The notes below the pieces were generated by a model that was not told where the DNA came from, searched no databases, and saw only the letters and a program-made list of their open reading frames with translations. A DNA stretch of 37,054 nt, taken from the IMG/VR virus record IMGVR_UViG_3300033555_000014, positions 1 to 37,054 of that record; one strand, written 5' to 3'. Numbering within the stretch: the stretch's first letter is position 1; each line of letters begins with the position of its first letter. The position numbers were made by a program, and so were the translations under genes. Positions 1-37,054 of the stretch are shown here, piece by piece. Source of the stretch: a virus.

Positions 1-127
1 GGTGGAAACAACTTCTCGCAAGTCAACAACATTACCATCCAGTCTTCTGGCGACGGAGACAGCGACAAGCAACAAGCTGACATGGTTGCAGCTGCAATCG
101 ACAAGAAGTTCGCAGAAAACATGGCGC
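1..127. repeat. Terminal direct repeat copy 1, identical to 36928..37054 (circular-assembly overlap, not a physical end)
   Basis: Read directly: ggtggaaacaacttctcgcaag...gaaaacatggcgc occurs at 1-127 and again at 36928-37054. The repeat lies in-frame inside one ORF. Confidence 0.95.
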
Positions 128-177
128 GTGCAAACCGCCCAGGTGGCATGAATAATCGTGCTTCACTTCAACTTTAA
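1..177 (+). CDS. H: Tape measure protein, C-terminal end (continuation of 34789..37054 across the circular junction)
   Basis: Frame 1 is open from base 1 to TAA at 175-177 (GGNNFSQVNNITIQSSGDGDSDKQQADMVAAAIDKKFAENMARANRPGGMNNRASLQL*). 36928-34789 is divisible by 3, so the two pieces are in frame. Confidence 0.85.
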   Translation, partial: GGNNFSQVNNITIQSSGDGDSDKQQADMVAAAIDKKFAENMARANRPGGMNNRASLQL

Positions 178-185
178 GGAATAAC

Positions 186-2015
186 ATGGCGACACCATTT
201 CCTGCAGTCCAGGTAAGCCAAGCTTCATCACGCACAACAACCAACGACATTAACGTTGTGCGTTTTGGAGGCGGCTATGAACAGAGGGTGCCTATGGGCA
301 TCAACTACAAGCGTGACAAGTGGTCCGTTGTTTGGGACAAAATTACCTTGTCACAGAAAATCACAATCGAGAACTTCATCCAATCCGTCTCAAACGGGTC
401 TGTCATCACATGGCAATCACCTCTTGACACCGGTGAGAAGAGCTGGGTAATGGAAGGTGACTGGAACATCGCTGACACCGGCGGTAACCTCTACACAATT
501 CAACTGACCCTTCGCCAGGTCTTCGACTTGGGTGAATATTACGCGCCACCTCCAATTGACCCGGGCGAGCCTGGTGGCGGAACCACGTACGTACCAATGG
601 CTCTCCCATCTCCTGTGTTGGCATCATACTTTACGGGTTGGAAGCCGGCAATTGGTGGCCAACGTATTACTGCCATTCCTGCAGCATACAATCAAATTTA
701 CATCTTCCACGCTGTGCCAAACGGCTCATCTGGTGCATTTAAGTTTGAATACTATTCCGCGGTTACGGCTGATGAAATTGATGTAGCACACTCCAAAGGC
801 CAGCGCGTTGTTCTTTCTGTTGGTGGAGCTAATGCACGCTTCTACTTTGAGACACGCACACAGTCTCAAGCATTCTTGAACTCTTTCATTACCATCCGTA
901 ATGCATTGGGCGGCAAGATTGACGGCATCGACTTCAACACATTTGAACAGATGTCTTCACCTGCAACTGACGGTGGAGTCTACCCACCTCTTGCTGACGG
1001 TTCAGACAACCCTGCATGGGCAGCATGCATCACTGAAATGATTTGGATTGCTCAATCGCTGAAGAACCTTTACGGCCCAACATTTTCTGTATGTGCACCT
1101 CCGCACCCAGGTCGTTACTACGCCCCATTCGACTGGAAGCTGATGAAAGCAATGGTTGATGCAAATGTACTCGACTACGCAATCCCTCAGTATTACGATT
1201 CACCAGACTTCCTTACAGCTGCGGCAATTGAAGAGTACGTAAACATTTGGATTGCTCACCTTGGTGCATCGAAGGTTGGTATTGGTTTCGGTTCTAACTA
1301 CATAGCTGAACCTGGCCCAACATACACGGTTTCAACAGCTGTGGCACGACAAGTGTGGACAAATATTCGTCAATACAACCCGACATTGAAAGCTGCATTT
1401 GGTTTCTCTGCTCAACACGACTACGAAGCAACAACGCCTTGGTCATTTGGTACTGGTATGCGTGCAGAAATGGACTTGCCATATGTACCACCGCCAACAA
1501 TCTTCTCAACTGCATGGTTCTCGCCAACAGTAGGAGCAGGTGGCGGCTGGACTACACCTGGTGCAATTACTGCTTCTGATGACAGCCGAGCTACTCGTAC
1601 CTTGGCAACCGCAGGTGAAGGTGGTGCGCTGTTTGCATACAACTTCAGTGGAATTTCTGTGCCTGCAGGTGCAACCATCAAGGGTATTGAGGTTCGTATT
1701 GAGGGTTCGCAAACCGGAACACCGGACTACACGTACTGCTTCTTGACAACAGGCGAAACATACGGCCCAGGTCCGCGGTCAGTTGCTGCTAAAGGTATGC
1801 CACTGGTTGCTGCTGAAGGTGTCATCACTCTAGGTTCTACAAGTGATGTTTGGGGTGGTGTAAGTACAGCTGCTCCTTCGTCCTCAATGGAACGTGCATG
1901 GTCACCAGCTGACTTCAACTCTGCATTCTCAGTGTTGATGGCGTTTGCATCCAATGGAACGTCGCTCACAAACAGTATTGACCATGTGCAGGTTCGTATT
2001 TCCTACACGACGTAA
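186..2015 (+). CDS. M: Minor tail protein M (distal tail protein) homologue fused to a GH18 class-III-chitinase-like domain and a C-terminal beta-rich domain (609 aa)
   Basis: SD aaggaataacATG. The N-terminal ~110 aa (VRFGGGYEQRVPMGINYKRDKWSVVW...TIQLTLRQVF) aligns with lambda gpM (VRFGDGYSQRAPAGLN...). The middle part has hevamine-like motifs: RVVLSVGGANA, IDGIDFNTFEQ, FSVCAPPHPGRYY, LDYAIPQYYDS. Confidence 0.8.
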   Translation: MATPFPAVQVSQASSRTTTNDINVVRFGGGYEQRVPMGINYKRDKWSVVWDKITLSQKITIENFIQSVSNGSVITWQSPLDTGEKSWVMEGDWNIADTGGNLYTIQLTLRQVFDLGEYYAPPPIDPGEPGGGTTYVPMALPSPVLASYFTGWKPAIGGQRITAIPAAYNQIYIFHAVPNGSSGAFKFEYYSAVTADEIDVAHSKGQRVVLSVGGANARFYFETRTQSQAFLNSFITIRNALGGKIDGIDFNTFEQMSSPATDGGVYPPLADGSDNPAWAACITEMIWIAQSLKNLYGPTFSVCAPPHPGRYYAPFDWKLMKAMVDANVLDYAIPQYYDSPDFLTAAAIEEYVNIWIAHLGASKVGIGFGSNYIAEPGPTYTVSTAVARQVWTNIRQYNPTLKAAFGFSAQHDYEATTPWSFGTGMRAEMDLPYVPPPTIFSTAWFSPTVGAGGGWTTPGAITASDDSRATRTLATAGEGGALFAYNFSGISVPAGATIKGIEVRIEGSQTGTPDYTYCFLTTGETYGPGPRSVAAKGMPLVAAEGVITLGSTSDVWGGVSTAAPSSSMERAWSPADFNSAFSVLMAFASNGTSLTNSIDHVQVRISYTT

Positions 2016-2028
2016 ATAGAAACACACA

Positions 2029-2055
2029 CGGGAGAGGGCAATGTACTCTCTCCCG
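2029..2055 (+). other. Intercistronic stem-loop between the M-fusion gene and L
   Basis: cgggagag (2029-2036) pairs with ctctcccg (2048-2055) around an 11-nt loop. It is followed by atttaaaggag, which carries the SD of the next gene; there is no strong T-run. Confidence 0.4.
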
Positions 2056-2072
2056 ATTTAAAGGAGTGCAGC

Positions 2073-2609
2073 ATGACAATTACCCAAGAACTCAAGAAGG
2101 CCACCGTTACCAGCCCCTACGTAGAAATGCTGTGGATTGATGGAACGACAGTAAATGCCGGTCTGAATTTCTACTTGACAAATTCCTCGGACTATGCTTT
2201 CAGTTTCAACGGCAAACAATATGTTCCGTTCCCTTACAAACTTGAGGGCATGGAAAGCACCACTGGTCAACCACCACGTCCTAAGCTCATCATTGCCAAT
2301 GTCAACAAGCTTATTCAACCGTACCTGCAACAATACCAGGATTTGAAGCGTGTTAAGGTTTCCCGCATTCGTACATTGGCCAAGCATCTCGATGGTGGTA
2401 CAGCAGCAGACCCAACAATGACGCTGCCAATTGACGAGTACTACATCAATGCAATGACCCTCATGGACCGTACATCAGTACAATTCGAACTCGCCAACAT
2501 ACTTGACATGCCTAATGTTATGCTTCCAGCTGCTCAGGCGTTGAAAGACAACCTTGGTACCAAAGACCTGTACGCACCTGGTTTGTCGTCTGTACGTTTC
2601 CGCGGCTAA
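2073..2609 (+). CDS. L: Minor tail protein L homologue (178 aa; lacks the C-terminal Cys cluster of lambda gpL)
   Basis: SD aaaggagtgcagcATG. VEMLWIDGTTVNAGLNFYLTN...FNGKQYVPFPYKLEGMESTTGQPPRPKLIIANV parallels lambda gpL VVLWEIDLTEVGGERYFFCN...WQGRQYQPYPIQGSGFELNGKGTSTRPTLTVSNL. Confidence 0.85.
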   Translation: MTITQELKKATVTSPYVEMLWIDGTTVNAGLNFYLTNSSDYAFSFNGKQYVPFPYKLEGMESTTGQPPRPKLIIANVNKLIQPYLQQYQDLKRVKVSRIRTLAKHLDGGTAADPTMTLPIDEYYINAMTLMDRTSVQFELANILDMPNVMLPAAQALKDNLGTKDLYAPGLSSVRFRG

Positions 2610-2610
2610 T

Positions 2611-3357
2611 ATGTTAGCTGAAAACTACATCCAAAATTGGGATGAGGTTGTCAAACATGTACTCGAATGCTACCCAAATGAAGCGGGTGGTATTGTAACA
2701 ACTGACAACATCTTCCACCCAATTGCAAACGTTTCTGAGACACCGCTTACTGGCTTCGAGTTTCATCCACGTGAGATGATTGAGAAAGATGTCAAGTGCA
2801 TTCTTCACTCGCACCCATACGACCCAAATGCCGCACCTGAAGATGACCCTCGGATTCCGTCCAAGTGTGACCTTGAAGGACAAATCAACACTGACATTGA
2901 GTGGGCGATTGTGGTAACAGAGGGAGAGAATGTAACCCCTCCTATTTTCTGGGGTGACTATGACCATCGACCAGACTTGTTCAACCGGGAATTTATTCAC
3001 TCTGTACAAGACTGCCTTGCTTTCATGTGTGACTGGCAGTACAAGGAATATGGTTTGAAGTTGCCAATGTTCCCAAGACACTTCGACTGGTTCCAAGAAG
3101 GTGAAGACCACATGGAACAACAGTATGAAGGTTGGGGTTTCAAAGATGTGTCTCATTTGCCACAAGAAAAAGGAGACGTAGTCTTCTACCGCATTCAAAG
3201 TCAAGTGGTAAATCACGTGGCAGTGGTAGCTGAACCCAATGTGGTTGTGCACCAACTGTACGGGCGGTTCCCTAAAACTGAACCTTATGAAGTATGGGCT
3301 AAATACATCGTAAAAAGAATTCGACATTCCTCTCATCCTAGTTTCAAAACTGCCTAA
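2611..3357 (+). CDS. K: Tail tip protein K homologue (JAB/MPN + NlpC/P60 domains, 248 aa)
   Basis: ATG at 2611 lies 1 nt after the L stop; the track ORF 2554.. starts earlier inside L. It has a JAMM-like HSHPYD...D motif, an NlpC/P60-like Cys (VQDCLAFMCDW) and a His (VVNHVAVV), in the same order as lambda gpK. Confidence 0.85.
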   Translation: MLAENYIQNWDEVVKHVLECYPNEAGGIVTTDNIFHPIANVSETPLTGFEFHPREMIEKDVKCILHSHPYDPNAAPEDDPRIPSKCDLEGQINTDIEWAIVVTEGENVTPPIFWGDYDHRPDLFNREFIHSVQDCLAFMCDWQYKEYGLKLPMFPRHFDWFQEGEDHMEQQYEGWGFKDVSHLPQEKGDVVFYRIQSQVVNHVAVVAEPNVVVHQLYGRFPKTEPYEVWAKYIVKRIRHSSHPSFKTA

Positions 3358-3417
3358 ATAGCACTGTTAAGAGGATTTGGCAATGACCGGTCCCGACGAA
3401 ATAAAAGGAGTAGCATT

Positions 3418-4068
3418 ATGCTAAGAACAATCCACCTAGTGGGCAAGTTGTCCCGCTTCAGCAAGAAACCAGTGCAAATTGATGCCGACACGACCCAAAT
3501 GGTCATGCAAGGTCTCATTGCCATGTTCGGCCCATCTTTTAAGCAGATGGTTCGCGAAGGCGAATGGCACGTCACCCGCAACAAGAAACCAAAAGAGTGC
3601 AAAACTCTCGATGACAGCATCGGTGAAGAAGAACTCGCATTCGGCCTCGGCAACACAATTGAAATCTGGTTTGCACCGGCGGTCAAAGCTCTGTCGGCTG
3701 TAGTTCGTATTGTGGTTGGTGTGGTGCTCATTGTTGCAGGTATTTTCTTCAAGATGCCATTCCTCGTCAAGATGGGTGCCATGCTGGTACTTGGTGGTGT
3801 CAGCGAACTGTTGGCTCCTAAACCATCTGTCGGGCAGCAATCTCAGTCTGGGCAAAACCCGTCCTTCCTCTTCAACGGCACAGTAAATGTTACTGAACAA
3901 GGTGGTCCTGTACCAATTGTTTATGGACGTGTACGCCGCGCATCCTCGCTGGTTCTCTCAGCAGGCATCTCAACAGAAAATATGACAGTTACAGACACTG
4001 CACGTGGTAACACAACTACACGCGGCGGTACATACAAGAACGGTCAAGACTTCGTCCTGGAAGTATAA
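3418..4068 (+). CDS. I: Tail assembly protein I homologue (216 aa)
   Basis: SD aaaaggagtagcattATG. It has an N-terminal ubiquitin-like segment and a hydrophobic Gly/Ala/Val stretch. LVLGGVSELLAPKP...NPSFLFNGTVNVTEQGGPVPIVYGRVR matches lambda gpI MVLGGVAQMLAPK...SSLDNMVAQGNVLPVLYGEMR. Confidence 0.85.
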   Translation: MLRTIHLVGKLSRFSKKPVQIDADTTQMVMQGLIAMFGPSFKQMVREGEWHVTRNKKPKECKTLDDSIGEEELAFGLGNTIEIWFAPAVKALSAVVRIVVGVVLIVAGIFFKMPFLVKMGAMLVLGGVSELLAPKPSVGQQSQSGQNPSFLFNGTVNVTEQGGPVPIVYGRVRRASSLVLSAGISTENMTVTDTARGNTTTRGGTYKNGQDFVLEV

Positions 4069-7000
4069 TGGAAATCAAAAACGAAAACATTGTAGCAGCT
4101 GGTGGTTGCTTCCCAGCTGGAACGAAAATCAACACACCAATCGGCTACCGTCTCATTGAAGACTTGAAAGCCGGTGATGAGGTGTTTGCATTTACACTGG
4201 CACCACTCGAAGCTGGTATGCCTGACGAACAGCCAGGTCGTACATTCACAAAGACGATTACTGAAACTTTCAAGCACACATTTGGCGAGGTTGGCTACAC
4301 ATCACCTCTGCTGGAAATTACCTACCACGGTATTGCAGAACACGGTGCAATCCATGACGGGTTGTTGCTGGTTACCGGTAACCACTACATTCTGACACCT
4401 TCTCGCCAGTCAGCTGAAACTGACCCTGGCTTTGCACGTGCTGATGAGTTGCAAGTTGGTGACAAGCTGTGGACAGAATATGGCGATGCAGTTGAAATCG
4501 TTGCAATTACCCCAGCAGGTGAGTACGACTTCGTCTACAACTTTGAAGTTGCTGACTTCTCTACCTACATTGCTAGTGGCATCCGTGTCCACAACGGTGG
4601 TAGTGGTAAGAAACAACGTACACCAGTGCAGGCTCCTAACTCGGTTCGTACCAAGCAAGTTATTCGTGCTCTCTTCTGCCCAGGCGAAGGTGAGAGTGGT
4701 GGTCTGTTTAACTCAACTGACATTGCACAATCGGTTTACTTCGATGGTACACCACTGAAGAACTCTGATGGAACATACAACTTCAACAACATTTCAGTTG
4801 AACAACGTGTAGGTCTGCCTGACCAATCCATCATCAATGGCTTCTCAGCTGTTGAAGGCGAAGTTTTACTCGGTCTGCCAATTACTGCAGCTACACCAGC
4901 AACTCGTACTGTTTCTTCTGGTGCAATCGACGCAGTTCGCATCACCATTGAATTCCCACAAGGTTTGCAGAAGATTGACAAGAAAACAGGCGACGCTAAC
5001 GGCGCAACTGTAAACTTCGTCATCCAACGCCGTGTTGTAAACGGCACTTGGGAAACTGTCATCAGCCCAATCGTAACGGAAATGAGTTCTGGCCCGTTCA
5101 CCGCAGCATTCCACATTGCTCGCCCTGCTTCTACTGGTCCATGGGAATTCCGTGTTCAGCGTACTACACCTGACACCACCGCAAACGAAATCATCGACGA
5201 CACAGTTCTTGACAGCTACACTGAAATTCAAGACGTTAAACTGCCGTACAACAACCGTAGTCTTGTTGCAATTACTGTAGGCGCAGACAGCACCAACGGC
5301 AAAATCCCGTCAGTTGCATTTGACTGGGTTGGTGTCAAGGTAAAAGTTCCATCAAACTACAATGCGACAACTCGTGTGTACACTGGTGCATGGAACGGAA
5401 CCTGGTCGACAACTCTAGTTTCGTCAGACAACCCTGCATGGGTCATCTACGACTTGCTGACACACACTCGTTACGGCCAGGGCGAGCGCTTCAAAGAAAG
5501 CCAGCTGGACAAGTGGTCGTTCTACGAAGCTGCAAAGTACTGTGACGAACTCGTAAACGACGGTAAAGGTACTGGTACATTTGAACCACGCTTCACATTC
5601 AACGCACAGTTGATGGTTCGTGAGAATGCATGGAAGACTCTGAACACCATCGCTGCGACGATGAACGCGAAGCTGTACATGCACGCTGGTTTCGTCCGCG
5701 TGGCTCAAGACCGCCCTGCCACTCCGACACGCATCATTGCAAATTCGAATGCTCTAGAAGGTTTGTTCTCGTACTCGTCATCGTCTGTTGATGAAACCTA
5801 CACGATGTGCAATGTCACATACAACGACCCACTTGACAACTTCCTGCCGAAGACTGTCAGCGAAGTAGCTGCGACTGCTGACTTGACGCGCTATGGACTC
5901 AGCTCCGTCGACCTGGCTGCATACGGTGCAACCACCGAAGGCCAAGCTCGCCGCGCTGCAAAATGGGTAATCGACACCTCGCTTCGTCAAACCAGCATGG
6001 TAAACTTTGGTGTTTCGCTGGAGAATGCTGCATTTGAGCCGAACGAAATCTTCTACCTGATGGACTCAGACTACTCGCAGACAACTCAGGAAGGTCGTCT
6101 GGCAAACATTGCCGGTACCTCGCTGACACTTGACAAGTCCATCAACAAGACTGGTACAGGTACTTGGACGATTACCGTCTACGCAGCTGATGGTAACACG
6201 ATGGAAACCCGCACGATTACATCTGCAAACGGTGTTTCTGCCAACATTACTGTCAACGCAGCAATTACATCTGTAAAGGGCGCAGTCTACATCATTACTG
6301 GTTCTGTGTCTCCGCGTCAGTTCCGTATGGTAGGCATGACAGACAACGGCGACCTAACATACACGGTCACTGCGCTTCAACACGACCCTAACAAGTATGC
6401 TCGCATTGAACAAGGCATCATTCTTCCGGATGATGTGTACTGGCAGCCACCTAGTCTCAACAGCGTTAATGTACCAACAGGTTTGGTCATTGAACCACAA
6501 AGCGCAATCAACGAAGACGGGCAAGTTTTCCGCTTCCTGAACCTTTCGTGGAACCCACCAGCAGATGGCACGGCTCAACGTTACACTGTTCAGTGGCGTC
6601 GTAACCTACAACCGTTTACTATTGAGACGGTCAAGGACCCATTTGCTCGTATTACCAGCGATTTCTCGGGCAGCTACCAGTTCTACATCAATGCAGTCAA
6701 CTCAGCAAACGTAGCTTCGCCTACATTGTCGGGAACATATGTGTTCGAGTTTACTGGTGTTGGCTCACCAGTTTCTGTGCTTGGCCCAGTGTCTGCGCTG
6801 CAAATTGCTGGCGGTGGTACAATCTGGGACGGCGGTATTATGCGCGTCCAGTGGTTGGCACCAACAGAGATTGCCGGTGCAACACTCAAGGATTACAAGG
6901 TAGAACTTCAGACTCCAGGTGGAGCCGTGTTCAAAACGTTCTACACGAATGATGTCGGCTTCGCATACACTTACGAACAGAACTTGGCTGATGGTGGTCC

Positions 7001-9407
7001 TCGTACAACGATTCGTGTGAATGTATACGCACGTGACACATTGAACCGCGTCTCAACACAGACAACTTCAACCTTCAGCAGCCAAGCACCACAGACTATT
7101 ACGAACCTTCAAGTTCGTGGTACTGGTGGAACTGTGTTCACAACTCTTGACCTCGATGTTGAATGGACTGCAAACACTGTTGGTGGCCAACCATGGAAGA
7201 ATGACCCGAACTTTGGTTACTTCAAGGTTGAGATTCTGAGTGGAACAACTGTTCGCCGTACTGACCAAGTGTACGACAACAACTATGTTTACACTTATGC
7301 TGACAACATCAAGGACAACGGGGCAGAAACACCGTTGACTTCCATCATTGTTCGCGTCAGTGTTGTAACCAAGGCTGGTCTTGCTGGGCCATCTGGTTCT
7401 GCGACATTCACACCTGCTGCACCCCCGCAACCAACTAATCTCCAACTTGTCGGTGGTGGAACCGCAATTTCAACTGAAGACATCAGTGTTGAATGGACCG
7501 CTCTGTCTAATGGCTCAGCATACCATACACTTGACCTGTTCAAGTTCTACAAAGTTGAAGTTCTTGTTGGCACCACTGTCATGCGCACTGTGAACGTAAC
7601 TGATGGTGCTCGCTACACCTACCGTTTCGATGACAATATGAAGGACAATGGTCTTGGAACTCCTTCAGGCAACATTACGATTCGTGTAACCACAGTAAGT
7701 AAGTTCGGTGTTTCAAGCGCTCCAACCAGCACACTATTCACGGTCAAAGTTCCACCAACCGTAACCAATCTGACAATGAAGGGTGGTGGGTCGACGTACG
7801 CAGGTGAAGACCTGGAAGTTGTCTGGGATTGTTTAGACGAGAACGGAAAGCAGTTCGAAACCTACACTGCGTTCAAACACTACCGTGTAATCGTTTACAA
7901 AGGTGCTGGAACTACACCTCTTCGTACAGAGCTGGTACGAGTGCGTAACTTTGTTTACAGTCTGGCAATGAACCAGATTGACAACGGCGGCACAGCTATG
8001 AACAACCCCACAATTGAGGTTGTTGGTGTTAACACATTTAATGTCATCGGTGCAGAAGCTCAAATCAACTTCTCCAACCCACCTCCGTCTGCACCAGTCA
8101 TCGACTGCGAAGCTGGTGTCGAGATGGTGTTTGTCGATGTTGTACCAAACACTGCTGACAAAGATGTAATCGGTATTGAAGTACATGTGTCACAAACCGC
8201 GGGGTTCACACCATCCGGTAATACTGCTGGTGTAGGCACTTGTGTTTACAAAGGTAACGGTACTAGCTACTCGTTCAAAGCAACGCCAGGCACCTACTAC
8301 GTTCGCGTGGCTTGCTACGACATGTTCAACACCACAGGTCTTAACTACTCTGCACAAGCCATTGTGGTTGTTGCCGCGCCAATTACGTCCACCGATTACG
8401 AATTCCTAGGCTTCACTTGGACACCTAACAGCCCTACAACTAATTCAATTGGTTGGACTTCTGGCACCGTTCAGAAACGTGCTGGTGCATCAGGTGTTGG
8501 TACAACTTGGAACGTAACTGCAGGTTCGGCTGCTTGGTCATCTGCGTCGCTATACATCTACTGGGATGCAAACGTAACACCTACGACTTTCAAGAGTACG
8601 ACTGACCTAGCCATTGCAACAGGTATTGACAAGCGCATAGTTGCTTTGTATAAAGGTGGAACACAGCTGTTCTCGACTGATGGTAACCGTTTGATTGATG
8701 CATCAACAACAATCATCCCTAACACCATCTCTGCACCATTGTTGGTGACAGGTGCAGCTGTAATTACTGGCACAGCACAGATTGCTGATTTGATTGTTAC
8801 CGACGCGAAACTTGCTAATCTGACTGTTACAGCTGCAAAAATTGCAAATGCCGCAATTACAAACGCGAAGATTGGTAATGCACAGATTGACACGCTGAAG
8901 TTGACAAATGGCGCGGTTAATGACATCAAAACTGTTGTTACCTACCCGTACAGCAACTATTACAACATTGGTTTTAACACCACGGACAACTACTCAGTAT
9001 ACAGTTCGCCTTGGGCTACACCAGCACCAGCGGGTCTGCCAGGACCATTTAAGCAAACTGTGCTTATTCAATTGTTGATGCCACGTGTTATTTTCTTCCA
9101 AACCATGTGCATCCATACAGTATTTGCTTATGTTGAGTTCTTTGATGGTGCTTCATGGTTCAGCGGCCCAGGGCTACGTGGTAACAAAACCGTGGTTAAC
9201 CCAGCAGCTACAAATGCAACATACACCTCTGGAAATGATGCAAATGAGTTCTACCAAATTACACATGACGCAACACCAGGAATGCAGTACCGTATTAGAT
9301 TTGACATTACGTTCCACCAAACTATGACATCCACACCGCCACCTTATACCACGTCGGCTCGCTTCGACCACACTAACACGGTCACTGCTATTACGCAGAT
9401 GAAATAA
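4068..9407 (+). CDS. J: Tail tip / host-specificity protein J homologue (1779 aa) with an N-terminal mini-Hint domain and expanded FN3-like repeats
   Basis: TAATG overlap with I. NPAWVIYDLLTHTRYGQGERFKESQLDKWSFYEAAKYCDELVNDGKGTGTFEPRFTFNAQL aligns with lambda J NMAWCLWDMLTHPRYGMGKRLGAADVDKWALYVIGQYCDQSVPDGFGGTEPRITCNAYL. Residues 14-176 carry intein blocks A, B, F and G. Confidence 0.9.
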   Translation: MEIKNENIVAAGGCFPAGTKINTPIGYRLIEDLKAGDEVFAFTLAPLEAGMPDEQPGRTFTKTITETFKHTFGEVGYTSPLLEITYHGIAEHGAIHDGLLLVTGNHYILTPSRQSAETDPGFARADELQVGDKLWTEYGDAVEIVAITPAGEYDFVYNFEVADFSTYIASGIRVHNGGSGKKQRTPVQAPNSVRTKQVIRALFCPGEGESGGLFNSTDIAQSVYFDGTPLKNSDGTYNFNNISVEQRVGLPDQSIINGFSAVEGEVLLGLPITAATPATRTVSSGAIDAVRITIEFPQGLQKIDKKTGDANGATVNFVIQRRVVNGTWETVISPIVTEMSSGPFTAAFHIARPASTGPWEFRVQRTTPDTTANEIIDDTVLDSYTEIQDVKLPYNNRSLVAITVGADSTNGKIPSVAFDWVGVKVKVPSNYNATTRVYTGAWNGTWSTTLVSSDNPAWVIYDLLTHTRYGQGERFKESQLDKWSFYEAAKYCDELVNDGKGTGTFEPRFTFNAQLMVRENAWKTLNTIAATMNAKLYMHAGFVRVAQDRPATPTRIIANSNALEGLFSYSSSSVDETYTMCNVTYNDPLDNFLPKTVSEVAATADLTRYGLSSVDLAAYGATTEGQARRAAKWVIDTSLRQTSMVNFGVSLENAAFEPNEIFYLMDSDYSQTTQEGRLANIAGTSLTLDKSINKTGTGTWTITVYAADGNTMETRTITSANGVSANITVNAAITSVKGAVYIITGSVSPRQFRMVGMTDNGDLTYTVTALQHDPNKYARIEQGIILPDDVYWQPPSLNSVNVPTGLVIEPQSAINEDGQVFRFLNLSWNPPADGTAQRYTVQWRRNLQPFTIETVKDPFARITSDFSGSYQFYINAVNSANVASPTLSGTYVFEFTGVGSPVSVLGPVSALQIAGGGTIWDGGIMRVQWLAPTEIAGATLKDYKVELQTPGGAVFKTFYTNDVGFAYTYEQNLADGGPRTTIRVNVYARDTLNRVSTQTTSTFSSQAPQTITNLQVRGTGGTVFTTLDLDVEWTANTVGGQPWKNDPNFGYFKVEILSGTTVRRTDQVYDNNYVYTYADNIKDNGAETPLTSIIVRVSVVTKAGLAGPSGSATFTPAAPPQPTNLQLVGGGTAISTEDISVEWTALSNGSAYHTLDLFKFYKVEVLVGTTVMRTVNVTDGARYTYRFDDNMKDNGLGTPSGNITIRVTTVSKFGVSSAPTSTLFTVKVPPTVTNLTMKGGGSTYAGEDLEVVWDCLDENGKQFETYTAFKHYRVIVYKGAGTTPLRTELVRVRNFVYSLAMNQIDNGGTAMNNPTIEVVGVNTFNVIGAEAQINFSNPPPSAPVIDCEAGVEMVFVDVVPNTADKDVIGIEVHVSQTAGFTPSGNTAGVGTCVYKGNGTSYSFKATPGTYYVRVACYDMFNTTGLNYSAQAIVVVAAPITSTDYEFLGFTWTPNSPTTNSIGWTSGTVQKRAGASGVGTTWNVTAGSAAWSSASLYIYWDANVTPTTFKSTTDLAIATGIDKRIVALYKGGTQLFSTDGNRLIDASTTIIPNTISAPLLVTGAAVITGTAQIADLIVTDAKLANLTVTAAKIANAAITNAKIGNAQIDTLKLTNGAVNDIKTVVTYPYSNYYNIGFNTTDNYSVYSSPWATPAPAGLPGPFKQTVLIQLLMPRVIFFQTMCIHTVFAYVEFFDGASWFSGPGLRGNKTVVNPAATNATYTSGNDANEFYQITHDATPGMQYRIRFDITFHQTMTSTPPPYTTSARFDHTNTVTAITQMK
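4107..4595 (+). other. Hint (intein / bacterial-intein-like) domain embedded in J, 163 aa, no endonuclease domain, +1 residue Gly
   Basis: Block A is CFPAGTKINTPIGYRLIEDLKAGDEV, block B (TxxH) is LLLVTGNHYILT, and blocks F/G are YDFVYNFEVADFSTYIASGIRVHN. The domain is followed by GGSGKKQRTP. Confidence 0.8.
6768..8085 (+). repeat. Four tandem ~110-aa FN3-like modules within J (units start near 6768, 7089, 7425 and 7751)
   Basis: A pattern recurs in each unit: P.T(I/V)TNLq(v/l).G(G)G...D(l/i).VeW............(F/Y)K(V/Y)E(I/V)l.GTTV.RT..V.d..YtY....N..DNG.......I.V. Confidence 0.75.
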
Positions 9408-9409
9408 AA

Positions 9410-9850
9410 ATGATTAATTACATCGTATTCATCACCGCAACAGGTGAAATTGTTACAAACATCTCAATGCTCGAGGAGGCTCTACTTGACACGGTCACTG
9501 CCAGCGTAACAGCTGGTCGTGATTACCTTGCTGTTGCAGGAAACAGGAACACACAATATGTCGTTACAGGTGTTGTAACAGCACGTCCTGCGTTGAGTGT
9601 TGTGGCTACTTGGTCAGCCACAACTATTGCTTCAGGAGTAACAGCCACACTTGGAACAACACTTCCAGTAGAAACAGTTGTTACAGTTGTTGCAAGCGGT
9701 GCAGTTCAATTGCTTGGAGGCCGAGGACACAGCGTTGTCTTTGTGAATGATGGTTCATTTGAGTTCTCATCGACTATTCCTGGCACATACACTGTTTCAG
9801 TGGAATGCTTCCCGTACCTTAACACCACTTACACAATCACGGTGACCTAA
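9410..9850 (+). CDS. Hypothetical tail-associated protein (146 aa)
   Basis: ATG lies 2 nt after the J stop, with a TAATG overlap onto the next gene. The composition is Thr/Val-rich and beta-type. I recognise no family motif. Confidence 0.6.
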   Translation: MINYIVFITATGEIVTNISMLEEALLDTVTASVTAGRDYLAVAGNRNTQYVVTGVVTARPALSVVATWSATTIASGVTATLGTTLPVETVVTVVASGAVQLLGGRGHSVVFVNDGSFEFSSTIPGTYTVSVECFPYLNTTYTITVT

Positions 9851-10626
9851 TGGCTTCTCTTAATCTAACACCAATTGCAGCTCCAGCAGTTACTGGTCTC
9901 TCAATCCAGACTGGTAACCATACAGCTAACTTGTTCTGGGATGAGCCAATTGACCCGGAAACAATGTTCGAGGTGTGGTCAAATACGACCAATGTCATCG
10001 GCACAGCCACAAAGCTAGCGTACACTGCATCCAACTCGTTCACACCAACTGGTTTGGTGGGTCAACGTTACTTCTGGGTCCGCTCGATGAACCGCTTCGG
10101 TGTGTTCGGTGTGTTCACAGCTTCTGTTGTGACCACTCTGCCAACTCTTACTGTTTCGCCGACTGCAGGTTCAGCTGTTGCTACACCTGTCATCCCAACG
10201 GTAGCGGTTTACAATACATGGTACTCAGTTGGAAGTATTGTTTGGACTGCAGCAGACACTGACATTATTACTTGTACTGGTTTCGTAACCACCGCGATTA
10301 CAAATGTCATGTCCGTGCTTACCGACCGCATTGTAGTCTTTGTCCGTTCACGGTTGTTCAATGTTACCACTGGTGCAGAGGTCTGGGCAGGTGTTCAAAC
10401 ACAACTCATCTACGACCGCCATGGAGCCACTGACTACGGTCCATTAAACAACGTAACATCTGAAAACGACACATTTATGGCTGGTTCTCCTGGTCTTCTT
10501 CGCCCTGGTACGCAATACCGTTGGACGATTGAAGTAAAAAAGCAGCAGGTCATAGGTACCCCAACACTGGATTTGACAGTTATTGATTCATCTTGCTTTG
10601 CAGACGCCGCAAGTGTGACCGCGTAA
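9850..10626 (+). CDS. Hypothetical tail protein with an N-terminal J-type FN3-like domain (258 aa)
   Basis: VTGLSIQTGNHTANLFWDEP...FEVWSNTTN...GQRYFWVRSMNRFGVFG resembles the FN3 module of J proteins (lambda: FEFWFSEKQ...YYFYIRSVNTVGKS). Confidence 0.6.
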   Translation: MASLNLTPIAAPAVTGLSIQTGNHTANLFWDEPIDPETMFEVWSNTTNVIGTATKLAYTASNSFTPTGLVGQRYFWVRSMNRFGVFGVFTASVVTTLPTLTVSPTAGSAVATPVIPTVAVYNTWYSVGSIVWTAADTDIITCTGFVTTAITNVMSVLTDRIVVFVRSRLFNVTTGAEVWAGVQTQLIYDRHGATDYGPLNNVTSENDTFMAGSPGLLRPGTQYRWTIEVKKQQVIGTPTLDLTVIDSSCFADAASVTA

Positions 10627-10661
10627 TCCAATATTCGCTAAATAGACACCAAGGAGCACAC

Positions 10662-11069
10662 ATGCCAATCACAACCGTAAACTTAGCAGCAGCAACACGA
10701 AATTTTGCCATTGAACAGGGAGCTTCTGTTGAACTCCCATTTGCTGGCACACAATCTGGTGCACCGCTGAATATGAATGGTTATACCTTGAACATGCAGG
10801 TACGCCGTACTTATGCCTCAACTGAAGTCCTCATCAACTGTACCGTTGCAAACGGCAGGTTAGTGTGGGTCAACCAGGCACAAGGCACCTTCAAACTTAT
10901 TTTGACACCTGATGCCACATCTGTACTTCGCTTTACAACAGAAGAACTTTCTACTGGTGCAATCGAAGCTGTTTATGACCTTGAAATCCAAAACCCTACA
11001 ACGGGTGGTGTGGTTTACAAAGGCGTCAAAGGTTCATTTACCATTTACCGCGAAATCACTCGCGTGTAA
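10662..11069 (+). CDS. Hypothetical small beta-sandwich-like virion protein (135 aa)
   Basis: ATG at 10662 is preceded by the SD aaggagcacacATG; the track ORF starts upstream at 10593 without an SD. The sequence ends ...AVYDLEIQNPTTGGVVYKGVKGSFTIYREITRV. Confidence 0.6.
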   Translation: MPITTVNLAAATRNFAIEQGASVELPFAGTQSGAPLNMNGYTLNMQVRRTYASTEVLINCTVANGRLVWVNQAQGTFKLILTPDATSVLRFTTEELSTGAIEAVYDLEIQNPTTGGVVYKGVKGSFTIYREITRV

Positions 11070-11102
11070 TACCGATTACTACTTCACTAAGGACCCACTA
11101 AA

Positions 11103-11510
11103 ATGCCGATTTCCTACTACGAAGCAAACAAAGTTCTTGACCACGAAAATGGCAAGACTGCGTACATCATGCCACAAGTTTTTGTGGGTCTGTCTTCGAC
11201 TACCCCAACGCAAGGTGCTCCAGTTACAACCGTGACTGAGCCAACCGGTGGCGCATACGCTCGTGTTGCTACGACTGGTGCTAGCTGGAACGCTGCTGCT
11301 ACTGGTGCAACGTCGAACGCTACTGCAATTACCTTCCCTACAGCCACCGCTGACTGGGCTGCTGGTGCCAACTTGACCCACTTCGTGTTCTACGATGCTG
11401 CTACCGTTGGAAACATCCTCGGTTACGCACCTCTGACTACCGCAAAGAATGCACTGAACGGAGACACTCTCTCCTTCGCTGCTGGCGCGGTTACTCGTAC
11501 CCTGGCTTAA
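11103..11510 (+). CDS. Hypothetical tail-fibre-associated protein (135 aa)
   Basis: An ORF of Ala/Thr/Gly-rich composition (VGLSSTTPTQGAPVTTVTEPTGGAYARV...ITFPTATADWAAGANLTHFVFYDAATVGNILGY). It is followed by a UUCG-loop hairpin. Confidence 0.55.
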   Translation: MPISYYEANKVLDHENGKTAYIMPQVFVGLSSTTPTQGAPVTTVTEPTGGAYARVATTGASWNAAATGATSNATAITFPTATADWAAGANLTHFVFYDAATVGNILGYAPLTTAKNALNGDTLSFAAGAVTRTLA

Positions 11511-11518
11511 TTTAGACT

Positions 11519-11547
11519 GGGCTGGCTTCGGCTAGCCCTTCTTGATT
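11519..11547 (+). terminator. Putative intrinsic terminator / module boundary
   Basis: gggctggc-ttcg-gctagccc forms an 8-bp stem with one G-T pair and a UUCG tetraloop. It is followed by ttcttgatt. Confidence 0.45.
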
Positions 11548-11769
11548 ATGAGCAACCCATGTCGGATTCCGCCTCCGCGCGGCCCACTCGTACCCCCTTT
11601 GTCTTGTCTTCGCCGACAATCTGGCAAAGGTGGAGGTGCGTCTGGAAACACGCGCCGTTATGTTGGTCTGGCAAGTATGCCCTCCAGCAACTACTACACG
11701 CCTCCTCCGCAACGAGTTGTCATACCAATTCCAGTGCCACCGCTTCCACAACCAAAGCCGAGACCTAAT

Positions 11770-11964
11770 ATGATTCAATACACACGCCTGATGAATGCTC
11801 TCAAGGCAGGACAAGAACTTCCAGTTCTGACTCTAACCGAGTACACAACACTAATCGAAGAGATTACCGCAATGACGACTCTCTCCGAATTCGACAAAAA
11901 AGAGATGCTCGAAAACGGGCGCTTCTACGGTCACGGCTTTGCTGTAGACTACAACAAGGAATAA
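11770..11964 (+). CDS. Small hypothetical protein (64 aa; alternative long form from 11542)
   Basis: The internal ATG at 11770 begins a normally composed segment: MIQYTRLMNALKAGQELPVLTLTEYTTLIEEITAMTTLSEFDKKEMLENGRFYGHGFAVDYNKE. The upstream 76 codons are GC- and Pro-rich, use cgg/cga/aga/ata codons, and are open in three frames. Confidence 0.45.
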   Translation: MIQYTRLMNALKAGQELPVLTLTEYTTLIEEITAMTTLSEFDKKEMLENGRFYGHGFAVDYNKE

Positions 11965-11967
11965 GAC

Positions 11968-13728
11968 ATGGCTGACAATGTAAATATTAAAGACTTCGCG
12001 GGACTGGTTGCAACAGTTCTTACTGACGAAGTTATTGGCTCGGCATTCGGCGCTGGACAAGTTCAAGTTTTTAAACAGATGGACGGCACTGCTGGTTCAA
12101 CAAACCTCGCAATTGTAAATGCTGCAGGTGCTGCGTTGTCTGCTACAGCGGATGGTGCAGGTGCGCTGATTAACTCGCTGACTGCCGGTGCAGGACAAAA
12201 CGGTCTGATGACTGCCATTGGTGCAACGAACTTCGTTTCAAGTGCTGGTAACTCAACTACCGCGCAGCTTCTTGGTGGTGCTACGTTCACAGGAACAATC
12301 GAGTCCATCTTCAACCAACAAGACATCTCCATCCTCCTGACCTCTGACCAGTCAGGCACATTGATTATGCGTCAATACATCGACTCAGGTGGAACCCGTG
12401 TGGCTTCTACTTGGACATTCTTTGTTGTTGCTGGTGTACCATACTCGAGGTCCTTCGTCGGAAACGGTAACTTCTTCAACTTGACGTTCCAAAATACTGC
12501 CGCGACTCTTTCCACCACGCTCAACATCAACACCGCTTATGGTACGTTGTCCTCTTCAACGAACCAAGGTAACCATCCTGTGTCGCTGGCTGAGAGCTCA
12601 GTTGCAAGCGTTGTTAACAGCTCTGTTACCAATCTAGCCGCTGCCGCTGTGTTTACTGGACCTGCTGAAGACATTTTGGAATATGCTGAAGTTCGCGTGT
12701 TCGCATATTCGAGTCATACATCTGCAGTTGACGGCCTGTCTTTGCAACAATCTGTTGACGGTACAACGTGGTTCCAAACTGACACGTGGACAATCGGTGC
12801 AACAACTGCCAAGACGTTTGGCGTTGGTGCGTCTGCAAGGTATTTCCGTGTGGTTTACACCAACGGTGCGACTGCAACTACCACTCTTCAACTGCAAACA
12901 ATCTTCCACAAGCACGCAACGAAGCCAACGGCTCAGCGTCCTTCAGATGGTTACACCAACGAATTTGACGGCGAACAACAAATCTCGTACCAGATGGTTT
13001 ACAACGGAACGACTTGGGACCGCCAACAAGGTTCTGCTGGTTCAATGAACGTTCGCCAACCAGATGCAACTGCTTCTGCCTCCCTTGCTGCAGCTGCCGC
13101 TACCGCTACTCTGGCTGTAAATGGTGCTTCTGGAACTGCAATTCAAATCACCGGAACTTTCGTTGCAACTCTTCAGTTTGAAGGTACTGTTGACGGCACC
13201 AACTGGGTCTCGCTGTTCTCGACGCCTAACGGTACTGCCACAACTGTAACCTCTGCAACTGCTGTAGGTGTGTGGCTTGGTAAATCAGGTGGTTTTAGCT
13301 CAATTCGCGTTCGTGCTTCAGCATACACCTCTGGTACTGCTGTTGTAACAATTCGCGCTGGTCAAGGCACTGGTAACATAACAGTTGATGCACCAGTTCG
13401 TCTCAACCAGACACGCGCTCTGTCCGACAGCCAAGGTACAACTTGTACTACGACTGCTGCGACCACCGTTCTGGCAGCTGGTGGTGTTGGTGTGTTCCAT
13501 GACCTGACCAACATTACCATCGCAAACGGTGCTGCGACTGCAACTGTTGCTACTCTGTCGGATGGAACCAAGACGTACCTGTACCCATTGGCTGCAGGTA
13601 TTGGTTCTGGTGTGGTGGTTTCCTTGCCAACACCACGCAAAGCAACTACCGCAAACGTAGCATGGACAGTCGCTCTGTCTGTGGCATCTACTGTTCAAGT
13701 ACACCTCGACTATGTAAAGAACTCATAA
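11968..13728 (+). CDS. Putative tail fibre / receptor-binding protein with three related beta-sandwich-like segments (586 aa)
   Basis: The composition is Ala/Gly/Thr/Ser-rich. A module recurs three times: GATFTGTIES...NFFNLTFQNTAATLSTTLNINTAY; AAVFTGPAED...ARYFRVVYTNGATATTTLQLQTIFH; GTAIQITGTF...SSIRVRASAYTSGTAVVTIRAG. Confidence 0.55.
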   Translation: MADNVNIKDFAGLVATVLTDEVIGSAFGAGQVQVFKQMDGTAGSTNLAIVNAAGAALSATADGAGALINSLTAGAGQNGLMTAIGATNFVSSAGNSTTAQLLGGATFTGTIESIFNQQDISILLTSDQSGTLIMRQYIDSGGTRVASTWTFFVVAGVPYSRSFVGNGNFFNLTFQNTAATLSTTLNINTAYGTLSSSTNQGNHPVSLAESSVASVVNSSVTNLAAAAVFTGPAEDILEYAEVRVFAYSSHTSAVDGLSLQQSVDGTTWFQTDTWTIGATTAKTFGVGASARYFRVVYTNGATATTTLQLQTIFHKHATKPTAQRPSDGYTNEFDGEQQISYQMVYNGTTWDRQQGSAGSMNVRQPDATASASLAAAAATATLAVNGASGTAIQITGTFVATLQFEGTVDGTNWVSLFSTPNGTATTVTSATAVGVWLGKSGGFSSIRVRASAYTSGTAVVTIRAGQGTGNITVDAPVRLNQTRALSDSQGTTCTTTAATTVLAAGGVGVFHDLTNITIANGAATATVATLSDGTKTYLYPLAAGIGSGVVVSLPTPRKATTANVAWTVALSVASTVQVHLDYVKNS

Positions 13729-13729
13729 T

Positions 13730-14380
13730 ATGGCAATCGGCGCTGTTACTCTAATGGTTTCAGGTGCAGATGTAGCGACAACAACGAATAACATCGTTAC
13801 AGCGTCGTTTACCTGCACTGCTGGCCGACTGTATTTGTTGATGTTGTCTGAAAGTACCACGTGCAGTGGTGTAACTGCTGGTCAGAACGCATCTACCAAC
13901 TGGGCTTACCAGAAGACACAGACGAACGGTACTGGTATTATTGTCGAAGTATTCGGTGGTATTTGCACGACTACAACAACTGCCACAATGACTATTTCTT
14001 GGGCTGGTGCAACAACAGCTTCGTATGCGGTCATTGAAGTTCAGCAACCTAAAGCTGCAAATACAATTGTTCAGAAGTTGTCTGCGGCTGCTGCGACCGT
14101 TACGATGGGTGCTCGTTCCCCAACTGGTGATGACCCTGCAATTTTTGTGTGTGCGCGTAACACCAACGCCATGTCACCTAAAACACTCTACGTAGCGACA
14201 GCCAACATTGGGGTCACCCATCGTTTGCTTTGTAGTTACAACAGCATCTTTGACACGGCTCCTTCATTTAGCGGAACACTTGCTGCCAGCGCAATCATCG
14301 GGCTTGAAGTTGGTTCTATTGCGCTGCCGGGAACTGCTACACCGGGTGGGTTGAAAATGACAGGGTATGGTGCACCATGA
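13730..14380 (+). CDS. Hypothetical protein (216 aa), fibre module
   Basis: ATG lies 1 nt after the fibre stop, with an ATGA overlap onto the next gene. I recognise no motif. Confidence 0.55.
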   Translation: MAIGAVTLMVSGADVATTTNNIVTASFTCTAGRLYLLMLSESTTCSGVTAGQNASTNWAYQKTQTNGTGIIVEVFGGICTTTTTATMTISWAGATTASYAVIEVQQPKAANTIVQKLSAAAATVTMGARSPTGDDPAIFVCARNTNAMSPKTLYVATANIGVTHRLLCSYNSIFDTAPSFSGTLAASAIIGLEVGSIALPGTATPGGLKMTGYGAP

Positions 14381-16254
14381 GTCTACTTCTATTCTTTAAC
14401 GGCACAAGCGAAGCCGCAGGTGCCATTAAGGAGCTTGCAGGTGCTTTGCTTGAAGCTGCAACTCTTGCTGGTAACCTCAGCCGTGGCCGACCTTTATTCG
14501 GAACTTTGTCTGAGAGCGAAACAATCTCTGCAGCTCTTGTGCGCGTTCGCACAATGTCAGGTTCCTTGTCTCAGACGGAAACGATTGTTGGTAACTACAA
14601 TCGCCTTCGCGCAATCATTGGCACTCTCGCTGAGGTTGAAACCCTAACTGCCACAATCGGTCGTTCGCGTCCTATTGCTGGAACTCTCGCTGAGGTAGAA
14701 ACCCTCTCGGCTGCTTTGTCTCGTGCAAAGAATATTGCTGGTTCATTTACTGAGAACGAAACCCTTGCAGGTGCTGTGCTTCGTGCTCGAGCATTAACAG
14801 GTGCTCTTGCAGAAGCCGAGGCCTTAGCTGCCAATCTACGTCGGTCGCGAAGCGTTGCTGGTTCATTGGCAGAGTTGGAAACTATTTCAGGTGCTTTGAA
14901 TCGTGCGAAAACAGTTGCTGGTAACCTGACAGAAGCAGAAACCTTGGCAGCTGTGATGTCGCGCACTCGTGCAATTGCTGCTTCGTTGGCTGAAGTTGAG
15001 ACACTGGCAGCTGCAGTGAGTCGTGCTCGTACAATTGCAGGAACTCTTTCTGAAATCGAAACACTGCTTGGTGCAATCGACAAACTGAAGGTACTTGCTG
15101 GAGCGTTGCTCCAAAGTGAAACAATTTCAGGTTCTGTAGTACGTGGCCGTGGATTGATTGCACTGCTAGCTGAAGTTCAAATTTTGTCTGGCAATACAAA
15201 CCGTGGACGGGCTGTTACTGGCTTATTGTCAGAAGTTGAAACTCTTGCTGGTGTGAATAGCCGTGTCAGAGATGTAAATGGAACGCTGGTAGAAAATGAA
15301 GCATTCACTGCATCGACTGTTCGCAATCGTCAGTTGGTGGCATTGTTGTCTGAAGTCGAGACACTTTCTGCTTCGATTGTACGAGGCAAGAACGTTCAAG
15401 GTTCCCTTACAGAAGTTGAAACTCTTGTTGCTGAGTTTAACCGTCTTCGTGTGCTTACTGCTGAGCTGAACGAAGTAACAAACGCTGCTGGTTCGTTGTC
15501 ACGACTTCGCACACTTGCTGGCGAGCTTGTTGAAATTGAAACGCTGAATGATGCTGCGCTTGTCAAAATCAAGTTGTTGGCTGGTGCTTTAATCGAGGCA
15601 TCTTTCTTGGCGGGTGACTTTACACGTAACCGAGGTTTGGCTGGGTTGTTTGTCGAAAATAGTGGGTTGAACGGTTACACTGCACGCCTGCGCGAAATTT
15701 CATCGACGATGAATGAAACATCTACAATTTCAAATGTTTCAATGTCCCGTCTTCGTAATGTAATTGGTTCGCTTAACCAGAACGAAACACTTTTGGGTCT
15801 ACTCATTAAAACGAGTGGTCTTGCTGGTGAGCTGACAGGTGTTCTTTCTCAGACAGAAGTATTGGTTGGTGCGATGCAACGTCTGCGCAACATGGCTGGT
15901 GCAATTCTAGAAACAGAAACATTCTCACCTGCTTTGTTGGAACGTGTTCGAGGTCTTGTTGGTGATTTAGAACAGTTTGAAACAATTTCTGGCACAGTAA
16001 CAGTAACCATCACCACAGTAGATGTTGGGTCATTCTCGCTCACCGCAACCTGGTACGAGTGGGTTGATGATGGGCGCACCTTTGACCAGGTAATGAAGAC
16101 TTCTACTTGGACAGTGGCTCGTCAAGGACCATTGCAGAACTTCGACATTCCTGTTGGCGAAACAGTCACGTTGACGTTCGATTTGCCAGAAACTGTGTCG
16201 TTTGAAGTGGCTACTGCATCTGTACAGGCCTTCGAAATACCTGTTGCGGCATGA
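14377..16254 (+). CDS. Tandem-repeat protein: ~26 x 20-residue repeats plus a ~95-aa C-terminal domain (625 aa)
   Basis: A 60-nt periodicity is visible in the translation. The unit consensus is (I/L/V)AG(T/S)L(A/S)E(V/A)ETL(S/A)AA(L/V)SR(A/T)R(T/A), for example IAGTLAEVETLSAALSRAKN, VAGSLAELETISGALNRAKT and IAASLAEVETLAAAVSRART. Confidence 0.75.
   Translation: MSLLLFFNGTSEAAGAIKELAGALLEAATLAGNLSRGRPLFGTLSESETISAALVRVRTMSGSLSQTETIVGNYNRLRAIIGTLAEVETLTATIGRSRPIAGTLAEVETLSAALSRAKNIAGSFTENETLAGAVLRARALTGALAEAEALAANLRRSRSVAGSLAELETISGALNRAKTVAGNLTEAETLAAVMSRTRAIAASLAEVETLAAAVSRARTIAGTLSEIETLLGAIDKLKVLAGALLQSETISGSVVRGRGLIALLAEVQILSGNTNRGRAVTGLLSEVETLAGVNSRVRDVNGTLVENEAFTASTVRNRQLVALLSEVETLSASIVRGKNVQGSLTEVETLVAEFNRLRVLTAELNEVTNAAGSLSRLRTLAGELVEIETLNDAALVKIKLLAGALIEASFLAGDFTRNRGLAGLFVENSGLNGYTARLREISSTMNETSTISNVSMSRLRNVIGSLNQNETLLGLLIKTSGLAGELTGVLSQTEVLVGAMQRLRNMAGAILETETFSPALLERVRGLVGDLEQFETISGTVTVTITTVDVGSFSLTATWYEWVDDGRTFDQVMKTSTWTVARQGPLQNFDIPVGETVTLTFDLPETVSFEVATASVQAFEIPVAA
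14434..15996 (+). repeat. Coding tandem repeat array, 60-bp period, diverged at DNA level
   Basis: Units are counted from residue 20 to about residue 540 of the 625-aa protein. An artefactual antisense ORF (14595..15083) is a by-product of the periodicity. Confidence 0.75.
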
Positions 16255-16297
16255 AAGCCACTAAATAAACCTTAACAGACGAGCATAGGAGTTTAAT

Positions 16298-16846
16298 ATG
16301 CCTAATACTAACCACAATAACAGAGGTACTGACAATGATGGGCCGGGACGTAGAGCTTATGACAGCTCTACGATTATTCAACCTGTCATCATTAATCAGC
16401 ACTCAGGGGATGACAAAATGGCTGAAACTAGCGAACGCGTAGCAGTTGTAGAAACGATTGCCAAGCGCAACGAGCAAAGCATTGAGCGTCTCATAGAAGA
16501 GAACTCAACGATGAAAGCAAACAACGCAAGTCTTTTTGCCGAGGTAAATCAAGGATTGATGCTGTTGAAGCAGACTGTTGAAGTTCAATGCCGAACACAG
16601 GAGGCAATTGCTGGTCGTGTAGACAGCGTTGTTACTCGGGTGGGAGCCCTAGAAGTTGGGCTTGCCCATCACAAGAACGAGGTGGACAAGGGCCACCAGG
16701 TATTGCATGTAAAGATTGATGGTGTAGATTCCAGCTGGCGCGGAGAGAAAGCTCGTCTCCTTGCCTGGGCCGGTGGTATTACATTCGTCATCTCAGGACT
16801 TTGGACAGTTTTCGGTGGTACTGTGAAGACGTTCCTCGGCCAATAA
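16298..16846 (+). CDS. Coiled-coil protein with a C-terminal transmembrane anchor (182 aa; XhlA-like architecture)
   Basis: SD aggagtttaatATG. The central region is a heptad-like helix, and the C-terminus is hydrophobic (LLAWAGGITFVISGLWTVFGGTV). This is the last gene of the rightward unit. Confidence 0.5.
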   Translation: MPNTNHNNRGTDNDGPGRRAYDSSTIIQPVIINQHSGDDKMAETSERVAVVETIAKRNEQSIERLIEENSTMKANNASLFAEVNQGLMLLKQTVEVQCRTQEAIAGRVDSVVTRVGALEVGLAHHKNEVDKGHQVLHVKIDGVDSSWRGEKARLLAWAGGITFVISGLWTVFGGTVKTFLGQ

Positions 16847-16865
16847 GTTTATTTCTGAAGCACGA

Positions 16866-16905
16866 CGCGACTCTGTCGCAAGCTCGGAGTTTTCACTCCT
16901 TTTAC
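16866..16905. terminator. Convergent-transcription terminator region (two hairpins)
   Basis: The hairpins are gcgac-tct-gtcgc (16866-16878) and ggagt-tttc-actcc (16886-16899), followed by tttta. They lie between the ends of the + gene 16298..16846 and the - gene 16902..17090. Confidence 0.55.
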
Positions 16906-17090
16906 TTTGTCTTCGAGTGCTCTGCTTCAGTATTTTTATTCTCTTGTGTTGGTACTACAAAAATTATTACCGCTGACAAGAACATGTAGGCAACCAGTGA
17001 AAATGATGCGTAGCTCTCGTTAATAAACCACGAGCAGATTGTAATCATCATCAGGGCGGTTGTCATCCAGTATTTGTGTTGCAGGGTCAT
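16902..17090 (-). CDS. Small membrane protein, two predicted TM segments (62 aa)
   Basis: SD aaaggagtaacaccATG. The hydrophobic stretches are WMTTALMMITICSWFI and FSLVAYMFLSAVIIFVV. Confidence 0.6.
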   Translation of the reverse strand: MTLQHKYWMTTALMMITICSWFINESYASFSLVAYMFLSAVIIFVVPTQENKNTEAEHSKTK

Positions 17091-17134
17091 GGTGTTACTC
17101 CTTTAAGGGTTAATGTTGTTCTCTTAGTGGAACA

Positions 17135-17272
17135 TTATAATTCGTTTGCTACATCCATCAGACGGTTAATTGTCTCCAGGATGAGCTTGTCTAACTTCTT
17201 CAGTTTCTCTTCTTGTCCGCCCATTTCAATGAGCAGAATTCTTGCAGTTCGTAATTGGCTGATGAGATTCAC
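17135..17272 (-). CDS. Possible micro-ORF (45 aa from GTG with a GTGA overlap, or 29 aa from ATG 17224)
   Basis: It is not in the track (<60 aa) and fills the gap between two leftward genes. The predicted peptide is helical: ...MGGQEEKLKKLDKLILETINRLMDVANEL. Confidence 0.3.
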   Translation of the reverse strand: MNLISQLRTARILLIEMGGQEEKLKKLDKLILETINRLMDVANEL

Positions 17273-17751
17273 AGAATACCCTTCATGTAAGTTTTAGCAT
17301 CCTTCTCATTACCCTCAGCAAACAACTCGAGGATTTGAAGGGTGTCATTATTGAAAGCATCTTGGCTTTCGTTCTTGTCAAACCAGTTCTGCAGGTTCTT
17401 TGCGAACGCATAGGTAAACTGAAGCTTGTCCCAATTAGTGTCAATTGTCTTTAGCGTTTCCCAATATTGTTCATTCGCATACTGCATTTCTTCAACGTCG
17501 TAGTGGGAAGCAAGAATTCCGAGGATTTCGTAGTCAGTATTCGTCTTGCATCCTGGTACCCACTTGTTGCGGGTGAGCACCGCGAAACAATTACCCTGCA
17601 TTTGCTTCTTGAACTTCTTCCATTTCGGCTTTGAAATCTGTGATTCGTCATTCATCTTACGTGCATACTTGAACCGAGTTCTGTCGTTCGACATCCAGAC
17701 GAAACTCAGTGAGATGTTGCCCATGTCTTTTAGTACCTTAGTTTGTTCCAT
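17269..17751 (-). CDS. Hypothetical early protein (160 aa)
   Basis: SD aaggagtcacacATG. It is preceded by the promoter-like 13-mer at 17795-17807. I recognise no family. Confidence 0.6.
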   Translation of the reverse strand: MEQTKVLKDMGNISLSFVWMSNDRTRFKYARKMNDESQISKPKWKKFKKQMQGNCFAVLTRNKWVPGCKTNTDYEILGILASHYDVEEMQYANEQYWETLKTIDTNWDKLQFTYAFAKNLQNWFDKNESQDAFNNDTLQILELFAEGNEKDAKTYMKGIL

Positions 17752-17794
17752 GTGTGACTCCTTAGTTGGTGTGTTGTTCTCTTTGCTTCATTCT

Positions 17795-17807
17795 TATTTA
17801 TATAGAA
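17795..17807 (-). promoter_or_regulatory. Promoter-like 13-mer TTCTATATAAATA (copy 1)
   Basis: The identical 13-mer recurs at 19258-19270. Both copies lie 35-45 nt upstream of a leftward start codon, in intergenic DNA, and contain a TATAAA -10-like core. Confidence 0.45.
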
Positions 17808-17829
17808 TGGGAGAAAACACACCAACTTT

Positions 17830-18411
17830 TTAGTCATCTTCGCACTCAACGTCAAAAAGAGTTTGACCAAATTCCCAGTTGTCAATTGGAATGTCGCTCT
17901 CCCATGGACGTCGCATAATATGTTCGTCAGGGTACTCTAGACCGAATGCTTCCATAACCACGCTGTTAAACATAGCATCGGCAGCGCGTTCACAATCTCG
18001 CATCCAATGTTCACGAGTCTCGTGCATGTTGACTAATTCCTCAGCAAATTCCGAGGAAAAATCGGTTATTTTTTCCGGGTCACATTCTTCGAGCAGTTTG
18101 TTGTAGGTTAATAAAAAGGCAGAATTAAAGGCGCGAGCTTCCCGTTGATTGAGGAAGCTGCAGAGGTGCTGGGCTGGTTTAAAGCCCATACCGGAAGAAG
18201 TGTTTGTGCTGTAAGCGTGTACTAGGAAAGCGTGGGTTGTGCCAGGTTCTAGATGGTCTTTGAACTCCTTCCAACGCTCCATTTTGAACTCAATTCGTTC
18301 CAATGGTTTATTAAGGAAGCAGAAGGCAGGAGTAGCGTGATGCGTAACCGTAATGAATATAAGCGAATAACACATGTCGCCGTATTTTACGTTTCGTAGA
18401 GTTTGGCTCAT
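17830..18411 (-). CDS. Hypothetical early protein with an acidic C-terminus (193 aa)
   Basis: ATG at 18411 forms an ATGA overlap with the upstream stop; the track start at 18426 is a TTG. The protein ends ...DNWEFGQTLFDVECEDD. Confidence 0.6.
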   Translation of the reverse strand: MSQTLRNVKYGDMCYSLIFITVTHHATPAFCFLNKPLERIEFKMERWKEFKDHLEPGTTHAFLVHAYSTNTSSGMGFKPAQHLCSFLNQREARAFNSAFLLTYNKLLEECDPEKITDFSSEFAEELVNMHETREHWMRDCERAADAMFNSVVMEAFGLEYPDEHIMRRPWESDIPIDNWEFGQTLFDVECEDD

Positions 18412-18857
18412 ACAAGTTTCGACCAAGAAATACGTGGAGCTTCGCCACGTTCGAGTTGCTTCAGGTTCAGCATGTGCTTTGCGCTGCGAGTAGCTGGGTC
18501 AACAACACGACCTGGTGGTTGGCCATTGACTGTCCTCCGAAGATGTTTACCTTTGAATTTACCGTGAACACTATTCAGAAGTCGACCAGAAGGAAGGAGG
18601 TGCTCGAAGGTTACGACCCGTGTTTTGATTGCCAGTTCTCGGTCATATGTGTCAGTGATGACTGTTGCAATTGGTACGTTTTTCAGTGTCCTGAGCCACT
18701 GAGAAAGCAGCGAATTGTAACCGTTTGCATATTCATGACCGCGTGAAATGGACATGATGTCTGACAGACGTTTCGGAATTGTTTGAGTTGTGAACCCAAC
18801 ATAGCGAATGTCGTTGATGTCGTCTGGGTTCGAGAGTGTGAATACTGTGTAAATCAT
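18408..18857 (-). CDS. GIY-YIG domain protein (free-standing homing-endonuclease-like, 149 aa)
   Basis: ATG at 18857 forms a TAATG overlap with the upstream gene. The N-terminus MIYTVFTLSNPDDINDIRYVGFTTQTIPKRLSDIMS...NSLLSQWL...RELAIKT...LLN follows the GIY / YVG / R / E / N order. Confidence 0.6.
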   Translation of the reverse strand: MIYTVFTLSNPDDINDIRYVGFTTQTIPKRLSDIMSISRGHEYANGYNSLLSQWLRTLKNVPIATVITDTYDRELAIKTRVVTFEHLLPSGRLLNSVHGKFKGKHLRRTVNGQPPGRVVDPATRSAKHMLNLKQLERGEAPRISWSKLV

Positions 18858-19105
18858 TATTTTAATCCTTTTGTTGTGAGGTGCCATTTTTTGCAGTGTG
18901 GGCATTTGTATGTGCGCCATTGCCCGTCAGGGTTACCGCGTGGGCTTTCAAGTTTGTTAGCAGCGGCCATTGCTTCTTTCTCATGACCCCATGCTCCTGT
19001 CTTCTTCAGACATGCGCTGACTTCTTGTTGGTCCTCTGATGAGAACATTGTCTTACCTGGATGAGACCAGGCTGTGTGTTGCTTGTTTCGTACCGACTTG
19101 CCCAT
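18857..19105 (-). CDS. Small Cys/His-containing protein (82 aa), possible zinc-ribbon tail YKCPHCKKWHLT
   Basis: The internal ATG at 19105 is preceded by the SD gaaggagtagcataATG; the track ORF extends to 19285 without support. Confidence 0.5.
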   Translation of the reverse strand: MGKSVRNKQHTAWSHPGKTMFSSEDQQEVSACLKKTGAWGHEKEAMAAANKLESPRGNPDGQWRTYKCPHCKKWHLTTKGLK

Positions 19106-19221
19106 TATGCTACTCCTTCTTTCTTTGTGAATTTTGCCTTGATTTTGTCGACGTAGTACAAAGCACAGATGATGCTGATGCCGCCAACCTTGATGTAAGT
19201 CCAAATTTCTACGATGTCCAT
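19105..19221 (-). CDS. Micro-ORF, single-pass membrane peptide (38 aa)
   Basis: It is not in the track. Its SD is aagggaaatacaATG and it forms a TAATG overlap with the next gene. The peptide is MDIVEIWTYIKVGGISIICALYYVDKIKAKFTKKEGVA. Confidence 0.45.
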   Translation of the reverse strand: MDIVEIWTYIKVGGISIICALYYVDKIKAKFTKKEGVA

Positions 19222-19257
19222 TGTATTTCCCTTTGTATATGTTTCTGAGTCTGCATC

Positions 19258-19270
19258 TATTTATATAGAA
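19258..19270 (-). promoter_or_regulatory. Promoter-like 13-mer TTCTATATAAATA (copy 2)
   Basis: It is identical to 17795-17807. It sits just downstream (leftward) of the terminator at 19300-19341 and 37 nt upstream of the ATG at 19221. Confidence 0.45.
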
Positions 19271-19299
19271 ATCCCATAATACCATATTTATTGAACGCG

Positions 19300-19341
19300 C
19301 AAAAAGAAAGCACAGGTCGAACTTAATCGAGCCTGTGCTTT
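19300..19341 (-). terminator. Intrinsic terminator of the first leftward transcription unit
   Basis: aaagcacagg (19307-19316) pairs with cctgtgcttt (19332-19341). On the - strand the stem is followed by ctttttg. Confidence 0.65.
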
Positions 19342-19369
19342 AAACTAACCCTTAGGAGGGGTGTACTAT

Positions 19370-19588
19370 TTACAGTGGTTTACCTGGTGCAGGATTTGGT
19401 GTCTGCACGTACTCATCTGGCGGAAGCGGAATCCGGTCATTATGAATACCAGGTACTTCTTCAGGTGCACCTGCTGGTAGACGAGGCGCAGGAATTACTG
19501 GGTCAACATCCGGCTTGGCAGGTTGAGTAGGGTATTTCGTCTCGGACGGAAGTTGCCCGTCACGTACGATTTTGTCCTTGTCAGTCAT
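19370..19588 (-). CDS. Proline-rich small protein (72 aa)
   Basis: The ORF starts 2 nt after the upstream stop. The protein is 24 percent Pro (PTQPAKPDVDPVIPAPRLPAGAPEEVPG...). I recognise no family. Confidence 0.5.
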   Translation of the reverse strand: MTDKDKIVRDGQLPSETKYPTQPAKPDVDPVIPAPRLPAGAPEEVPGIHNDRIPLPPDEYVQTPNPAPGKPL

Positions 19589-19590
19589 GA

Positions 19591-20244
19591 TTAAGCCTTG
19601 TTAGGCAATTCAGGAACAGCAGGAGTGGATGTGTCAGCACGTTCTTGGTCCTTGTAATGCGGAACCTGTGCACCGTCAGTCGTTGCGTATTCAGCCTTCT
19701 TGACAGCTTCTGGTACACCACCTTTAGGGGTGTTGAAGTATGTCTGAACAACTTCAAGGTTCATGTCGAAGTTCTTGCCGTAGTTTGCAGGTGACCAAGC
19801 CATGTAGCGGTCATGCTCGCTCATAACACTAGCATCAGAATACAGATGGTCAGCAAAACCTTGACCGCGCACAAAAGCACGAGCGTTCGTAAGTCGCTTG
19901 TTGTGGTCCAAACCTTCAGGCGAGTTGTCAGGCTGTGCCATTGGTTCAACTGGTTCCGACAACGAAGCATAACGCTTCTTGCCAGTGTCAGTTGTTTCGA
20001 GCAAGCTTGCTGTGTCAGCGCCGAGAGCTTCTGTGCTTTCACCCAGAATACCCTTGTTTGTTTTTGGGTCAGCATTCACGGTGCTTTCTGTTGTTTGGTC
20101 TACGGTTGGTGCGTCTGTCTTAACGATTTCAATACCGTCCGCAGAGAAAACGCTGTTGTCAACTGAAGTGTCAGAAGCCGGAACTGGGCCGGAGTACGCG
20201 TTTGTTGCTTGGGTTGCCTTGTCAGGCGAGGTTGATTTTGTCAT
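19591..20244 (-). CDS. Hypothetical early protein with a disordered N-terminal half (217 aa)
   Basis: ATG at 20244 is preceded by the SD aaggagaactactaATG; the track start at 20268 lacks an SD. Confidence 0.55.
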   Translation of the reverse strand: MTKSTSPDKATQATNAYSGPVPASDTSVDNSVFSADGIEIVKTDAPTVDQTTESTVNADPKTNKGILGESTEALGADTASLLETTDTGKKRYASLSEPVEPMAQPDNSPEGLDHNKRLTNARAFVRGQGFADHLYSDASVMSEHDRYMAWSPANYGKNFDMNLEVVQTYFNTPKGGVPEAVKKAEYATTDGAQVPHYKDQERADTSTPAVPELPNKA

Positions 20245-20308
20245 TAGTAGTTCTCCTTGAATATTCATTGGAATGAGGTATTAGGCTCACTCCTTCTATT
20301 TAGTTGCT

Positions 20309-20431
20309 TCAGTCGAGTTGTAGGGTAGAAATTAATTGAGCTTTGATTTCATCCAGGCGGTCGGTCATGACCTGCCAAGCTTGTTCTTCTTCCTCGGTTA
20401 CTTCAACTGGTGTTGGTTGGTCTTCGTTCAT
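20309..20431 (-). CDS. Micro-ORF, acidic 40-aa peptide
   Basis: It is not in the track. ATG at 20431 lies 3 nt after the upstream stop, with SD aaggaataaatcATG. The peptide is MNEDQPTPVEVTEEEEQAWQVMTDRLDEIKAQLISTLQLD. Confidence 0.4.
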   Translation of the reverse strand: MNEDQPTPVEVTEEEEQAWQVMTDRLDEIKAQLISTLQLD

Positions 20432-20434
20432 GAT

Positions 20435-20818
20435 TTATTCCTTAATGGTTGGTGCTGCGCGAAGGACCATTTGGGCAAACGCTATGAGTGCTGGGTCGAT
20501 TATTTCGGTATGGGTCATAATTTGTTTGTTCGAGTTCTGGTCAGTTGCAAGGCGAGTAAACAGTTGTGGAACATTCTTGCAGTAGTAGATTGGTGGCATT
20601 GTGTTGTATTCGGTCATTTTGACTCCTTTTGCGTGAGCGAGAGCTTCGGTGAGGGTAATTGGATTCTCGAAGATGGTGCCTGCATGTTTTGGCGGGTAAA
20701 TCGTACCAATGTGATTACCACCAGTAGGTGCGTCGAACAATTCAATCGACACAATTTTGCTGCAAAACTGGCCATCTACTGGAGGTAATGTAATTTCTTG
20801 GTTGTTGAATTCAGTCAT
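20435..20818 (-). CDS. Hypothetical early protein (127 aa)
   Basis: Its SD, aaaggagtaacaccATGac, shares a 19-nt initiation region with gene 16902..17090. Confidence 0.6.
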   Translation of the reverse strand: MTEFNNQEITLPPVDGQFCSKIVSIELFDAPTGGNHIGTIYPPKHAGTIFENPITLTEALAHAKGVKMTEYNTMPPIYYCKNVPQLFTRLATDQNSNKQIMTHTEIIDPALIAFAQMVLRAAPTIKE

Positions 20819-20838
20819 GGTGTTACTCCTTTTAGTTT

Positions 20839-20879
20839 GGGTCAGCAGCTGTCAAGCAACACGAATGTTTTGCTGACCC
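20839..20879 (-). other. Intercistronic stem-loop immediately 5' of the 20818 ribosome-binding site
   Basis: gggtcagca (20839-20847) pairs with tgctgaccc (20871-20879) around a 23-nt loop. There is no T-run on either strand. Confidence 0.35.
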
Positions 20880-20887
20880 TAATTCTT

Positions 20888-21169
20888 TTAGTTTTGTGAT
20901 GCGATGGTGATTACTTCTTGGATGACAGCATACACCTTTGTGTATTTCGGCTGAGAGAGGTAGTCGTGCTGTGTTGCAACAGACAAAATGATGTAACCGT
21001 CTTCGGATTTCTCAACCATGTCATTGAGAGCGCGTAACACATTTGGGTGCAGCAATTCGTGGGCTATTGGTGCCCAGTGTTTAATATGTTTATAGCGTTG
21101 CTCACCCTGGACTTTCTTTGTTGGTACTTCTACCCAGGTTTCGATGGAGACTGTTCCGAGACGTTTCAT
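20888..21169 (-). CDS. Hypothetical early protein (93 aa)
   Basis: SD aaggaataacatcATG. I recognise no family. Confidence 0.6.
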   Translation of the reverse strand: MKRLGTVSIETWVEVPTKKVQGEQRYKHIKHWAPIAHELLHPNVLRALNDMVEKSEDGYIILSVATQHDYLSQPKYTKVYAVIQEVITIASQN

Positions 21170-21180
21170 GATGTTATTCC

Positions 21181-21444
21181 TTAAAGCGCGGCAATAATGT
21201 GTGTCATAATTGTGCGGGCGCGCTTGACGTCTCCGTTGTCAATTATTGTAACAAGGTCAGCAAGATGACCCTTAACACCAATTTTAGTGTTCAGGTGGTT
21301 CTGTCCTTCTTCTGCCAGTGCAACCTTGTAGATTTCGATGAGGTCAGTTTTGTCTTGCAACTCTTGGCGAAGTGCGTTGATGGTAAAATCTTTGATGCCT
21401 TCGCTGAGTGGCTTTGCTGACTTGTTAGATTTGATGATGGTCAT
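21181..21444 (-). CDS. Hypothetical early protein (87 aa)
   Basis: SD aaaaggaaaacatcaATG. The predicted protein is helical. Confidence 0.6.
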   Translation of the reverse strand: MTIIKSNKSAKPLSEGIKDFTINALRQELQDKTDLIEIYKVALAEEGQNHLNTKIGVKGHLADLVTIIDNGDVKRARTIMTHIIAAL

Positions 21445-21457
21445 TGATGTTTTCCTT

Positions 21458-21637
21458 TTAGATTGCGTTTTTGAGTTCTGCTTCAGCTTTTGCCATTACT
21501 TGGCGACCAAGGTGGCGGGTCAAGCTGTTTGCGTTTTGGTGGTAACCACCTGTAATGAGACCTCGCTGGATTGCTTCAGCGGTAAGTGCTGCGTACAATG
21601 CTGCGAGTTCAAGGTTTGTCATTTGCTGAGTATTCAT
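21458..21637 (-). CDS. Small helical protein (59 aa), first gene after the 21.7-kb site cluster
   Basis: It is not in the track, being one residue below the cut-off. I translated it by hand: MNTQQMTNLELAALYAALTAEAIQRGLITGGYHQNANSLTRHLGRQVMAKAEAELKNAI*. A ggag lies 11 nt upstream. Confidence 0.5.
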   Translation of the reverse strand: MNTQQMTNLELAALYAALTAEAIQRGLITGGYHQNANSLTRHLGRQVMAKAEAELKNAI

Positions 21638-21689
21638 ATGGGCATGCTCCGTTTCGTTGTGTTGTTATATTATATATAGACTTTACCAT

Positions 21690-21695
21690 ATTATA
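21690..21695 (-). promoter_or_regulatory. Perfect TATAAT -10 hexamer on the - strand, inside the AT-rich tract 21661-21700
   Basis: The - strand reads ctcgTATAATatggtaaagtctatatataatataac, 53 nt upstream of the ATG at 21637. No good -35 element is present. Confidence 0.35.
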
Positions 21696-21724
21696 CGAGA
21701 ACTTTGGGGATGTTTTCGGCGTTG

Positions 21725-21883
21725 AACTTGATTAATTTCCAGTGGTGCCCCTAAGTCCTTGATTCTTAAGGGAAAACAACTTGATTAATTTCTGCATGGG
21801 CCTCAATTTTGATTAATTACAAGTCGACTTTTAAGTTCCTTTAAAATCAAGGACTTAGACTTGATTAAATAAAGTCGACTTTT
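21725..21883. repeat. Site cluster 1: repeated ACTTGATTAA(T/A) boxes, AAGTCGACTTT boxes and a 14-bp inverted repeat
   Basis: The 15-mer aacttgattaatttc occurs at 21725 and 21778 (53 bp apart). ttgattaa also occurs at 21809 and 21861. aagtcgacttt occurs at 21821 and 21872. ctaagtccttgatt (21751-21764) is the inverted partner of aatcaaggacttag (21845-21858). Confidence 0.8.
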
Positions 21884-22051
21884 CTAGTCACAATCGACAA
21901 CAGGAAGACCAAGCTCTTGACGAATTTTAGCCTCTTCCAATTCAAACAACGTCTGGTCGAGTGCACCCTTGTAGGCATCAAGTGAGATTTCAAGTTCCTC
22001 AGCACGTTGTTTGTAATCGATTTCGTCTGGGCGAGAGCTAATTTTGGCCAT
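21884..22051 (-). CDS. Small acidic helical protein (55 aa)
   Basis: It is not in the track. It forms a TAATG overlap with the 187-aa gene. The protein is MAKISSRPDEIDYKQRAEELEISLDAYKGALDQTLFELEEAKIRQELGLPVVDCD*, and its stop abuts site cluster 1. Confidence 0.5.
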   Translation of the reverse strand: MAKISSRPDEIDYKQRAEELEISLDAYKGALDQTLFELEEAKIRQELGLPVVDCD

Positions 22052-22614
22052 TATGCGAGAGCACGACGTGCTTCAGCAGCCTCGACAGCGGCGAGACGAG
22101 CTTCTGTGTCATCCCAAATAACACCCATTTTTTTCATCTTACGAGCTTTTTTCTTTTCTAACGTAGCGTCAACACGCTGCATCATTGCATGAGGCGGGAA
22201 CCACACTTCAGGCAAGTTTTTTACATCATGACCAAGATGTTGAATGAGTTTTAGTATGAATCCGTATTTTGCAAGATTCAAAGACCAACAAGTTGGTGTT
22301 CCCTTCCCGTTTGCCATCTTGTAACCAATTTGCTTGACAGTGAAGAAAGACATCCATTCTGAAAGACCTTCTTTGCCGTATGCAATTTCAATGTGACACT
22401 TGCTGATTTCAACTTCCAGGTACCGTTCGCCATATTCGTTTGGTTCACAGTTGAACGCTTGTACAAACGCTGGAAACAACAGCTCGTCAAGCATATTTTT
22501 GCGGCGTTCAGCGTCACGTGCCAAGCGTAGTTCGATGGACATTGGCTTGCGACCTGAATTTTTGCGGGCACCACCGTGTTGTTTTTCTTCTTGCTGAATA
22601 ATTTCTTGTTGCAT
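22051..22614 (-). CDS. Hypothetical 187-aa basic protein, first gene of the leftward arm; candidate DNA-binding regulator or initiator
   Basis: SD gaggagcttaacATG. It has an N-terminal GGARKNSGRKP basic motif and a Lys/Arg/Ala-rich C-terminal helix (EKKKARKMKKMG...AAVEAAEARRALA). The gene is bracketed by the two site clusters. Confidence 0.5.
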   Translation of the reverse strand: MQQEIIQQEEKQHGGARKNSGRKPMSIELRLARDAERRKNMLDELLFPAFVQAFNCEPNEYGERYLEVEISKCHIEIAYGKEGLSEWMSFFTVKQIGYKMANGKGTPTCWSLNLAKYGFILKLIQHLGHDVKNLPEVWFPPHAMMQRVDATLEKKKARKMKKMGVIWDDTEARLAAVEAAEARRALA

Positions 22615-22642
22615 GTTAAGCTCCTCTTGGTTTGTCTAAGTT

Positions 22643-22652
22643 ATTTATAGCA
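22643..22652 (-). promoter_or_regulatory. Extended -10-like element TGCTATAAAT for the leftward arm
   Basis: The - strand reads ...aagTTGTGGtcattcttgattttGcTATAAATaacttagacaaaccaagaggagcttaacATG. A cttgatt box overlaps the spacer. Confidence 0.45.
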
Positions 22653-22702
22653 AAATCAAGAATGACCACAACTTTTTTGTGGTCAACGCGAATTTGACAG
22701 AG

Positions 22703-22767
22703 ACCGGGTCAACTTGATTAAACTGAGCTTAAGTAATAGAAAGTCGACTTTTTTTAATCAAGTTGTG
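22703..22767. repeat. 65-bp perfect direct repeat, copy A, with an internal 13-bp inverted repeat
   Basis: The repeat is accgggtcaacttgattaaactgagcttaagtaatagaaagtcgactttttttaatcaagttgtg. CAACTTGATTAAA (22710-22722) is inverted against TTTAATCAAGTTG (22753-22765). The 30-nt spacer contains CTTAAG and GTCGAC. Confidence 0.9.
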
Positions 22768-22799
22768 AAATCGACAGAAAACAAGACCGTCGATTTCAC
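22765..22799. promoter_or_regulatory. Perfect 11-bp inverted repeat between the two 65-bp repeats
   Basis: The element is GTGAAATCGAC-agaaaacaagacc-GTCGATTTCAC. Confidence 0.6.
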
Positions 22800-22842
22800 C
22801 CGAAAATTTTTTGTGGTTGCAAGACACTACCAAAATACACGA

Positions 22843-22907
22843 ACCGGGTCAACTTGATTAAACTGAGCTTAAGTAATAGAAAGTCGACTTTTTTTAATCA
22901 AGTTGTG
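22843..22907. repeat. 65-bp perfect direct repeat, copy B (140 bp from copy A)
   Basis: It is identical in sequence to 22703-22767. The inverted-repeat arms lie at 22850-22862 and 22893-22905. Confidence 0.9.
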
Positions 22908-23056
22908 TCTGTTGATGACTGGGTGAAAAGATGTCGGCGATGAACCTGCCTCCACTTTTCACCAGAAAAATTATTCTCCACGTGAAATACACGAGACCAA
23001 TCTCCTTCTCAGCTGAGTTCGCCGCAAGCGGCTCACAGCGGATGCACGTTGCTCTC

Positions 23057-23097
23057 GGGTGAAGACGAGCAGAGACCAGGCCCGCTCGTCTTCACCC
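23057..23097. other. GC-rich perfect 14-bp stem-loop in the divergent intergenic region
   Basis: GGGTGAAGACGAGC (23057-23070) pairs with GCTCGTCTTCACCC (23084-23097) around a 13-nt loop. There is no flanking T-run on either strand. Confidence 0.6.
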
Positions 23098-23215
23098 GCT
23101 CACACGTACCCCGCTTTCCCTTCGCGAAATTTTGTTTTCAGGTGCAAGTCGAACACCAGTTACCTCGTTCTGTACAAATTGCCCTAAATACACACATCGA
23201 ATACGAAAGACCCAT

Positions 23216-23575
23216 ATGACACCCCTTGTAACTTACACGTTGCTCCTTCTCCTCTTCGTAATTTCGAGCTGGTTCATCTACCACATCCGCAAAGACAAAC
23301 GAGCGAATCCGCTCGACTTGATTACCACCCCTGACACAGGTCGACTTTCAGCTGCCAAAATTGGTCAACTGACAGGCGTACTCGTTTCCACCTGGGTAGT
23401 CATCTCATCTGCCTCCTCTGGCAAATTAACCAGCGAAATTTTCCTTTTGTACCTGACGTACACAGCTGGTGTCGACCTGTTCGGCAAATTCCTCCGTTAC
23501 AAACAAACTGTGCCACCTGCAGCTGAACCAGTACCAGCAGAAGAAATACCCATAACAAATAAGGAAGGCGAATAG
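23216..23575 (+). CDS. Putative holin (119 aa, 2-3 TM segments)
   Basis: ATG at 23216 sits in the context aaagacccatATGa, the same context as the next gene. TM segments are VTYTLLLLLFVISSWFIY, IGQLTGVLVSTWVVISSA and IFLLYLTYTAGVDLF, with a charged C-tail. It is the first gene of the lysis cluster. Confidence 0.55.
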   Translation: MTPLVTYTLLLLLFVISSWFIYHIRKDKRANPLDLITTPDTGRLSAAKIGQLTGVLVSTWVVISSASSGKLTSEIFLLYLTYTAGVDLFGKFLRYKQTVPPAAEPVPAEEIPITNKEGE

Positions 23576-23586
23576 CAAAGACCCAT

Positions 23587-23931
23587 ATGAAACCAATATT
23601 CACACACATAACCAGCAACATAATGTTTTACTTCAAATTGGCTGCCATTGTTCTGCTCCTCGGAGTTGGTTACATGGCAGCCCATTTCTACCTCAAATAC
23701 GAGGAAGCGAAAGGTAAAATTCAGGAACTTTCAGCTCAAATCGAATTCAACAAGAAACAGAAGGAAAAATCAGACAAGGCAAACGCCGACTTGCAAATTG
23801 CTCTCAACAAGCAACAAGAGGTAGTCACGCGAACAATCACTAAGATTGTGAAGATGCCGGTCACCGTACAAGAGAAATGTATGTCTGATGTATTGCGTGA
23901 ATCTCTTAAGGAGACTCAATATGGTGAATAG
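23587..23931 (+). CDS. Putative i-spanin (Rz-like; N-terminal TM + coiled coil, 114 aa)
   Basis: The TM segment is FKLAAIVLLLGVGYMAAHF. It is followed by a Lys/Glu/Gln-rich helix and a C-terminal ...VQEKCMSDVLRESLKE. Confidence 0.5.
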   Translation: MKPIFTHITSNIMFYFKLAAIVLLLGVGYMAAHFYLKYEEAKGKIQELSAQIEFNKKQKEKSDKANADLQIALNKQQEVVTRTITKIVKMPVTVQEKCMSDVLRESLKETQYGE

Positions 23932-24322
23932 CAGAGACGTGGATGAACTTTCGCCACTTGCAAAAATGTACGCAATTCGTTTCCTCAACGAAGCTGCTGT
24001 GCAAAACATTCCGGTTCTAATTACCTGTACCTACAGGGACAGTGAATTTCAGGACTACCTGTATGCACAAGGACGCACTCGACCAGGCAACAAAGTAACC
24101 AAGGCGAAAGGTGGGCAATCTGCCCACAACTTCAGGGTGGCTTTCGATTTTTGCCCCCTAAATGTGTTTGGTAAACCTGACTGGAACAACCTGGATGCTT
24201 TCAAGAAGCTGGGTGCCATTGGCAAGAAGGTTGGGTTAGAGTGGGGCGGAAACTGGACCTCGTTTCCGGACATGCCTCACATGCAGGTGCCTGGTTTCAA
24301 AATTCCAGTGGCGAAAAAATAA
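23921..24322 (+). CDS. Endolysin, peptidase M15 (VanY / L-alanyl-D-glutamate endopeptidase type, 133 aa)
   Basis: SD aaggagactcaatATG. YRDSEFQDYLYAQGRT...GGQSAHNFRVAFDF...GLEWGGNWTSFPDMPHMQ matches the M15 H..D...H zinc signature as in the T5-type endolysin. Confidence 0.8.
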   Translation: MVNSRDVDELSPLAKMYAIRFLNEAAVQNIPVLITCTYRDSEFQDYLYAQGRTRPGNKVTKAKGGQSAHNFRVAFDFCPLNVFGKPDWNNLDAFKKLGAIGKKVGLEWGGNWTSFPDMPHMQVPGFKIPVAKK

Positions 24323-24699
24323 TGGAACTCACCTCTACCTCCTACCGAGTTCTGTCACTGTTACCATTCCAGCATACCGTCATCCTCATCTCGTCAGAGG
24401 CGGAATGGGATGACATTAAAGCTGACCTGGAAAGCAGCTCGGAAAATTGGCTTGCAGGTGGTGCAGCTTGTGTTCGCAATCGCGAATCGAGCAGCATTGT
24501 TTGCATCAACCCAACCGGCGAGTTGCACACATTTGTCGGTTACATTGCACACGAAGCAACTCACGTCTTCCAGAACCTGTGCATACAAGCATGCGAACCC
24601 GACCCCAGCCATGAATTCGAAGCCTACTACATCGGCTACATTACCGGCTGGCTCCTACAAGAAACAATCCTCGAATTCATGGAGAATCAGGAAATATGA
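24322..24699 (+). CDS. Small HExxH protein (putative zinc metallopeptidase fold, 125 aa)
   Basis: It forms a TAATG overlap with the endolysin. The motif is YIAHEATHVFQNLCIQACEPDPSHEFEAYY, that is HExxH plus Glu 17-19 residues downstream. Confidence 0.45.
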   Translation: MELTSTSYRVLSLLPFQHTVILISSEAEWDDIKADLESSSENWLAGGAACVRNRESSSIVCINPTGELHTFVGYIAHEATHVFQNLCIQACEPDPSHEFEAYYIGYITGWLLQETILEFMENQEI

Positions 24700-24971
24700 A
24701 AACTTCATCAAAAAAGATGCTTTTTGCAGCCACCCTGTCAGTGTCAGCAATTATGGCCTCAGGATGCAGCACAATCGCTGTGAAAAATGAACAAATCATC
24801 ACCAAAGCGATGGTAATTCAACCGCCCCGACCAGTAGCTCCATCTCCAGAAACAGCCTCTCAGAGGGATGTAGCAGTCTACATTACCCTCCTTCGTGGAT
24901 GGGGCAATGCCATGTCGCTGCAATTGAAGGCAATCGAAGAACTCATTACCTCCGAAAGCGAGGGTAAGTAA
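24696..24971 (+). CDS. Lipoprotein, putative o-spanin (91 aa)
   Basis: It forms an ATGA overlap with the upstream gene. It has a signal peptide with the lipobox SAIMASG|C, followed by the Pro-rich stretch VIQPPRPVAPSPE. Confidence 0.5.
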   Translation: MKTSSKKMLFAATLSVSAIMASGCSTIAVKNEQIITKAMVIQPPRPVAPSPETASQRDVAVYITLLRGWGNAMSLQLKAIEELITSESEGK

Positions 24972-25367
24972 TTGCTAGCTGTACATACCCAACTGCATAC
25001 TCTCGTTGTCTATTACAACCGAGACAAGAAAGCAACTAAGATTAGTCGTTTTAATGACCCTGCAAAAGCCAAGAAGGCAGCAATGGACAGTTTGCTTATT
25101 GGTATGCACGCTGAAATCATCGCCACTGACATTGCCTACAACGAAGCACAAAGCCTCATCTACTTCCATCGCAAGGAAATCAGTCTAAACTTTCCCAAAA
25201 AACGACCTGAACCAAAACCCCGTCCAACCAAACCTGTCAAGGTTGCTGTCCTTCGCCTGACTAAAGGACGACCAAAAGCACCTCCTCGCATTCGCACACG
25301 TCAAGAAACCAATGAGTATGGTACCTTCACTGTCAATACAACCAAAGCCAGATTCATTCCCGTATAA
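24972..25367 (+). CDS. Hypothetical protein with a basic Pro/Lys-rich C-terminal half (131 aa, TTG start)
   Basis: TTG lies directly after the upstream TAA, with gagggtaagtaaTTG as SD. An alternative ATG lies 37 codons in. Confidence 0.4.
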   Translation: MLAVHTQLHTLVVYYNRDKKATKISRFNDPAKAKKAAMDSLLIGMHAEIIATDIAYNEAQSLIYFHRKEISLNFPKKRPEPKPRPTKPVKVAVLRLTKGRPKAPPRIRTRQETNEYGTFTVNTTKARFIPV

Positions 25368-25368
25368 T
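25363..25368 (+). promoter_or_regulatory. Perfect TATAAT hexamer 15 nt upstream of ATG 25383 (would give a near-leaderless mRNA)
   Basis: The sequence is cgTATAATctataaataatcctATG. No SD precedes the ATG at 25383. Confidence 0.3.
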
Positions 25369-25382
25369 CTATAAATAATCCT

Positions 25383-25733
25383 ATGAACATTCTAATCGAC
25401 TCCTTCCCATACTCATTGACACTTGACGACAGCCAAGACTATTCTGCTAACGTTGAAATTTACCACAATCCTGGCTGGATGGGACCTACCTCACCTGAAA
25501 TTGAAGCAAGCCGGATTCAAGGAGTCAAAGACAGCTGGGTTGGTGCAAATGACCGGCGCTCAAAGGCAGCTGCTGACATGTCTGCTCGTCACCCAATGCG
25601 ACGCGCAACTGAACTTTCCATTACACACAAAGCCAACATTGGCTTGGGTATGATGGGCAATCAGAACAAACTTGGCAAGCGTGGTGGAAATCAACATACG
25701 AAAAAGAAACAACTGGCGGAATCCGCTAAATAG
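25383..25733 (+). CDS. Hypothetical protein (116 aa) with a basic C-terminal GNQNKLGKRGGNQHTKKK tail
   Basis: It is an ORF only, with no SD. The Asn/Gly/Lys tail resembles the N-terminal tails of some small terminases. Confidence 0.4.
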   Translation: MNILIDSFPYSLTLDDSQDYSANVEIYHNPGWMGPTSPEIEASRIQGVKDSWVGANDRRSKAAADMSARHPMRRATELSITHKANIGLGMMGNQNKLGKRGGNQHTKKKQLAESAK

Positions 25734-25792
25734 AAAATCAAACTGAACGGCGTTCGGTTTCCGCAATACCCTTAGTACTCGGAGAGCACTAA

Positions 25793-26206
25793 ATGACAGT
25801 AAAAAACTTAAGCCAGGCTGGCGAAAGTGACGTATTCGTAACATACCGAACTTCACATCCGACAGGACACTACTACGTAGGCAAGTCCTCGCTTCGTCGC
25901 ATCCAAAAAGGTTACCAAGGCTCCGGCCCACGTTTTAAATGTGCACTGCACGTACCTGGCTTTGAAGCACACACCTGGCACACTGAAATTCTCTCCACAC
26001 ACCAACACGAAGGCGATGCATACGCAACTGAAGCTATGCTGGTTACCCTCAACATGCTGGCTGACCCATACTGTCTCAACACGACGCTCGGTGGCAAAAC
26101 CCGCTGCTGGGGTTCGCCATACACCAAATTCTTGAAGACTTTTACCACACCTCGCGCTAAGAAGCCAACAACTAAAGGTAAACTACCAAAAGGAATGACA
26201 AAATGA
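25793..26206 (+). CDS. GIY-YIG domain protein (nuclease domain only, 137 aa)
   Basis: SD cggagagcactaaATG. VFVTYRTSHPTGHYYVGKSS...GYQGSGPRFKCAL...FEAHTWHTEILSTHQHEGDAYATEAMLV follows the phage Seg/Tev-like order (Y-x-Y, YVG, YxGSG, E). Confidence 0.55.
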   Translation: MTVKNLSQAGESDVFVTYRTSHPTGHYYVGKSSLRRIQKGYQGSGPRFKCALHVPGFEAHTWHTEILSTHQHEGDAYATEAMLVTLNMLADPYCLNTTLGGKTRCWGSPYTKFLKTFTTPRAKKPTTKGKLPKGMTK

Positions 26207-26448
26207 ATAAAGCAGTTAAATTCTCCATCGACAATGGCGCCCGCAAAACACCACAAAACTTGGCTGGCCTATTGGATGAAGCTTTAGTTCACGTTAGCTC
26301 TATGGAAGGCCCAGGCAAACGTCGCGCACTACACTTGATTGAAGTCGTTCAACTGTATGTGTTGCATGGCATGTCGACTCAAACAACCTATGCTGAGTAC
26401 GGTAACATGACTAAGGAAGCAGTCATGGCCGCAATAGAGGCTAGTTGA
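26203..26448 (+). CDS. Hypothetical protein (81 aa)
   Basis: It forms an ATGA overlap with the upstream gene. I recognise no motif. Confidence 0.5.
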   Translation: MNKAVKFSIDNGARKTPQNLAGLLDEALVHVSSMEGPGKRRALHLIEVVQLYVLHGMSTQTTYAEYGNMTKEAVMAAIEAS

Positions 26449-26479
26449 TTAACACTTTTCACACCTGGGAGGATTTCCA

Positions 26480-26956
26480 ATGAAATCTGATGACATAGAC
26501 CTCCATGACGACACCGTATTTGATGTTGTCCTTGAAAGCATACCTGACGAGATGGTTGACCTTGAGCATACTAAGTTCGGCACCATTCGTCTGCACCGTC
26601 GTGGCATCTTCAAGATGTGCTCACGTGGTGCATCTGTGCGAGACTTGGCAAATATTTTCGGTGTGTCGGAACCTACCCTGTATGCACACGTTGGCTATGA
26701 GATGAAGGCAGGTAAAAGCTTTATTGGCCCTCGCCTGAAGTACAACCTGTTGAAGCAGGCGTACCGCGAAGACAAAACCAATGCAGCTTTGCTCATCTTT
26801 GCACTGAAAAACTGGACAGAACTTACCGAAGACGGTCATAACGATGTCGAAGAGTTTGATGGTAAGCCGGAATGGAAGGTCAACCCACCTAAGTTTGACC
26901 ATAAACAGACGCTGACTGACAGTGAGCGCGAAGAAATTGAAGGTGACGACGAATGA
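26480..26956 (+). CDS. terS: Terminase small subunit candidate (HTH-containing, 158 aa)
   Basis: SD gggaggatttccaATG. It has an HTH-like SVRDLANIFGVSEPTLYAH, then NAALLIFALKNWTE, and an acidic C-tail. It lies two genes upstream of terL. Confidence 0.55.
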   Translation: MKSDDIDLHDDTVFDVVLESIPDEMVDLEHTKFGTIRLHRRGIFKMCSRGASVRDLANIFGVSEPTLYAHVGYEMKAGKSFIGPRLKYNLLKQAYREDKTNAALLIFALKNWTELTEDGHNDVEEFDGKPEWKVNPPKFDHKQTLTDSEREEIEGDDE

Positions 26957-27165
26957 AAATCAACTCCCGCCCAGCACCAGGTGCTATGTCATACCTTACC
27001 AACATGCTGATTGCTGTTGGTGTACCTGCTGAACATCTTGAAAAGATTGCACACGTCCGAATTAAGGGTAGTGGCAAGGGCCATGCACTGGTTAGTGTTA
27101 CACATGTGAGTGGTGTGGGGTTTACAGAACTTACCTATGAAACAACAGATTACTTTATGGGCTGA
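26953..27165 (+). CDS. Hypothetical protein (70 aa)
   Basis: It forms an ATGA overlap with terS and ends 2 nt before terL. Confidence 0.45.
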   Translation: MKINSRPAPGAMSYLTNMLIAVGVPAEHLEKIAHVRIKGSGKGHALVSVTHVSGVGFTELTYETTDYFMG

Positions 27166-27167
27166 AC

Positions 27168-28460
27168 ATGAACCTTGAGCTGACACCACAATTGTACCAA
27201 GCTGAAGCACTGCTTGACTTCGACACGCCCATCATCGGCATCGCAGCAGGCAAGCGCTCTGGTAAGTCACACATCTGCATCGTGCAGAAGGTGTTGCTGG
27301 CTAGTAGCATTCATGCAGGTTACACTTTCCTGGTTGCCAGCCCAACGTACGGCATGTCTCGTCGTAACCTTTTCCCATTGTTCCACGCTGAATGTACACG
27401 GATGGGGTTGAAGGTAGAAGGCCTTACTTCAAAGTCTCCAAGTGAAATCAAAATCCATTGGGGTGACAAGGTTTCGACCATCATCTTTGACGTAACAGTT
27501 GAAAACTATTCACGCATGAACGGACTGTCCCTTGCTGGCATCTTCGTGGACGAGATTGACAAGGCACGATTCACAGACGCTGAAGCTTTCCTCGAAGAAG
27601 CATTGATTCGACTCTCCAAGCCAGCACCAGGTCACGTTGCCCAGCTGGTAGTCTGTGGTGCACCTGAACTGAACGGTTACATGGCGGAATTCTTCATCGA
27701 GAAGGCTGGCCCTGACCGTAAGTTGTACAAATGGAGCATGATGCAGAACGGTGCACTCTCCGACGAGTACAAGGCATTACAGCTGGCAAACATACCAGAA
27801 AGTAAACAAGGCGGATGGGTTCATGGCGAGTTCATGTACAGTGCAGATGGTTTGGTCTACGACAGCTATGACCCTGAAGAGAACCACACTGACATGACGT
27901 TGGCTGATGTACACGCAATTGAAGACATTCATGTCTCATGGGACATTAACGATGGTGGTTGCAATGCTCACATGTCAGTTCGCCGCGGTCAATTTACCTT
28001 TGTGGTAGACGAATGGCCGAAGATGGCGAGCACCGAAGCAGTCATCGAGAAGGCAAAAAAACAACCATGGGCGAAACAAGTTGTACTTACATGTGACCCA
28101 GCATGTACACAAGTATTCCCGTACATCCAGAAATCTGGTCTGCGCTACAAAATTATGAAGGCCGCACCAGAAATTGAATGGCGTGTTACCAGCTTGAACA
28201 TTGGTTTCGGTACCAAGGCTGAGTACCAACCAGGTGTTATGAAGCGGAAATTGCTCGTCAACACAAAGAAATGCAAGATTTTAAACCGTTGTCTCATGCG
28301 CCAAGGCTATGTCAAAGGTGCGCCAGACAAGAAGACGTGGATTGAGGATGCAGGTACAGACATCTCCGGTCCATTGGACGGTATTGGTTACTTCTACTAT
28401 AGGGAATTTCCTTACAATCCCACTAACCCATCCAAGCGAATCGAAATGCGCGGATTTTAA
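27168..28460 (+). CDS. terL: Terminase large subunit (430 aa)
   Basis: It has a Walker A motif (GIAAGKRSGKSH), a Walker B motif (LAGIFVDEID), and a C-terminal nuclease-type half (WDINDGG...). It lies immediately upstream of the portal gene. Confidence 0.85.
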   Translation: MNLELTPQLYQAEALLDFDTPIIGIAAGKRSGKSHICIVQKVLLASSIHAGYTFLVASPTYGMSRRNLFPLFHAECTRMGLKVEGLTSKSPSEIKIHWGDKVSTIIFDVTVENYSRMNGLSLAGIFVDEIDKARFTDAEAFLEEALIRLSKPAPGHVAQLVVCGAPELNGYMAEFFIEKAGPDRKLYKWSMMQNGALSDEYKALQLANIPESKQGGWVHGEFMYSADGLVYDSYDPEENHTDMTLADVHAIEDIHVSWDINDGGCNAHMSVRRGQFTFVVDEWPKMASTEAVIEKAKKQPWAKQVVLTCDPACTQVFPYIQKSGLRYKIMKAAPEIEWRVTSLNIGFGTKAEYQPGVMKRKLLVNTKKCKILNRCLMRQGYVKGAPDKKTWIEDAGTDISGPLDGIGYFYYREFPYNPTNPSKRIEMRGF

Positions 28461-28474
28461 GAAAGAATAACAAA

Positions 28475-29788
28475 ATGATTAACGACACACTCGACCCTTC
28501 GACCGAACACCCTGGCTACGCTGACATTGCACGTCGTTACCATGTCTCTCTTGACGCTTTCACAGGCAATGTCAAGGACTACGTACCTGCACTGCAAGGT
28601 GCTTCACGCTCTGACCACGAACAGTACCTGCAACGTGCGGCCTACTTCGGCGTAGTTGAACGTACCACAGCAGCAATCATCGGCGCAATGACACGCAAAC
28701 CTTTCACGCTGACTGGACAATTCCCAGCAACTGAATATGGTTCGGCTGACCTGTTCCTGCAATACCAATACCGCGACCTGCTTCTGGGTGGCCGCAGCGC
28801 AATCCTCGTCGATGTAGGTACAGACGGCAAGTCACGCCTGGTCAACTATGACGCTGATGACATCATCAACTGGTCGGAAGACTTTGTGATGGTTCGTGAG
28901 ACGATGTTGGTAAGGGATGCAAAGAATCCGTACAAACTGGTAGAAGAAACCAAGTACCGCGAAATGTACCTGGAAGATGACCAGTACCTTGTGCGCCTCT
29001 GGACACAGGTTGATGGCAAGTGGCGCAGCGAAGACCAGGAACAGATGTTGGTCAAAGGTAAGCCATTGTCCTACATTCCAATCTTCCCGGTTACACCATA
29101 CGACAATAGCTGGGACCAGTACAACCCACCACTGTTCGTACAGGCTACACTGAACATCCAACACTTCAAGCAAGCATTGGACCAGGGTCACTTCATGCAC
29201 TTCATGGCTCTGCCAACCTTCGTAGTTGTTGGTGACCTGGCTGAGCACGAAGAAGACATGACGGACTACACAGTTGCTGGTTTCGCTACAGAATCTGGCC
29301 GAAACATCGTAACTCGTCGAGCTTCGTTCAAGATTGGCTCGACTACCGAACCTCTGCACCTGAAAGAAGGTAGCACAGGTCAATGGGTACAAATCGATGC
29401 TGGTGCTGCAGCCGCAATCCAGGTTCAACTGGAGAAAATTGAAGAACGTATGTTCATCTCTGGCTCACGTTTGCTGACCACCAAGAAGGGCGTCGAGTCT
29501 GTTGAAGCGCTCCAGGTTCGTGCTGGTGCTGAAGGCGCAGTGCTGGAGACCATTACCAACGCAGTCGAGTCAGCCCTCAACAACGCTCTGGAACTCTGCG
29601 GCCAAATCGATGGTGGCCAACAAGTCAAGATTGAGCTGAACAAAGACTTCTCAGGTGGTGCAATGGAGCCAGCACGCGTCAAATCTCTGCTGGAATTGTT
29701 TACCGCAAACGCAATTTCGCTGGAACAATTGACCGCTGAACTGTACGACAATGAGGTAGTTCAACAACCTGTTACAAAACCTGTATAA
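28475..29788 (+). CDS. Portal protein (437 aa)
   Basis: The call rests on position after terL, on size, and on an N-terminal pattern (ARRYHVSLDAFTGNVKDYVPALQG...) like DUF4055-type portals. Confidence 0.75.
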   Translation: MINDTLDPSTEHPGYADIARRYHVSLDAFTGNVKDYVPALQGASRSDHEQYLQRAAYFGVVERTTAAIIGAMTRKPFTLTGQFPATEYGSADLFLQYQYRDLLLGGRSAILVDVGTDGKSRLVNYDADDIINWSEDFVMVRETMLVRDAKNPYKLVEETKYREMYLEDDQYLVRLWTQVDGKWRSEDQEQMLVKGKPLSYIPIFPVTPYDNSWDQYNPPLFVQATLNIQHFKQALDQGHFMHFMALPTFVVVGDLAEHEEDMTDYTVAGFATESGRNIVTRRASFKIGSTTEPLHLKEGSTGQWVQIDAGAAAAIQVQLEKIEERMFISGSRLLTTKKGVESVEALQVRAGAEGAVLETITNAVESALNNALELCGQIDGGQQVKIELNKDFSGGAMEPARVKSLLELFTANAISLEQLTAELYDNEVVQQPVTKPV

Positions 29789-29838
29789 CATCTAAGAAAT
29801 TCGCTAAATACCATTAACATTTCCGGAGGAAATAAATT

Positions 29839-30561
29839 ATGTTGAAGTACCTTGAAACAAACGTCCCGGCGGGACTAGAAACTTACTACACTGACAACGG
29901 CGACGGCACATTCCGCCTCCAAGTTGAAGGAGTTGTACCAGAGTCTGAAGTTGTGGCTCTGAAAGCAAAGAACAAAGAATTCCGAGAAGCTAACATCGGT
30001 CTGTTGAAGACCAACGAATCGCTCTCGTCGTTCGAAAAGGTTTTTGGCACAGGTAATGTAACACCTGATGGCATTAACGCACGAATTGAAACCCTGGCAA
30101 CTGAACGTGCCACCTTGCTTAGCGAGAACGCTGTCAAGGCTGCACACGAACGTGTCAAGGAGCTTGAAACCGGACTGTCTACCAAACAACAGAAGCTGTC
30201 GAAGCTTATGCTGGGTGAAGCAGTCCAGAAAGCCGGAACGAAACACGGAGTGGTTCCTACGGCGTTTGACGATGTATTGCGTCGTGCTGAGTCTGACTTC
30301 GAAGTCACTGACGAAGGTCTTAAATTCCGCCAGGAGAAACTGGATGTTGAAGGAAAGGCTTACACAGTTGACAGCTGGATGGCAGAACAAGCACAAGCCG
30401 CACCACATCTTTTCGCCCAATCGCAAGGTACAAGCGCAGCTCGTCCTTCGAAACCGGGAACTGCGACAACACAGAACAGCGCACCAAAATCTGCGTCTGA
30501 ACTGATTGCTTCAGGACTTAACCAAATGAACTCGACTGGCGCTGCTCGTCGATTGAACTAA
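29839..30561 (+). CDS. Scaffolding protein (240 aa)
   Basis: SD ggaggaaataaattATG. The protein is long, helical and Lys/Glu/Ala-rich, and lies between the portal and major capsid genes. Confidence 0.7.
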   Translation: MLKYLETNVPAGLETYYTDNGDGTFRLQVEGVVPESEVVALKAKNKEFREANIGLLKTNESLSSFEKVFGTGNVTPDGINARIETLATERATLLSENAVKAAHERVKELETGLSTKQQKLSKLMLGEAVQKAGTKHGVVPTAFDDVLRRAESDFEVTDEGLKFRQEKLDVEGKAYTVDSWMAEQAQAAPHLFAQSQGTSAARPSKPGTATTQNSAPKSASELIASGLNQMNSTGAARRLN

Positions 30562-30582
30562 AACCCTCAGGAGAAATAACTC

Positions 30583-31494
30583 ATGGCAACATTTACCCTC
30601 GCAGAAGCTCAGAAACTGGGTCTTAACGACCTCCAGGCTGGCGTTGCAACCACAATCAATACCGTTGCACCTGCAATCGGTAACATTCCATTCGTCCGCG
30701 TTGCTGGTAACGCTTACACCTTCAACCGCGAACTGACCAACGTTTCCGGCGAAGTCGTAGCTGCTGACGGTACCATCACTGACTCGACTCAGCTGACGGT
30801 AACTCCAGTGACTGTCTCCCTGACCAGCCTGTCTGGCCAATCGGACATTCCTAACGCCATCCTGCGTCAAGCTGTTGGTGCAAACGGTGGTAACGACATC
30901 AAGGGCATGCACATCGCATCGGCTGCTAAGGCTGTCGGTATGAAGTTCCTGGACCGTATGGTTAACGGCACTGTTGCTGCAAACGGTTGGGACGGCCTCA
31001 AGGCTATGTTCTCGCAGGCTGCATTCGCAGGTCAAGTTGTTGACGCAAACGACGCTGCATTCTCGCTCGACCTGGTTGACGAAGCAATCTCGAAGGTCAA
31101 CATCGGTGGTCAGAAAGTCCTGATGGGCAATGCTAAGGCAGAAGCGAAGTTCAAAGCTGCAATGCGCGCTGCTGGTGGTACTGACTCGACGGAACTGAAC
31201 GGTAAGTTCTTCAGCTCGTACGATGGTGTTCCATTCATCCGTAACGACTACATCGCGAACGACCAAGACGGCGTAACCGCTGGTAACCAGTCGGACATCT
31301 ACGTTCTCACCTTCGGTGACGGCGTTGACGGTGGTGTTGTTGCTCTGACATCGGCTAACGGTGACTTGTTCAACCTGACCGAGTTCCCAGCTCTGGAAAT
31401 GAAGGACGCAACCCGTGTTCGCGTCATCATGGACGGCGCAATGATTGTTCGCTCGCCACTGGCAGTAGCAATCCTCAAGTCAGTAACGGTCTAA
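30583..31494 (+). CDS. Major capsid protein (303 aa)
   Basis: SD caggagaaataactcATG. The call rests on position after the scaffold gene, high-expression codon usage, and a strong terminator downstream. Confidence 0.8.
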   Translation: MATFTLAEAQKLGLNDLQAGVATTINTVAPAIGNIPFVRVAGNAYTFNRELTNVSGEVVAADGTITDSTQLTVTPVTVSLTSLSGQSDIPNAILRQAVGANGGNDIKGMHIASAAKAVGMKFLDRMVNGTVAANGWDGLKAMFSQAAFAGQVVDANDAAFSLDLVDEAISKVNIGGQKVLMGNAKAEAKFKAAMRAAGGTDSTELNGKFFSSYDGVPFIRNDYIANDQDGVTAGNQSDIYVLTFGDGVDGGVVALTSANGDLFNLTEFPALEMKDATRVRVIMDGAMIVRSPLAVAILKSVTV

Positions 31495-31507
31495 GCCTAA
31501 CTGCTAG

Positions 31508-31572
31508 CCCCTCAAACGAGGGGTGAAAACGATTTAGGGGTGCAATGCAATTAAGCCTTGCACCCCTTTTTA
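31508..31572 (+). terminator. Tandem hairpins after the capsid gene; the second is a strong intrinsic terminator
   Basis: The first hairpin is cccctc-aaac-gagggg (31508-31523). The second is aggggtgcaa (31536-31545) paired with ttgcacccct (31558-31567), followed by ttttt. Confidence 0.75.
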
Positions 31573-31590
31573 GCATTAGGAGACACACAA

Positions 31591-32070
31591 ATGGCACTAC
31601 TTACTACCGAAACATACATCACCATCGCCGGCGCTCAAGCTTATGCTGCCAAGATGGGGTTGGAACTACCAGTCGATGTGACAGAACTAGAAACTCTGCT
31701 TCGTCGTGCTGCAATCTACCTTGACCGCATCTATGGCCCACGCTACATTGGCGAGACCATCAGCACGACCCAACTGCTTGCATTCCCTCGTTACAATGTA
31801 ACAGGAATCCCAACACAAATTGGCGAAGCTCAAACCGAACTGGCTGCATTACTCTATGCCAACGGTGGTGTACTTCCTGAAGTTGCACCTCGAGTGAAGA
31901 AAACGGTCATCAAACTGGAAGGTATTGAAACGTCCCTGGAGTACGCTGACGTGTACGGCTACGGTCTCAATCCTTACGAAACAATTGACAAAATGTTGTT
32001 TGCATACTTGGTCGACACCTCTGGTGATGGTACCATCCGTCGTAAGCTGACAATGACACGAGGTTACTAA
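31591..32070 (+). CDS. Head-tail adaptor / connector protein (159 aa)
   Basis: ATG at 31591 is preceded by the SD aggagacacacaaATG; the track start at 31558 is a TTG inside the terminator. The N-terminus is TIAGAQAYAAKMGLELP...LLRRAAIYLDRIYG, typical of gp6-like adaptors. Confidence 0.6.
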   Translation: MALLTTETYITIAGAQAYAAKMGLELPVDVTELETLLRRAAIYLDRIYGPRYIGETISTTQLLAFPRYNVTGIPTQIGEAQTELAALLYANGGVLPEVAPRVKKTVIKLEGIETSLEYADVYGYGLNPYETIDKMLFAYLVDTSGDGTIRRKLTMTRGY

Positions 32071-32399
32071 TGGACTTCTCAGGAACTCGCTCAGCAATTG
32101 ACGACATGATTCGCTCATTCGGTACCTCTTGCAAGCTGGAAAAGGTTGATGGCACATCTGCAACCACCATCGGCGTTCTCCTGTCTGGTCAAACTGCATC
32201 TACACCTCAGGCAAGCAACAGCTTTGTGACGAAAGTCAACAAGATTTGCTACCTTTCTGGCAAGATTACGCAGGTTCCAAAGCCAGGTGACGCAGTTACC
32301 TTCAAGCCAAATACGTACGTCATCAAGCAGGTGCGAGCAATTGCAGTCGGCGAAGGTAAGACAAACGTATTCGCTTACAAATTGGAGCTGTCCACATGA
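32070..32399 (+). CDS. Head closure / head-tail joining protein candidate (109 aa)
   Basis: It forms a TAATG overlap with the upstream gene. The call rests on size and position between the adaptor and the tail terminator. Confidence 0.5.
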   Translation: MDFSGTRSAIDDMIRSFGTSCKLEKVDGTSATTIGVLLSGQTASTPQASNSFVTKVNKICYLSGKITQVPKPGDAVTFKPNTYVIKQVRAIAVGEGKTNVFAYKLELST

Positions 32400-32800
32400 G
32401 CCTTGCAATCGTACGCCAACATCTACTCACAACTTTCCGCGGTGTGGCAGGCGACATGCCTGTTGTTCCGGAAGGCGAGAACTTCCAACCGGAAGGATTG
32501 CAAGACTACCCTTGGGCACGCTTTGCAATCTTGCCTGTCGAAAGCCAAATTCGAGGTCTGAGCACCGACCAAACATTGCGAGGTCTGGCAGCAATCACCT
32601 TGTACTTCACACGCACTACGAACAATGTAACAGACGCGCTGGTACTCGCGGAGATGGTACGGGAAAACTTCCCAATCCAGAACACGGTACTTGTTGGAGG
32701 CACCCAAATGTTGGTGACCGCCTCTTGGGTTGAAGCTGTACGGCATGATGAGGATGGATTCTTTGTTCCAATCTTCGTTCGCTGGACCTACTTCGACTGA
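32396..32800 (+). CDS. Tail terminator / tail completion protein candidate (134 aa)
   Basis: It forms an ATGA overlap with the upstream gene. The pattern is PVVPEGENFQPEGLQDYPWARFAILPV... It lies directly upstream of the major tail gene. Confidence 0.55.
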   Translation: MSLAIVRQHLLTTFRGVAGDMPVVPEGENFQPEGLQDYPWARFAILPVESQIRGLSTDQTLRGLAAITLYFTRTTNNVTDALVLAEMVRENFPIQNTVLVGGTQMLVTASWVEAVRHDEDGFFVPIFVRWTYFD

Positions 32801-32843
32801 ACTATTCACTAAATACTAGCATTAATTCTTAAAGGAAAACACC

Positions 32844-33749
32844 ATGGCATTTGCATCTGGCTCACGTGTTCGTCTGGCCTACGTTCCAGAAGTAACATTC
32901 AATACTACTCCTGCGCTGCCGGAGCTTGTGGAACTGCCAAAACAGTCCATAACTCTCGACCTCAGCAAGGAAACTTTCAACGACCCAACCATCACCAGCG
33001 ACCGTATGGAAGCTGACGAACGCCATGGCAACATCATGGTTGGTGGCGAAGTTGTTGCAACTCTTCAACACGGTCAATTCGACGACTGGCTCCAAGCTGC
33101 ACTCGGTGGTACCTGGACAACCAACGTACTCAAGGTCGGTGTCATTCCACGCTCATTCACCATCGAACAAGGTTTCCTGGACATTGGACAATACCGTCGC
33201 TTTACCGGTGTGCGCGTTAACTCGTACAGCCTTGAAGTAAACCCAGGCTCAATCGTCAATGCGACGTTCGGTCTGATGGGTGCTGGTATGACGACTGCGC
33301 AGGCACCACTTGACGCTACTGTTACAGCTCCACAAGCTAAGCAAGGTATGTCCCACATCGGTGGCTCAATCAGCGTTGCAGGTTCGAACGTTGTCTGCAC
33401 GGCTGCAACAATCTCGGTTGAAAACGGTATGGAAGCAGCACGTGGTATTGGTTCTTCGACAGCATTCGACGTCGTATGGGCTGAGAGCACCGTTACTGGT
33501 TCTTGCACGTTCTACTTCGAAGACCTGATTCAGTACAACCGTTTCTTGAATGAAACGACTGCTGCAATCGTCATCGTTCTGTCCGACGGTACCAACACGC
33601 TGACACACACCATCCCTAAGGCGAAGTTCAACACCGCATCACTGCCTGTACCTAACGCTGGTATGCTGTTCGTTACGATGGCGTTCAAAGGTTTGAAGGA
33701 TGCTACCACTGGTACAACCCTGCAAATCTCTCGTTCAGCTGTAGTGTAA
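32844..33749 (+). CDS. Major tail tube protein (301 aa)
   Basis: SD aaaggaaaacaccATG. The call rests on position upstream of the chaperone and tape measure genes and on beta-rich composition. Confidence 0.75.
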   Translation: MAFASGSRVRLAYVPEVTFNTTPALPELVELPKQSITLDLSKETFNDPTITSDRMEADERHGNIMVGGEVVATLQHGQFDDWLQAALGGTWTTNVLKVGVIPRSFTIEQGFLDIGQYRRFTGVRVNSYSLEVNPGSIVNATFGLMGAGMTTAQAPLDATVTAPQAKQGMSHIGGSISVAGSNVVCTAATISVENGMEAARGIGSSTAFDVVWAESTVTGSCTFYFEDLIQYNRFLNETTAAIVIVLSDGTNTLTHTIPKAKFNTASLPVPNAGMLFVTMAFKGLKDATTGTTLQISRSAVV

Positions 33750-33751
33750 TC

Positions 33752-34051
33752 ATGGCTAAGCTCGACATAAAACTTCCTGACTTCGGCAAAGTGGTACAAG
33801 ATGTAACAGCCGAATTCAAGATTCGTGTCGAGCGTCGTACCCCTCGCTCCAACAAAGACAAAGCCCACTTGCAAGACCAGTGGGCGGTTGAGCAAGCCGG
33901 TGAAGGTCATCAGCGTATTGTCAATCAATTTGAATATGCAACATTCGTTGAGAACGGCACTAGTCGTATGGCAGGTGCTTATATGGTTCGAACAACTGAG
34001 GAAGAAGTTCCTCAAATGATTGAAGACGCATTAAAGAAGCAAAATTTCTAA
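33752..34051 (+). CDS. HK97 gp10-family-like protein (99 aa)
   Basis: ...NQFEYATFVENGTSRMAGAYMV... resembles the gp10-family core (Y-A-x-x-V-E-x-G-T). Confidence 0.5.
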   Translation: MAKLDIKLPDFGKVVQDVTAEFKIRVERRTPRSNKDKAHLQDQWAVEQAGEGHQRIVNQFEYATFVENGTSRMAGAYMVRTTEEEVPQMIEDALKKQNF

Positions 34052-34093
34052 TGACGTGGCATAAGCCGCGCACTACACAAAAGGAGCAGTACC

Positions 34094-34435
34094 ATGAAAG
34101 CAAAGTTCAAACTTTCGCAACTCGCCGCAGTTGACACCGTTCAAAAAGAACTTATTCACCCTAAGCACGGTGAGACAGGCATCTTCGTAACCCTCGCTGG
34201 TCCAACACACCCAACGTGGAAAGCCGCGCTGGAAGAATATAATGCTAGTGAAGAAGAGCAGAACATCCGCGGTTTAAAGCTATTTGCAGGTTCCATATTG
34301 GGCTGGGACGAAGAAGCAATCGAACTACCGTACACCACAGAAAATGTCTTGGCACTGTTCAAGGACGACAAACACGAATGGATGGCACGTCAGTTGACTG
34401 ATGCCGTTCTCGACAACACCACGTTCTTTCAATAA
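34094..34435 (+). CDS. G: Tail assembly chaperone (gpG-like, 113 aa)
   Basis: SD aaaaggagcagtaccATG. It lies immediately upstream of the tape measure gene and is acidic. Its 3' end overlaps the T-like frame. Confidence 0.7.
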   Translation: MKAKFKLSQLAAVDTVQKELIHPKHGETGIFVTLAGPTHPTWKAALEEYNASEEEQNIRGLKLFAGSILGWDEEAIELPYTTENVLALFKDDKHEWMARQLTDAVLDNTTFFQ

Positions 34436-34796
34436 ACTTGCTGACCGGTTAGGCGGGCAAATGGAGGTGGAGCTTAAACTCGCCACCCCATTGCCAGGAA
34501 GCGAAACTCCCTTACGGGAACATTTGAAGCTGGCGGTGCCTAACCATGCTTGGCTTCAACCTTTCGAGCTAACGCCATATGAAGAATACATCATGGCGGT
34601 GTTCTGGCAGTTGTGCAAAGACAGGCAATACGATGGAATGTCTGGCACACCTCGGTCTATTTCATTGCAGACTTTTGTATTCTACCAGCAGCTCTTCAAT
34701 GATGTACTAAATACAGACGAACTAGAACTCTTACAACATCTCGACCGCACGTATACCAATATGGTAGCGGAGCTTCGGAAGGAAAATAATGGCTGA
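34398..34796 (+). CDS. T: gpT-like frame of the tail assembly chaperone (probably expressed as a G-T fusion by recoding; +1 frame relative to G)
   Basis: Frame 0 is open from 34398 (TGA at 34395-34397) to TGA at 34794-34796. LAVPNHAWLQPFELTPYEEYIMAVFWQLCKDRQYDGMSGTPRSISLQ resembles the gpT/DUF1799 core. There is no SD before ATG 34401. Confidence 0.6.
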   Translation: MMPFSTTPRSFNKLADRLGGQMEVELKLATPLPGSETPLREHLKLAVPNHAWLQPFELTPYEEYIMAVFWQLCKDRQYDGMSGTPRSISLQTFVFYQQLFNDVLNTDELELLQHLDRTYTNMVAELRKENNG

Positions 34797-37054
34797 GCAG
34801 AATCATGAAATTGTCATTAATGTACGCGAACAGGGCTCACAAGGTGCCCGTCGCAACATTGATGAACTCAACGACAGCGCTAACCGCGCATCCCGTGGAG
34901 GTATTAGCGGGCTCTCAAACGCCACAAGCGAACTTGCTGACCGTATGGGCAATCTACCTGGTCCTCTAGGTAGTGCAGCGAGTGGTATTTCCGGAATGAT
35001 TTCCCAAGTCTCGTCTCTCACATCAGGTGTTGGCGGTGGTACAATTGCACTTGGCGGGCTTGCACTTGGACTAGCAGCTGCCGGTGTAGCCGCAGTGGTA
35101 ATGGGTGAACAAATAGCATTGGCTGCTGATGACGCTGCTGAGATGGCTGACAAGATGGGTGTAACTATTGAACGTCTTGAAGCCCTCAAGGTAATCGCAG
35201 AAGACAATTCAGGTTCTGCAGAAGGTTACGCAAAAACTCTCGAAAAAGTTGCAAAGTCAATGACAAAGATTGATGAGGACAGCCCTAAAGCCGCCAAGGC
35301 AATGGCATCCCTTGGTCTGTCGTTTGAAGAAATGCAACGTCTGAACCCTGACCAACAGTTGGCTGCAATAGTCAACGCCTATGAAAATCTTGGTCGTAGT
35401 CAAGAAGCTCTTGCAGGTGCAACTATGCTTGCCGGCGGCGGTTTCCGTGACCTGATTCCAATGGTAAAAGCTCTTGAAGAAGATGCAGGCGCTGCTACAG
35501 CACAATCAATTGAATTCGGCAATGTAATCGGCATTGACCTAGTTGAAATGGGTGCACGCGCTGAGAAAGCTAACCGCAAAGTTAGTGACGCTTGGGGTGG
35601 TTTGACAAAAGAATTCTCGAAGGGCTCAGCTGACCCTTGGATTCAGTTCAAGAGTGGTGCTGCCGACGCATTGAATTGGATTCGTACTGTCCTTGCAGCA
35701 TGGCGCGCGTCTAATGCAGAGATGAATGGCAAAGCACAACGCGGCGTTGACGGTGGTAAGGGCGGAACTATTGGTCTCATCGGTGGGTTTGCTGAAGGTG
35801 TGCGCAGCACACTGTATGGTGCTAAACCTCCTGAACCCGCGCCAACAATTAAAATCAATCGCAACAGCACACCTAGCGGTAAGTCTTGGGACGAAATCAA
35901 CCAAGAAAAGCTTGCTGCTAAAGAGAAAAAGAAGCTTGCGGATGCAGGCGAAGCAGAAATAAAGAAGCGTAAATCCGCCTCTGCAGGTGAATCTGCATCT
36001 CGTCGTGCTGCCTCGGCTCGTGACTCTGCTGCAAACAAAGCAGAATCTGAAGCTCTTCGTAAAGCAAAAGAATCTGAGCGTACTATTGCTCGCGAAATCG
36101 CTGACCAAGCACGCGAACAGATTCGCCTCGACAAGGAACGCACTCAGGAAATCGAACGCCAAGTTGAAGCAATGAAGCGTATTGGTGAACAGGGTGTTGG
36201 TCGTATTGCTGGAACAGCATCAGCAATGGCTAGCCAAGTTTCCTTCCAGCGCCGCTCTGTTGGTATGGGTGCAATTGACCGCGACTCTCTTTCCGGTACA
36301 GACAAAATTGGTGCTGATGCAGACCGTTCCCGCGCTGAACTTAACAGTAACTTCAATGATGGTGACCGTTTCGACTTTAGCCGCATTGTCGAGTACAACA
36401 AGCAGTTGGCTTCCATCAACGATGCTGAGCGCATGGCCACGGCTGTCATGGGCGAAGAGACCGAGAAGCGTAAAGCTTTCCAGGCTGACTGGACGAACGG
36501 CGCAAGTAACGCCATCGCAACCTACGTCGAGAGTGCAAACGACATGGCTGGTCAAATTAGCCAGCTCGGTGACAAGATGTTCAAGGGTATGGAAGATGCT
36601 CTCGTCTCCTTCGTAACCACCGGCAAGGCATCGTTCGCTGACTTCGCACGTTCGGTCATTGCAGACCTGGTCCGCATCATTGCAAAGAAAGCAATCGCTA
36701 ACCTTGCTGAATCTGCGGCTGGTATGTTCGGCTTCGCAAATGGCGGTGCATTCTCAGGTGGCACACAGTTCTTCGCAAATGGTGGTGTGGTAAATCGTGC
36801 TACAGGTTTTGGTATGTCAGGTGGCAAAATGGGTGTAATGGGCGAAGCTGGTCCAGAAGCAATCATGCCCCTGAAACGTGGCAGTGATGGTAAGCTGGGT
36901 GTTGCAATGTCTGGTGGTGGTGGAGGTGGTGGAAACAACTTCTCGCAAGTCAACAACATTACCATCCAGTCTTCTGGCGACGGAGACAGCGACAAGCAAC
37001 AAGCTGACATGGTTGCAGCTGCAATCGACAAGAAGTTCGCAGAAAACATGGCGC
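34789..37054 (+). CDS. H: Tape measure protein (771 aa in total; runs off the window end and finishes at 1..177)
   Basis: It is absent from the ORF track because it has no in-window stop. It starts with an ATGGCTGA overlap with the T frame and the SD ggaaggaaaataATG. I translated it by hand: MAEQNHEIVINVREQGSQGARRNIDELNDSANRASRGG..., with a hydrophobic GGGTIALGGLALGLAAAGVAAVV, a Lys/Glu/Arg coiled coil, and a lambda-H-like C-terminus (FANGGAFSGGTQFFANGGVVNRATGFGMSGGKMGVMGEAGPEAIMPLKRGSDGKLGV). Confidence 0.85.
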   Translation, partial: MAEQNHEIVINVREQGSQGARRNIDELNDSANRASRGGISGLSNATSELADRMGNLPGPLGSAASGISGMISQVSSLTSGVGGGTIALGGLALGLAAAGVAAVVMGEQIALAADDAAEMADKMGVTIERLEALKVIAEDNSGSAEGYAKTLEKVAKSMTKIDEDSPKAAKAMASLGLSFEEMQRLNPDQQLAAIVNAYENLGRSQEALAGATMLAGGGFRDLIPMVKALEEDAGAATAQSIEFGNVIGIDLVEMGARAEKANRKVSDAWGGLTKEFSKGSADPWIQFKSGAADALNWIRTVLAAWRASNAEMNGKAQRGVDGGKGGTIGLIGGFAEGVRSTLYGAKPPEPAPTIKINRNSTPSGKSWDEINQEKLAAKEKKKLADAGEAEIKKRKSASAGESASRRAASARDSAANKAESEALRKAKESERTIAREIADQAREQIRLDKERTQEIERQVEAMKRIGEQGVGRIAGTASAMASQVSFQRRSVGMGAIDRDSLSGTDKIGADADRSRAELNSNFNDGDRFDFSRIVEYNKQLASINDAERMATAVMGEETEKRKAFQADWTNGASNAIATYVESANDMAGQISQLGDKMFKGMEDALVSFVTTGKASFADFARSVIADLVRIIAKKAIANLAESAAGMFGFANGGAFSGGTQFFANGGVVNRATGFGMSGGKMGVMGEAGPEAIMPLKRGSDGKLGVAMSGGGGGGGNNFSQVNNITIQSSGDGDSDKQQADMVAAAIDKKFAENMA
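36928..37054. repeat. Terminal direct repeat copy 2 (identical to 1..127)
   Basis: Read directly; see copy 1. Confidence 0.95.

Follow-up and report, generated by a model that had tools for sequence, protein, structure and literature searches.

The window analysed here is the whole 37,054-nucleotide stretch of DNA covering positions 1 to 37,054 of the viral record IMGVR_UViG_3300033555_000014. It carries a lambda-type tail-tip module in which gpM-, gpL-, gpK- and gpI-like genes precede a J-type gene on the same strand (Table 1). The last two genes are joined by a TAATG overlap at positions 4066-4070, and the J gene is translationally coupled to the gpI-like gene. The translated J product comprises 1779 amino acids, and its N-terminus reads MEIKNENIVAAGG followed by CFPAGTKINTPIGYRLIEDLKAGDEV. 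The body of the protein matches the Pfam domains FNIII-A_GpJ (e-value: 1e-28) and Phage-tail_3, as well as the PHROG family central tail fiber J (phrog_31; e-value: 2e-195), while residues 178-785 align to positions 3-604 of the NCBIfam lambda_TipJ profile. The latter score of 342 bits lies under the strict cut-off of 1950 set for this 'exception' model, and as such the window protein represents a distant J. The J-specific domains and the M-L-K-I-J synteny identify it as a lambda-type tip attachment protein J. Among GenBank phages, megablast with the J region yielded zero matches and a tblastn search with the Hint domain described below yielded three distant Ruminococcus phage matches only, so that no cultured relative is at hand. 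The nearest DNA relative shares no more than 56% protein identity, and synonymous sites are therefore saturated. Hint-bearing J-type proteins are at present left unnamed or annotated as 'predicted phage tail protein'.

Table 1. Features of the tail-tip module and of the Hint insertion in the J gene (positions in the window).
Feature	Position	Strand	Basis or remark
gpM-like gene	186-2015	+	Lambda-type tip module, upstream of J
gpL-like gene	2073-2609	+	Lambda-type tip module, upstream of J
gpK-like gene (JAB and NlpC/P60)	2554-3357	+	Lambda-type tip module, upstream of J
gpI-like gene	3418-4068	+	Lambda-type tip module, directly before J
J-type tail-tip/central fibre gene	4068-9407	+	1779 codons plus stop; domain, PHROG and NCBIfam matches
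N-extein, 13-residue native J leader MEIKNENIVAAGG	4068-4106	+	Motif also at the N-termini of Hint-less J proteins
GGTGGT, left copy of the 6-bp Gly-codon direct repeat flanking the Hint	4101-4106	+	Read directly
Hint domain, 163 aa, residues 14-176	4107-4595	+	Pfam, PDB sequence match, AlphaFold model, Foldseek
Cys14 (Hint position 1), predicted N-S acyl shift nucleophile	4107-4109	+	Invariant in 83/83 phage-type copies
Block B, T103-G-N-H106 (TxxH)	4374-4385	+	Read in translation; alignment
Ser165 (Hint position 152), block-F position	4560-4562	+	His in most relatives
Block G, His175-Asn176	4590-4595	+	Predicted Asn-cyclisation cleavage between 4595 and 4596
C-extein start GGSGKKQRTPVQAP, conserved G-rich/K...TP.xAPN start of J	4596-4637	+	Alignment to solved J-like proteins; lambda_TipJ
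GGTGGT, right copy of the 6-bp flanking direct repeat	4596-4601	+	Read directly

The initial annotation proposed, from the translated sequence, that residues 14-176 of the J homologue form a mini-Hint domain of the bacterial intein-like (BIL) or pretoxin-HINT type, and this is confirmed by both profile and structure, with a signal well beyond what chance would give. PT-HINT (PF07591) is the best Pfam model (Bitscore: 45; gathering score: 27.7; e-value: 1.6e-11) and Hint_2 also exceeds its gathering score (32.3 against 28.4 bits), while a PDB sequence search returned the BIL domain 2LWY of Clostridium thermocellum (e-value: 1.8e-8) as the sole non-J match below 1e-3. The AlphaFold (AF2) model is confident throughout residues 11-175 (pLDDT about 84-98). 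Its top Foldseek match is again 2LWY (e-value: 6.7e-11; TM: 0.81; 30% identity), followed by BUBL BIL2 and then by mini-inteins; 54 PDB matches have e-values of 1e-3 or lower, and each of the 50 among them that are listed is a BIL, intein or Hedgehog domain. The profile match and the fold together place the domain in the HINT superfamily. The catalytic motifs are found where they had been reported, namely Cys14, T103-G-N-H106 and the F/G blocks EYDFVYNFEVADFSTYIASGIRVHN, which terminate in His175-Asn176 and are followed by Gly177 (codon GGT; positions 4596-4598) at +1. The length of 163 amino acids, read from the translation, leaves no space for a homing endonuclease, as had been noted. The block-F His of its relatives, a position absent from the earlier description, is replaced by Ser165 in the window copy.

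With regard to class, the domain shares with class 1 inteins the N-terminal Cys, the block-B TxxH, the C-terminal His-Asn and an in-frame insertion across which insert-less homologues are colinear, while the nucleophilic Cys, Ser or Thr at +1 is missing. A C-terminal His-Asn without a +1 nucleophile defines the type A BILs (PMC4031507), to which the domain is also closer than to inteins or Hedgehog domains, 2LWY being the top match by sequence and by fold. Membership of the pretoxin-HINT family is indicated by the PF07591 score, although the domain does not lie immediately 5′ of a C-terminal toxin domain: none was found downstream with Pfam or PHROG, the J hub, FNIII and fibre domains being located there instead.

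Judged from alignment with Hint-less J proteins, the Hint is an insertion within the conserved N-terminal Gly motif of J. The N-termini of Hint-less proteins follow the pattern ...IVGxGG-KGGGGG-x-TPxEAP, as in MNNKNRAIVGEGGKGGGGGRT..., and removal of the Hint from the window protein regains this pattern. The N-extein motif, hydrophobic-x-G/A-x-G-G, is shared with the N-termini of J proteins that have no Hint, and its hydrophobic-x-G-x-G-G form is kept in the N-exteins over the full divergence of Hint-bearing J proteins. On the other side, the C-extein start aligns to solved J-like proteins over their residues 7-20, and window residue 178 is matched by lambda_TipJ profile position 3. The element thus lies, as first described, at the very N-terminal, Gly-rich end of a lambda-type J. 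The leaders of J proteins vary between 3 and 45 residues in length. Because the T1 J homologue has been modelled from residue 13 onward only, and residue 10 of chain 9l9p_S (1172 aa) is the counterpart of window residue 176, the ordered J chain would begin approximately 3-4 residues past the Hint, at the gpL/gpJ composite domain. An internal start bypassing the Hint was also considered and rejected, as there is no in-frame ATG, GTG or TTG near position 4596 in the window.

The element is not a one-off. J-type copies from at least 40 distinct proteins of uncultured phages share a single insertion site, and the Hint recurs in two or more other virion protein classes (relatives examined: best 150 of 20,893 matches). 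Among the matches listed, no copy is without Cys1 and His-Asn (40/40 of the J type and 43/43 of the gp38/gp7 type have both), and a regular-expression count places T-x-N-H in block B of 37/40 J-type copies. The +1 residue is Gly or Lys in 38 of the 40 J-type copies; across 83 related copies it is Gly in 63, Lys in 18, and Ala and Thr in one each. The junction residues are small, G/S/T at -1 and G/K at +1, in 81/83 copies, and a conserved Lys occurs at +1 or +5 (GGGGK / KGGGK). The block-F His is found in 33/40 J-type and 43/43 gp38/gp7-type copies, and its replacement by Ser165 could modulate C-terminal cleavage in the window copy. It is also absent in the relative L055, showing that it is not strictly required.

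Hint identity follows J-body identity (Mantel r=0.74, reached by 1/5000 permutations; mean identity 47% for the Hint and 41% for the J body), and the element is thus old and vertically inherited. The J-type copies diverge down to about 31% J identity, and the retention of the catalytic residues in all 40 across that divergence is a signature of selection on activity. Recent horizontal acquisition of the Hint is contradicted by this co-divergence and by GC and GC3 values equal to those of the remainder of the J gene. Each host class (J, gp7 and Gp38 types) furthermore forms its own Hint clade, so that transfers between host classes must be rare. Every relative of the window J found at 45% identity or higher bears the Hint, while among distant J proteins it occurs in 2/~37, a rate taken from a J-body-seeded locus scan that relied on exact peptide patterns, overlooked the closest relatives L008 and L004, and was used for this rate only.

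The surroundings of the Hint differ between sub-lineages. A full native-like leader is present after the Hint in L020-24, L030, L050, L078, L080, L081, L083 and L175, and a complete MGSKGGGK... start lies downstream of it in L010/13/17, with its Met 17 residues past the Hint. In the clade of the window the leader motif lies upstream of the Hint only, and the cleaved window J would therefore be without it. Several relatives have short N-exteins of 3-7 residues, such as MKG in P0199, and tandem Hint duplicates are found in P0058 and L026/27. The tail-tip assembly checkpoint and the covalent link through the thioester that the initial annotation had also raised are both speculative, and the latter is weakened, as in these relatives the thioester would bear only such a 3-7-residue peptide. 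The flanking direct repeats extend to 6 bp in the window and about 27 bp in L021/L022; copies in unrelated virion genes always sit at Gly-codon repeats, which could mediate recombination.

The two other host classes provide parallels at the level of the insertion site. In the P22-gp7-type ejection proteins P0002-4, the Hint is located precisely at the place of the 20-residue propeptide of P22 gp7 (reference gene from NC_002371), and its scissile bond is at most two residues from the OpdA cut that gives mature P22 gp7 (KGGKG...). The N-extein here is MGGG and the predicted post-cleavage N-terminus is GGGGKK...; the Hint cut would expose an end, GG(K)GG, similar to that left by OpdA. Little changes when the propeptide of P22 gp7 is deleted. 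In the Gp38-like adhesins the Hint breaks one contiguous domain, in a loop of the Gly sandwich, and a direct alignment shows that P0238, a homologue with no Hint, runs colinearly through the insertion site. When the Hint was cut out in silico from four Gp38-like proteins and these were rescanned with Pfam, the GP38 match passed the junction by no more than a few residues in 2/4, the Gly-rich C-terminal half being too low in complexity for the profile. The junction expected on ligation is ...YSSTTSTGGGGGGGK. Homology to the Hint can also be detected in two RHS/PT-HINT proteins, P0013 and P0014.

On balance, and reasoning from sequence comparison, we consider it somewhat probable that this BIL-A/pretoxin-HINT mini-Hint in the Gly motif of J removes itself post-translationally. 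The Hint would fold and Cys14, assisted by Thr103 and His106 of block B, would attack the carbonyl of Gly13 in an N-S acyl shift that forms a thioester. Asn176, aided by His175, would then cyclise and the Asn176-Gly177 bond would be broken, giving a J with the lambda-like N-terminus GGSGKKQRTP..., free to sit beside gpL in the tip. The thioester would be hydrolysed and the leader discarded together with the Hint, while in a minority or competing reaction the α-amine of Gly177 would attack the thioester and re-join the 13-residue leader. We infer that the Hint chemistry is in operation with cleavage as its dominant product, and C-terminal cleavage would be the one step that the host protein requires. 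Type A BILs offer a chemical precedent, as they are reported to cleave and in some cases to splice although they have no +1 nucleophile (PMC4031507).

A self-removing N-terminal pro-domain, as envisaged in the initial annotation, thus appears to be the most economical function. The sub-lineages in which a native-like leader or start follows the Hint favour the view that C-terminal cleavage would suffice, and the coincidence with a known proteolytic maturation site in gp7, by analogy, also favours self-removal. The steric case supports it further, only approximately 3-4 residues separating the Hint from ordered J at the gpL/gpJ composite domain. As counterpoints, Ser165 in place of the block-F His could slow Asn cyclisation or alter its control, and Cys1 and block B, unneeded for pure C-terminal cleavage, are kept even beside an N-extein of MKG. 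Their retention may reflect a role of the thioester itself; pretoxin-HINT domains only need to release a toxin, yet also keep both ends.

As regards purpose, the Hint may tentatively be viewed as a selfish, endonuclease-less intein-like passenger of no benefit to the phage, which persists since its imprecise loss would destroy J and since it removes itself. Its minority occurrence among distant J proteins, its presence in unrelated virion genes at Gly-codon repeats that could mediate recombination, the tandem duplicates and the small effect of deleting the P22 gp7 propeptide are in line with this. It is, however, fixed among the relatives of the window J found at 45% identity or higher and has co-diverged with J, although direct repeats of 6 or about 27 bp should permit precise deletion, and the separate clade of each host class speaks for rare transfers.

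Efficient splicing by the nucleophile-independent BIL-A route is an unlikely alternative to self-removal, in which the α-amine of Gly177 would attack the Gly13-Cys14 thioester after cyclisation of Asn176 and the Gly residues on both flanks would be an adaptation for fast aminolysis. The initial annotation held splicing to be chemically excluded, which stands for canonical trans-esterification and not for splicing overall, aminolysis having been reported for type A BILs (PMC4031507). The mature N-terminus would be MEIKNENIVAAGG-GGSGKKQRTP..., with the junction peptide NENIVAAGGGGSGK, and would match the pattern of Hint-less J proteins. The leader motif kept in N-exteins over the divergence of Hint-bearing J proteins, the retention of Cys1 and block B beside tiny ones and the small residues at -1 and +1 all agree with ligation, as do the Gp38-like adhesins, which need removal at both ends and in which ligation would restore the native chain colinear with P0238; a nicked Gp38 loop might, however, still work. 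Cleavage products nevertheless dominate for characterised BILs (PMC4031507), and the duplicated-leader and internal-Met lineages would obtain a non-native, doubled leader. Furthermore, ligation is of no evident value to gp7-type proteins (MGGG) and short-leader J proteins (MKG), and the +1 Lys of 18/83 copies is not obviously good for it. We regard as quite unlikely the extension of this idea to a Gly-adapted splicing class, which would use the α-amine of a +1 Gly or Lys within the poly-Gly motifs of J, gp7 and Gp38 and be kept as conditional maturation switches holding these proteins inactive until the Hint fires.

It is improbable that the Hint is retained on virion J as a structural or binding appendage, with its catalytic motifs kept for folding. 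The Gly runs could serve as flexible linkers, the window copy is without the block-F His and J tolerates leaders of 3-45 residues, but the conservation of catalytic residues throughout the J-type copies, the tether of some 3-4 residues at an inter-subunit domain and the positions in the Gp38 Gly-sandwich loop and the gp7 maturation site are hard to square with a kept Hint. Intermolecular transfer of the Gly13 acyl group to an amine or hydroxyl of a tail protein, lipid or host surface, as in Hedgehog proteins or BUBL BIL2, is very improbable despite the strictly conserved Cys1, the conserved Lys at +1 or +5 and the second structural rank of BUBL BIL2, which forms isopeptide bonds via a Lys amine, since no more than the N-extein would be moved, which is 13 residues long in the window and MKG or MGGG in relatives, J itself would stay unlinked and the gene context points to no partner.

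As far as is known, maturation cleavage of phage tail and ejection proteins is carried out by phage or host proteases or by C-terminal intramolecular chaperone domains. A literature search, with most subscription journals and the primary BIL papers outside its range, found no account of Hints or inteins in proteins of the J, gp7 or Gp38 type, and the probable self-cutting of the Hint would be a way of maturing that has not so far been reported among tail proteins of phages. If self-removal occurs, Hint-catalysed and self-contained N-terminal maturation would be a further route for a tail-tip protein, and in P22-like ejection proteins the Hint appears, by analogy, to take the place of the step that depends on OpdA. 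The range of BIL and pretoxin-HINT domains is widened from bacterial surface and toxin proteins to phage virion proteins, and the preference for Gly runs and the long co-divergence with one gene are unlike the usual mobile intein. Should copies splice with a +1 Gly, they would offer practical, small nucleophile-independent domains for traceless Gly-Gly ligation, and a Gly-adapted splicing class would be the first protein-splicing system in the phage host-recognition machinery. Annotation should allow for J gene models that bear a Hint and set the predicted mature N-terminus to match.

Among known systems, the C. thermocellum BIL (2LWY) shares with the window Hint the N-terminal Cys, TxxH, His-Asn, missing +1 nucleophile and mini size. 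Type A BILs carry out N- and C-terminal cleavage and, in some cases, splicing by aminolysis (PMC4031507), while activity of the window family is predicted from sequence. Such BILs reside in secreted or variable proteins of bacteria, whereas the window copy resides in a phage virion protein between runs of Gly; in its family Gly or Lys is nearly always at +1, and the element has diverged together with a single host gene at a single site. The pretoxin-HINT domains, the best Pfam model, follow the same logic of autoproteolytic release of the C-terminal part; they are, however, located near the C-terminus, ahead of a toxin and with Gln and other residues at +1, whereas the window Hint lies at the N-terminus, ahead of a 1600-residue structural protein and with Gly or Lys at +1 in its family. 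The phage mini-inteins (gp41-1, DnaB, terminase) have the same fold, blocks A, B, F and G and in-frame insertion with colinear insert-less homologues, but typically carry Cys, Ser or Thr at +1 (one Thr in 83 copies here) and interrupt conserved catalytic motifs of DNA-metabolism and packaging enzymes rather than a disordered Gly linker of tail and adhesin proteins. Tetrahymena BUBL BIL2 (6Y75/6TMM) is the second structural match and has its thioester resolved by an amine; it transfers a whole Ubl domain in a eukaryotic polyubiquitin, in contrast to the short-leader N-extein of the window J. Finally, the P22 gp7 propeptide and the Hint of the gp7 homologues occupy the same place with cuts at most two residues apart, a parallel that belongs to the sister Hint copy and not to the window J; the former is cut in trans by the host protease OpdA, while the Hint cut would be autocatalytic.

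The 1,779 amino acid product of the J ORF begins MEIKNENIVAAGG, followed from the start of the Hint domain by CFPAGTKINTPIGYRLIEDLKAGDEV, and contains all of the motifs quoted in the initial annotation (Cys14, block B, blocks F/G and the Gly at +1). The J gene start shares one base with the stop codon of a gpI-like gene, with gpM-, gpL- and gpK-like genes further upstream, while minus-strand ORFs across the region found no support. The non-Hint part of the protein matches Pfam FNIII-A_GpJ (e-value: 1e-28) and Phage-tail_3, and the PHROG match is 'central tail fiber J' (e-value: 2e-195).

Features of the J gene and its surroundings in the window
Feature	Position	Strand
J ORF	4068-9407	+
GGTGGT, left flank of insert	4101-4106	+
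Cys14 (Hint position 1)	4107-4109	+
Block B, T-G-N-H	4374-4385	+
End of blocks F/G, His175-Asn176	4590-4595	+
+1 residue, Gly177	directly after Asn176	+
GGTGGT, right flank of insert	4596-4601	+
gpK-like gene	2554-3357	+
258-aa ORF just 3′ of J	9850-10626	+
Tape measure protein, C-terminal part	36700-37053	+
Seven-Gly run in tape measure ORF	36913-36933	

Other ORFs of the window merit comment. As in lambda gpK, the expected JAB/MPN-type and NlpC/P60 domains are combined in the gpK-like product (e-value about 8e-6 for each); its true start is probably downstream of the listed TTG, since the latter overlaps the gpL-like gene by 56 nt. The 258-aa ORF weakly matches the middle of 'central tail fiber J' (phrog_31; e-value: 3.7e-7) as well as tail fibre families, and may represent a separate fibre or receptor-binding module. 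A tape measure ORF (PHROG matches 1e-17) runs off the window end and includes an unoccupied seven-Gly run (AMSGGGGGGGNNF), a type of site that hosts Hint domains in other virion proteins. As the window covers the 37,054-bp contig in full, a permuted genome, or one incomplete at this 3′ end, is probable.

The one Hint copy in the window comprises 163 aa without an endonuclease, in line with the mini-Hint domain initially annotated. Residues 14-178 match Pfam PT-HINT (e-value: 1.6e-11; 45 bits against a gathering score of 27.7), and Hint_2 likewise exceeds its gathering score (32.3 against 28.4 bits). 2LWY, a bacterial intein-like (BIL) domain, is the only non-J PDB sequence match below 1e-3 (1.8e-8). 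An AlphaFold2 model derived from 12 homologues reaches a pLDDT of about 84-98 across residues 11-175, with disorder beyond the domain, and Foldseek ranks 2LWY first in the PDB (e-value: 6.7e-11; TM 0.81 on target; 30% identity), followed by Tetrahymena BUBL BIL2, then mini-inteins (Ssp DnaB, gp41-1, Mtu RecA) and, further down, Hedgehog. By profile match and predicted fold, the domain is a genuine Hint domain, nearest to the type A BIL/pretoxin-HINT branch.

A Hint domain was found in none of 43 J homologues retrieved with the J body alone (0/43). The Hint-less J N-termini follow the pattern M-x(3-25)-hydrophobic-x-G-x-G-G-(K)-G-G-G-G-x-x-TP-x-EAPN (e.g. MNNKNRAIVGEGGKGGGGGRTAQEGPNTLRS), which the window J also fits once residues 14-176 are removed (MEIKNENIVAAGG.GGSGKKQRTPVQAPNSVRT). 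Furthermore, position 3 of the NCBIfam profile lambda_TipJ aligns to window residue 178, and in a PDB sequence search the alignments of solved J-like proteins begin at their residues 6-10, opposite window residues 172-176. As these alignments agree with the excised window J, the Hint domain is, on sequence comparison, an insertion inside a conserved Gly motif rather than an extra N-terminal domain, and the N-extein, 13 residues long, corresponds to J's native leader; the earlier placement in the Gly-rich extreme N-terminus is thus supported. The GC/GC3 contents of the Hint region (0.489/0.460) and the rest of J (0.484/0.462) are equal.

A profile of 13 Hint sequences was searched exhaustively against 1.84 billion representative proteins, yielding 20,893 matches at E≤1e-3, of which 76 reached E≤1e-30. 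The best 150 of the 20,893 were inspected and include 16 J proteins, whose Hint lies within residues 4-34; match P0060 is the window protein itself, recorded solely from the JGI/IMG + Logan contig that forms the window. Scans of IMG/VR and GTDB genomes added 31 ORFs with both Hint and J body, giving 40 distinct full-length J-type copies overall. Cys1 and the terminal His-Asn are invariant (40/40 each), while the -1 residue is G (36) or S (4), the +1 residue is G (32), K (6), A (1) or T (1), and the N-extein can be as short as MKG or as long as about 45 residues. Two proteins (P0058 and L026/L027) carry two tandem Hints at the J N-terminus, arranged as GGGGG-Hint-GGGGGGKGG-Hint-GGGGGK. Every relative of the window J found at ≥45% identity contains the Hint, as do 2 of about 37 distant J proteins (24-39% identity). 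No PHROG tail family covering the Hint and no close relative of the window J/Hint region among GenBank phages were found.

Pairwise Hint identity tracks that of the J body (first 600 residues) across 12 full-length J-type proteins (e.g. 70/65, 58/58, 55/53, 44/43, 35/35 and 33/31%), with a Mantel correlation of r = 0.74 reached by 1 of 5,000 permutations. Mean identity is not lower for the Hint (47%) than for the J body (41%). In a neighbour-joining tree, built without support values, J-type Hints are both basal and in one crown clade, gp7-type Hints form their own coherent clade, and Gp38-type Hints fall within one broad clade, mixed with those of other adhesin-type hosts. The simplest reading of these sequences would be an ancient insertion, passed on vertically and kept by purifying selection, that was transferred a few times from one virion gene to another and repeatedly lost with precision. 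At the block-F position with the conserved His, the window copy carries Ser165 (Hint position 152) and is the only one with Ser among 16 aligned copies; this His is present in 33/40 J-type copies of the wider set. Locus L055 also lacks it: its compact 112-aa Hint on J (ORF from 3929) has an internal deletion and no block-F His (PYPTF), with Cys1, TANH and AHN kept.

In one J sub-lineage (L020-L024, L030, L050 and L078), the native leader motif occurs twice, before and after the Hint (MSEQLKVIAGAGGGG-Hint-GGHRDRYPVIAGAGGGGGK), and L080, L081, L083 and L175 are similarly arranged. The duplicated motif of this sub-lineage, VIAG(A/S)GGGG (region about 4001-4800), co-varies within genomes (A/A or S/S in 5/6) and its copies are about 85% identical in DNA (e.g. 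23-24 of 27 nt in L022), which suggests target duplication at insertion or gene conversion. Such a duplication is a repeat available for precise Hint deletion. Loci L010, L013 and L017 have a complete MGSKGGGK start downstream of the Hint, whose module begins at a GTG (L010 ORF start near 3905) and is fused in frame before a complete J reading frame with a Met of its own (VHN/GGDNGESFELSSKDIPT-MGSKGGGKGG); two forms of J, one bearing the Hint and one lacking it, might therefore be produced.

The same Hint occurs in other virion proteins. P22-gp7-type ejection proteins (P0002-P0004) read MGGG-Hint-GGGGKK, one of them encoded on the contig of a P22-like podovirus, where head genes lie to one side and ejection genes to the other. 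Alignment with P22 gp7 (MLYAFTLGRKLRGEEPSYPE/KGGKGGADKSAK, the slash marking the OpdA cut annotated in the P22 record; the mature N-terminus has been reported, PMC8402733) places the Hint C-terminal bond ≤2 residues from that cut. Gp38-like adhesins (about 35 clusters, roughly 430 aa, contigs up to 143 kb) carry an internal Hint (GGGGGGGGYSSTTST-Hint-GGGGGGGKGTTTTTYAGGGGGGG), and Hint-less P0238 (272 aa; 52% identity) aligns colinearly on either side of it, up to the conserved C-terminal AGYYI-GNS-VTW. As the Hint interrupts one domain, both of its ends would have to react for anything native-like to result. All 40 copies of this type that were compared keep Cys1 and His-Asn, with G (28) or K (12) at +1. 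Further hosts are Gly_rich_2 and PA14/GLEYA/LamG adhesin-like proteins. Among the latter, the giant P0094 (2,343 aa) and P0111 (1,622 aa) have a Hint of the same subfamily about 70-200 residues before the C-terminus, then Gly-rich sequence (VHN/GGGGGD, VHN/NGGID). The searches also revealed a large class of array proteins with 3-7 head-to-tail Hints spaced solely by VHN/KGG(G)/CF, between an N-terminus that resembles a signal sequence and ends in A(R/W)GGGG and a Gly/Ser/His-rich tail (profile search: P0067, P0080-82, P0088, P0090, P0095-96, P0099, P0102, P0104, P0107-108, P0110; genome scans: L079, L085, L100, L103, L130, L150). These arrays occur in MAGs from several phyla, recorded as Saccharibacteria, Planctomycetota, Victivallales and others.

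Type A BILs, with a C-terminal His-Asn and no +1 nucleophile, give mainly cleavage products; where they splice, an N-S acyl shift and Asn cyclisation precede attack of the freed C-flank amino group on the thioester (PMC4031507; PMC7664689). In BUBL BIL2 the thioester is resolved by a Lys amine (PMC8616854). The initial statement that splicing is chemically excluded thus holds for the canonical route, given Gly at +1, but not for splicing as such, since type A BILs can splice through the freed amino group. On balance, the Hint probably removes itself from J, with C-terminal cleavage as the essential step. Cleavage would yield a mature J starting GGSGKKQRTP, a plausible end by analogy, as very short N-termini (e.g. 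MSKGGGKGHTP) are functional in lambda-type J proteins. It is favoured because proteolytic maturation is already known at the site where the gp7 copies sit, and because in the two-sided-leader and MGSKGGGK lineages the cleavage product would be a native-like J and the splicing product one with a doubled leader. The latter point weighs against the main rival, efficient aminolytic splicing that ligates leader to J, which we consider rather unlikely even though the leader motif of the window clade is conserved and lies upstream of the Hint only, and neither Cys1 nor block B varies, even where the N-extein is 3 residues long. Ligation is also suggested by the Gp38-like adhesins, which require both Hint ends, but pretoxin-HINT domains likewise keep both ends though only toxin release is needed, which makes this a weak argument. 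Retention of the Hint on J is improbable: the model of the T1 J homologue starts only at residue 13 (PMC11945409), and window residue 176 aligns with residue 10 of 9l9p_S (1,172-aa chain), which from its equal length appears to be T1 gp33, so that the tether between a retained Hint and an inter-subunit interface would be about 3-4 residues long. Intermolecular thioester chemistry is a minor and very improbable alternative.

Public annotation of these Hint proteins is absent or reads 'predicted phage tail protein' or 'Pretoxin HINT domain/Phage tail fibre adhesin Gp38', and in BFVD the top match is an uncultured virus protein labelled 'putative gp62'. Full-text literature, mostly outside subscription journals, yielded no description of a Hint in J, gp7 or Gp38-type proteins. 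New relative to the literature found are these host proteins, the preference for Gly-run sites, the nearly constant Gly/Lys at +1 and the long Hint-J co-divergence. In sequence, modelled structure and predicted working, the window Hint resembles type A BIL and PT-HINT domains. It differs from canonical inteins in having Gly177, and no nucleophile, at +1, and its host protein differs in architecture from the polymorphic toxins that carry PT-HINT.

What the first reader, a model, noticed from the sequence alone, without database searches (positions are those of the whole stretch)
14377..16254. 625-aa protein made of about 26 tandem 20-residue repeats (G-x-L-x-E-x-E-T-L ... R-x-R) in the fibre module
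From residue 20 to about residue 540 the translation is a nearly unbroken 20-aa periodic array. Examples are IIGTLAEVETLTATIGRSRP, IAGTLAEVETLSAALSRAKN, VAGSLAELETISGALNRAKT and IAASLAEVETLAAAVSRART, with a few units of 21 or 24 residues. Conserved positions are a hydrophobic residue at 1, Gly at 3, Leu at 5, E-x-E-T-L at 7-11 and R/K-x-R/K at 17-19. The DNA copies are diverged, so the array is old and maintained by selection rather than by recent slippage. The array is followed by a non-repetitive beta-type C-terminal domain of about 95 aa. I cannot assign the repeat to any named phage fibre repeat (it is not collagen-like, not the Phage_fiber_2 repeat, and not a heptad coiled coil). The strict alternation of an acidic patch and a basic patch every 20 residues suggests a solenoid or trimeric fibre with inter-layer salt bridges, possibly a length-determining or flexible fibre shaft.
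Basis: seen in the sequence. Interest (0 to 1): 0.65.

Follow-up and report, generated by a model that had tools for sequence, protein, structure and literature searches.

The report
Repeat "rope" for a bead-chain phage fibre
This phage protein really is 26 copies of a 20-residue unit, and it is most likely the thread on which many copies of a small neighbouring protein (Gp80-like) are strung to make a bead-chain tail fibre whose length is set by the repeat number.

Summary
ORF 14377-16254 encodes 625 aa with 26 tandem 20-residue units (residues 20-546; the first 19 are in perfect register). The DNA copies are diverged, and a roughly 79-aa beta-type C-terminal domain follows. Each 20-mer is two related decapeptides (L-A-E-V-E-T-L-A-G-x and L-x-R-x-R-x-I-A-G-x).

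No Pfam family matches. HMMER finds 622 cluster representatives with similar arrays, most of the examined top hits having a 20-aa period.

The key finding is genomic linkage. The window and all four homologues with retrievable context (5/5) have a Gp80-family gene (PF23140) 0-3 genes upstream. Conversely, 10 of 12 Gp80-containing phage loci have a gene with a 20-21-aa period next to it.

In the solved GP4 and Bas63/Sf14 structures, Gp80/whisker dimers are threaded like beads on an extended "rope" chain. In the Felixounavirus relatives that chain is encoded by the adjacent gene.

Best explanation (about 0.55): the array is a very long rope, each unit docking one Gp80 dimer (or monomer), with the C-terminal domain as the anchor.

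Main rival (about 0.25): a self-standing trimeric shaft related to the N4 gp66 and marine T7-like decapeptide fibres, with Glu/Arg ladders.

I rate it a new variant of a known kind. The threading itself is inferred, not shown.

The parts
14377..16254 (+). Gene for the 625-aa repeat protein, the proposed rope (thread) subunit. Stop codon included.
   Evidence: ORF and translation. The exact protein is also called on an independent Logan contig.
14377..14433 (+). N-terminal 19 residues (MSLLLFFNGTSEAAGAIKE) ahead of the array. Possibly a cap or an attachment peptide.
   Evidence: Segmentation. GP4 gp79 and BcepIL02 gp56 also have a roughly 20-aa non-repeat N-terminus.
14434..16014 (+). Array of 26 tandem 20-residue units (residues 20-546). 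Each unit is two decapeptides, an acidic half L-A-E-V-E-T-L-A-G-x and a basic half L-x-R-x-R-x-I-A-G-x. Residues 20-399 (nt 14434-15573) are in perfect register.
16015..16251 (+). Non-repetitive C-terminal beta domain (residues 547-625), conserved in at least 10 homologues. Proposed virion anchor, by analogy with the collar domain of Bas63/FelixO1 gp4.
   Evidence: phmmer hits to P0021, P0031, P0048, P0010, P0009 and others. Alignment A2. AF2 model with pLDDT 61 showing a beta-meander. No significant fold match.
11103..11510 (+). Gp80-family gene (135 aa), the proposed bead subunit that binds the repeat units as dimers.
   Evidence: Pfam PF23140 at E = 3.7e-33. PDB 8jou_a, GP4 fiber I protein, at E = 8e-12. 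AAGGA Shine-Dalgarno-like motif upstream.
13730..14380 (+). 216-aa ORF overlapping the repeat gene start in ATGA. It is weakly homologous to the N-terminal domain that is fused to the array in relatives (P0021, P0009), so it is probably a distal (payload) partner.
   Evidence: BLASTP 31% identity over 116 aa, colinear from both N-termini, E = 0.002. Junction sequence.
11968..13728 (+). 586-aa fibre-module protein between the Gp80-like gene and the rope gene. No family assigned, and its part in the assembly is uncertain.
   Evidence: Only a sub-threshold DUF6385 hit. No PDB sequence match. No periodicity.

Best explanation
The 625-aa protein is the thread ("rope") of a composite bead-on-a-string fibre.

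Its 26 twenty-residue units are serial docking sites for the Gp80-like protein encoded about 3 kb upstream (11103-11510). That protein forms dimers. Each monomer has an incomplete beta-sandwich, and an extended segment of the rope completes it.

The two related decapeptide halves of each unit (acidic E-x-E-T and basic R-x-R) would each fill one monomer of a dimer. That gives one dimer per 20-mer: up to 26 dimers, or 52 Gp80 copies. The inferred length is roughly 170 nm if the chain is extended at about 3.3 A per residue. A stoichiometry of one monomer per 20-mer (13 dimers) is the alternative.

The conserved C-terminal beta domain anchors the fibre to the virion, with the same topology as the Bas63/FelixO1 collar protein (N-terminal rope, C-terminal globular domain). 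The N-terminal end, probably together with the translationally coupled 216-aa protein, is distal. Repeat number sets fibre length.

Shown:
- the repeat anatomy;
- the family;
- the Gp80 linkage.

Taken from published structures of other phages:
- threading of Gp80/whisker dimers on a rope.

Inferred:
- that this array is such a rope;
- the stoichiometry;
- the polarity.
For: 1. A bona fide Gp80-family gene lies on the same strand in the same module (PF23140 at 3.7e-33; 8jou_a at 8e-12).

2. Starting from the repeat side, all four homologues whose contigs could be read have a PF23140 gene 0-3 genes upstream. These are P0001 and P0003, P0004 and P0002. The phages have different morphologies, including a myovirus and a phage with a Mu-like portal. 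With the window that is 5/5. By contrast, only about 1% of 50,697 phage records hold a Gp80-like match.

3. Starting from the Gp80 side, 10 of 12 loci have a neighbouring gene with significant 20/21-aa periodicity (z = 3.4-17). The other flanking genes I tested score about -2 to +2.8 at those periods. The arrays of C72C1, Gabriela gp24, P0001, P0003 and P0004 match our unit profile (z = 8.5-31).

4. Published cryo-EM shows GP4 fiber I as five gp80 dimers on an independent rope protein. In Bas63, whisker dimers are "beads on a string" around the collar's N-terminal rope, which completes each monomer's sandwich (PMC12609058). In Sf14, gp30 threads through the whiskers (PMC11821841).

5. FelixO1 gp4 (Cys52/69/90, i.e. 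the collar) is encoded immediately upstream of the whisker gene gp5. Its pre-globular N-terminus of about 45 aa would carry the four monomers modelled in Bas63. That is about 10-11 aa per monomer, matching our 10-aa half-unit.

6. Phages whose fibres have the simple 10-aa period (marine T7-like) have no Gp80-like ORF in the structural regions fetched. N4 gp66 has the same 10-aa repeat, but I did not scan the N4 genome for Gp80. So the doubling of the period to 20 goes together with the dimeric partner.

7. GP4's own gene next to gp80 (gp79) has about 11 twenty-residue units, and 8JOU has ten gp80 chains.

8. AF2 gives no confident autonomous fold (pLDDT 44). The LSH1 authors saw the same for the protein next to their GP4-fibril-like dimer (PMC13243795).
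Against: - No direct evidence of binding or threading for this protein.
- I could not read the GP4 paper, so I have not verified that gp79 is the GP4 rope. Its sequence is not among PDB chains.
- GP4 gp79 and BcepIL02 gp56 share the period but not our motif (z = 0.2 and 2.3).
- Both halves of our unit match, in register, the decapeptide of N4 gp66 and of marine T7-like fibres. N4 gp66 is a trimer, and the marine phages lack Gp80 in the regions examined. So such arrays can exist without beads.
- The alternation of Glu and Arg at the positions that are Asn/Asn in those fibres is just what in-register stacking of successive repeats would select.
- The Gp80 gene is not adjacent here. It lies three to four genes upstream.
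- No collar or adaptor homologue was found in the window.
- The two stoichiometry estimates disagree (Bas63 about 10 aa per monomer; GP4 count about 20).
Confidence: 0.55

Rival explanations
1. The array folds on its own as a homotrimeric beta-structured fibre shaft, for example a triple beta-helix or spiral built from decapeptide strands. Successive decapeptides would stack in register, and Glu-x-Glu strands would alternate with Arg-x-Arg strands to form salt-bridge ladders. This is essentially the first reader's idea. Gp80 would be a separate fibre component or a decoration.
For: - Weak but consistent sequence matches to the N4 gp66 appendage (PHROG 29955 at 4e-8; PDB 9lc0 at 2e-4 and 7e-6). 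The N-terminal part of gp66 was modelled as a trimer (PMC13434306).
- tblastn hits to annotated tail fibres of Pelagibacter, Roseobacter and Synechococcus podophages. Their repeat is I-A-N-V-N-T-V-A-G-S.
- Both halves of our unit match that decapeptide only in register 0.
- The two Asn positions are replaced alternately by E/E and R/R. That is what stacking of neighbouring repeats would favour.
- The marine phages have no Gp80-like ORF in the regions fetched.
Against: - The 5/5 and 10/12 linkage to Gp80 genes is left unexplained.
- The protein has only 19 residues ahead of the array. There is no T7 gp17-like or N4-like trimeric attachment domain.
- AF2 gave no beta-solenoid, only low-confidence helices.
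- The matches to gp66 and the marine fibres are periodic, low-identity matches (22-27%).
Confidence: 0.25
2. The array is an alpha-helical rod, a non-canonical coiled coil with a 3-3-4 (decad) hydrophobic spacing at positions 1, 4 and 7 of each decapeptide.
For: - The single-sequence AF2 model is almost all helix.
- The composition is rich in Ala, Leu, Glu and Arg.
- The hydrophobic positions 1/4/7 recur every 10 residues.
- The N-terminal decapeptides of N4 gp66 look helical by eye (alignment).
Against: - The AF2 confidence is very low (pLDDT 44, pTM 0.28).
- Gly (or Ala) is conserved every 10 residues at unit positions 3 and 13.
- Homologous arrays are rich in Ser, Thr and Val, and some have Pro at the unit boundary (P0001).
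- A continuous 10/3 periodicity is outside the range normally tolerated by alpha-helical coiled coils. This rests on established coiled-coil knowledge and was not tested here.
- There is no heptad signal.
Confidence: 0.08
3. The array is a flexible, largely disordered spacer that merely separates an N-terminal partner from the C-terminal domain. It would have no specific binding partner for the repeats.
For: Low AF2 confidence. No fold assignment. Variable unit number among homologues.
Against: Position-specific conservation is very strong (E7, E9, T10, R17, R19, L5 and G3 in 15-18 of 19 units) even though the DNA is saturated with synonymous change. The same 20-aa period is conserved across hundreds of diverged proteins. 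A passive spacer would not be constrained like this.
Confidence: 0.05

Closest known systems
Fiber I of Ralstonia podophage GP4 (gp80 dimers on a rope protein; PDB 8JOU)
   Same: - A Gp80-family gene is present.
- A protein with a 20-aa period is encoded in the same module. In GP4 it is the next gene, gp79, with about 11 units.
- Both have a short non-repeat N-terminus and a C-terminal domain of about 80 aa.
- The literature describes the GP4 fibre as chain-like, with five gp80 dimers linked by an elongated rope (PMC12609058; the abstract of Zheng et al. 2023 is from my memory).
   Different: - Our array is about 2.5 times longer (26 against about 11 units).
- It has a different motif. There is no detectable unit similarity to gp79 (z = 0.2).
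- The phage is a lambda-like siphovirus, not a podovirus.
- The rope gene is 3 kb from the Gp80 gene.
- No 93-aa Ig-like adaptor was detected.
- I have not verified that gp79 is the GP4 rope.
Collar/whisker complex of Felixounaviruses (Bas63 gp4/gp5, Sf14 gp30/gp31; PDB 9MT4)
   Same: - One polypeptide carries an N-terminal rope and a C-terminal globular beta domain.
- Bead dimers sit end-to-end on the rope.
- The rope gene and the bead gene are neighbours.
- About 10 aa of rope per bead monomer agrees with our 10-aa half-unit.
   Different: - The Bas63 rope holds only two dimers on about 45 residues and has no clean repeat.
- It is a neck structure in a myovirus.
- The whisker protein is smaller (110 aa) and only marginally similar to Gp80 by sequence (E = 1.4e-5 in a two-sequence search).
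Decapeptide repeat of coliphage N4 gp66 appendages and of marine T7-like podophage tail fibres (PHROG 29955 / 22284)
   Same: Each half of our unit matches the consensus I-A-N-V-N-T-V-A-G-S in the same register: hydrophobic at 1, 4 and 7, Thr at 6, Ala-Gly at 8-9. The HMM matches are significant but weak.
   Different: - Their period is 10, not 20.
- The polar positions are Asn/Asn rather than alternating Glu/Glu and Arg/Arg.
- Those proteins have large N- and C-terminal domains, and N4 gp66 is a trimer.
- No Gp80-like ORF was found in the structural regions of the four marine phages. N4 itself was not scanned.
LSH1 'extra structural module' gp34-gp36 (Alishewanella siphovirus; PMC13243795)
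   Same: A siphovirus module in which a GP4-fibril-like dimer (gp35) always co-occurs with a large protein. Part of that protein is long, unpredictable and 'maybe repetitive', and could not be modelled. The same situation applies here.
   Different: I did not examine the LSH1 sequences, so homology of its gp34 C-terminal region to our array is untested. The authors did not propose a rope role.
Bead-chain neck fibre of Anabaena myophage A-1(L)
   Same: A long (about 100 nm) flexible fibre made of many repeated globular beads (PMC10966104).
   Different: Its beads are trimers of gp81 joined head-to-tail without a threading rope. Its gp80 is unrelated to GP4 gp80. It is only a loose functional analogy.

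Membership tests
GP4 fiber I / Felixounavirus whisker type rope-and-bead fibre (rope component) | A Gp80/whisker-family bead protein is encoded in the same module | tested here: met
   Window 11103-11510: PF23140 at 3.7e-33 and 8jou_a at 8e-12. The same holds for the 4/4 homologue loci.
GP4 fiber I / Felixounavirus whisker type rope-and-bead fibre (rope component) | The rope is encoded next to the bead gene | tested here: met
   FelixO1 gp4/gp5 are adjacent, as are Sf14 gp30/gp31. Periodic genes sit adjacent or near in 10/12 Gp80 loci. In the window the two genes share strand and module but are 2.9 kb apart, with three or four genes between them depending on the gene call.
GP4 fiber I / Felixounavirus whisker type rope-and-bead fibre (rope component) | An extended single chain threads through bead dimers and completes their beta-sandwiches | not testable with these tools
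   This needs a multimer structure prediction or an experiment. Only monomer AF2 was available, and it gave pLDDT 44.
GP4 fiber I / Felixounavirus whisker type rope-and-bead fibre (rope component) | Sequence similarity of the repeat unit to the candidate GP4 rope (gp79) or to BcepIL02 gp56 | tested here: not met
   Cyclic unit-profile z = 0.2 (GP4) and 2.3 (BcepIL02), against 8.5-31 for true homologues. Only the 20-aa period is shared.
GP4 fiber I / Felixounavirus whisker type rope-and-bead fibre (rope component) | An Ig-like collar or fibre adaptor anchors the rope | tested here: inconclusive
   No phmmer hit in the window to GP4 gp77, BcepIL02 gp57 or the FelixO1 gp4 C-terminal part. Our own C-terminal beta domain might play this role, but its fold could not be assigned.
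N4 gp66 / marine T7-like decapeptide tail-fibre repeat | Decapeptide h-x-N-x-N-T-h-A-G-x repeated with period 10 | tested here: inconclusive
   Both halves of our unit match in register 0 (scores 15.8 and 11.4, against negative scores in all other registers). However, the true period is 20 and the Asn pairs are replaced by E/E and R/R.
N4 gp66 / marine T7-like decapeptide tail-fibre repeat | Large terminal domains, including an N-terminal tail-attachment domain of a trimeric fibre | tested here: not met
   Only 19 residues precede the array. There are no Pfam or PHROG domain hits outside the repeats.
Named Pfam fibre or solenoid repeats (collagen-like, Phage_fiber_2, pentapeptide, hexapeptide and others) | A match to the family HMM | tested here: not met
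   Zero Pfam-A families at E <= 0.01 for our protein, and none credible for 9 homologues. Self-identity at offset 5 is 5% and at offset 6 is 10%, which is background.
Heptad alpha-helical coiled coil | A 7-residue (3.5 per turn) hydrophobic periodicity | tested here: not met
   Identity is 9% at offset 7 and 11% at offset 14, against 28% at offset 20.

The most novel reading that the evidence does not exclude
The 20-residue unit is a general, modular docking code for Gp80-family dimers: one dimer per unit and one monomer per decapeptide half. A whole, so far unannotated, class of phage proteins would then be ropes that build composite bead-chain fibres whose length is set digitally by repeat number. 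That class comprises hundreds of clusters across sipho-, myo- and podoviruses and includes many mycobacteriophage minor tail proteins. This window would hold one of the longest, at 26 units. The simple decapeptide fibres of N4 and marine T7-like phages would be the bead-less relatives from which, or to which, the system evolved.
Probability: 0.4. Interest if true: 0.72.

Novelty: new variant of a known kind. Interest (0 to 1): 0.6.

Why it matters
If the array is a rope, it explains a widespread class of unannotated repetitive phage proteins that AlphaFold cannot model, a puzzle stated explicitly for phage LSH1. It would link them to the Gp80/whisker family, which is often mis-annotated as "head protein". 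It would also give a simple rule for composite fibre architecture: the number of units gives the number of beads, and so the fibre length.

That would improve annotation of receptor-binding modules, including in hundreds of mycobacteriophages. It would also offer a naturally modular scaffold whose length can be read from the sequence.

If instead the array is a self-standing trimeric shaft with alternating Glu/Arg ladders, it would be a new fibre fold related to the still unsolved shaft of N4 gp66.

Tried and rejected
- **Near-identical DNA.** Megablast of the region against 50,697 phage records found no match.
- **Word-indexed homologue searches.** They saturated on the repetitive query.
- **Related loci.**
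  - Searches with our protein in viral and genome collections gave no confirmed relatives.
  - Searches with P0021 or P0009 in viral contigs also gave none.
  - The A2 alignment was too diverged to search with.
  - The metagenome scan with P0021 hit only its middle domain on truncated contigs, which was uninformative.
- **Single-sequence AF2 of the whole protein.** Low confidence and all helix, so I did not use it as evidence of fold.
- **AF2 of the C-terminal domain with 11 sequences, plus Foldseek against PDB.** The model was moderate and no match reached E < 0.1.
- **Identifying the GP4 rope.**
  - The paper is not held.
  - gp79 and gp78 are not among PDB sequences.
  - It is possible the rope chain was deposited as unknown residues.
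- **Programmed frameshift fusing the 216-aa ORF to the rope.** There is no canonical slippery heptamer in the 69-nt overlap of open frames, so I dropped the idea.
- **Pentapeptide-repeat or hexapeptide beta-helix, and heptad coiled coil.** Rejected on periodicity.
- **Ser-rich top hits (P0005, P0008).** These are low-complexity SESLS-type proteins that match through periodic composition, not as relatives.
- **A-1(L) bead-chain neck fibre.** It is built from a different kind of protein and has no rope.
Full report
**1. The observation**

The ORF at 14377-16254 (+) is real and encodes 625 aa. The identical protein is also called on an independent public contig.

- Self-identity peaks at offsets 20, 40, 60 and 80 (24-28%). 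The maximum over 500 shuffles was 14%, and z = 16 at offset 20.
- Profile-guided segmentation gives 26 units from residue 20 to 546. The first 19 units (20-399) have no indel. Later units have 1- or 4-residue insertions.
- The units are only 49% identical in DNA and 40% in protein. Conserved residues use many synonymous codons, and Tandem Repeats Finder reports nothing. So this is an old array under purifying selection.
- The C-terminal non-repeat part is about 79 aa, not 95, and is predicted to be beta.

One feature is new. There is a 10-residue sub-period. Each unit is two related decapeptides:
- half A: L-[AS]-E-V-E-T-L-[AS]-[GA]-x
- half B: [LIV]-x-R-x-R-x-[LIV]-A-G-x

The halves align with each other only in register 0.

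**2. Genomic setting**

The window is a tailed phage with a lambda-like tail-tip module:
- tape-measure end, gpM/L/K/I-like genes, and a 1779-aa gpJ-like central fibre;
- terminase, portal, scaffold and capsid genes further on.

Downstream of gpJ lie several small ORFs, then in order:
- a Gp80-family gene (11103-11510; PF23140 at 3.7e-33; GP4 fiber I protein 8jou_a at 8e-12);
- a 586-aa ORF;
- a 216-aa ORF;
- the repeat gene, whose ATG overlaps the previous stop in ATGA;
- a 182-aa ORF, after which transcription direction flips.

No close DNA relative exists among 50,697 phage records.

**3. Relatives of the repeat**

Pfam has nothing for this protein. PHROGs gives weak hits to an N4-type "appendage" family and to a tail-fibre family. 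The only PDB sequence hit is coliphage N4 gp66. Only residues ~1-80 of gp66 were modelled, as a trimer (PMC13434306).

The exhaustive HMMER search finds 622 cluster representatives, 132 of them at E <= 1e-10. Of the 60 top hits I checked, most have a best period of 20 and a few of 10. Two of the top hits are low-complexity Ser-rich proteins. None of nine homologues has a credible Pfam domain.

At least ten homologues share our C-terminal domain. In P0021 and P0009 the array is preceded by large N-terminal domains. The first of these is weakly homologous to the 216-aa ORF upstream of our gene. So what is one protein there is two translationally coupled genes here.

tblastn against phages hits annotated tail fibres of Pelagibacter, Roseobacter and Synechococcus podophages. 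Their repeat is the decapeptide I-A-N-V-N-T-V-A-G-S, like that of N4 gp66. Both halves of our unit match it in register 0 only. Our 20-mer is therefore a doubled decapeptide. The two Asn positions have become Glu/Glu in one half and Arg/Arg in the other.

**4. The decisive clue: linkage to Gp80**

The four homologues returned with usable context were found by repeat similarity alone. They come from different samples and are 25-30% identical to ours. All four have a PF23140 gene 0-3 genes upstream:
- P0001;
- P0003, in a phage with a Mu-like portal;
- P0004, in a myovirus, with the Gp80 gene immediately adjacent;
- P0002.

With the window this makes 5/5. By contrast, only about 1% of phage records hold a Gp80-like match (490 of 50,697, mostly mycobacteriophages).

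Going the other way, I examined 12 loci containing Gp80-like genes. In 10 of them a neighbouring gene has significant 20- or 21-aa periodicity. The other flanking genes I tested score about -2 to +2.8 at those periods.

| Locus | Periodic gene | z |
|---|---|---|
| GP4 | gp79 | 5.2 |
| BcepIL02 | gp56 | 7.4 |
| C72C1 | next gene | 4.4 |
| phiM5 | next gene | 3.4 |
| DSL-LC06 | next gene | 4.2 |
| MW202496 | third gene downstream (period 21) | 9.0 |
| Labeouficaum | gp32 | 5.8 |
| Gabriela | gp24 | 4.9 |
| Window | repeat gene | 16 |
| P0001 locus | P0001 | 17 |

Against our unit profile, the arrays of C72C1, Gabriela gp24, P0001, P0003 and P0004 are clearly homologous (z = 8.5-31). GP4 gp79 and BcepIL02 gp56 share only the period (z = 0.2 and 2.3).

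The four marine podophages with the plain decapeptide repeat have no Gp80-like ORF in the 27-31 kb fetched, which includes their annotated structural genes.

**5. What Gp80 does in solved structures**

- In GP4, fiber I consists of five gp80 dimers linked by an independent elongated "rope" protein that interlocks with an Ig-like adaptor (PMC12609058; PMC11445570). 8JOU contains ten gp80 chains.
- In Bas63, whisker dimers (structural homologues of gp80) sit end-to-end "like beads on a string" around the N-terminal rope extension of the collar protein. The rope runs through a groove in each monomer and completes its incomplete beta-sandwich.
- In Sf14, gp30 threads through the whiskers, which contain gp31.

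I identified the collar gene in FelixO1 as gp4. It has Cys at 52, 69 and 90, as described for Bas63, and lies immediately upstream of the whisker gene gp5. About 45 residues precede its globular part. In Bas63 that stretch holds four whisker monomers, which is about 10-11 residues per monomer.

In GP4, the gene next to gp80 has about 11 units of 20 aa between a 20-aa N-terminus and an 85-aa C-terminus. I could not verify from the paper or from PDB sequences that it is the rope.

**6. Best explanation**

The 26-unit array is a rope, and each 20-mer is a docking site for a Gp80-like dimer, with one decapeptide half per monomer. The doubling of the period from 10 to 20 in Gp80-linked arrays fits a dimeric partner. 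So does the difference between the two halves, because a pseudo-symmetric dimer would sit on a polar chain.

- On the Bas63-derived figure, the fibre would carry up to 26 dimers. Its inferred length is roughly 170 nm if the chain is extended.
- On the GP4 count (10 monomers, about 10-11 units), it would carry 13 dimers.

The conserved C-terminal beta domain would be the virion anchor, with the same topology as the collar protein. The N-terminus, with the coupled 216-aa protein, would be distal.

The shown parts are the anatomy, the family and the linkage. Threading, stoichiometry and polarity are inferred. I put this at about 0.55.

**7. Rivals**

- **A self-standing trimeric beta shaft with Glu/Arg ladders (about 0.25).**
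  - For: the in-register relation to the N4 gp66 and marine decapeptide fibres, which appear to work without Gp80.
  - For: the Asn/Asn to Glu/Arg alternation, which in-register stacking of successive repeats would favour.
  - Against: it does not explain the Gp80 linkage.
  - Against: the protein lacks any N-terminal attachment domain.
- **A non-canonical helical rod (about 0.08).**
  - For: only a low-confidence AF2 model.
  - Against: Gly or Ala conserved every ten residues, and homologous arrays rich in Ser, Thr, Val and Pro.
- **A passive disordered spacer (about 0.05).** This does not fit the strict position-specific conservation.

**8. Comparison and novelty**

The closest known systems are GP4 fiber I and the Felixounavirus collar/whisker complex. 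This case differs in several ways:
- the host phage type is a lambda-like siphovirus, and the gene sits in the tail-tip module;
- the array is far longer;
- the unit is a well-defined doubled decapeptide with alternating charge;
- it belongs to a large sequence family that no Pfam model covers.

I found no paper that connects such repeats with Gp80. The LSH1 authors explicitly could not explain the unpredictable, possibly repetitive protein next to their GP4-fibril-like dimer.

I therefore rate it a new variant of a known kind, with moderate-to-high interest. The rope role remains an inference from context, periodicity and structures of other phages.

**9. What failed**

The word-indexed homologue searches saturated on the repeats. 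Locus searches for close relatives found none. The C-terminal domain model (pLDDT 61) has no significant fold match. No collar or adaptor homologue was found in the window. No slippery site supports a frameshift fusion with the upstream ORF.

Noticed in passing
window 4068-9407 (+), residues 14-178 of the product: The 1779-aa gpJ-like central tail fibre begins with a HINT / pretoxin-HINT domain (PF07591 at 1.7e-9, PF13403 at 1.2e-5). This lies ahead of the usual FNIII-A_GpJ and Phage-tail_3 domains, which is an unusual N-terminal addition for a gpJ homologue (the same is seen on the Logan contig).
   Followed up: no
window 13730-14380 (+) and the junction at 14377-14380: A 216-aa ORF ends in TGA overlapping the ATG of the repeat gene (ATGA). 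It is weakly homologous (31% over 116 aa) to the N-terminal domain that is fused to the array in relatives P0021 and P0009. This points to a gene split or fusion. I saw no canonical slippery heptamer in the 69-nt stretch where both frames are open.
   Followed up: partly
window 14595-15083 (-) and 14882-15199 (-): Antisense ORFs of 162 and 105 aa lie inside the repeat gene. The longest antisense frame (14598-15176) shows the same 20-aa periodicity. They are shadows of the repeat, not genes.
   Followed up: yes
L015 6340-8628 (Mycobacterium phage Gabriela gp24), L014 4789-5949 (Labeouficaum gp32), L016 5080-5976 (ChipMunk gp34): Mycobacteriophage proteins next to Gp80-like genes carry 4-13 units of a 20-aa repeat joined to Gly-rich domains. 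Gabriela gp24 is annotated as a minor tail protein; the other two are annotated as hypothetical. Gabriela gp24 matches our unit profile (z = 8.5). 412 mycobacteriophage records have a Gp80-like gene.
   Followed up: partly
L021 33709-34541 (Salmonella phage FelixO1 gp4 and gp5): FelixO1 gp4 is annotated as hypothetical. It has Cys52/69/90 and therefore corresponds to the Bas63 collar-with-rope protein. The adjacent gp5 is annotated 'head protein' and is the whisker. It weakly matches a Gp80 HMM. Gp80-family genes are widely labelled 'head protein' through PHROG 240.
   Followed up: partly
L008 2206-3183 (Ralstonia phage GP4, gene after gp80) and L013 6416-7273 (BcepIL02 gp56): Both virion-associated proteins share an N-terminal ...P-I-N-G-W motif followed by about 11 units of a Gly-rich 20-aa repeat. 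They are the obvious candidates for the GP4-type rope, but their sequences are absent from PDB chain sequences.
   Followed up: partly
window 16298-16846 (+): The 182-aa ORF after the repeat gene ends in a hydrophobic, membrane-like segment. It is the last plus-strand gene before the divergent minus-strand block that starts at 17269, so it may be a lysis or membrane protein.
   Followed up: no
P0005 (4608 aa) and P0008 (1240 aa) from the representative search: The top-scoring hits include huge Ser-rich proteins with a 10-aa SESLSTSLST-type repeat. They score through periodic composition and are probably unrelated surface proteins. This is a caution for anyone counting the family size from the 622 hits.
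   Followed up: partly

Follow-up and report, generated by a model that had tools for sequence, protein, structure and literature searches.

The window, i.e. the whole analysed stretch of 37,054 nucleotides, is a complete siphovirus genome of ~36.9 kb that lacks a close known relative: megablast of positions 20800-24400 against INPHARED gave zero matches, Rfam assigned zero families in the window or in eight related loci, and a tRNA search found none. An integrase was not seen in the phage, and a recognisable replication protein is absent according to the Pfam and PHROGs scans; in consequence, an initiator must hide among the early genes of unassigned function. The locus comprises a leftward gene for a 187-aa protein, a 55-aa open reading frame (ORF) and the two intergenic regions with their repeats (clusters 1 and 2); its features, and those related to it further to the right, are:

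21661-21700, - strand: AT-rich tract with two promoter-like -10 elements for the operon of the 59-aa gene
21668-21680, - strand: TCTATATATAATA, promoter-like -10 element in the AT-rich tract
21690-21695, - strand: TATAAT in the AT-rich tract
21725-21883, + strand: cluster 1, six half-sites
21727, + strand: cluster 1 half-site
21758, + strand: cluster 1 half-site, weak
21780, + strand: cluster 1 half-site
21808, + strand: cluster 1 half-site, bipartite with AAGTCGACTT at 21821
21851, - strand: cluster 1 half-site, weak
21860, + strand: cluster 1 half-site, bipartite with AAGTCGACTT at 21872
21884-22051, - strand: 55-aa ORF, overlapping the 187-aa gene at an ATGA (translational coupling)
22051-22614, - strand: 187-aa gene; its product is the window's founding member of a phage family not yet characterised
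22642-22652, - strand: TGCTATAAATA, promoter-like -10 element of the 187-aa gene
22654-22660, - strand: CTTGATT half-site directly upstream of the TGCTATAAATA -10 element
22663-22685, - strand: hairpin resembling a terminator (stem of 9 bp, followed by TTCTTGATTT), a short way upstream of the promoter
22703-22767: perfect 65-bp direct repeat, copy 1
22710-22722 and 22753-22765: inverted half-sites CAACTTGATTAAA and TTTAATCAAGTTG of copy 1
22740-22763, read on the - strand: bipartite site AAAGTCGACTTTTTTTAATCAAGT of copy 1
22765-22799: perfect hairpin between the 65-bp units, 11-bp stem (GTGAAATCGAC, 13-nt loop, GTCGATTTCAC)
22843-22907: perfect 65-bp direct repeat, copy 2
22850-22862 and 22893-22905: half-sites of copy 2
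22880-22903: bipartite site of copy 2
22908-23215: ~300 nt of structured non-coding DNA from cluster 2 to the first rightward gene (z = -3.5 on the + strand, -5.8 on the - strand)
23053-23101: hairpin with an 18-bp stem within the structured DNA
23182-23191: CCCTAAATAC, promoter-like element of the rightward lysis/packaging/structural operon
23316-23347, + strand: extra paired site ACTTGATTA-N13-GGTCGACTTT within the first rightward gene
26333: outlying box ACTTGATTGAAGTCG
26444: outlying box GTTGATTAA

The ATG of the first rightward gene lies at 23216, and the 187-aa gene is divergent from terS, 3.9 kb apart. All sequence features listed in the earlier note were recovered at its coordinates; its statement that the 187-aa gene is the only sizeable early one needs correction, since ORFs of 225, 198, 170, 160, 142 and 127 aa come after it in the leftward arm. 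Both box types accumulate between 21721 and 22910, i.e. in 3.2% of the genome: this segment holds eight of the nine genome copies of TTGATTAA (P~1e-11), ten of the 16 copies of CTTGATT (P=8e-12) and every copy of AGTCGACT; the degenerate form YTTGAWW occurs 11 times in the two intergenic regions versus 2.5 +/- 1.5 times in dinucleotide shuffles (0 of 1000 reach 11). The claimed restriction of the boxes to these two regions is borne out as a strong concentration but not as exclusivity, given the extra sites at 23316-23347, 26333 and 26444. Rather than two independent operators, the two box types of the earlier note look like one single bipartite half-site, TTGA-(A/T)9-GTCGAC. The composite TTGATTAA-N4-AAGTCGACTT is present in four copies (21809, 21861 and one per 65-bp unit); AAGTCGAC, formerly placed at the centre of the 65-bp unit, instead abuts its right arm and so takes part in this composite. 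The exact composite pattern TTGATTAANNNNAAGTCGACTT is not present in IMG/VR. The 24-nt composites of the two clusters are 96% complementary and face each other across the gene. Read as TTGATT-N17-(-10), the composite would provide promoters into the operon from both sides, but the candidate -10 elements (TATTAC, TAAGTT, CTAGTC) are poor.

In cluster 1, five of the six boxes are co-oriented (spacings 31, 22, 28 and 52 bp); one is inverted, and the conserved part amounts to 8-15 bp per repeat. AACTTGATTAATTTC stands at 21725 and 21778 with 53 bp between the copies, and TTGATTAA occurs also at 21809 and 21861; the inverted repeat grows to 21 nt at 90% complementarity (21751-21771 / 21838-21858). 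The cluster sits 45-200 nt upstream of the next leftward promoter, which lies in the adjoining AT-rich tract (80% A+T). This tract had been likened to a DNA-unwinding element; as such it is not distinctive, for it is paralogous to the promoter region at about 19258 and fits a promoter class, TCTATAtAAATA, that is found again elsewhere in the genome: its element TCTATATATAATA belongs to the recurrent promoter-like class TCTATATAAATA with further members at 17795, 19258, 22642 and 25372, three of which are without boxes.

In cluster 2, the 65-bp repeats have sharp borders, identity stopping abruptly at both ends, and their inner 13-nt arms enclose N30. The TAAATA hexamer inside TGCTATAAATA ends 27 nt upstream of the ATG of the 187-aa gene. 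The CTTGATT at 22654-22660 is the upstream half of a putative promoter-bracketing operator, the downstream half of which is degenerate in the window (AACCAAG, about 22627-22633), and the terminator-like hairpin at 22663-22685 may insulate the promoter against leftward read-through.

The 187-aa protein gave zero matches in Pfam, PHROGs, PDB sequences (profile search), INPHARED and PLSDB; tblastn with this protein and with the homologue P0025 against phages and plasmids found nothing, and a word-indexed protein search returned the query alone. The 187-, 55-, 59-, 87- and 93-aa proteins match zero Pfam or PHROG families, hence no HTH_3, Cro or CI assignment results. Structure prediction with AF2, called for earlier together with remote homology searches, was not usable from the single sequence (pLDDT 41) and gave a good model with the alignment (pLDDT 90.5): an N-terminal arm (GGARKNSGRKP) that is basic and disordered, an alpha/beta core including a beta-hairpin (b91-95 / loop / b108-112), and long N- and C-terminal helices. 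In Foldseek searches with the model nothing was found at E<1e-3 in PDB, the best values being E=0.036 in PDB and 0.0034 in BFVD at a TM below 0.35; the weak PDB matches were mainly winged-helix proteins (MarR, ArsR, PadR, TFIIE; all at E>=0.036 and TM<0.3), and a sigma-like match was not found in PDB. The winged-helix, MarR-like domain consists of an H-b-H-H-b-wing-b core with terminal dimerisation helices. The protein's novelty, as supposed in the earlier note for a control module of cis elements plus protein, is thus supported by empty results in Pfam, PHROGs, PDB, Foldseek PDB/BFVD, INPHARED and PLSDB.

Homologues exist nonetheless in a small family of 23 representatives among 1.8 billion, known from metagenomes and one bacterial genome only, in phage or prophage context. 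The family consensus of the arm is GGxRxGAGR(K/P), with SGRKP in the window protein. An AT-hook (PF02178) has a GRP core with basic residues on both sides; the Pfam model scores in one of 21 members only (P0003, E=8e-6). In member P0004 the domain is duplicated in tandem, suggesting that the working unit is a dimer. The 187-aa protein most likely belongs to a phage DNA-binding protein family without earlier description; because the fold is without significant match, DNA binding is argued from the basic arm, the weak winged-helix-like matches and the co-evolving sites. The product of the 55-aa ORF is predicted to be helical and acidic. A counterpart of this gene was found beside none of the homologues of the 187-aa gene, so that the ORF probably lies outside the core module and the proposed pairing of the two genes is not upheld.

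Conservation of the boxes in related phages, on which the earlier note had made its claim depend, was observed: the core, the palindromes and the promoter-bracketing operator recur at 14 other loci. In these relatives the gene is preceded by a 56-77-bp palindrome, its outer half-sites reading YTTGAww at almost every locus; L002, L004, L007, L011, L013, L016, L018 and L019 have large palindromes with YTTGA as the outer half-sites, and the palindrome of L017 is without TTGA. In the 500 nt upstream of homologues, YTTGAWW is ~8-fold enriched (24 in 2872 nt versus 33 in 32216 nt, Fisher 4e-12; dinucleotide shuffles: mean 3.9, maximum 11). L011 contains two perfect 61-bp copies 272 bp apart, mirroring the two 65-bp copies of the window. 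The bipartite spacing TTGA-N9-GT(C)GAC is seen again in L004 and L011, a close form (TTGA-N8-TGAC) in L018 and a shorter version in L002 and L013. TAAATA occurs upstream of ten of 11 family genes (no more than six in shuffles), and TGAw 9-13 nt upstream combined with wTCAr 5-16 nt downstream of it characterises 11 of 14 family promoters versus none of 50 other TAAATA sites of the same loci (Fisher 5e-10). This pair is the signature of an operator straddling the family gene's own -10 element. At the promoter the half-sites are about 30-36 bp apart, in the palindromic units 44-51 bp. The same boxes are also found at the promoter that follows the family gene in L016 and L011, a parallel to cluster 1 of the window. 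Core half-site and geometry accompany the family across hosts of 41 to 65% G+C and at 26-50% protein identity.

Repeats on both sides of a gene also occur in iteron replicons (P1 incC-repA-incA, F ori2/RepE, pPS10 RepA, SaPI rep-ori), which have direct repeats by an A+T-rich tract on one side and inverted repeats at the promoter on the other. In P1 RepA, F RepE and pPS10 RepA, the initiator represses its own gene via an inverted-repeat operator; SaPI-type origins lie 3' of the rep gene; an iteron array has three or more direct repeats, each about 17-22 bp long and in helical register with the next. The 187-aa protein would accordingly be a replication initiator, cluster 1 (read as mostly direct, helically phased boxes) and the AT-rich tract the origin, and the inverted repeats of cluster 2 an autorepression operator, which we regard as rather unlikely. 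In its favour are the co-oriented boxes and the two 15-mers of cluster 1, the adjacent AT-rich tract, the promoter of the 187-aa gene beside inverted repeats, the lack of a recognisable replication gene in the phage and the joint movement of gene and sites as a module, as in replicons. Positive support for this origin proposal of the earlier note comes from the geometry only. Against it, neither a Rep_3 nor a winged-helix (WH1-WH2) Rep match was obtained by Pfam, PDB or Foldseek, a homologue is absent among 72,556 plasmids (PLSDB), and the DnaA box TTATCCACA is absent from the window, with relaxed matches only at 23998 and 24779. The AT-rich tract, moreover, represents a promoter class found elsewhere without boxes, and the elements conserved in relatives are palindromes, not direct iteron arrays. 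In relatives, furthermore, the gene lies 0.4-4 kb upstream of terS/TerL or, as in L002, where it precedes it, beside a methylase gene; helicase, primase or loader genes are never its neighbours. For one homologue, the surroundings are a non-phage island with an RHH gene next to it. GC skew was considered as an origin indicator and tracks the direction of transcription only, being uninformative on the origin.

A mobile cassette was considered as well: the 24-nt inverted composites at 21859-21882 and 22740-22763 (or 22880-22903), whose arms enclose the gene pair, might be terminal inverted repeats, or the perfect repeats might be recombination or inversion sites. Such repeats, perfect and sharp-edged, look like inserted units, and L011 has a 165-bp segment enclosed by a large inverted structure, which is made up of its two units plus adjacent hairpins. 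This explanation is judged very improbable because signatures of transposase, recombinase or nuclease are absent from both proteins (Pfam, PHROGs, Foldseek); in addition, a target-site duplication is not evident, a matching downstream repeat is missing in L002, L005 and L007, where the gene abuts the next gene, and the same half-site is present singly at the promoter.

Some other binder of the boxes was also considered, i.e. a nucleoid-associated or regulatory protein of the host, a different small early phage protein (for example that of the 55-aa or the 59-aa gene) on the AAGTCGACTT palindrome, or no dedicated binder at all if the boxes were -35-like elements or terminators. TTGATT does resemble the -35 consensus, the 12-bp palindrome AAAGTCGACTTT is of the type bound by small dimeric repressors, and canonical sigma-70 promoters were not found here by a simple scan (the generic sigma-70 and terminator scan performed no better than shuffles). 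Half-site and geometry, however, track the protein family over its varied hosts, a pattern for which a host factor would not account; the 55-aa gene is not conserved, the boxes are 5-8 nt away from the -10 element, a distance at which a -35 element would not lie, and the boxes, by inspection, do not fit the consensus of IHF (WATCAANNNNTTR), FNR (TTGAT-N4-ATCAA) or DnaA. This alternative was therefore regarded as improbable.

Because the relatives' genes adjoin like palindromes and a half-site-bracketed promoter, the locus is viewed as a new gene-control module and not as a proven replication origin. On balance, if by a narrow measure, it is probable that the 187-aa protein is an autoregulated, sequence-specific DNA-binding regulator whose operator arrays lie at two early promoters in succession. 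The box statistics, the family membership and the conservation of cis architecture and promoter-bracketing operator are results of the analysis; from them we infer binding of the protein to the boxes, as most likely, and also the sign of regulation, oligomeric state and looping set out here. The recognition half-site would be (A/C)CTTGATTAA with the family core YTTGAww, extended in four copies to the bipartite TTGA-(A/T-rich 9 nt)-GTCGAC, and the protein would probably act as a dimer or a larger assembly of subunits, with the basic, AT-hook-like arm of its N-terminus placed in the A/T-rich spacer. As the first gene of a leftward early operon, the 187-aa gene would be transcribed from TGCTATAAATA; by occupying the half-site abutting TGCTATAAATA and the two 65-bp palindromic units 60-260 bp upstream, the protein would regulate, most probably repress, its own promoter. 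It would also occupy the six-site array upstream of the next leftward promoter (AT-rich tract, operon of the 59-aa gene), a binding that would couple the expression of two early transcription units, and the facing composites of the two clusters would be compatible with a DNA loop. A simple dimer would not usually have half-sites 30-51 bp apart, which counts against this reading. The A/T-rich core, for its part, resembles the -35 hexamer (TTGACA), and some boxes could be promoter elements instead of operators.

Lambda immunity regions have tandem palindromic operators of ~17 bp overlapping divergent promoters. As for CI/Cro at OR/OL (and for the auxiliary operators of lac and gal), the regulator gene of the window adjoins its own promoter, which bears operators and belongs to a divergent control region, another operator cluster lies about 0.9 kb off at a different promoter, multiple cooperative sites would be involved, and regulator and operators move together as an exchangeable module. 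The OL/OR analogy drawn earlier is nevertheless a loose likeness: HTH_3, Cro or CI homology, an integrase and a divergent repressor partner are absent in the window, the half-sites are 30-36 bp or 44-51 bp apart instead of forming 17-bp operators, and the operators are duplicated as perfect 61-65-bp units. Protein p4 of phi29, which cooperates with the histone-like protein p6, recognises sites CTTTTT-N15-AAAATG between divergent early and late promoters. It resembles the proposed regulator as a small phage protein whose A/T-rich half-sites are inverted and far apart, with several sites in the region that separates divergent early and late operons and with an N-terminal arm or hook on DNA, but differs in half-site sequence and spacing, and Foldseek against PDB gives no p4 match for the 187-aa model.

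The hexamer of the gene's own promoter is also a genome-wide, strand-oriented motif at gene starts that resembles T4 late promoters. Of the 19 TAAATA sites in the window, 18 are co-oriented with local genes (P=4e-5) and nine fall into intergenic DNA, which makes up 6.9% of the genome (P=2e-6); a -35-less, TATAAATA-like motif stands upstream of many genes. The same orientation and gene-start pattern is found in all family-bearing loci, including those of 59-65% G+C, and is not present in phage Scapp, the sole outside control of a comparison whose loci were all picked for carrying the family protein. T4 late promoters read TATAAATA, with variants NATAAATA/CTAAATA in T4-like phages (PMC1524935), and P1 late promoters require the dedicated phage activator Lpa (PMC8198154). 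Both systems share with the window a short A/T-rich -10-like motif, without -35, located 20-50 nt upstream of many co-oriented genes, the promoter of the 187-aa gene itself falling into this class; the present phage is, in contrast, a 37-kb siphovirus in which homologues of gp55, gp33, gp45, MotA, Lpa and RinA were not found by PHROGs or Pfam (for gp55/gp33, the scan covered 20 early or small proteins plus, against Pfam, the large structural and packaging proteins, and thus only a part of the ORFs <90 aa). For the 187-aa protein, RinA/ArpU/LtrC membership received zero Pfam or PHROG matches.

These findings bear on another role for the family protein, that of a promoter-specificity or late-activator factor directing host RNA polymerase to -35-less TAAATA promoters via TGAw ~10 nt upstream. 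T4 MotA or gp55/gp33, P1 Lpa and RinA would then be functional analogues, and the big palindromes a titration or autoregulatory site. The orientation of the motif is in line with this role, as are the dependence of P1 late promoters on Lpa, the position of the gene just upstream of and co-oriented with terS/TerL in L006, L011, L016 and L017, where it heads that operon, and the presence of TGAw 8-12 nt upstream in five of 21 non-family TAAATA promoters (about one expected). Its probability is nevertheless low: the TGAw/wTCAr pair is specific to the family gene's promoter, most late-type promoters (TTCGC-TAAATA) are without the TTGA element, homology to known activators was not found by PHROGs or Pfam, and the co-occurrence of TAAATA was compared in loci selected for the protein with one outside control. 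A wider and only faintly probable proposal makes the family a new transcription-factor class with a novel fold, an AT-hook-like arm and half-sites three to five helical turns apart, which would repress its own TAAATA promoter and license or switch others. It could then be the key factor of a hitherto unrecognised transcription programme, in a clade of small siphoviruses, that uses T4-late-like TAAATA promoters and no gp55-like sigma factor.

If the protein is indeed an autoregulated regulator, it would define a new family of DNA-binding regulators in phages, including their recognition code and the layout of their operators, and genes and sites of a family currently without annotation in any library could be annotated directly in metagenomic phages. 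The unusual operator geometry (half-sites 30-50 bp apart, perfect 61-65-bp duplicates, an operator straddling the -10 element) is relevant to protein-DNA recognition and looping, and TAAATA, as a shared promoter class in phages without recognisable transcription factor, makes the early/late switch experimentally approachable. The perfect repeats also explain the tendency of these phages' assemblies to break just upstream of the gene: the Logan contig L001 stops exactly 30 nt (k-1) into the 65-bp repeat of the window, and six further loci (L005, L006, L008, L009, L015 and L016) have contigs that begin 57-303 nt upstream of the gene, which would be expected if assemblies break at repeats there.

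The first 127 nt of the window (1-127) are identical to its end (36928-37054), and the window therefore represents a complete, circularly assembled genome of ~36.9 kb. It belongs to a siphovirus encoding TerL, a portal protein (DUF4055), a tail tube, a J-like tip protein of 1779 aa, an M15 endolysin and spanins; a megablast comparison of 20800-24400 revealed no DNA-level likeness in INPHARED. The plus-strand genes from 23216 around to 16846 serve lysis, packaging and structure, and roughly 15 small genes form a leftward arm from 22614 down to about 16900. None of the latter obtained a function from Pfam or PHROGs, and replication, recombination and transcription proteins were unrecognisable among them. 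The tip protein (4068-9407, plus strand) carries a Hint/pretoxin-HINT domain at residues 14-178, ahead of its FNIII-A_GpJ and Phage-tail_3 domains; such an N-terminal intein-like module is unusual for a tail protein.

The box module forms the head of the leftward arm and comprises the following features:

21638-21883: 246-nt gap between the 55-aa gene and the next leftward (59-aa) gene, containing cluster 1
21661-21700: AT-rich tract adjoining cluster 1
21725-21883: boxes of cluster 1
21884..22051, minus strand: 55-aa gene
22051..22614, minus strand: 187-aa gene
22615-23215: non-coding 600 nt between the divergent arms
22643-22907: cluster 2
22703-22767 and 22843-22907: the two 65-bp direct repeats of cluster 2

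All sequence elements listed in the earlier note were found in the window. Within 21721-22910 lie 8 of the 9 genome copies of TTGATTAA, 10 of the 16 copies of CTTGATT and every copy of AGTCGACT (P about 1e-11 each); the two intergenic regions together contain 11 YTTGAWW matches, versus 2.5 +/- 1.5 in dinucleotide shuffles. The proposed restriction of the boxes to these regions thus holds as a concentration but not as exclusivity: a paired site is present at 23316-23347, within the first rightward gene, and weaker ones at 26333 and 26444. Likewise, the 187-aa gene, supposed to be the sole sizeable early gene, is one of several. The copies of the 65-bp repeat are identical, the identity ending sharply at either border. 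The palindrome AAGTCGACTT is always located 4 nt from a TTGATTAA box, and the resulting 24-nt composite, ACTTGATTAAA(T/A)AAAGTCGACTTT, is present in four copies, two on the plus strand (cluster 1) and two on the minus strand (cluster 2), which point toward each other across the genes. A terminator-like hairpin (22663-22685, minus strand) is positioned directly upstream of the -10 element of the 187-aa gene; the second copy of its TTTTTTGTGGT arm (22804-22817, ahead of the second 65-bp repeat) is left over from an older and more extensive duplication (about 140 bp), of which only the 65-bp core has remained identical.

A word-indexed protein search with the 187-aa protein returned the self-match only. 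HMMER, run exhaustively over 1.84 billion cluster representatives, recovered 23 relatives, and profile searches gave further ones; there was no homologue among 50,697 phage records or 72,556 plasmids. The relatives bear no functional name (at most "hypothetical protein") and, one AT_hook excepted, no precomputed Pfam domain. Family members are 150-210 aa long and share an N-terminal GGxRxGAGR(K/P) motif and a conserved core, ELxFPA...LSK..I..AYG..GL..W...F...K.GG....GY.T.W...LGH.IKDLP...FPP.AM..R. According to the AF2 model built with the family alignment (pLDDT 90.5), a disordered basic arm (residues 1-25) is followed by a long helix (27-54), a b-a-b-hairpin-a core and a 45-residue C-terminal helix. 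Foldseek comparison of this model with PDB and BFVD gave nothing significant, the weak matches being mostly winged-helix regulators, and the profile search over PDB sequences was empty. In one relative of 335 aa (P0004), the entire domain is duplicated in tandem, with a basic GRP arm in each half, a sequence feature hinting that two domains may act together.

For comparison, 15 independent loci encoding homologues were available (L002, L004-L009, L011-L013, L015-L019), which range from 41 to 65% in G+C content and whose proteins are 26 to 50% identical to the window protein; a common structural module was found in the window and L006 only (TerL 45%, portal 37%). In the relatives, the family gene opens its gene run after a long non-coding stretch. 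Six contigs (L005, L006, L008, L009, L015, L016) start 57-303 nt upstream of it, and L001, the Logan contig of the window phage, stops after exactly 30 nt (k-1) of the 65-bp repeat; repeats at this position therefore probably break short-read assemblies in many such phages.

That the boxes would be conserved beside homologues was borne out. Nine loci (L002, L004, L007, L011, L013, L016, L017, L018, L019) possess a large palindrome upstream of the family gene, with arms of 13-35 nt and a total length of 56-77 bp, whose outer ends read YTTGA(T/A) in all except L017 (examples: L019, GTTTGATTAAATCCCA; L016, TTGATTATTCTAAGTCATA; L004, AACTTGATTTATTACGTGAC). Two perfect, sharply bordered copies of a 61-bp palindrome lie 272 bp apart in L011, the same design as in window cluster 2 with an otherwise unrelated unit sequence. 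The 500 nt preceding the homologues are ~8-fold enriched in YTTGAWW (24 in 2872 nt versus 33 in 32216 nt, Fisher 4e-12); the mean in dinucleotide shuffles is 3.9 and the maximum 11. Where the promoter that follows the family gene downstream is visible, it bears the same boxes: in L016 the regions at 273 and 978 are paralogous promoter regions, and L011 has inverted TTGATTA boxes at 1722 and 1810; they parallel window cluster 1. The 55-aa gene, previously regarded as a partner in the module, has a counterpart in none of the loci. That the module represents a mobile cassette is highly improbable, enzymatic support being nil. Among the neighbouring genes, the ORF directly behind the family gene is endonuclease VII-like in L011, and an endonuclease VII gene abuts the L004 homologue; in the large terminase of L011 (4603-6552), the nuclease domain is followed by an intein splicing domain.

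The two box types distinguished earlier are most simply read as one bipartite half-site, judging from their offsets in the window and the relatives. In the window composite, the T of TTGA and the start of GTCGAC are 13 nt apart, the spacer consisting of A/T only; the same 13-nt offset separates TTGA and GTGAC in L004 (TTGATTTATTACGTGAC) and L011 (TTGAAAAAAAACAGTGAC), L018 is one nucleotide shorter (offset 12, TTGATTTATTTTGACGCGG), and L002 and L013 show a shorter version (TTGATTGTTTGACAC). The folded domain of the 187-aa protein would read TTGA and/or GT(C)GAC, with its AT-hook-like arm lying in the A/T spacer.

The half-sites also mark the promoter of the family gene. A TAAATA hexamer is found 27-51 nt upstream of its ATG in 10 of the first 11 loci (shuffles: at most 6), and in 11 of 14 loci it is flanked on both sides, TGAw lying 9-13 nt upstream of it and wTCAr 5-16 nt downstream; together they make an inverted half-site pair about 30-36 bp apart and centred on the -10 element. 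Not one of 50 other TAAATA sites of the same loci has both (Fisher 5e-10). At the window 187-aa promoter, the upstream half is CTTGATT (22654-22660) and the downstream half degenerate (AACCAAG). That a host factor or a different phage protein binds the boxes is improbable, as it leaves unexplained that the sites follow the gene across hosts.

TAAATA itself is a genome-wide gene-start motif: 18 of the 19 window sites are co-oriented with local genes (P=4e-5), and 9 of 19 fall into the intergenic 6.9% of the genome (P=2e-6), even with over-long ORF calls.

Examples of TAAATA sites in the window (minus-strand sites marked)
17795 (minus), 19258 (minus), 22642 (minus; 187-aa gene), 25372: first flavour, TCTATA(T)AAATA (TCTATATAAATA)
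10639, 16262, 25727, 29805, 32810: second flavour, (T)TC(G/A)C-TAAATA, upstream of late genes
23185: looser variant grouped with the second flavour, CCC-TAAATA
20297 (minus): looser variant grouped with the second flavour, AAC-TAAATA
3355: further example

The pattern is shared by all family-bearing relatives, G+C-rich ones included (e.g. L006, L011, L016, L002, L013), and Scapp, a siphovirus used as control, lacks it. The motif is similar to late promoters of the T4 type, of which TATAAATA and CTAAATA variants have been discussed (PMC1524935); a gp55-like factor was not found in the window phage with Pfam/PHROGs. The TAAATA system, together with the position of the family gene ahead of terS in four relatives, would suit a promoter-specificity or late-activator factor, but the paired half-sites are specific to the family gene's own promoter, and we consider this role improbable. 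Hardly more probable is a further reading, in which small siphoviruses run a T4-late-like TAAATA transcription programme with this family as its key factor.

The AT-rich tract contains TCTATATATAATA on the minus strand, with TATAAT 10 nt upstream, about 30 nt from the 59-aa gene. Since it is paralogous to the promoter-class region at 19258 (common ...ATATGGTA...TCTATATA.AATA), it is best read as the next leftward promoter, and its proposed role as a special unwinding element is not upheld. An iteron-type origin would suit the geometry of cluster 1 and a phage without any recognisable initiator; however, the searches gave no Rep fold and no DnaA box, the tract is of the promoter class, the 72,556 plasmids contain no relatives, and the relatives' neighbours are terminase, methylase, endonuclease VII and RHH genes instead of replication genes, which leaves such an origin unlikely.

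We regard it as somewhat more probable than not that the 187-aa protein acts as a sequence-specific DNA-binding regulator that also controls its own gene. Beside the observed box statistics, protein family and conserved cis architecture, we infer the 187-aa protein as box binder, the sign of regulation, its oligomeric state and the looping. The protein would be made first, from TGCTATAAATA, and would bind the half-site abutting its own -10 element plus the two 65-bp units upstream; as the conserved operator straddles the -10 element, the promoter is most probably repressed by it. It would also occupy the array of six sites located 45-200 nt ahead of the next leftward promoter, and the facing composites of the two clusters might form a loop enclosing the gene. 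A regulator with its own operators is a familiar kind of system; the libraries searched contain no description of the protein family, its fold, its half-site code or an operator design with long-range, duplicated palindromes.

L013 (Beta proteobacterium AAP65, LJHW01000020.1:117895-134290) carries the family gene in a chromosomal island that is not an obvious complete prophage; the gene is divergent from an RHH gene, with PIN and HATPase_c_3 genes nearby and comEC adjoining, and TAAATA stands ahead of three genes of the island. A strongly structured, G+C-richer non-coding stretch accompanies the box region in the window (22908-23215; z -5.8 on the minus strand, 18-bp hairpin at 23053-23101), L013 (7620-7900; z -9.1), L002 (1816-2060) and L012 (1-270). 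It had no match in Rfam and may thus be a new ncRNA or DNA structure. The betaproteobacterial relatives have in common a 5' hairpin (CCGCC-GAAG-GGCGG) and two 3' hairpins linked by GTGAATGCGG, with compensatory changes in 20 of the 61 predicted pairs.
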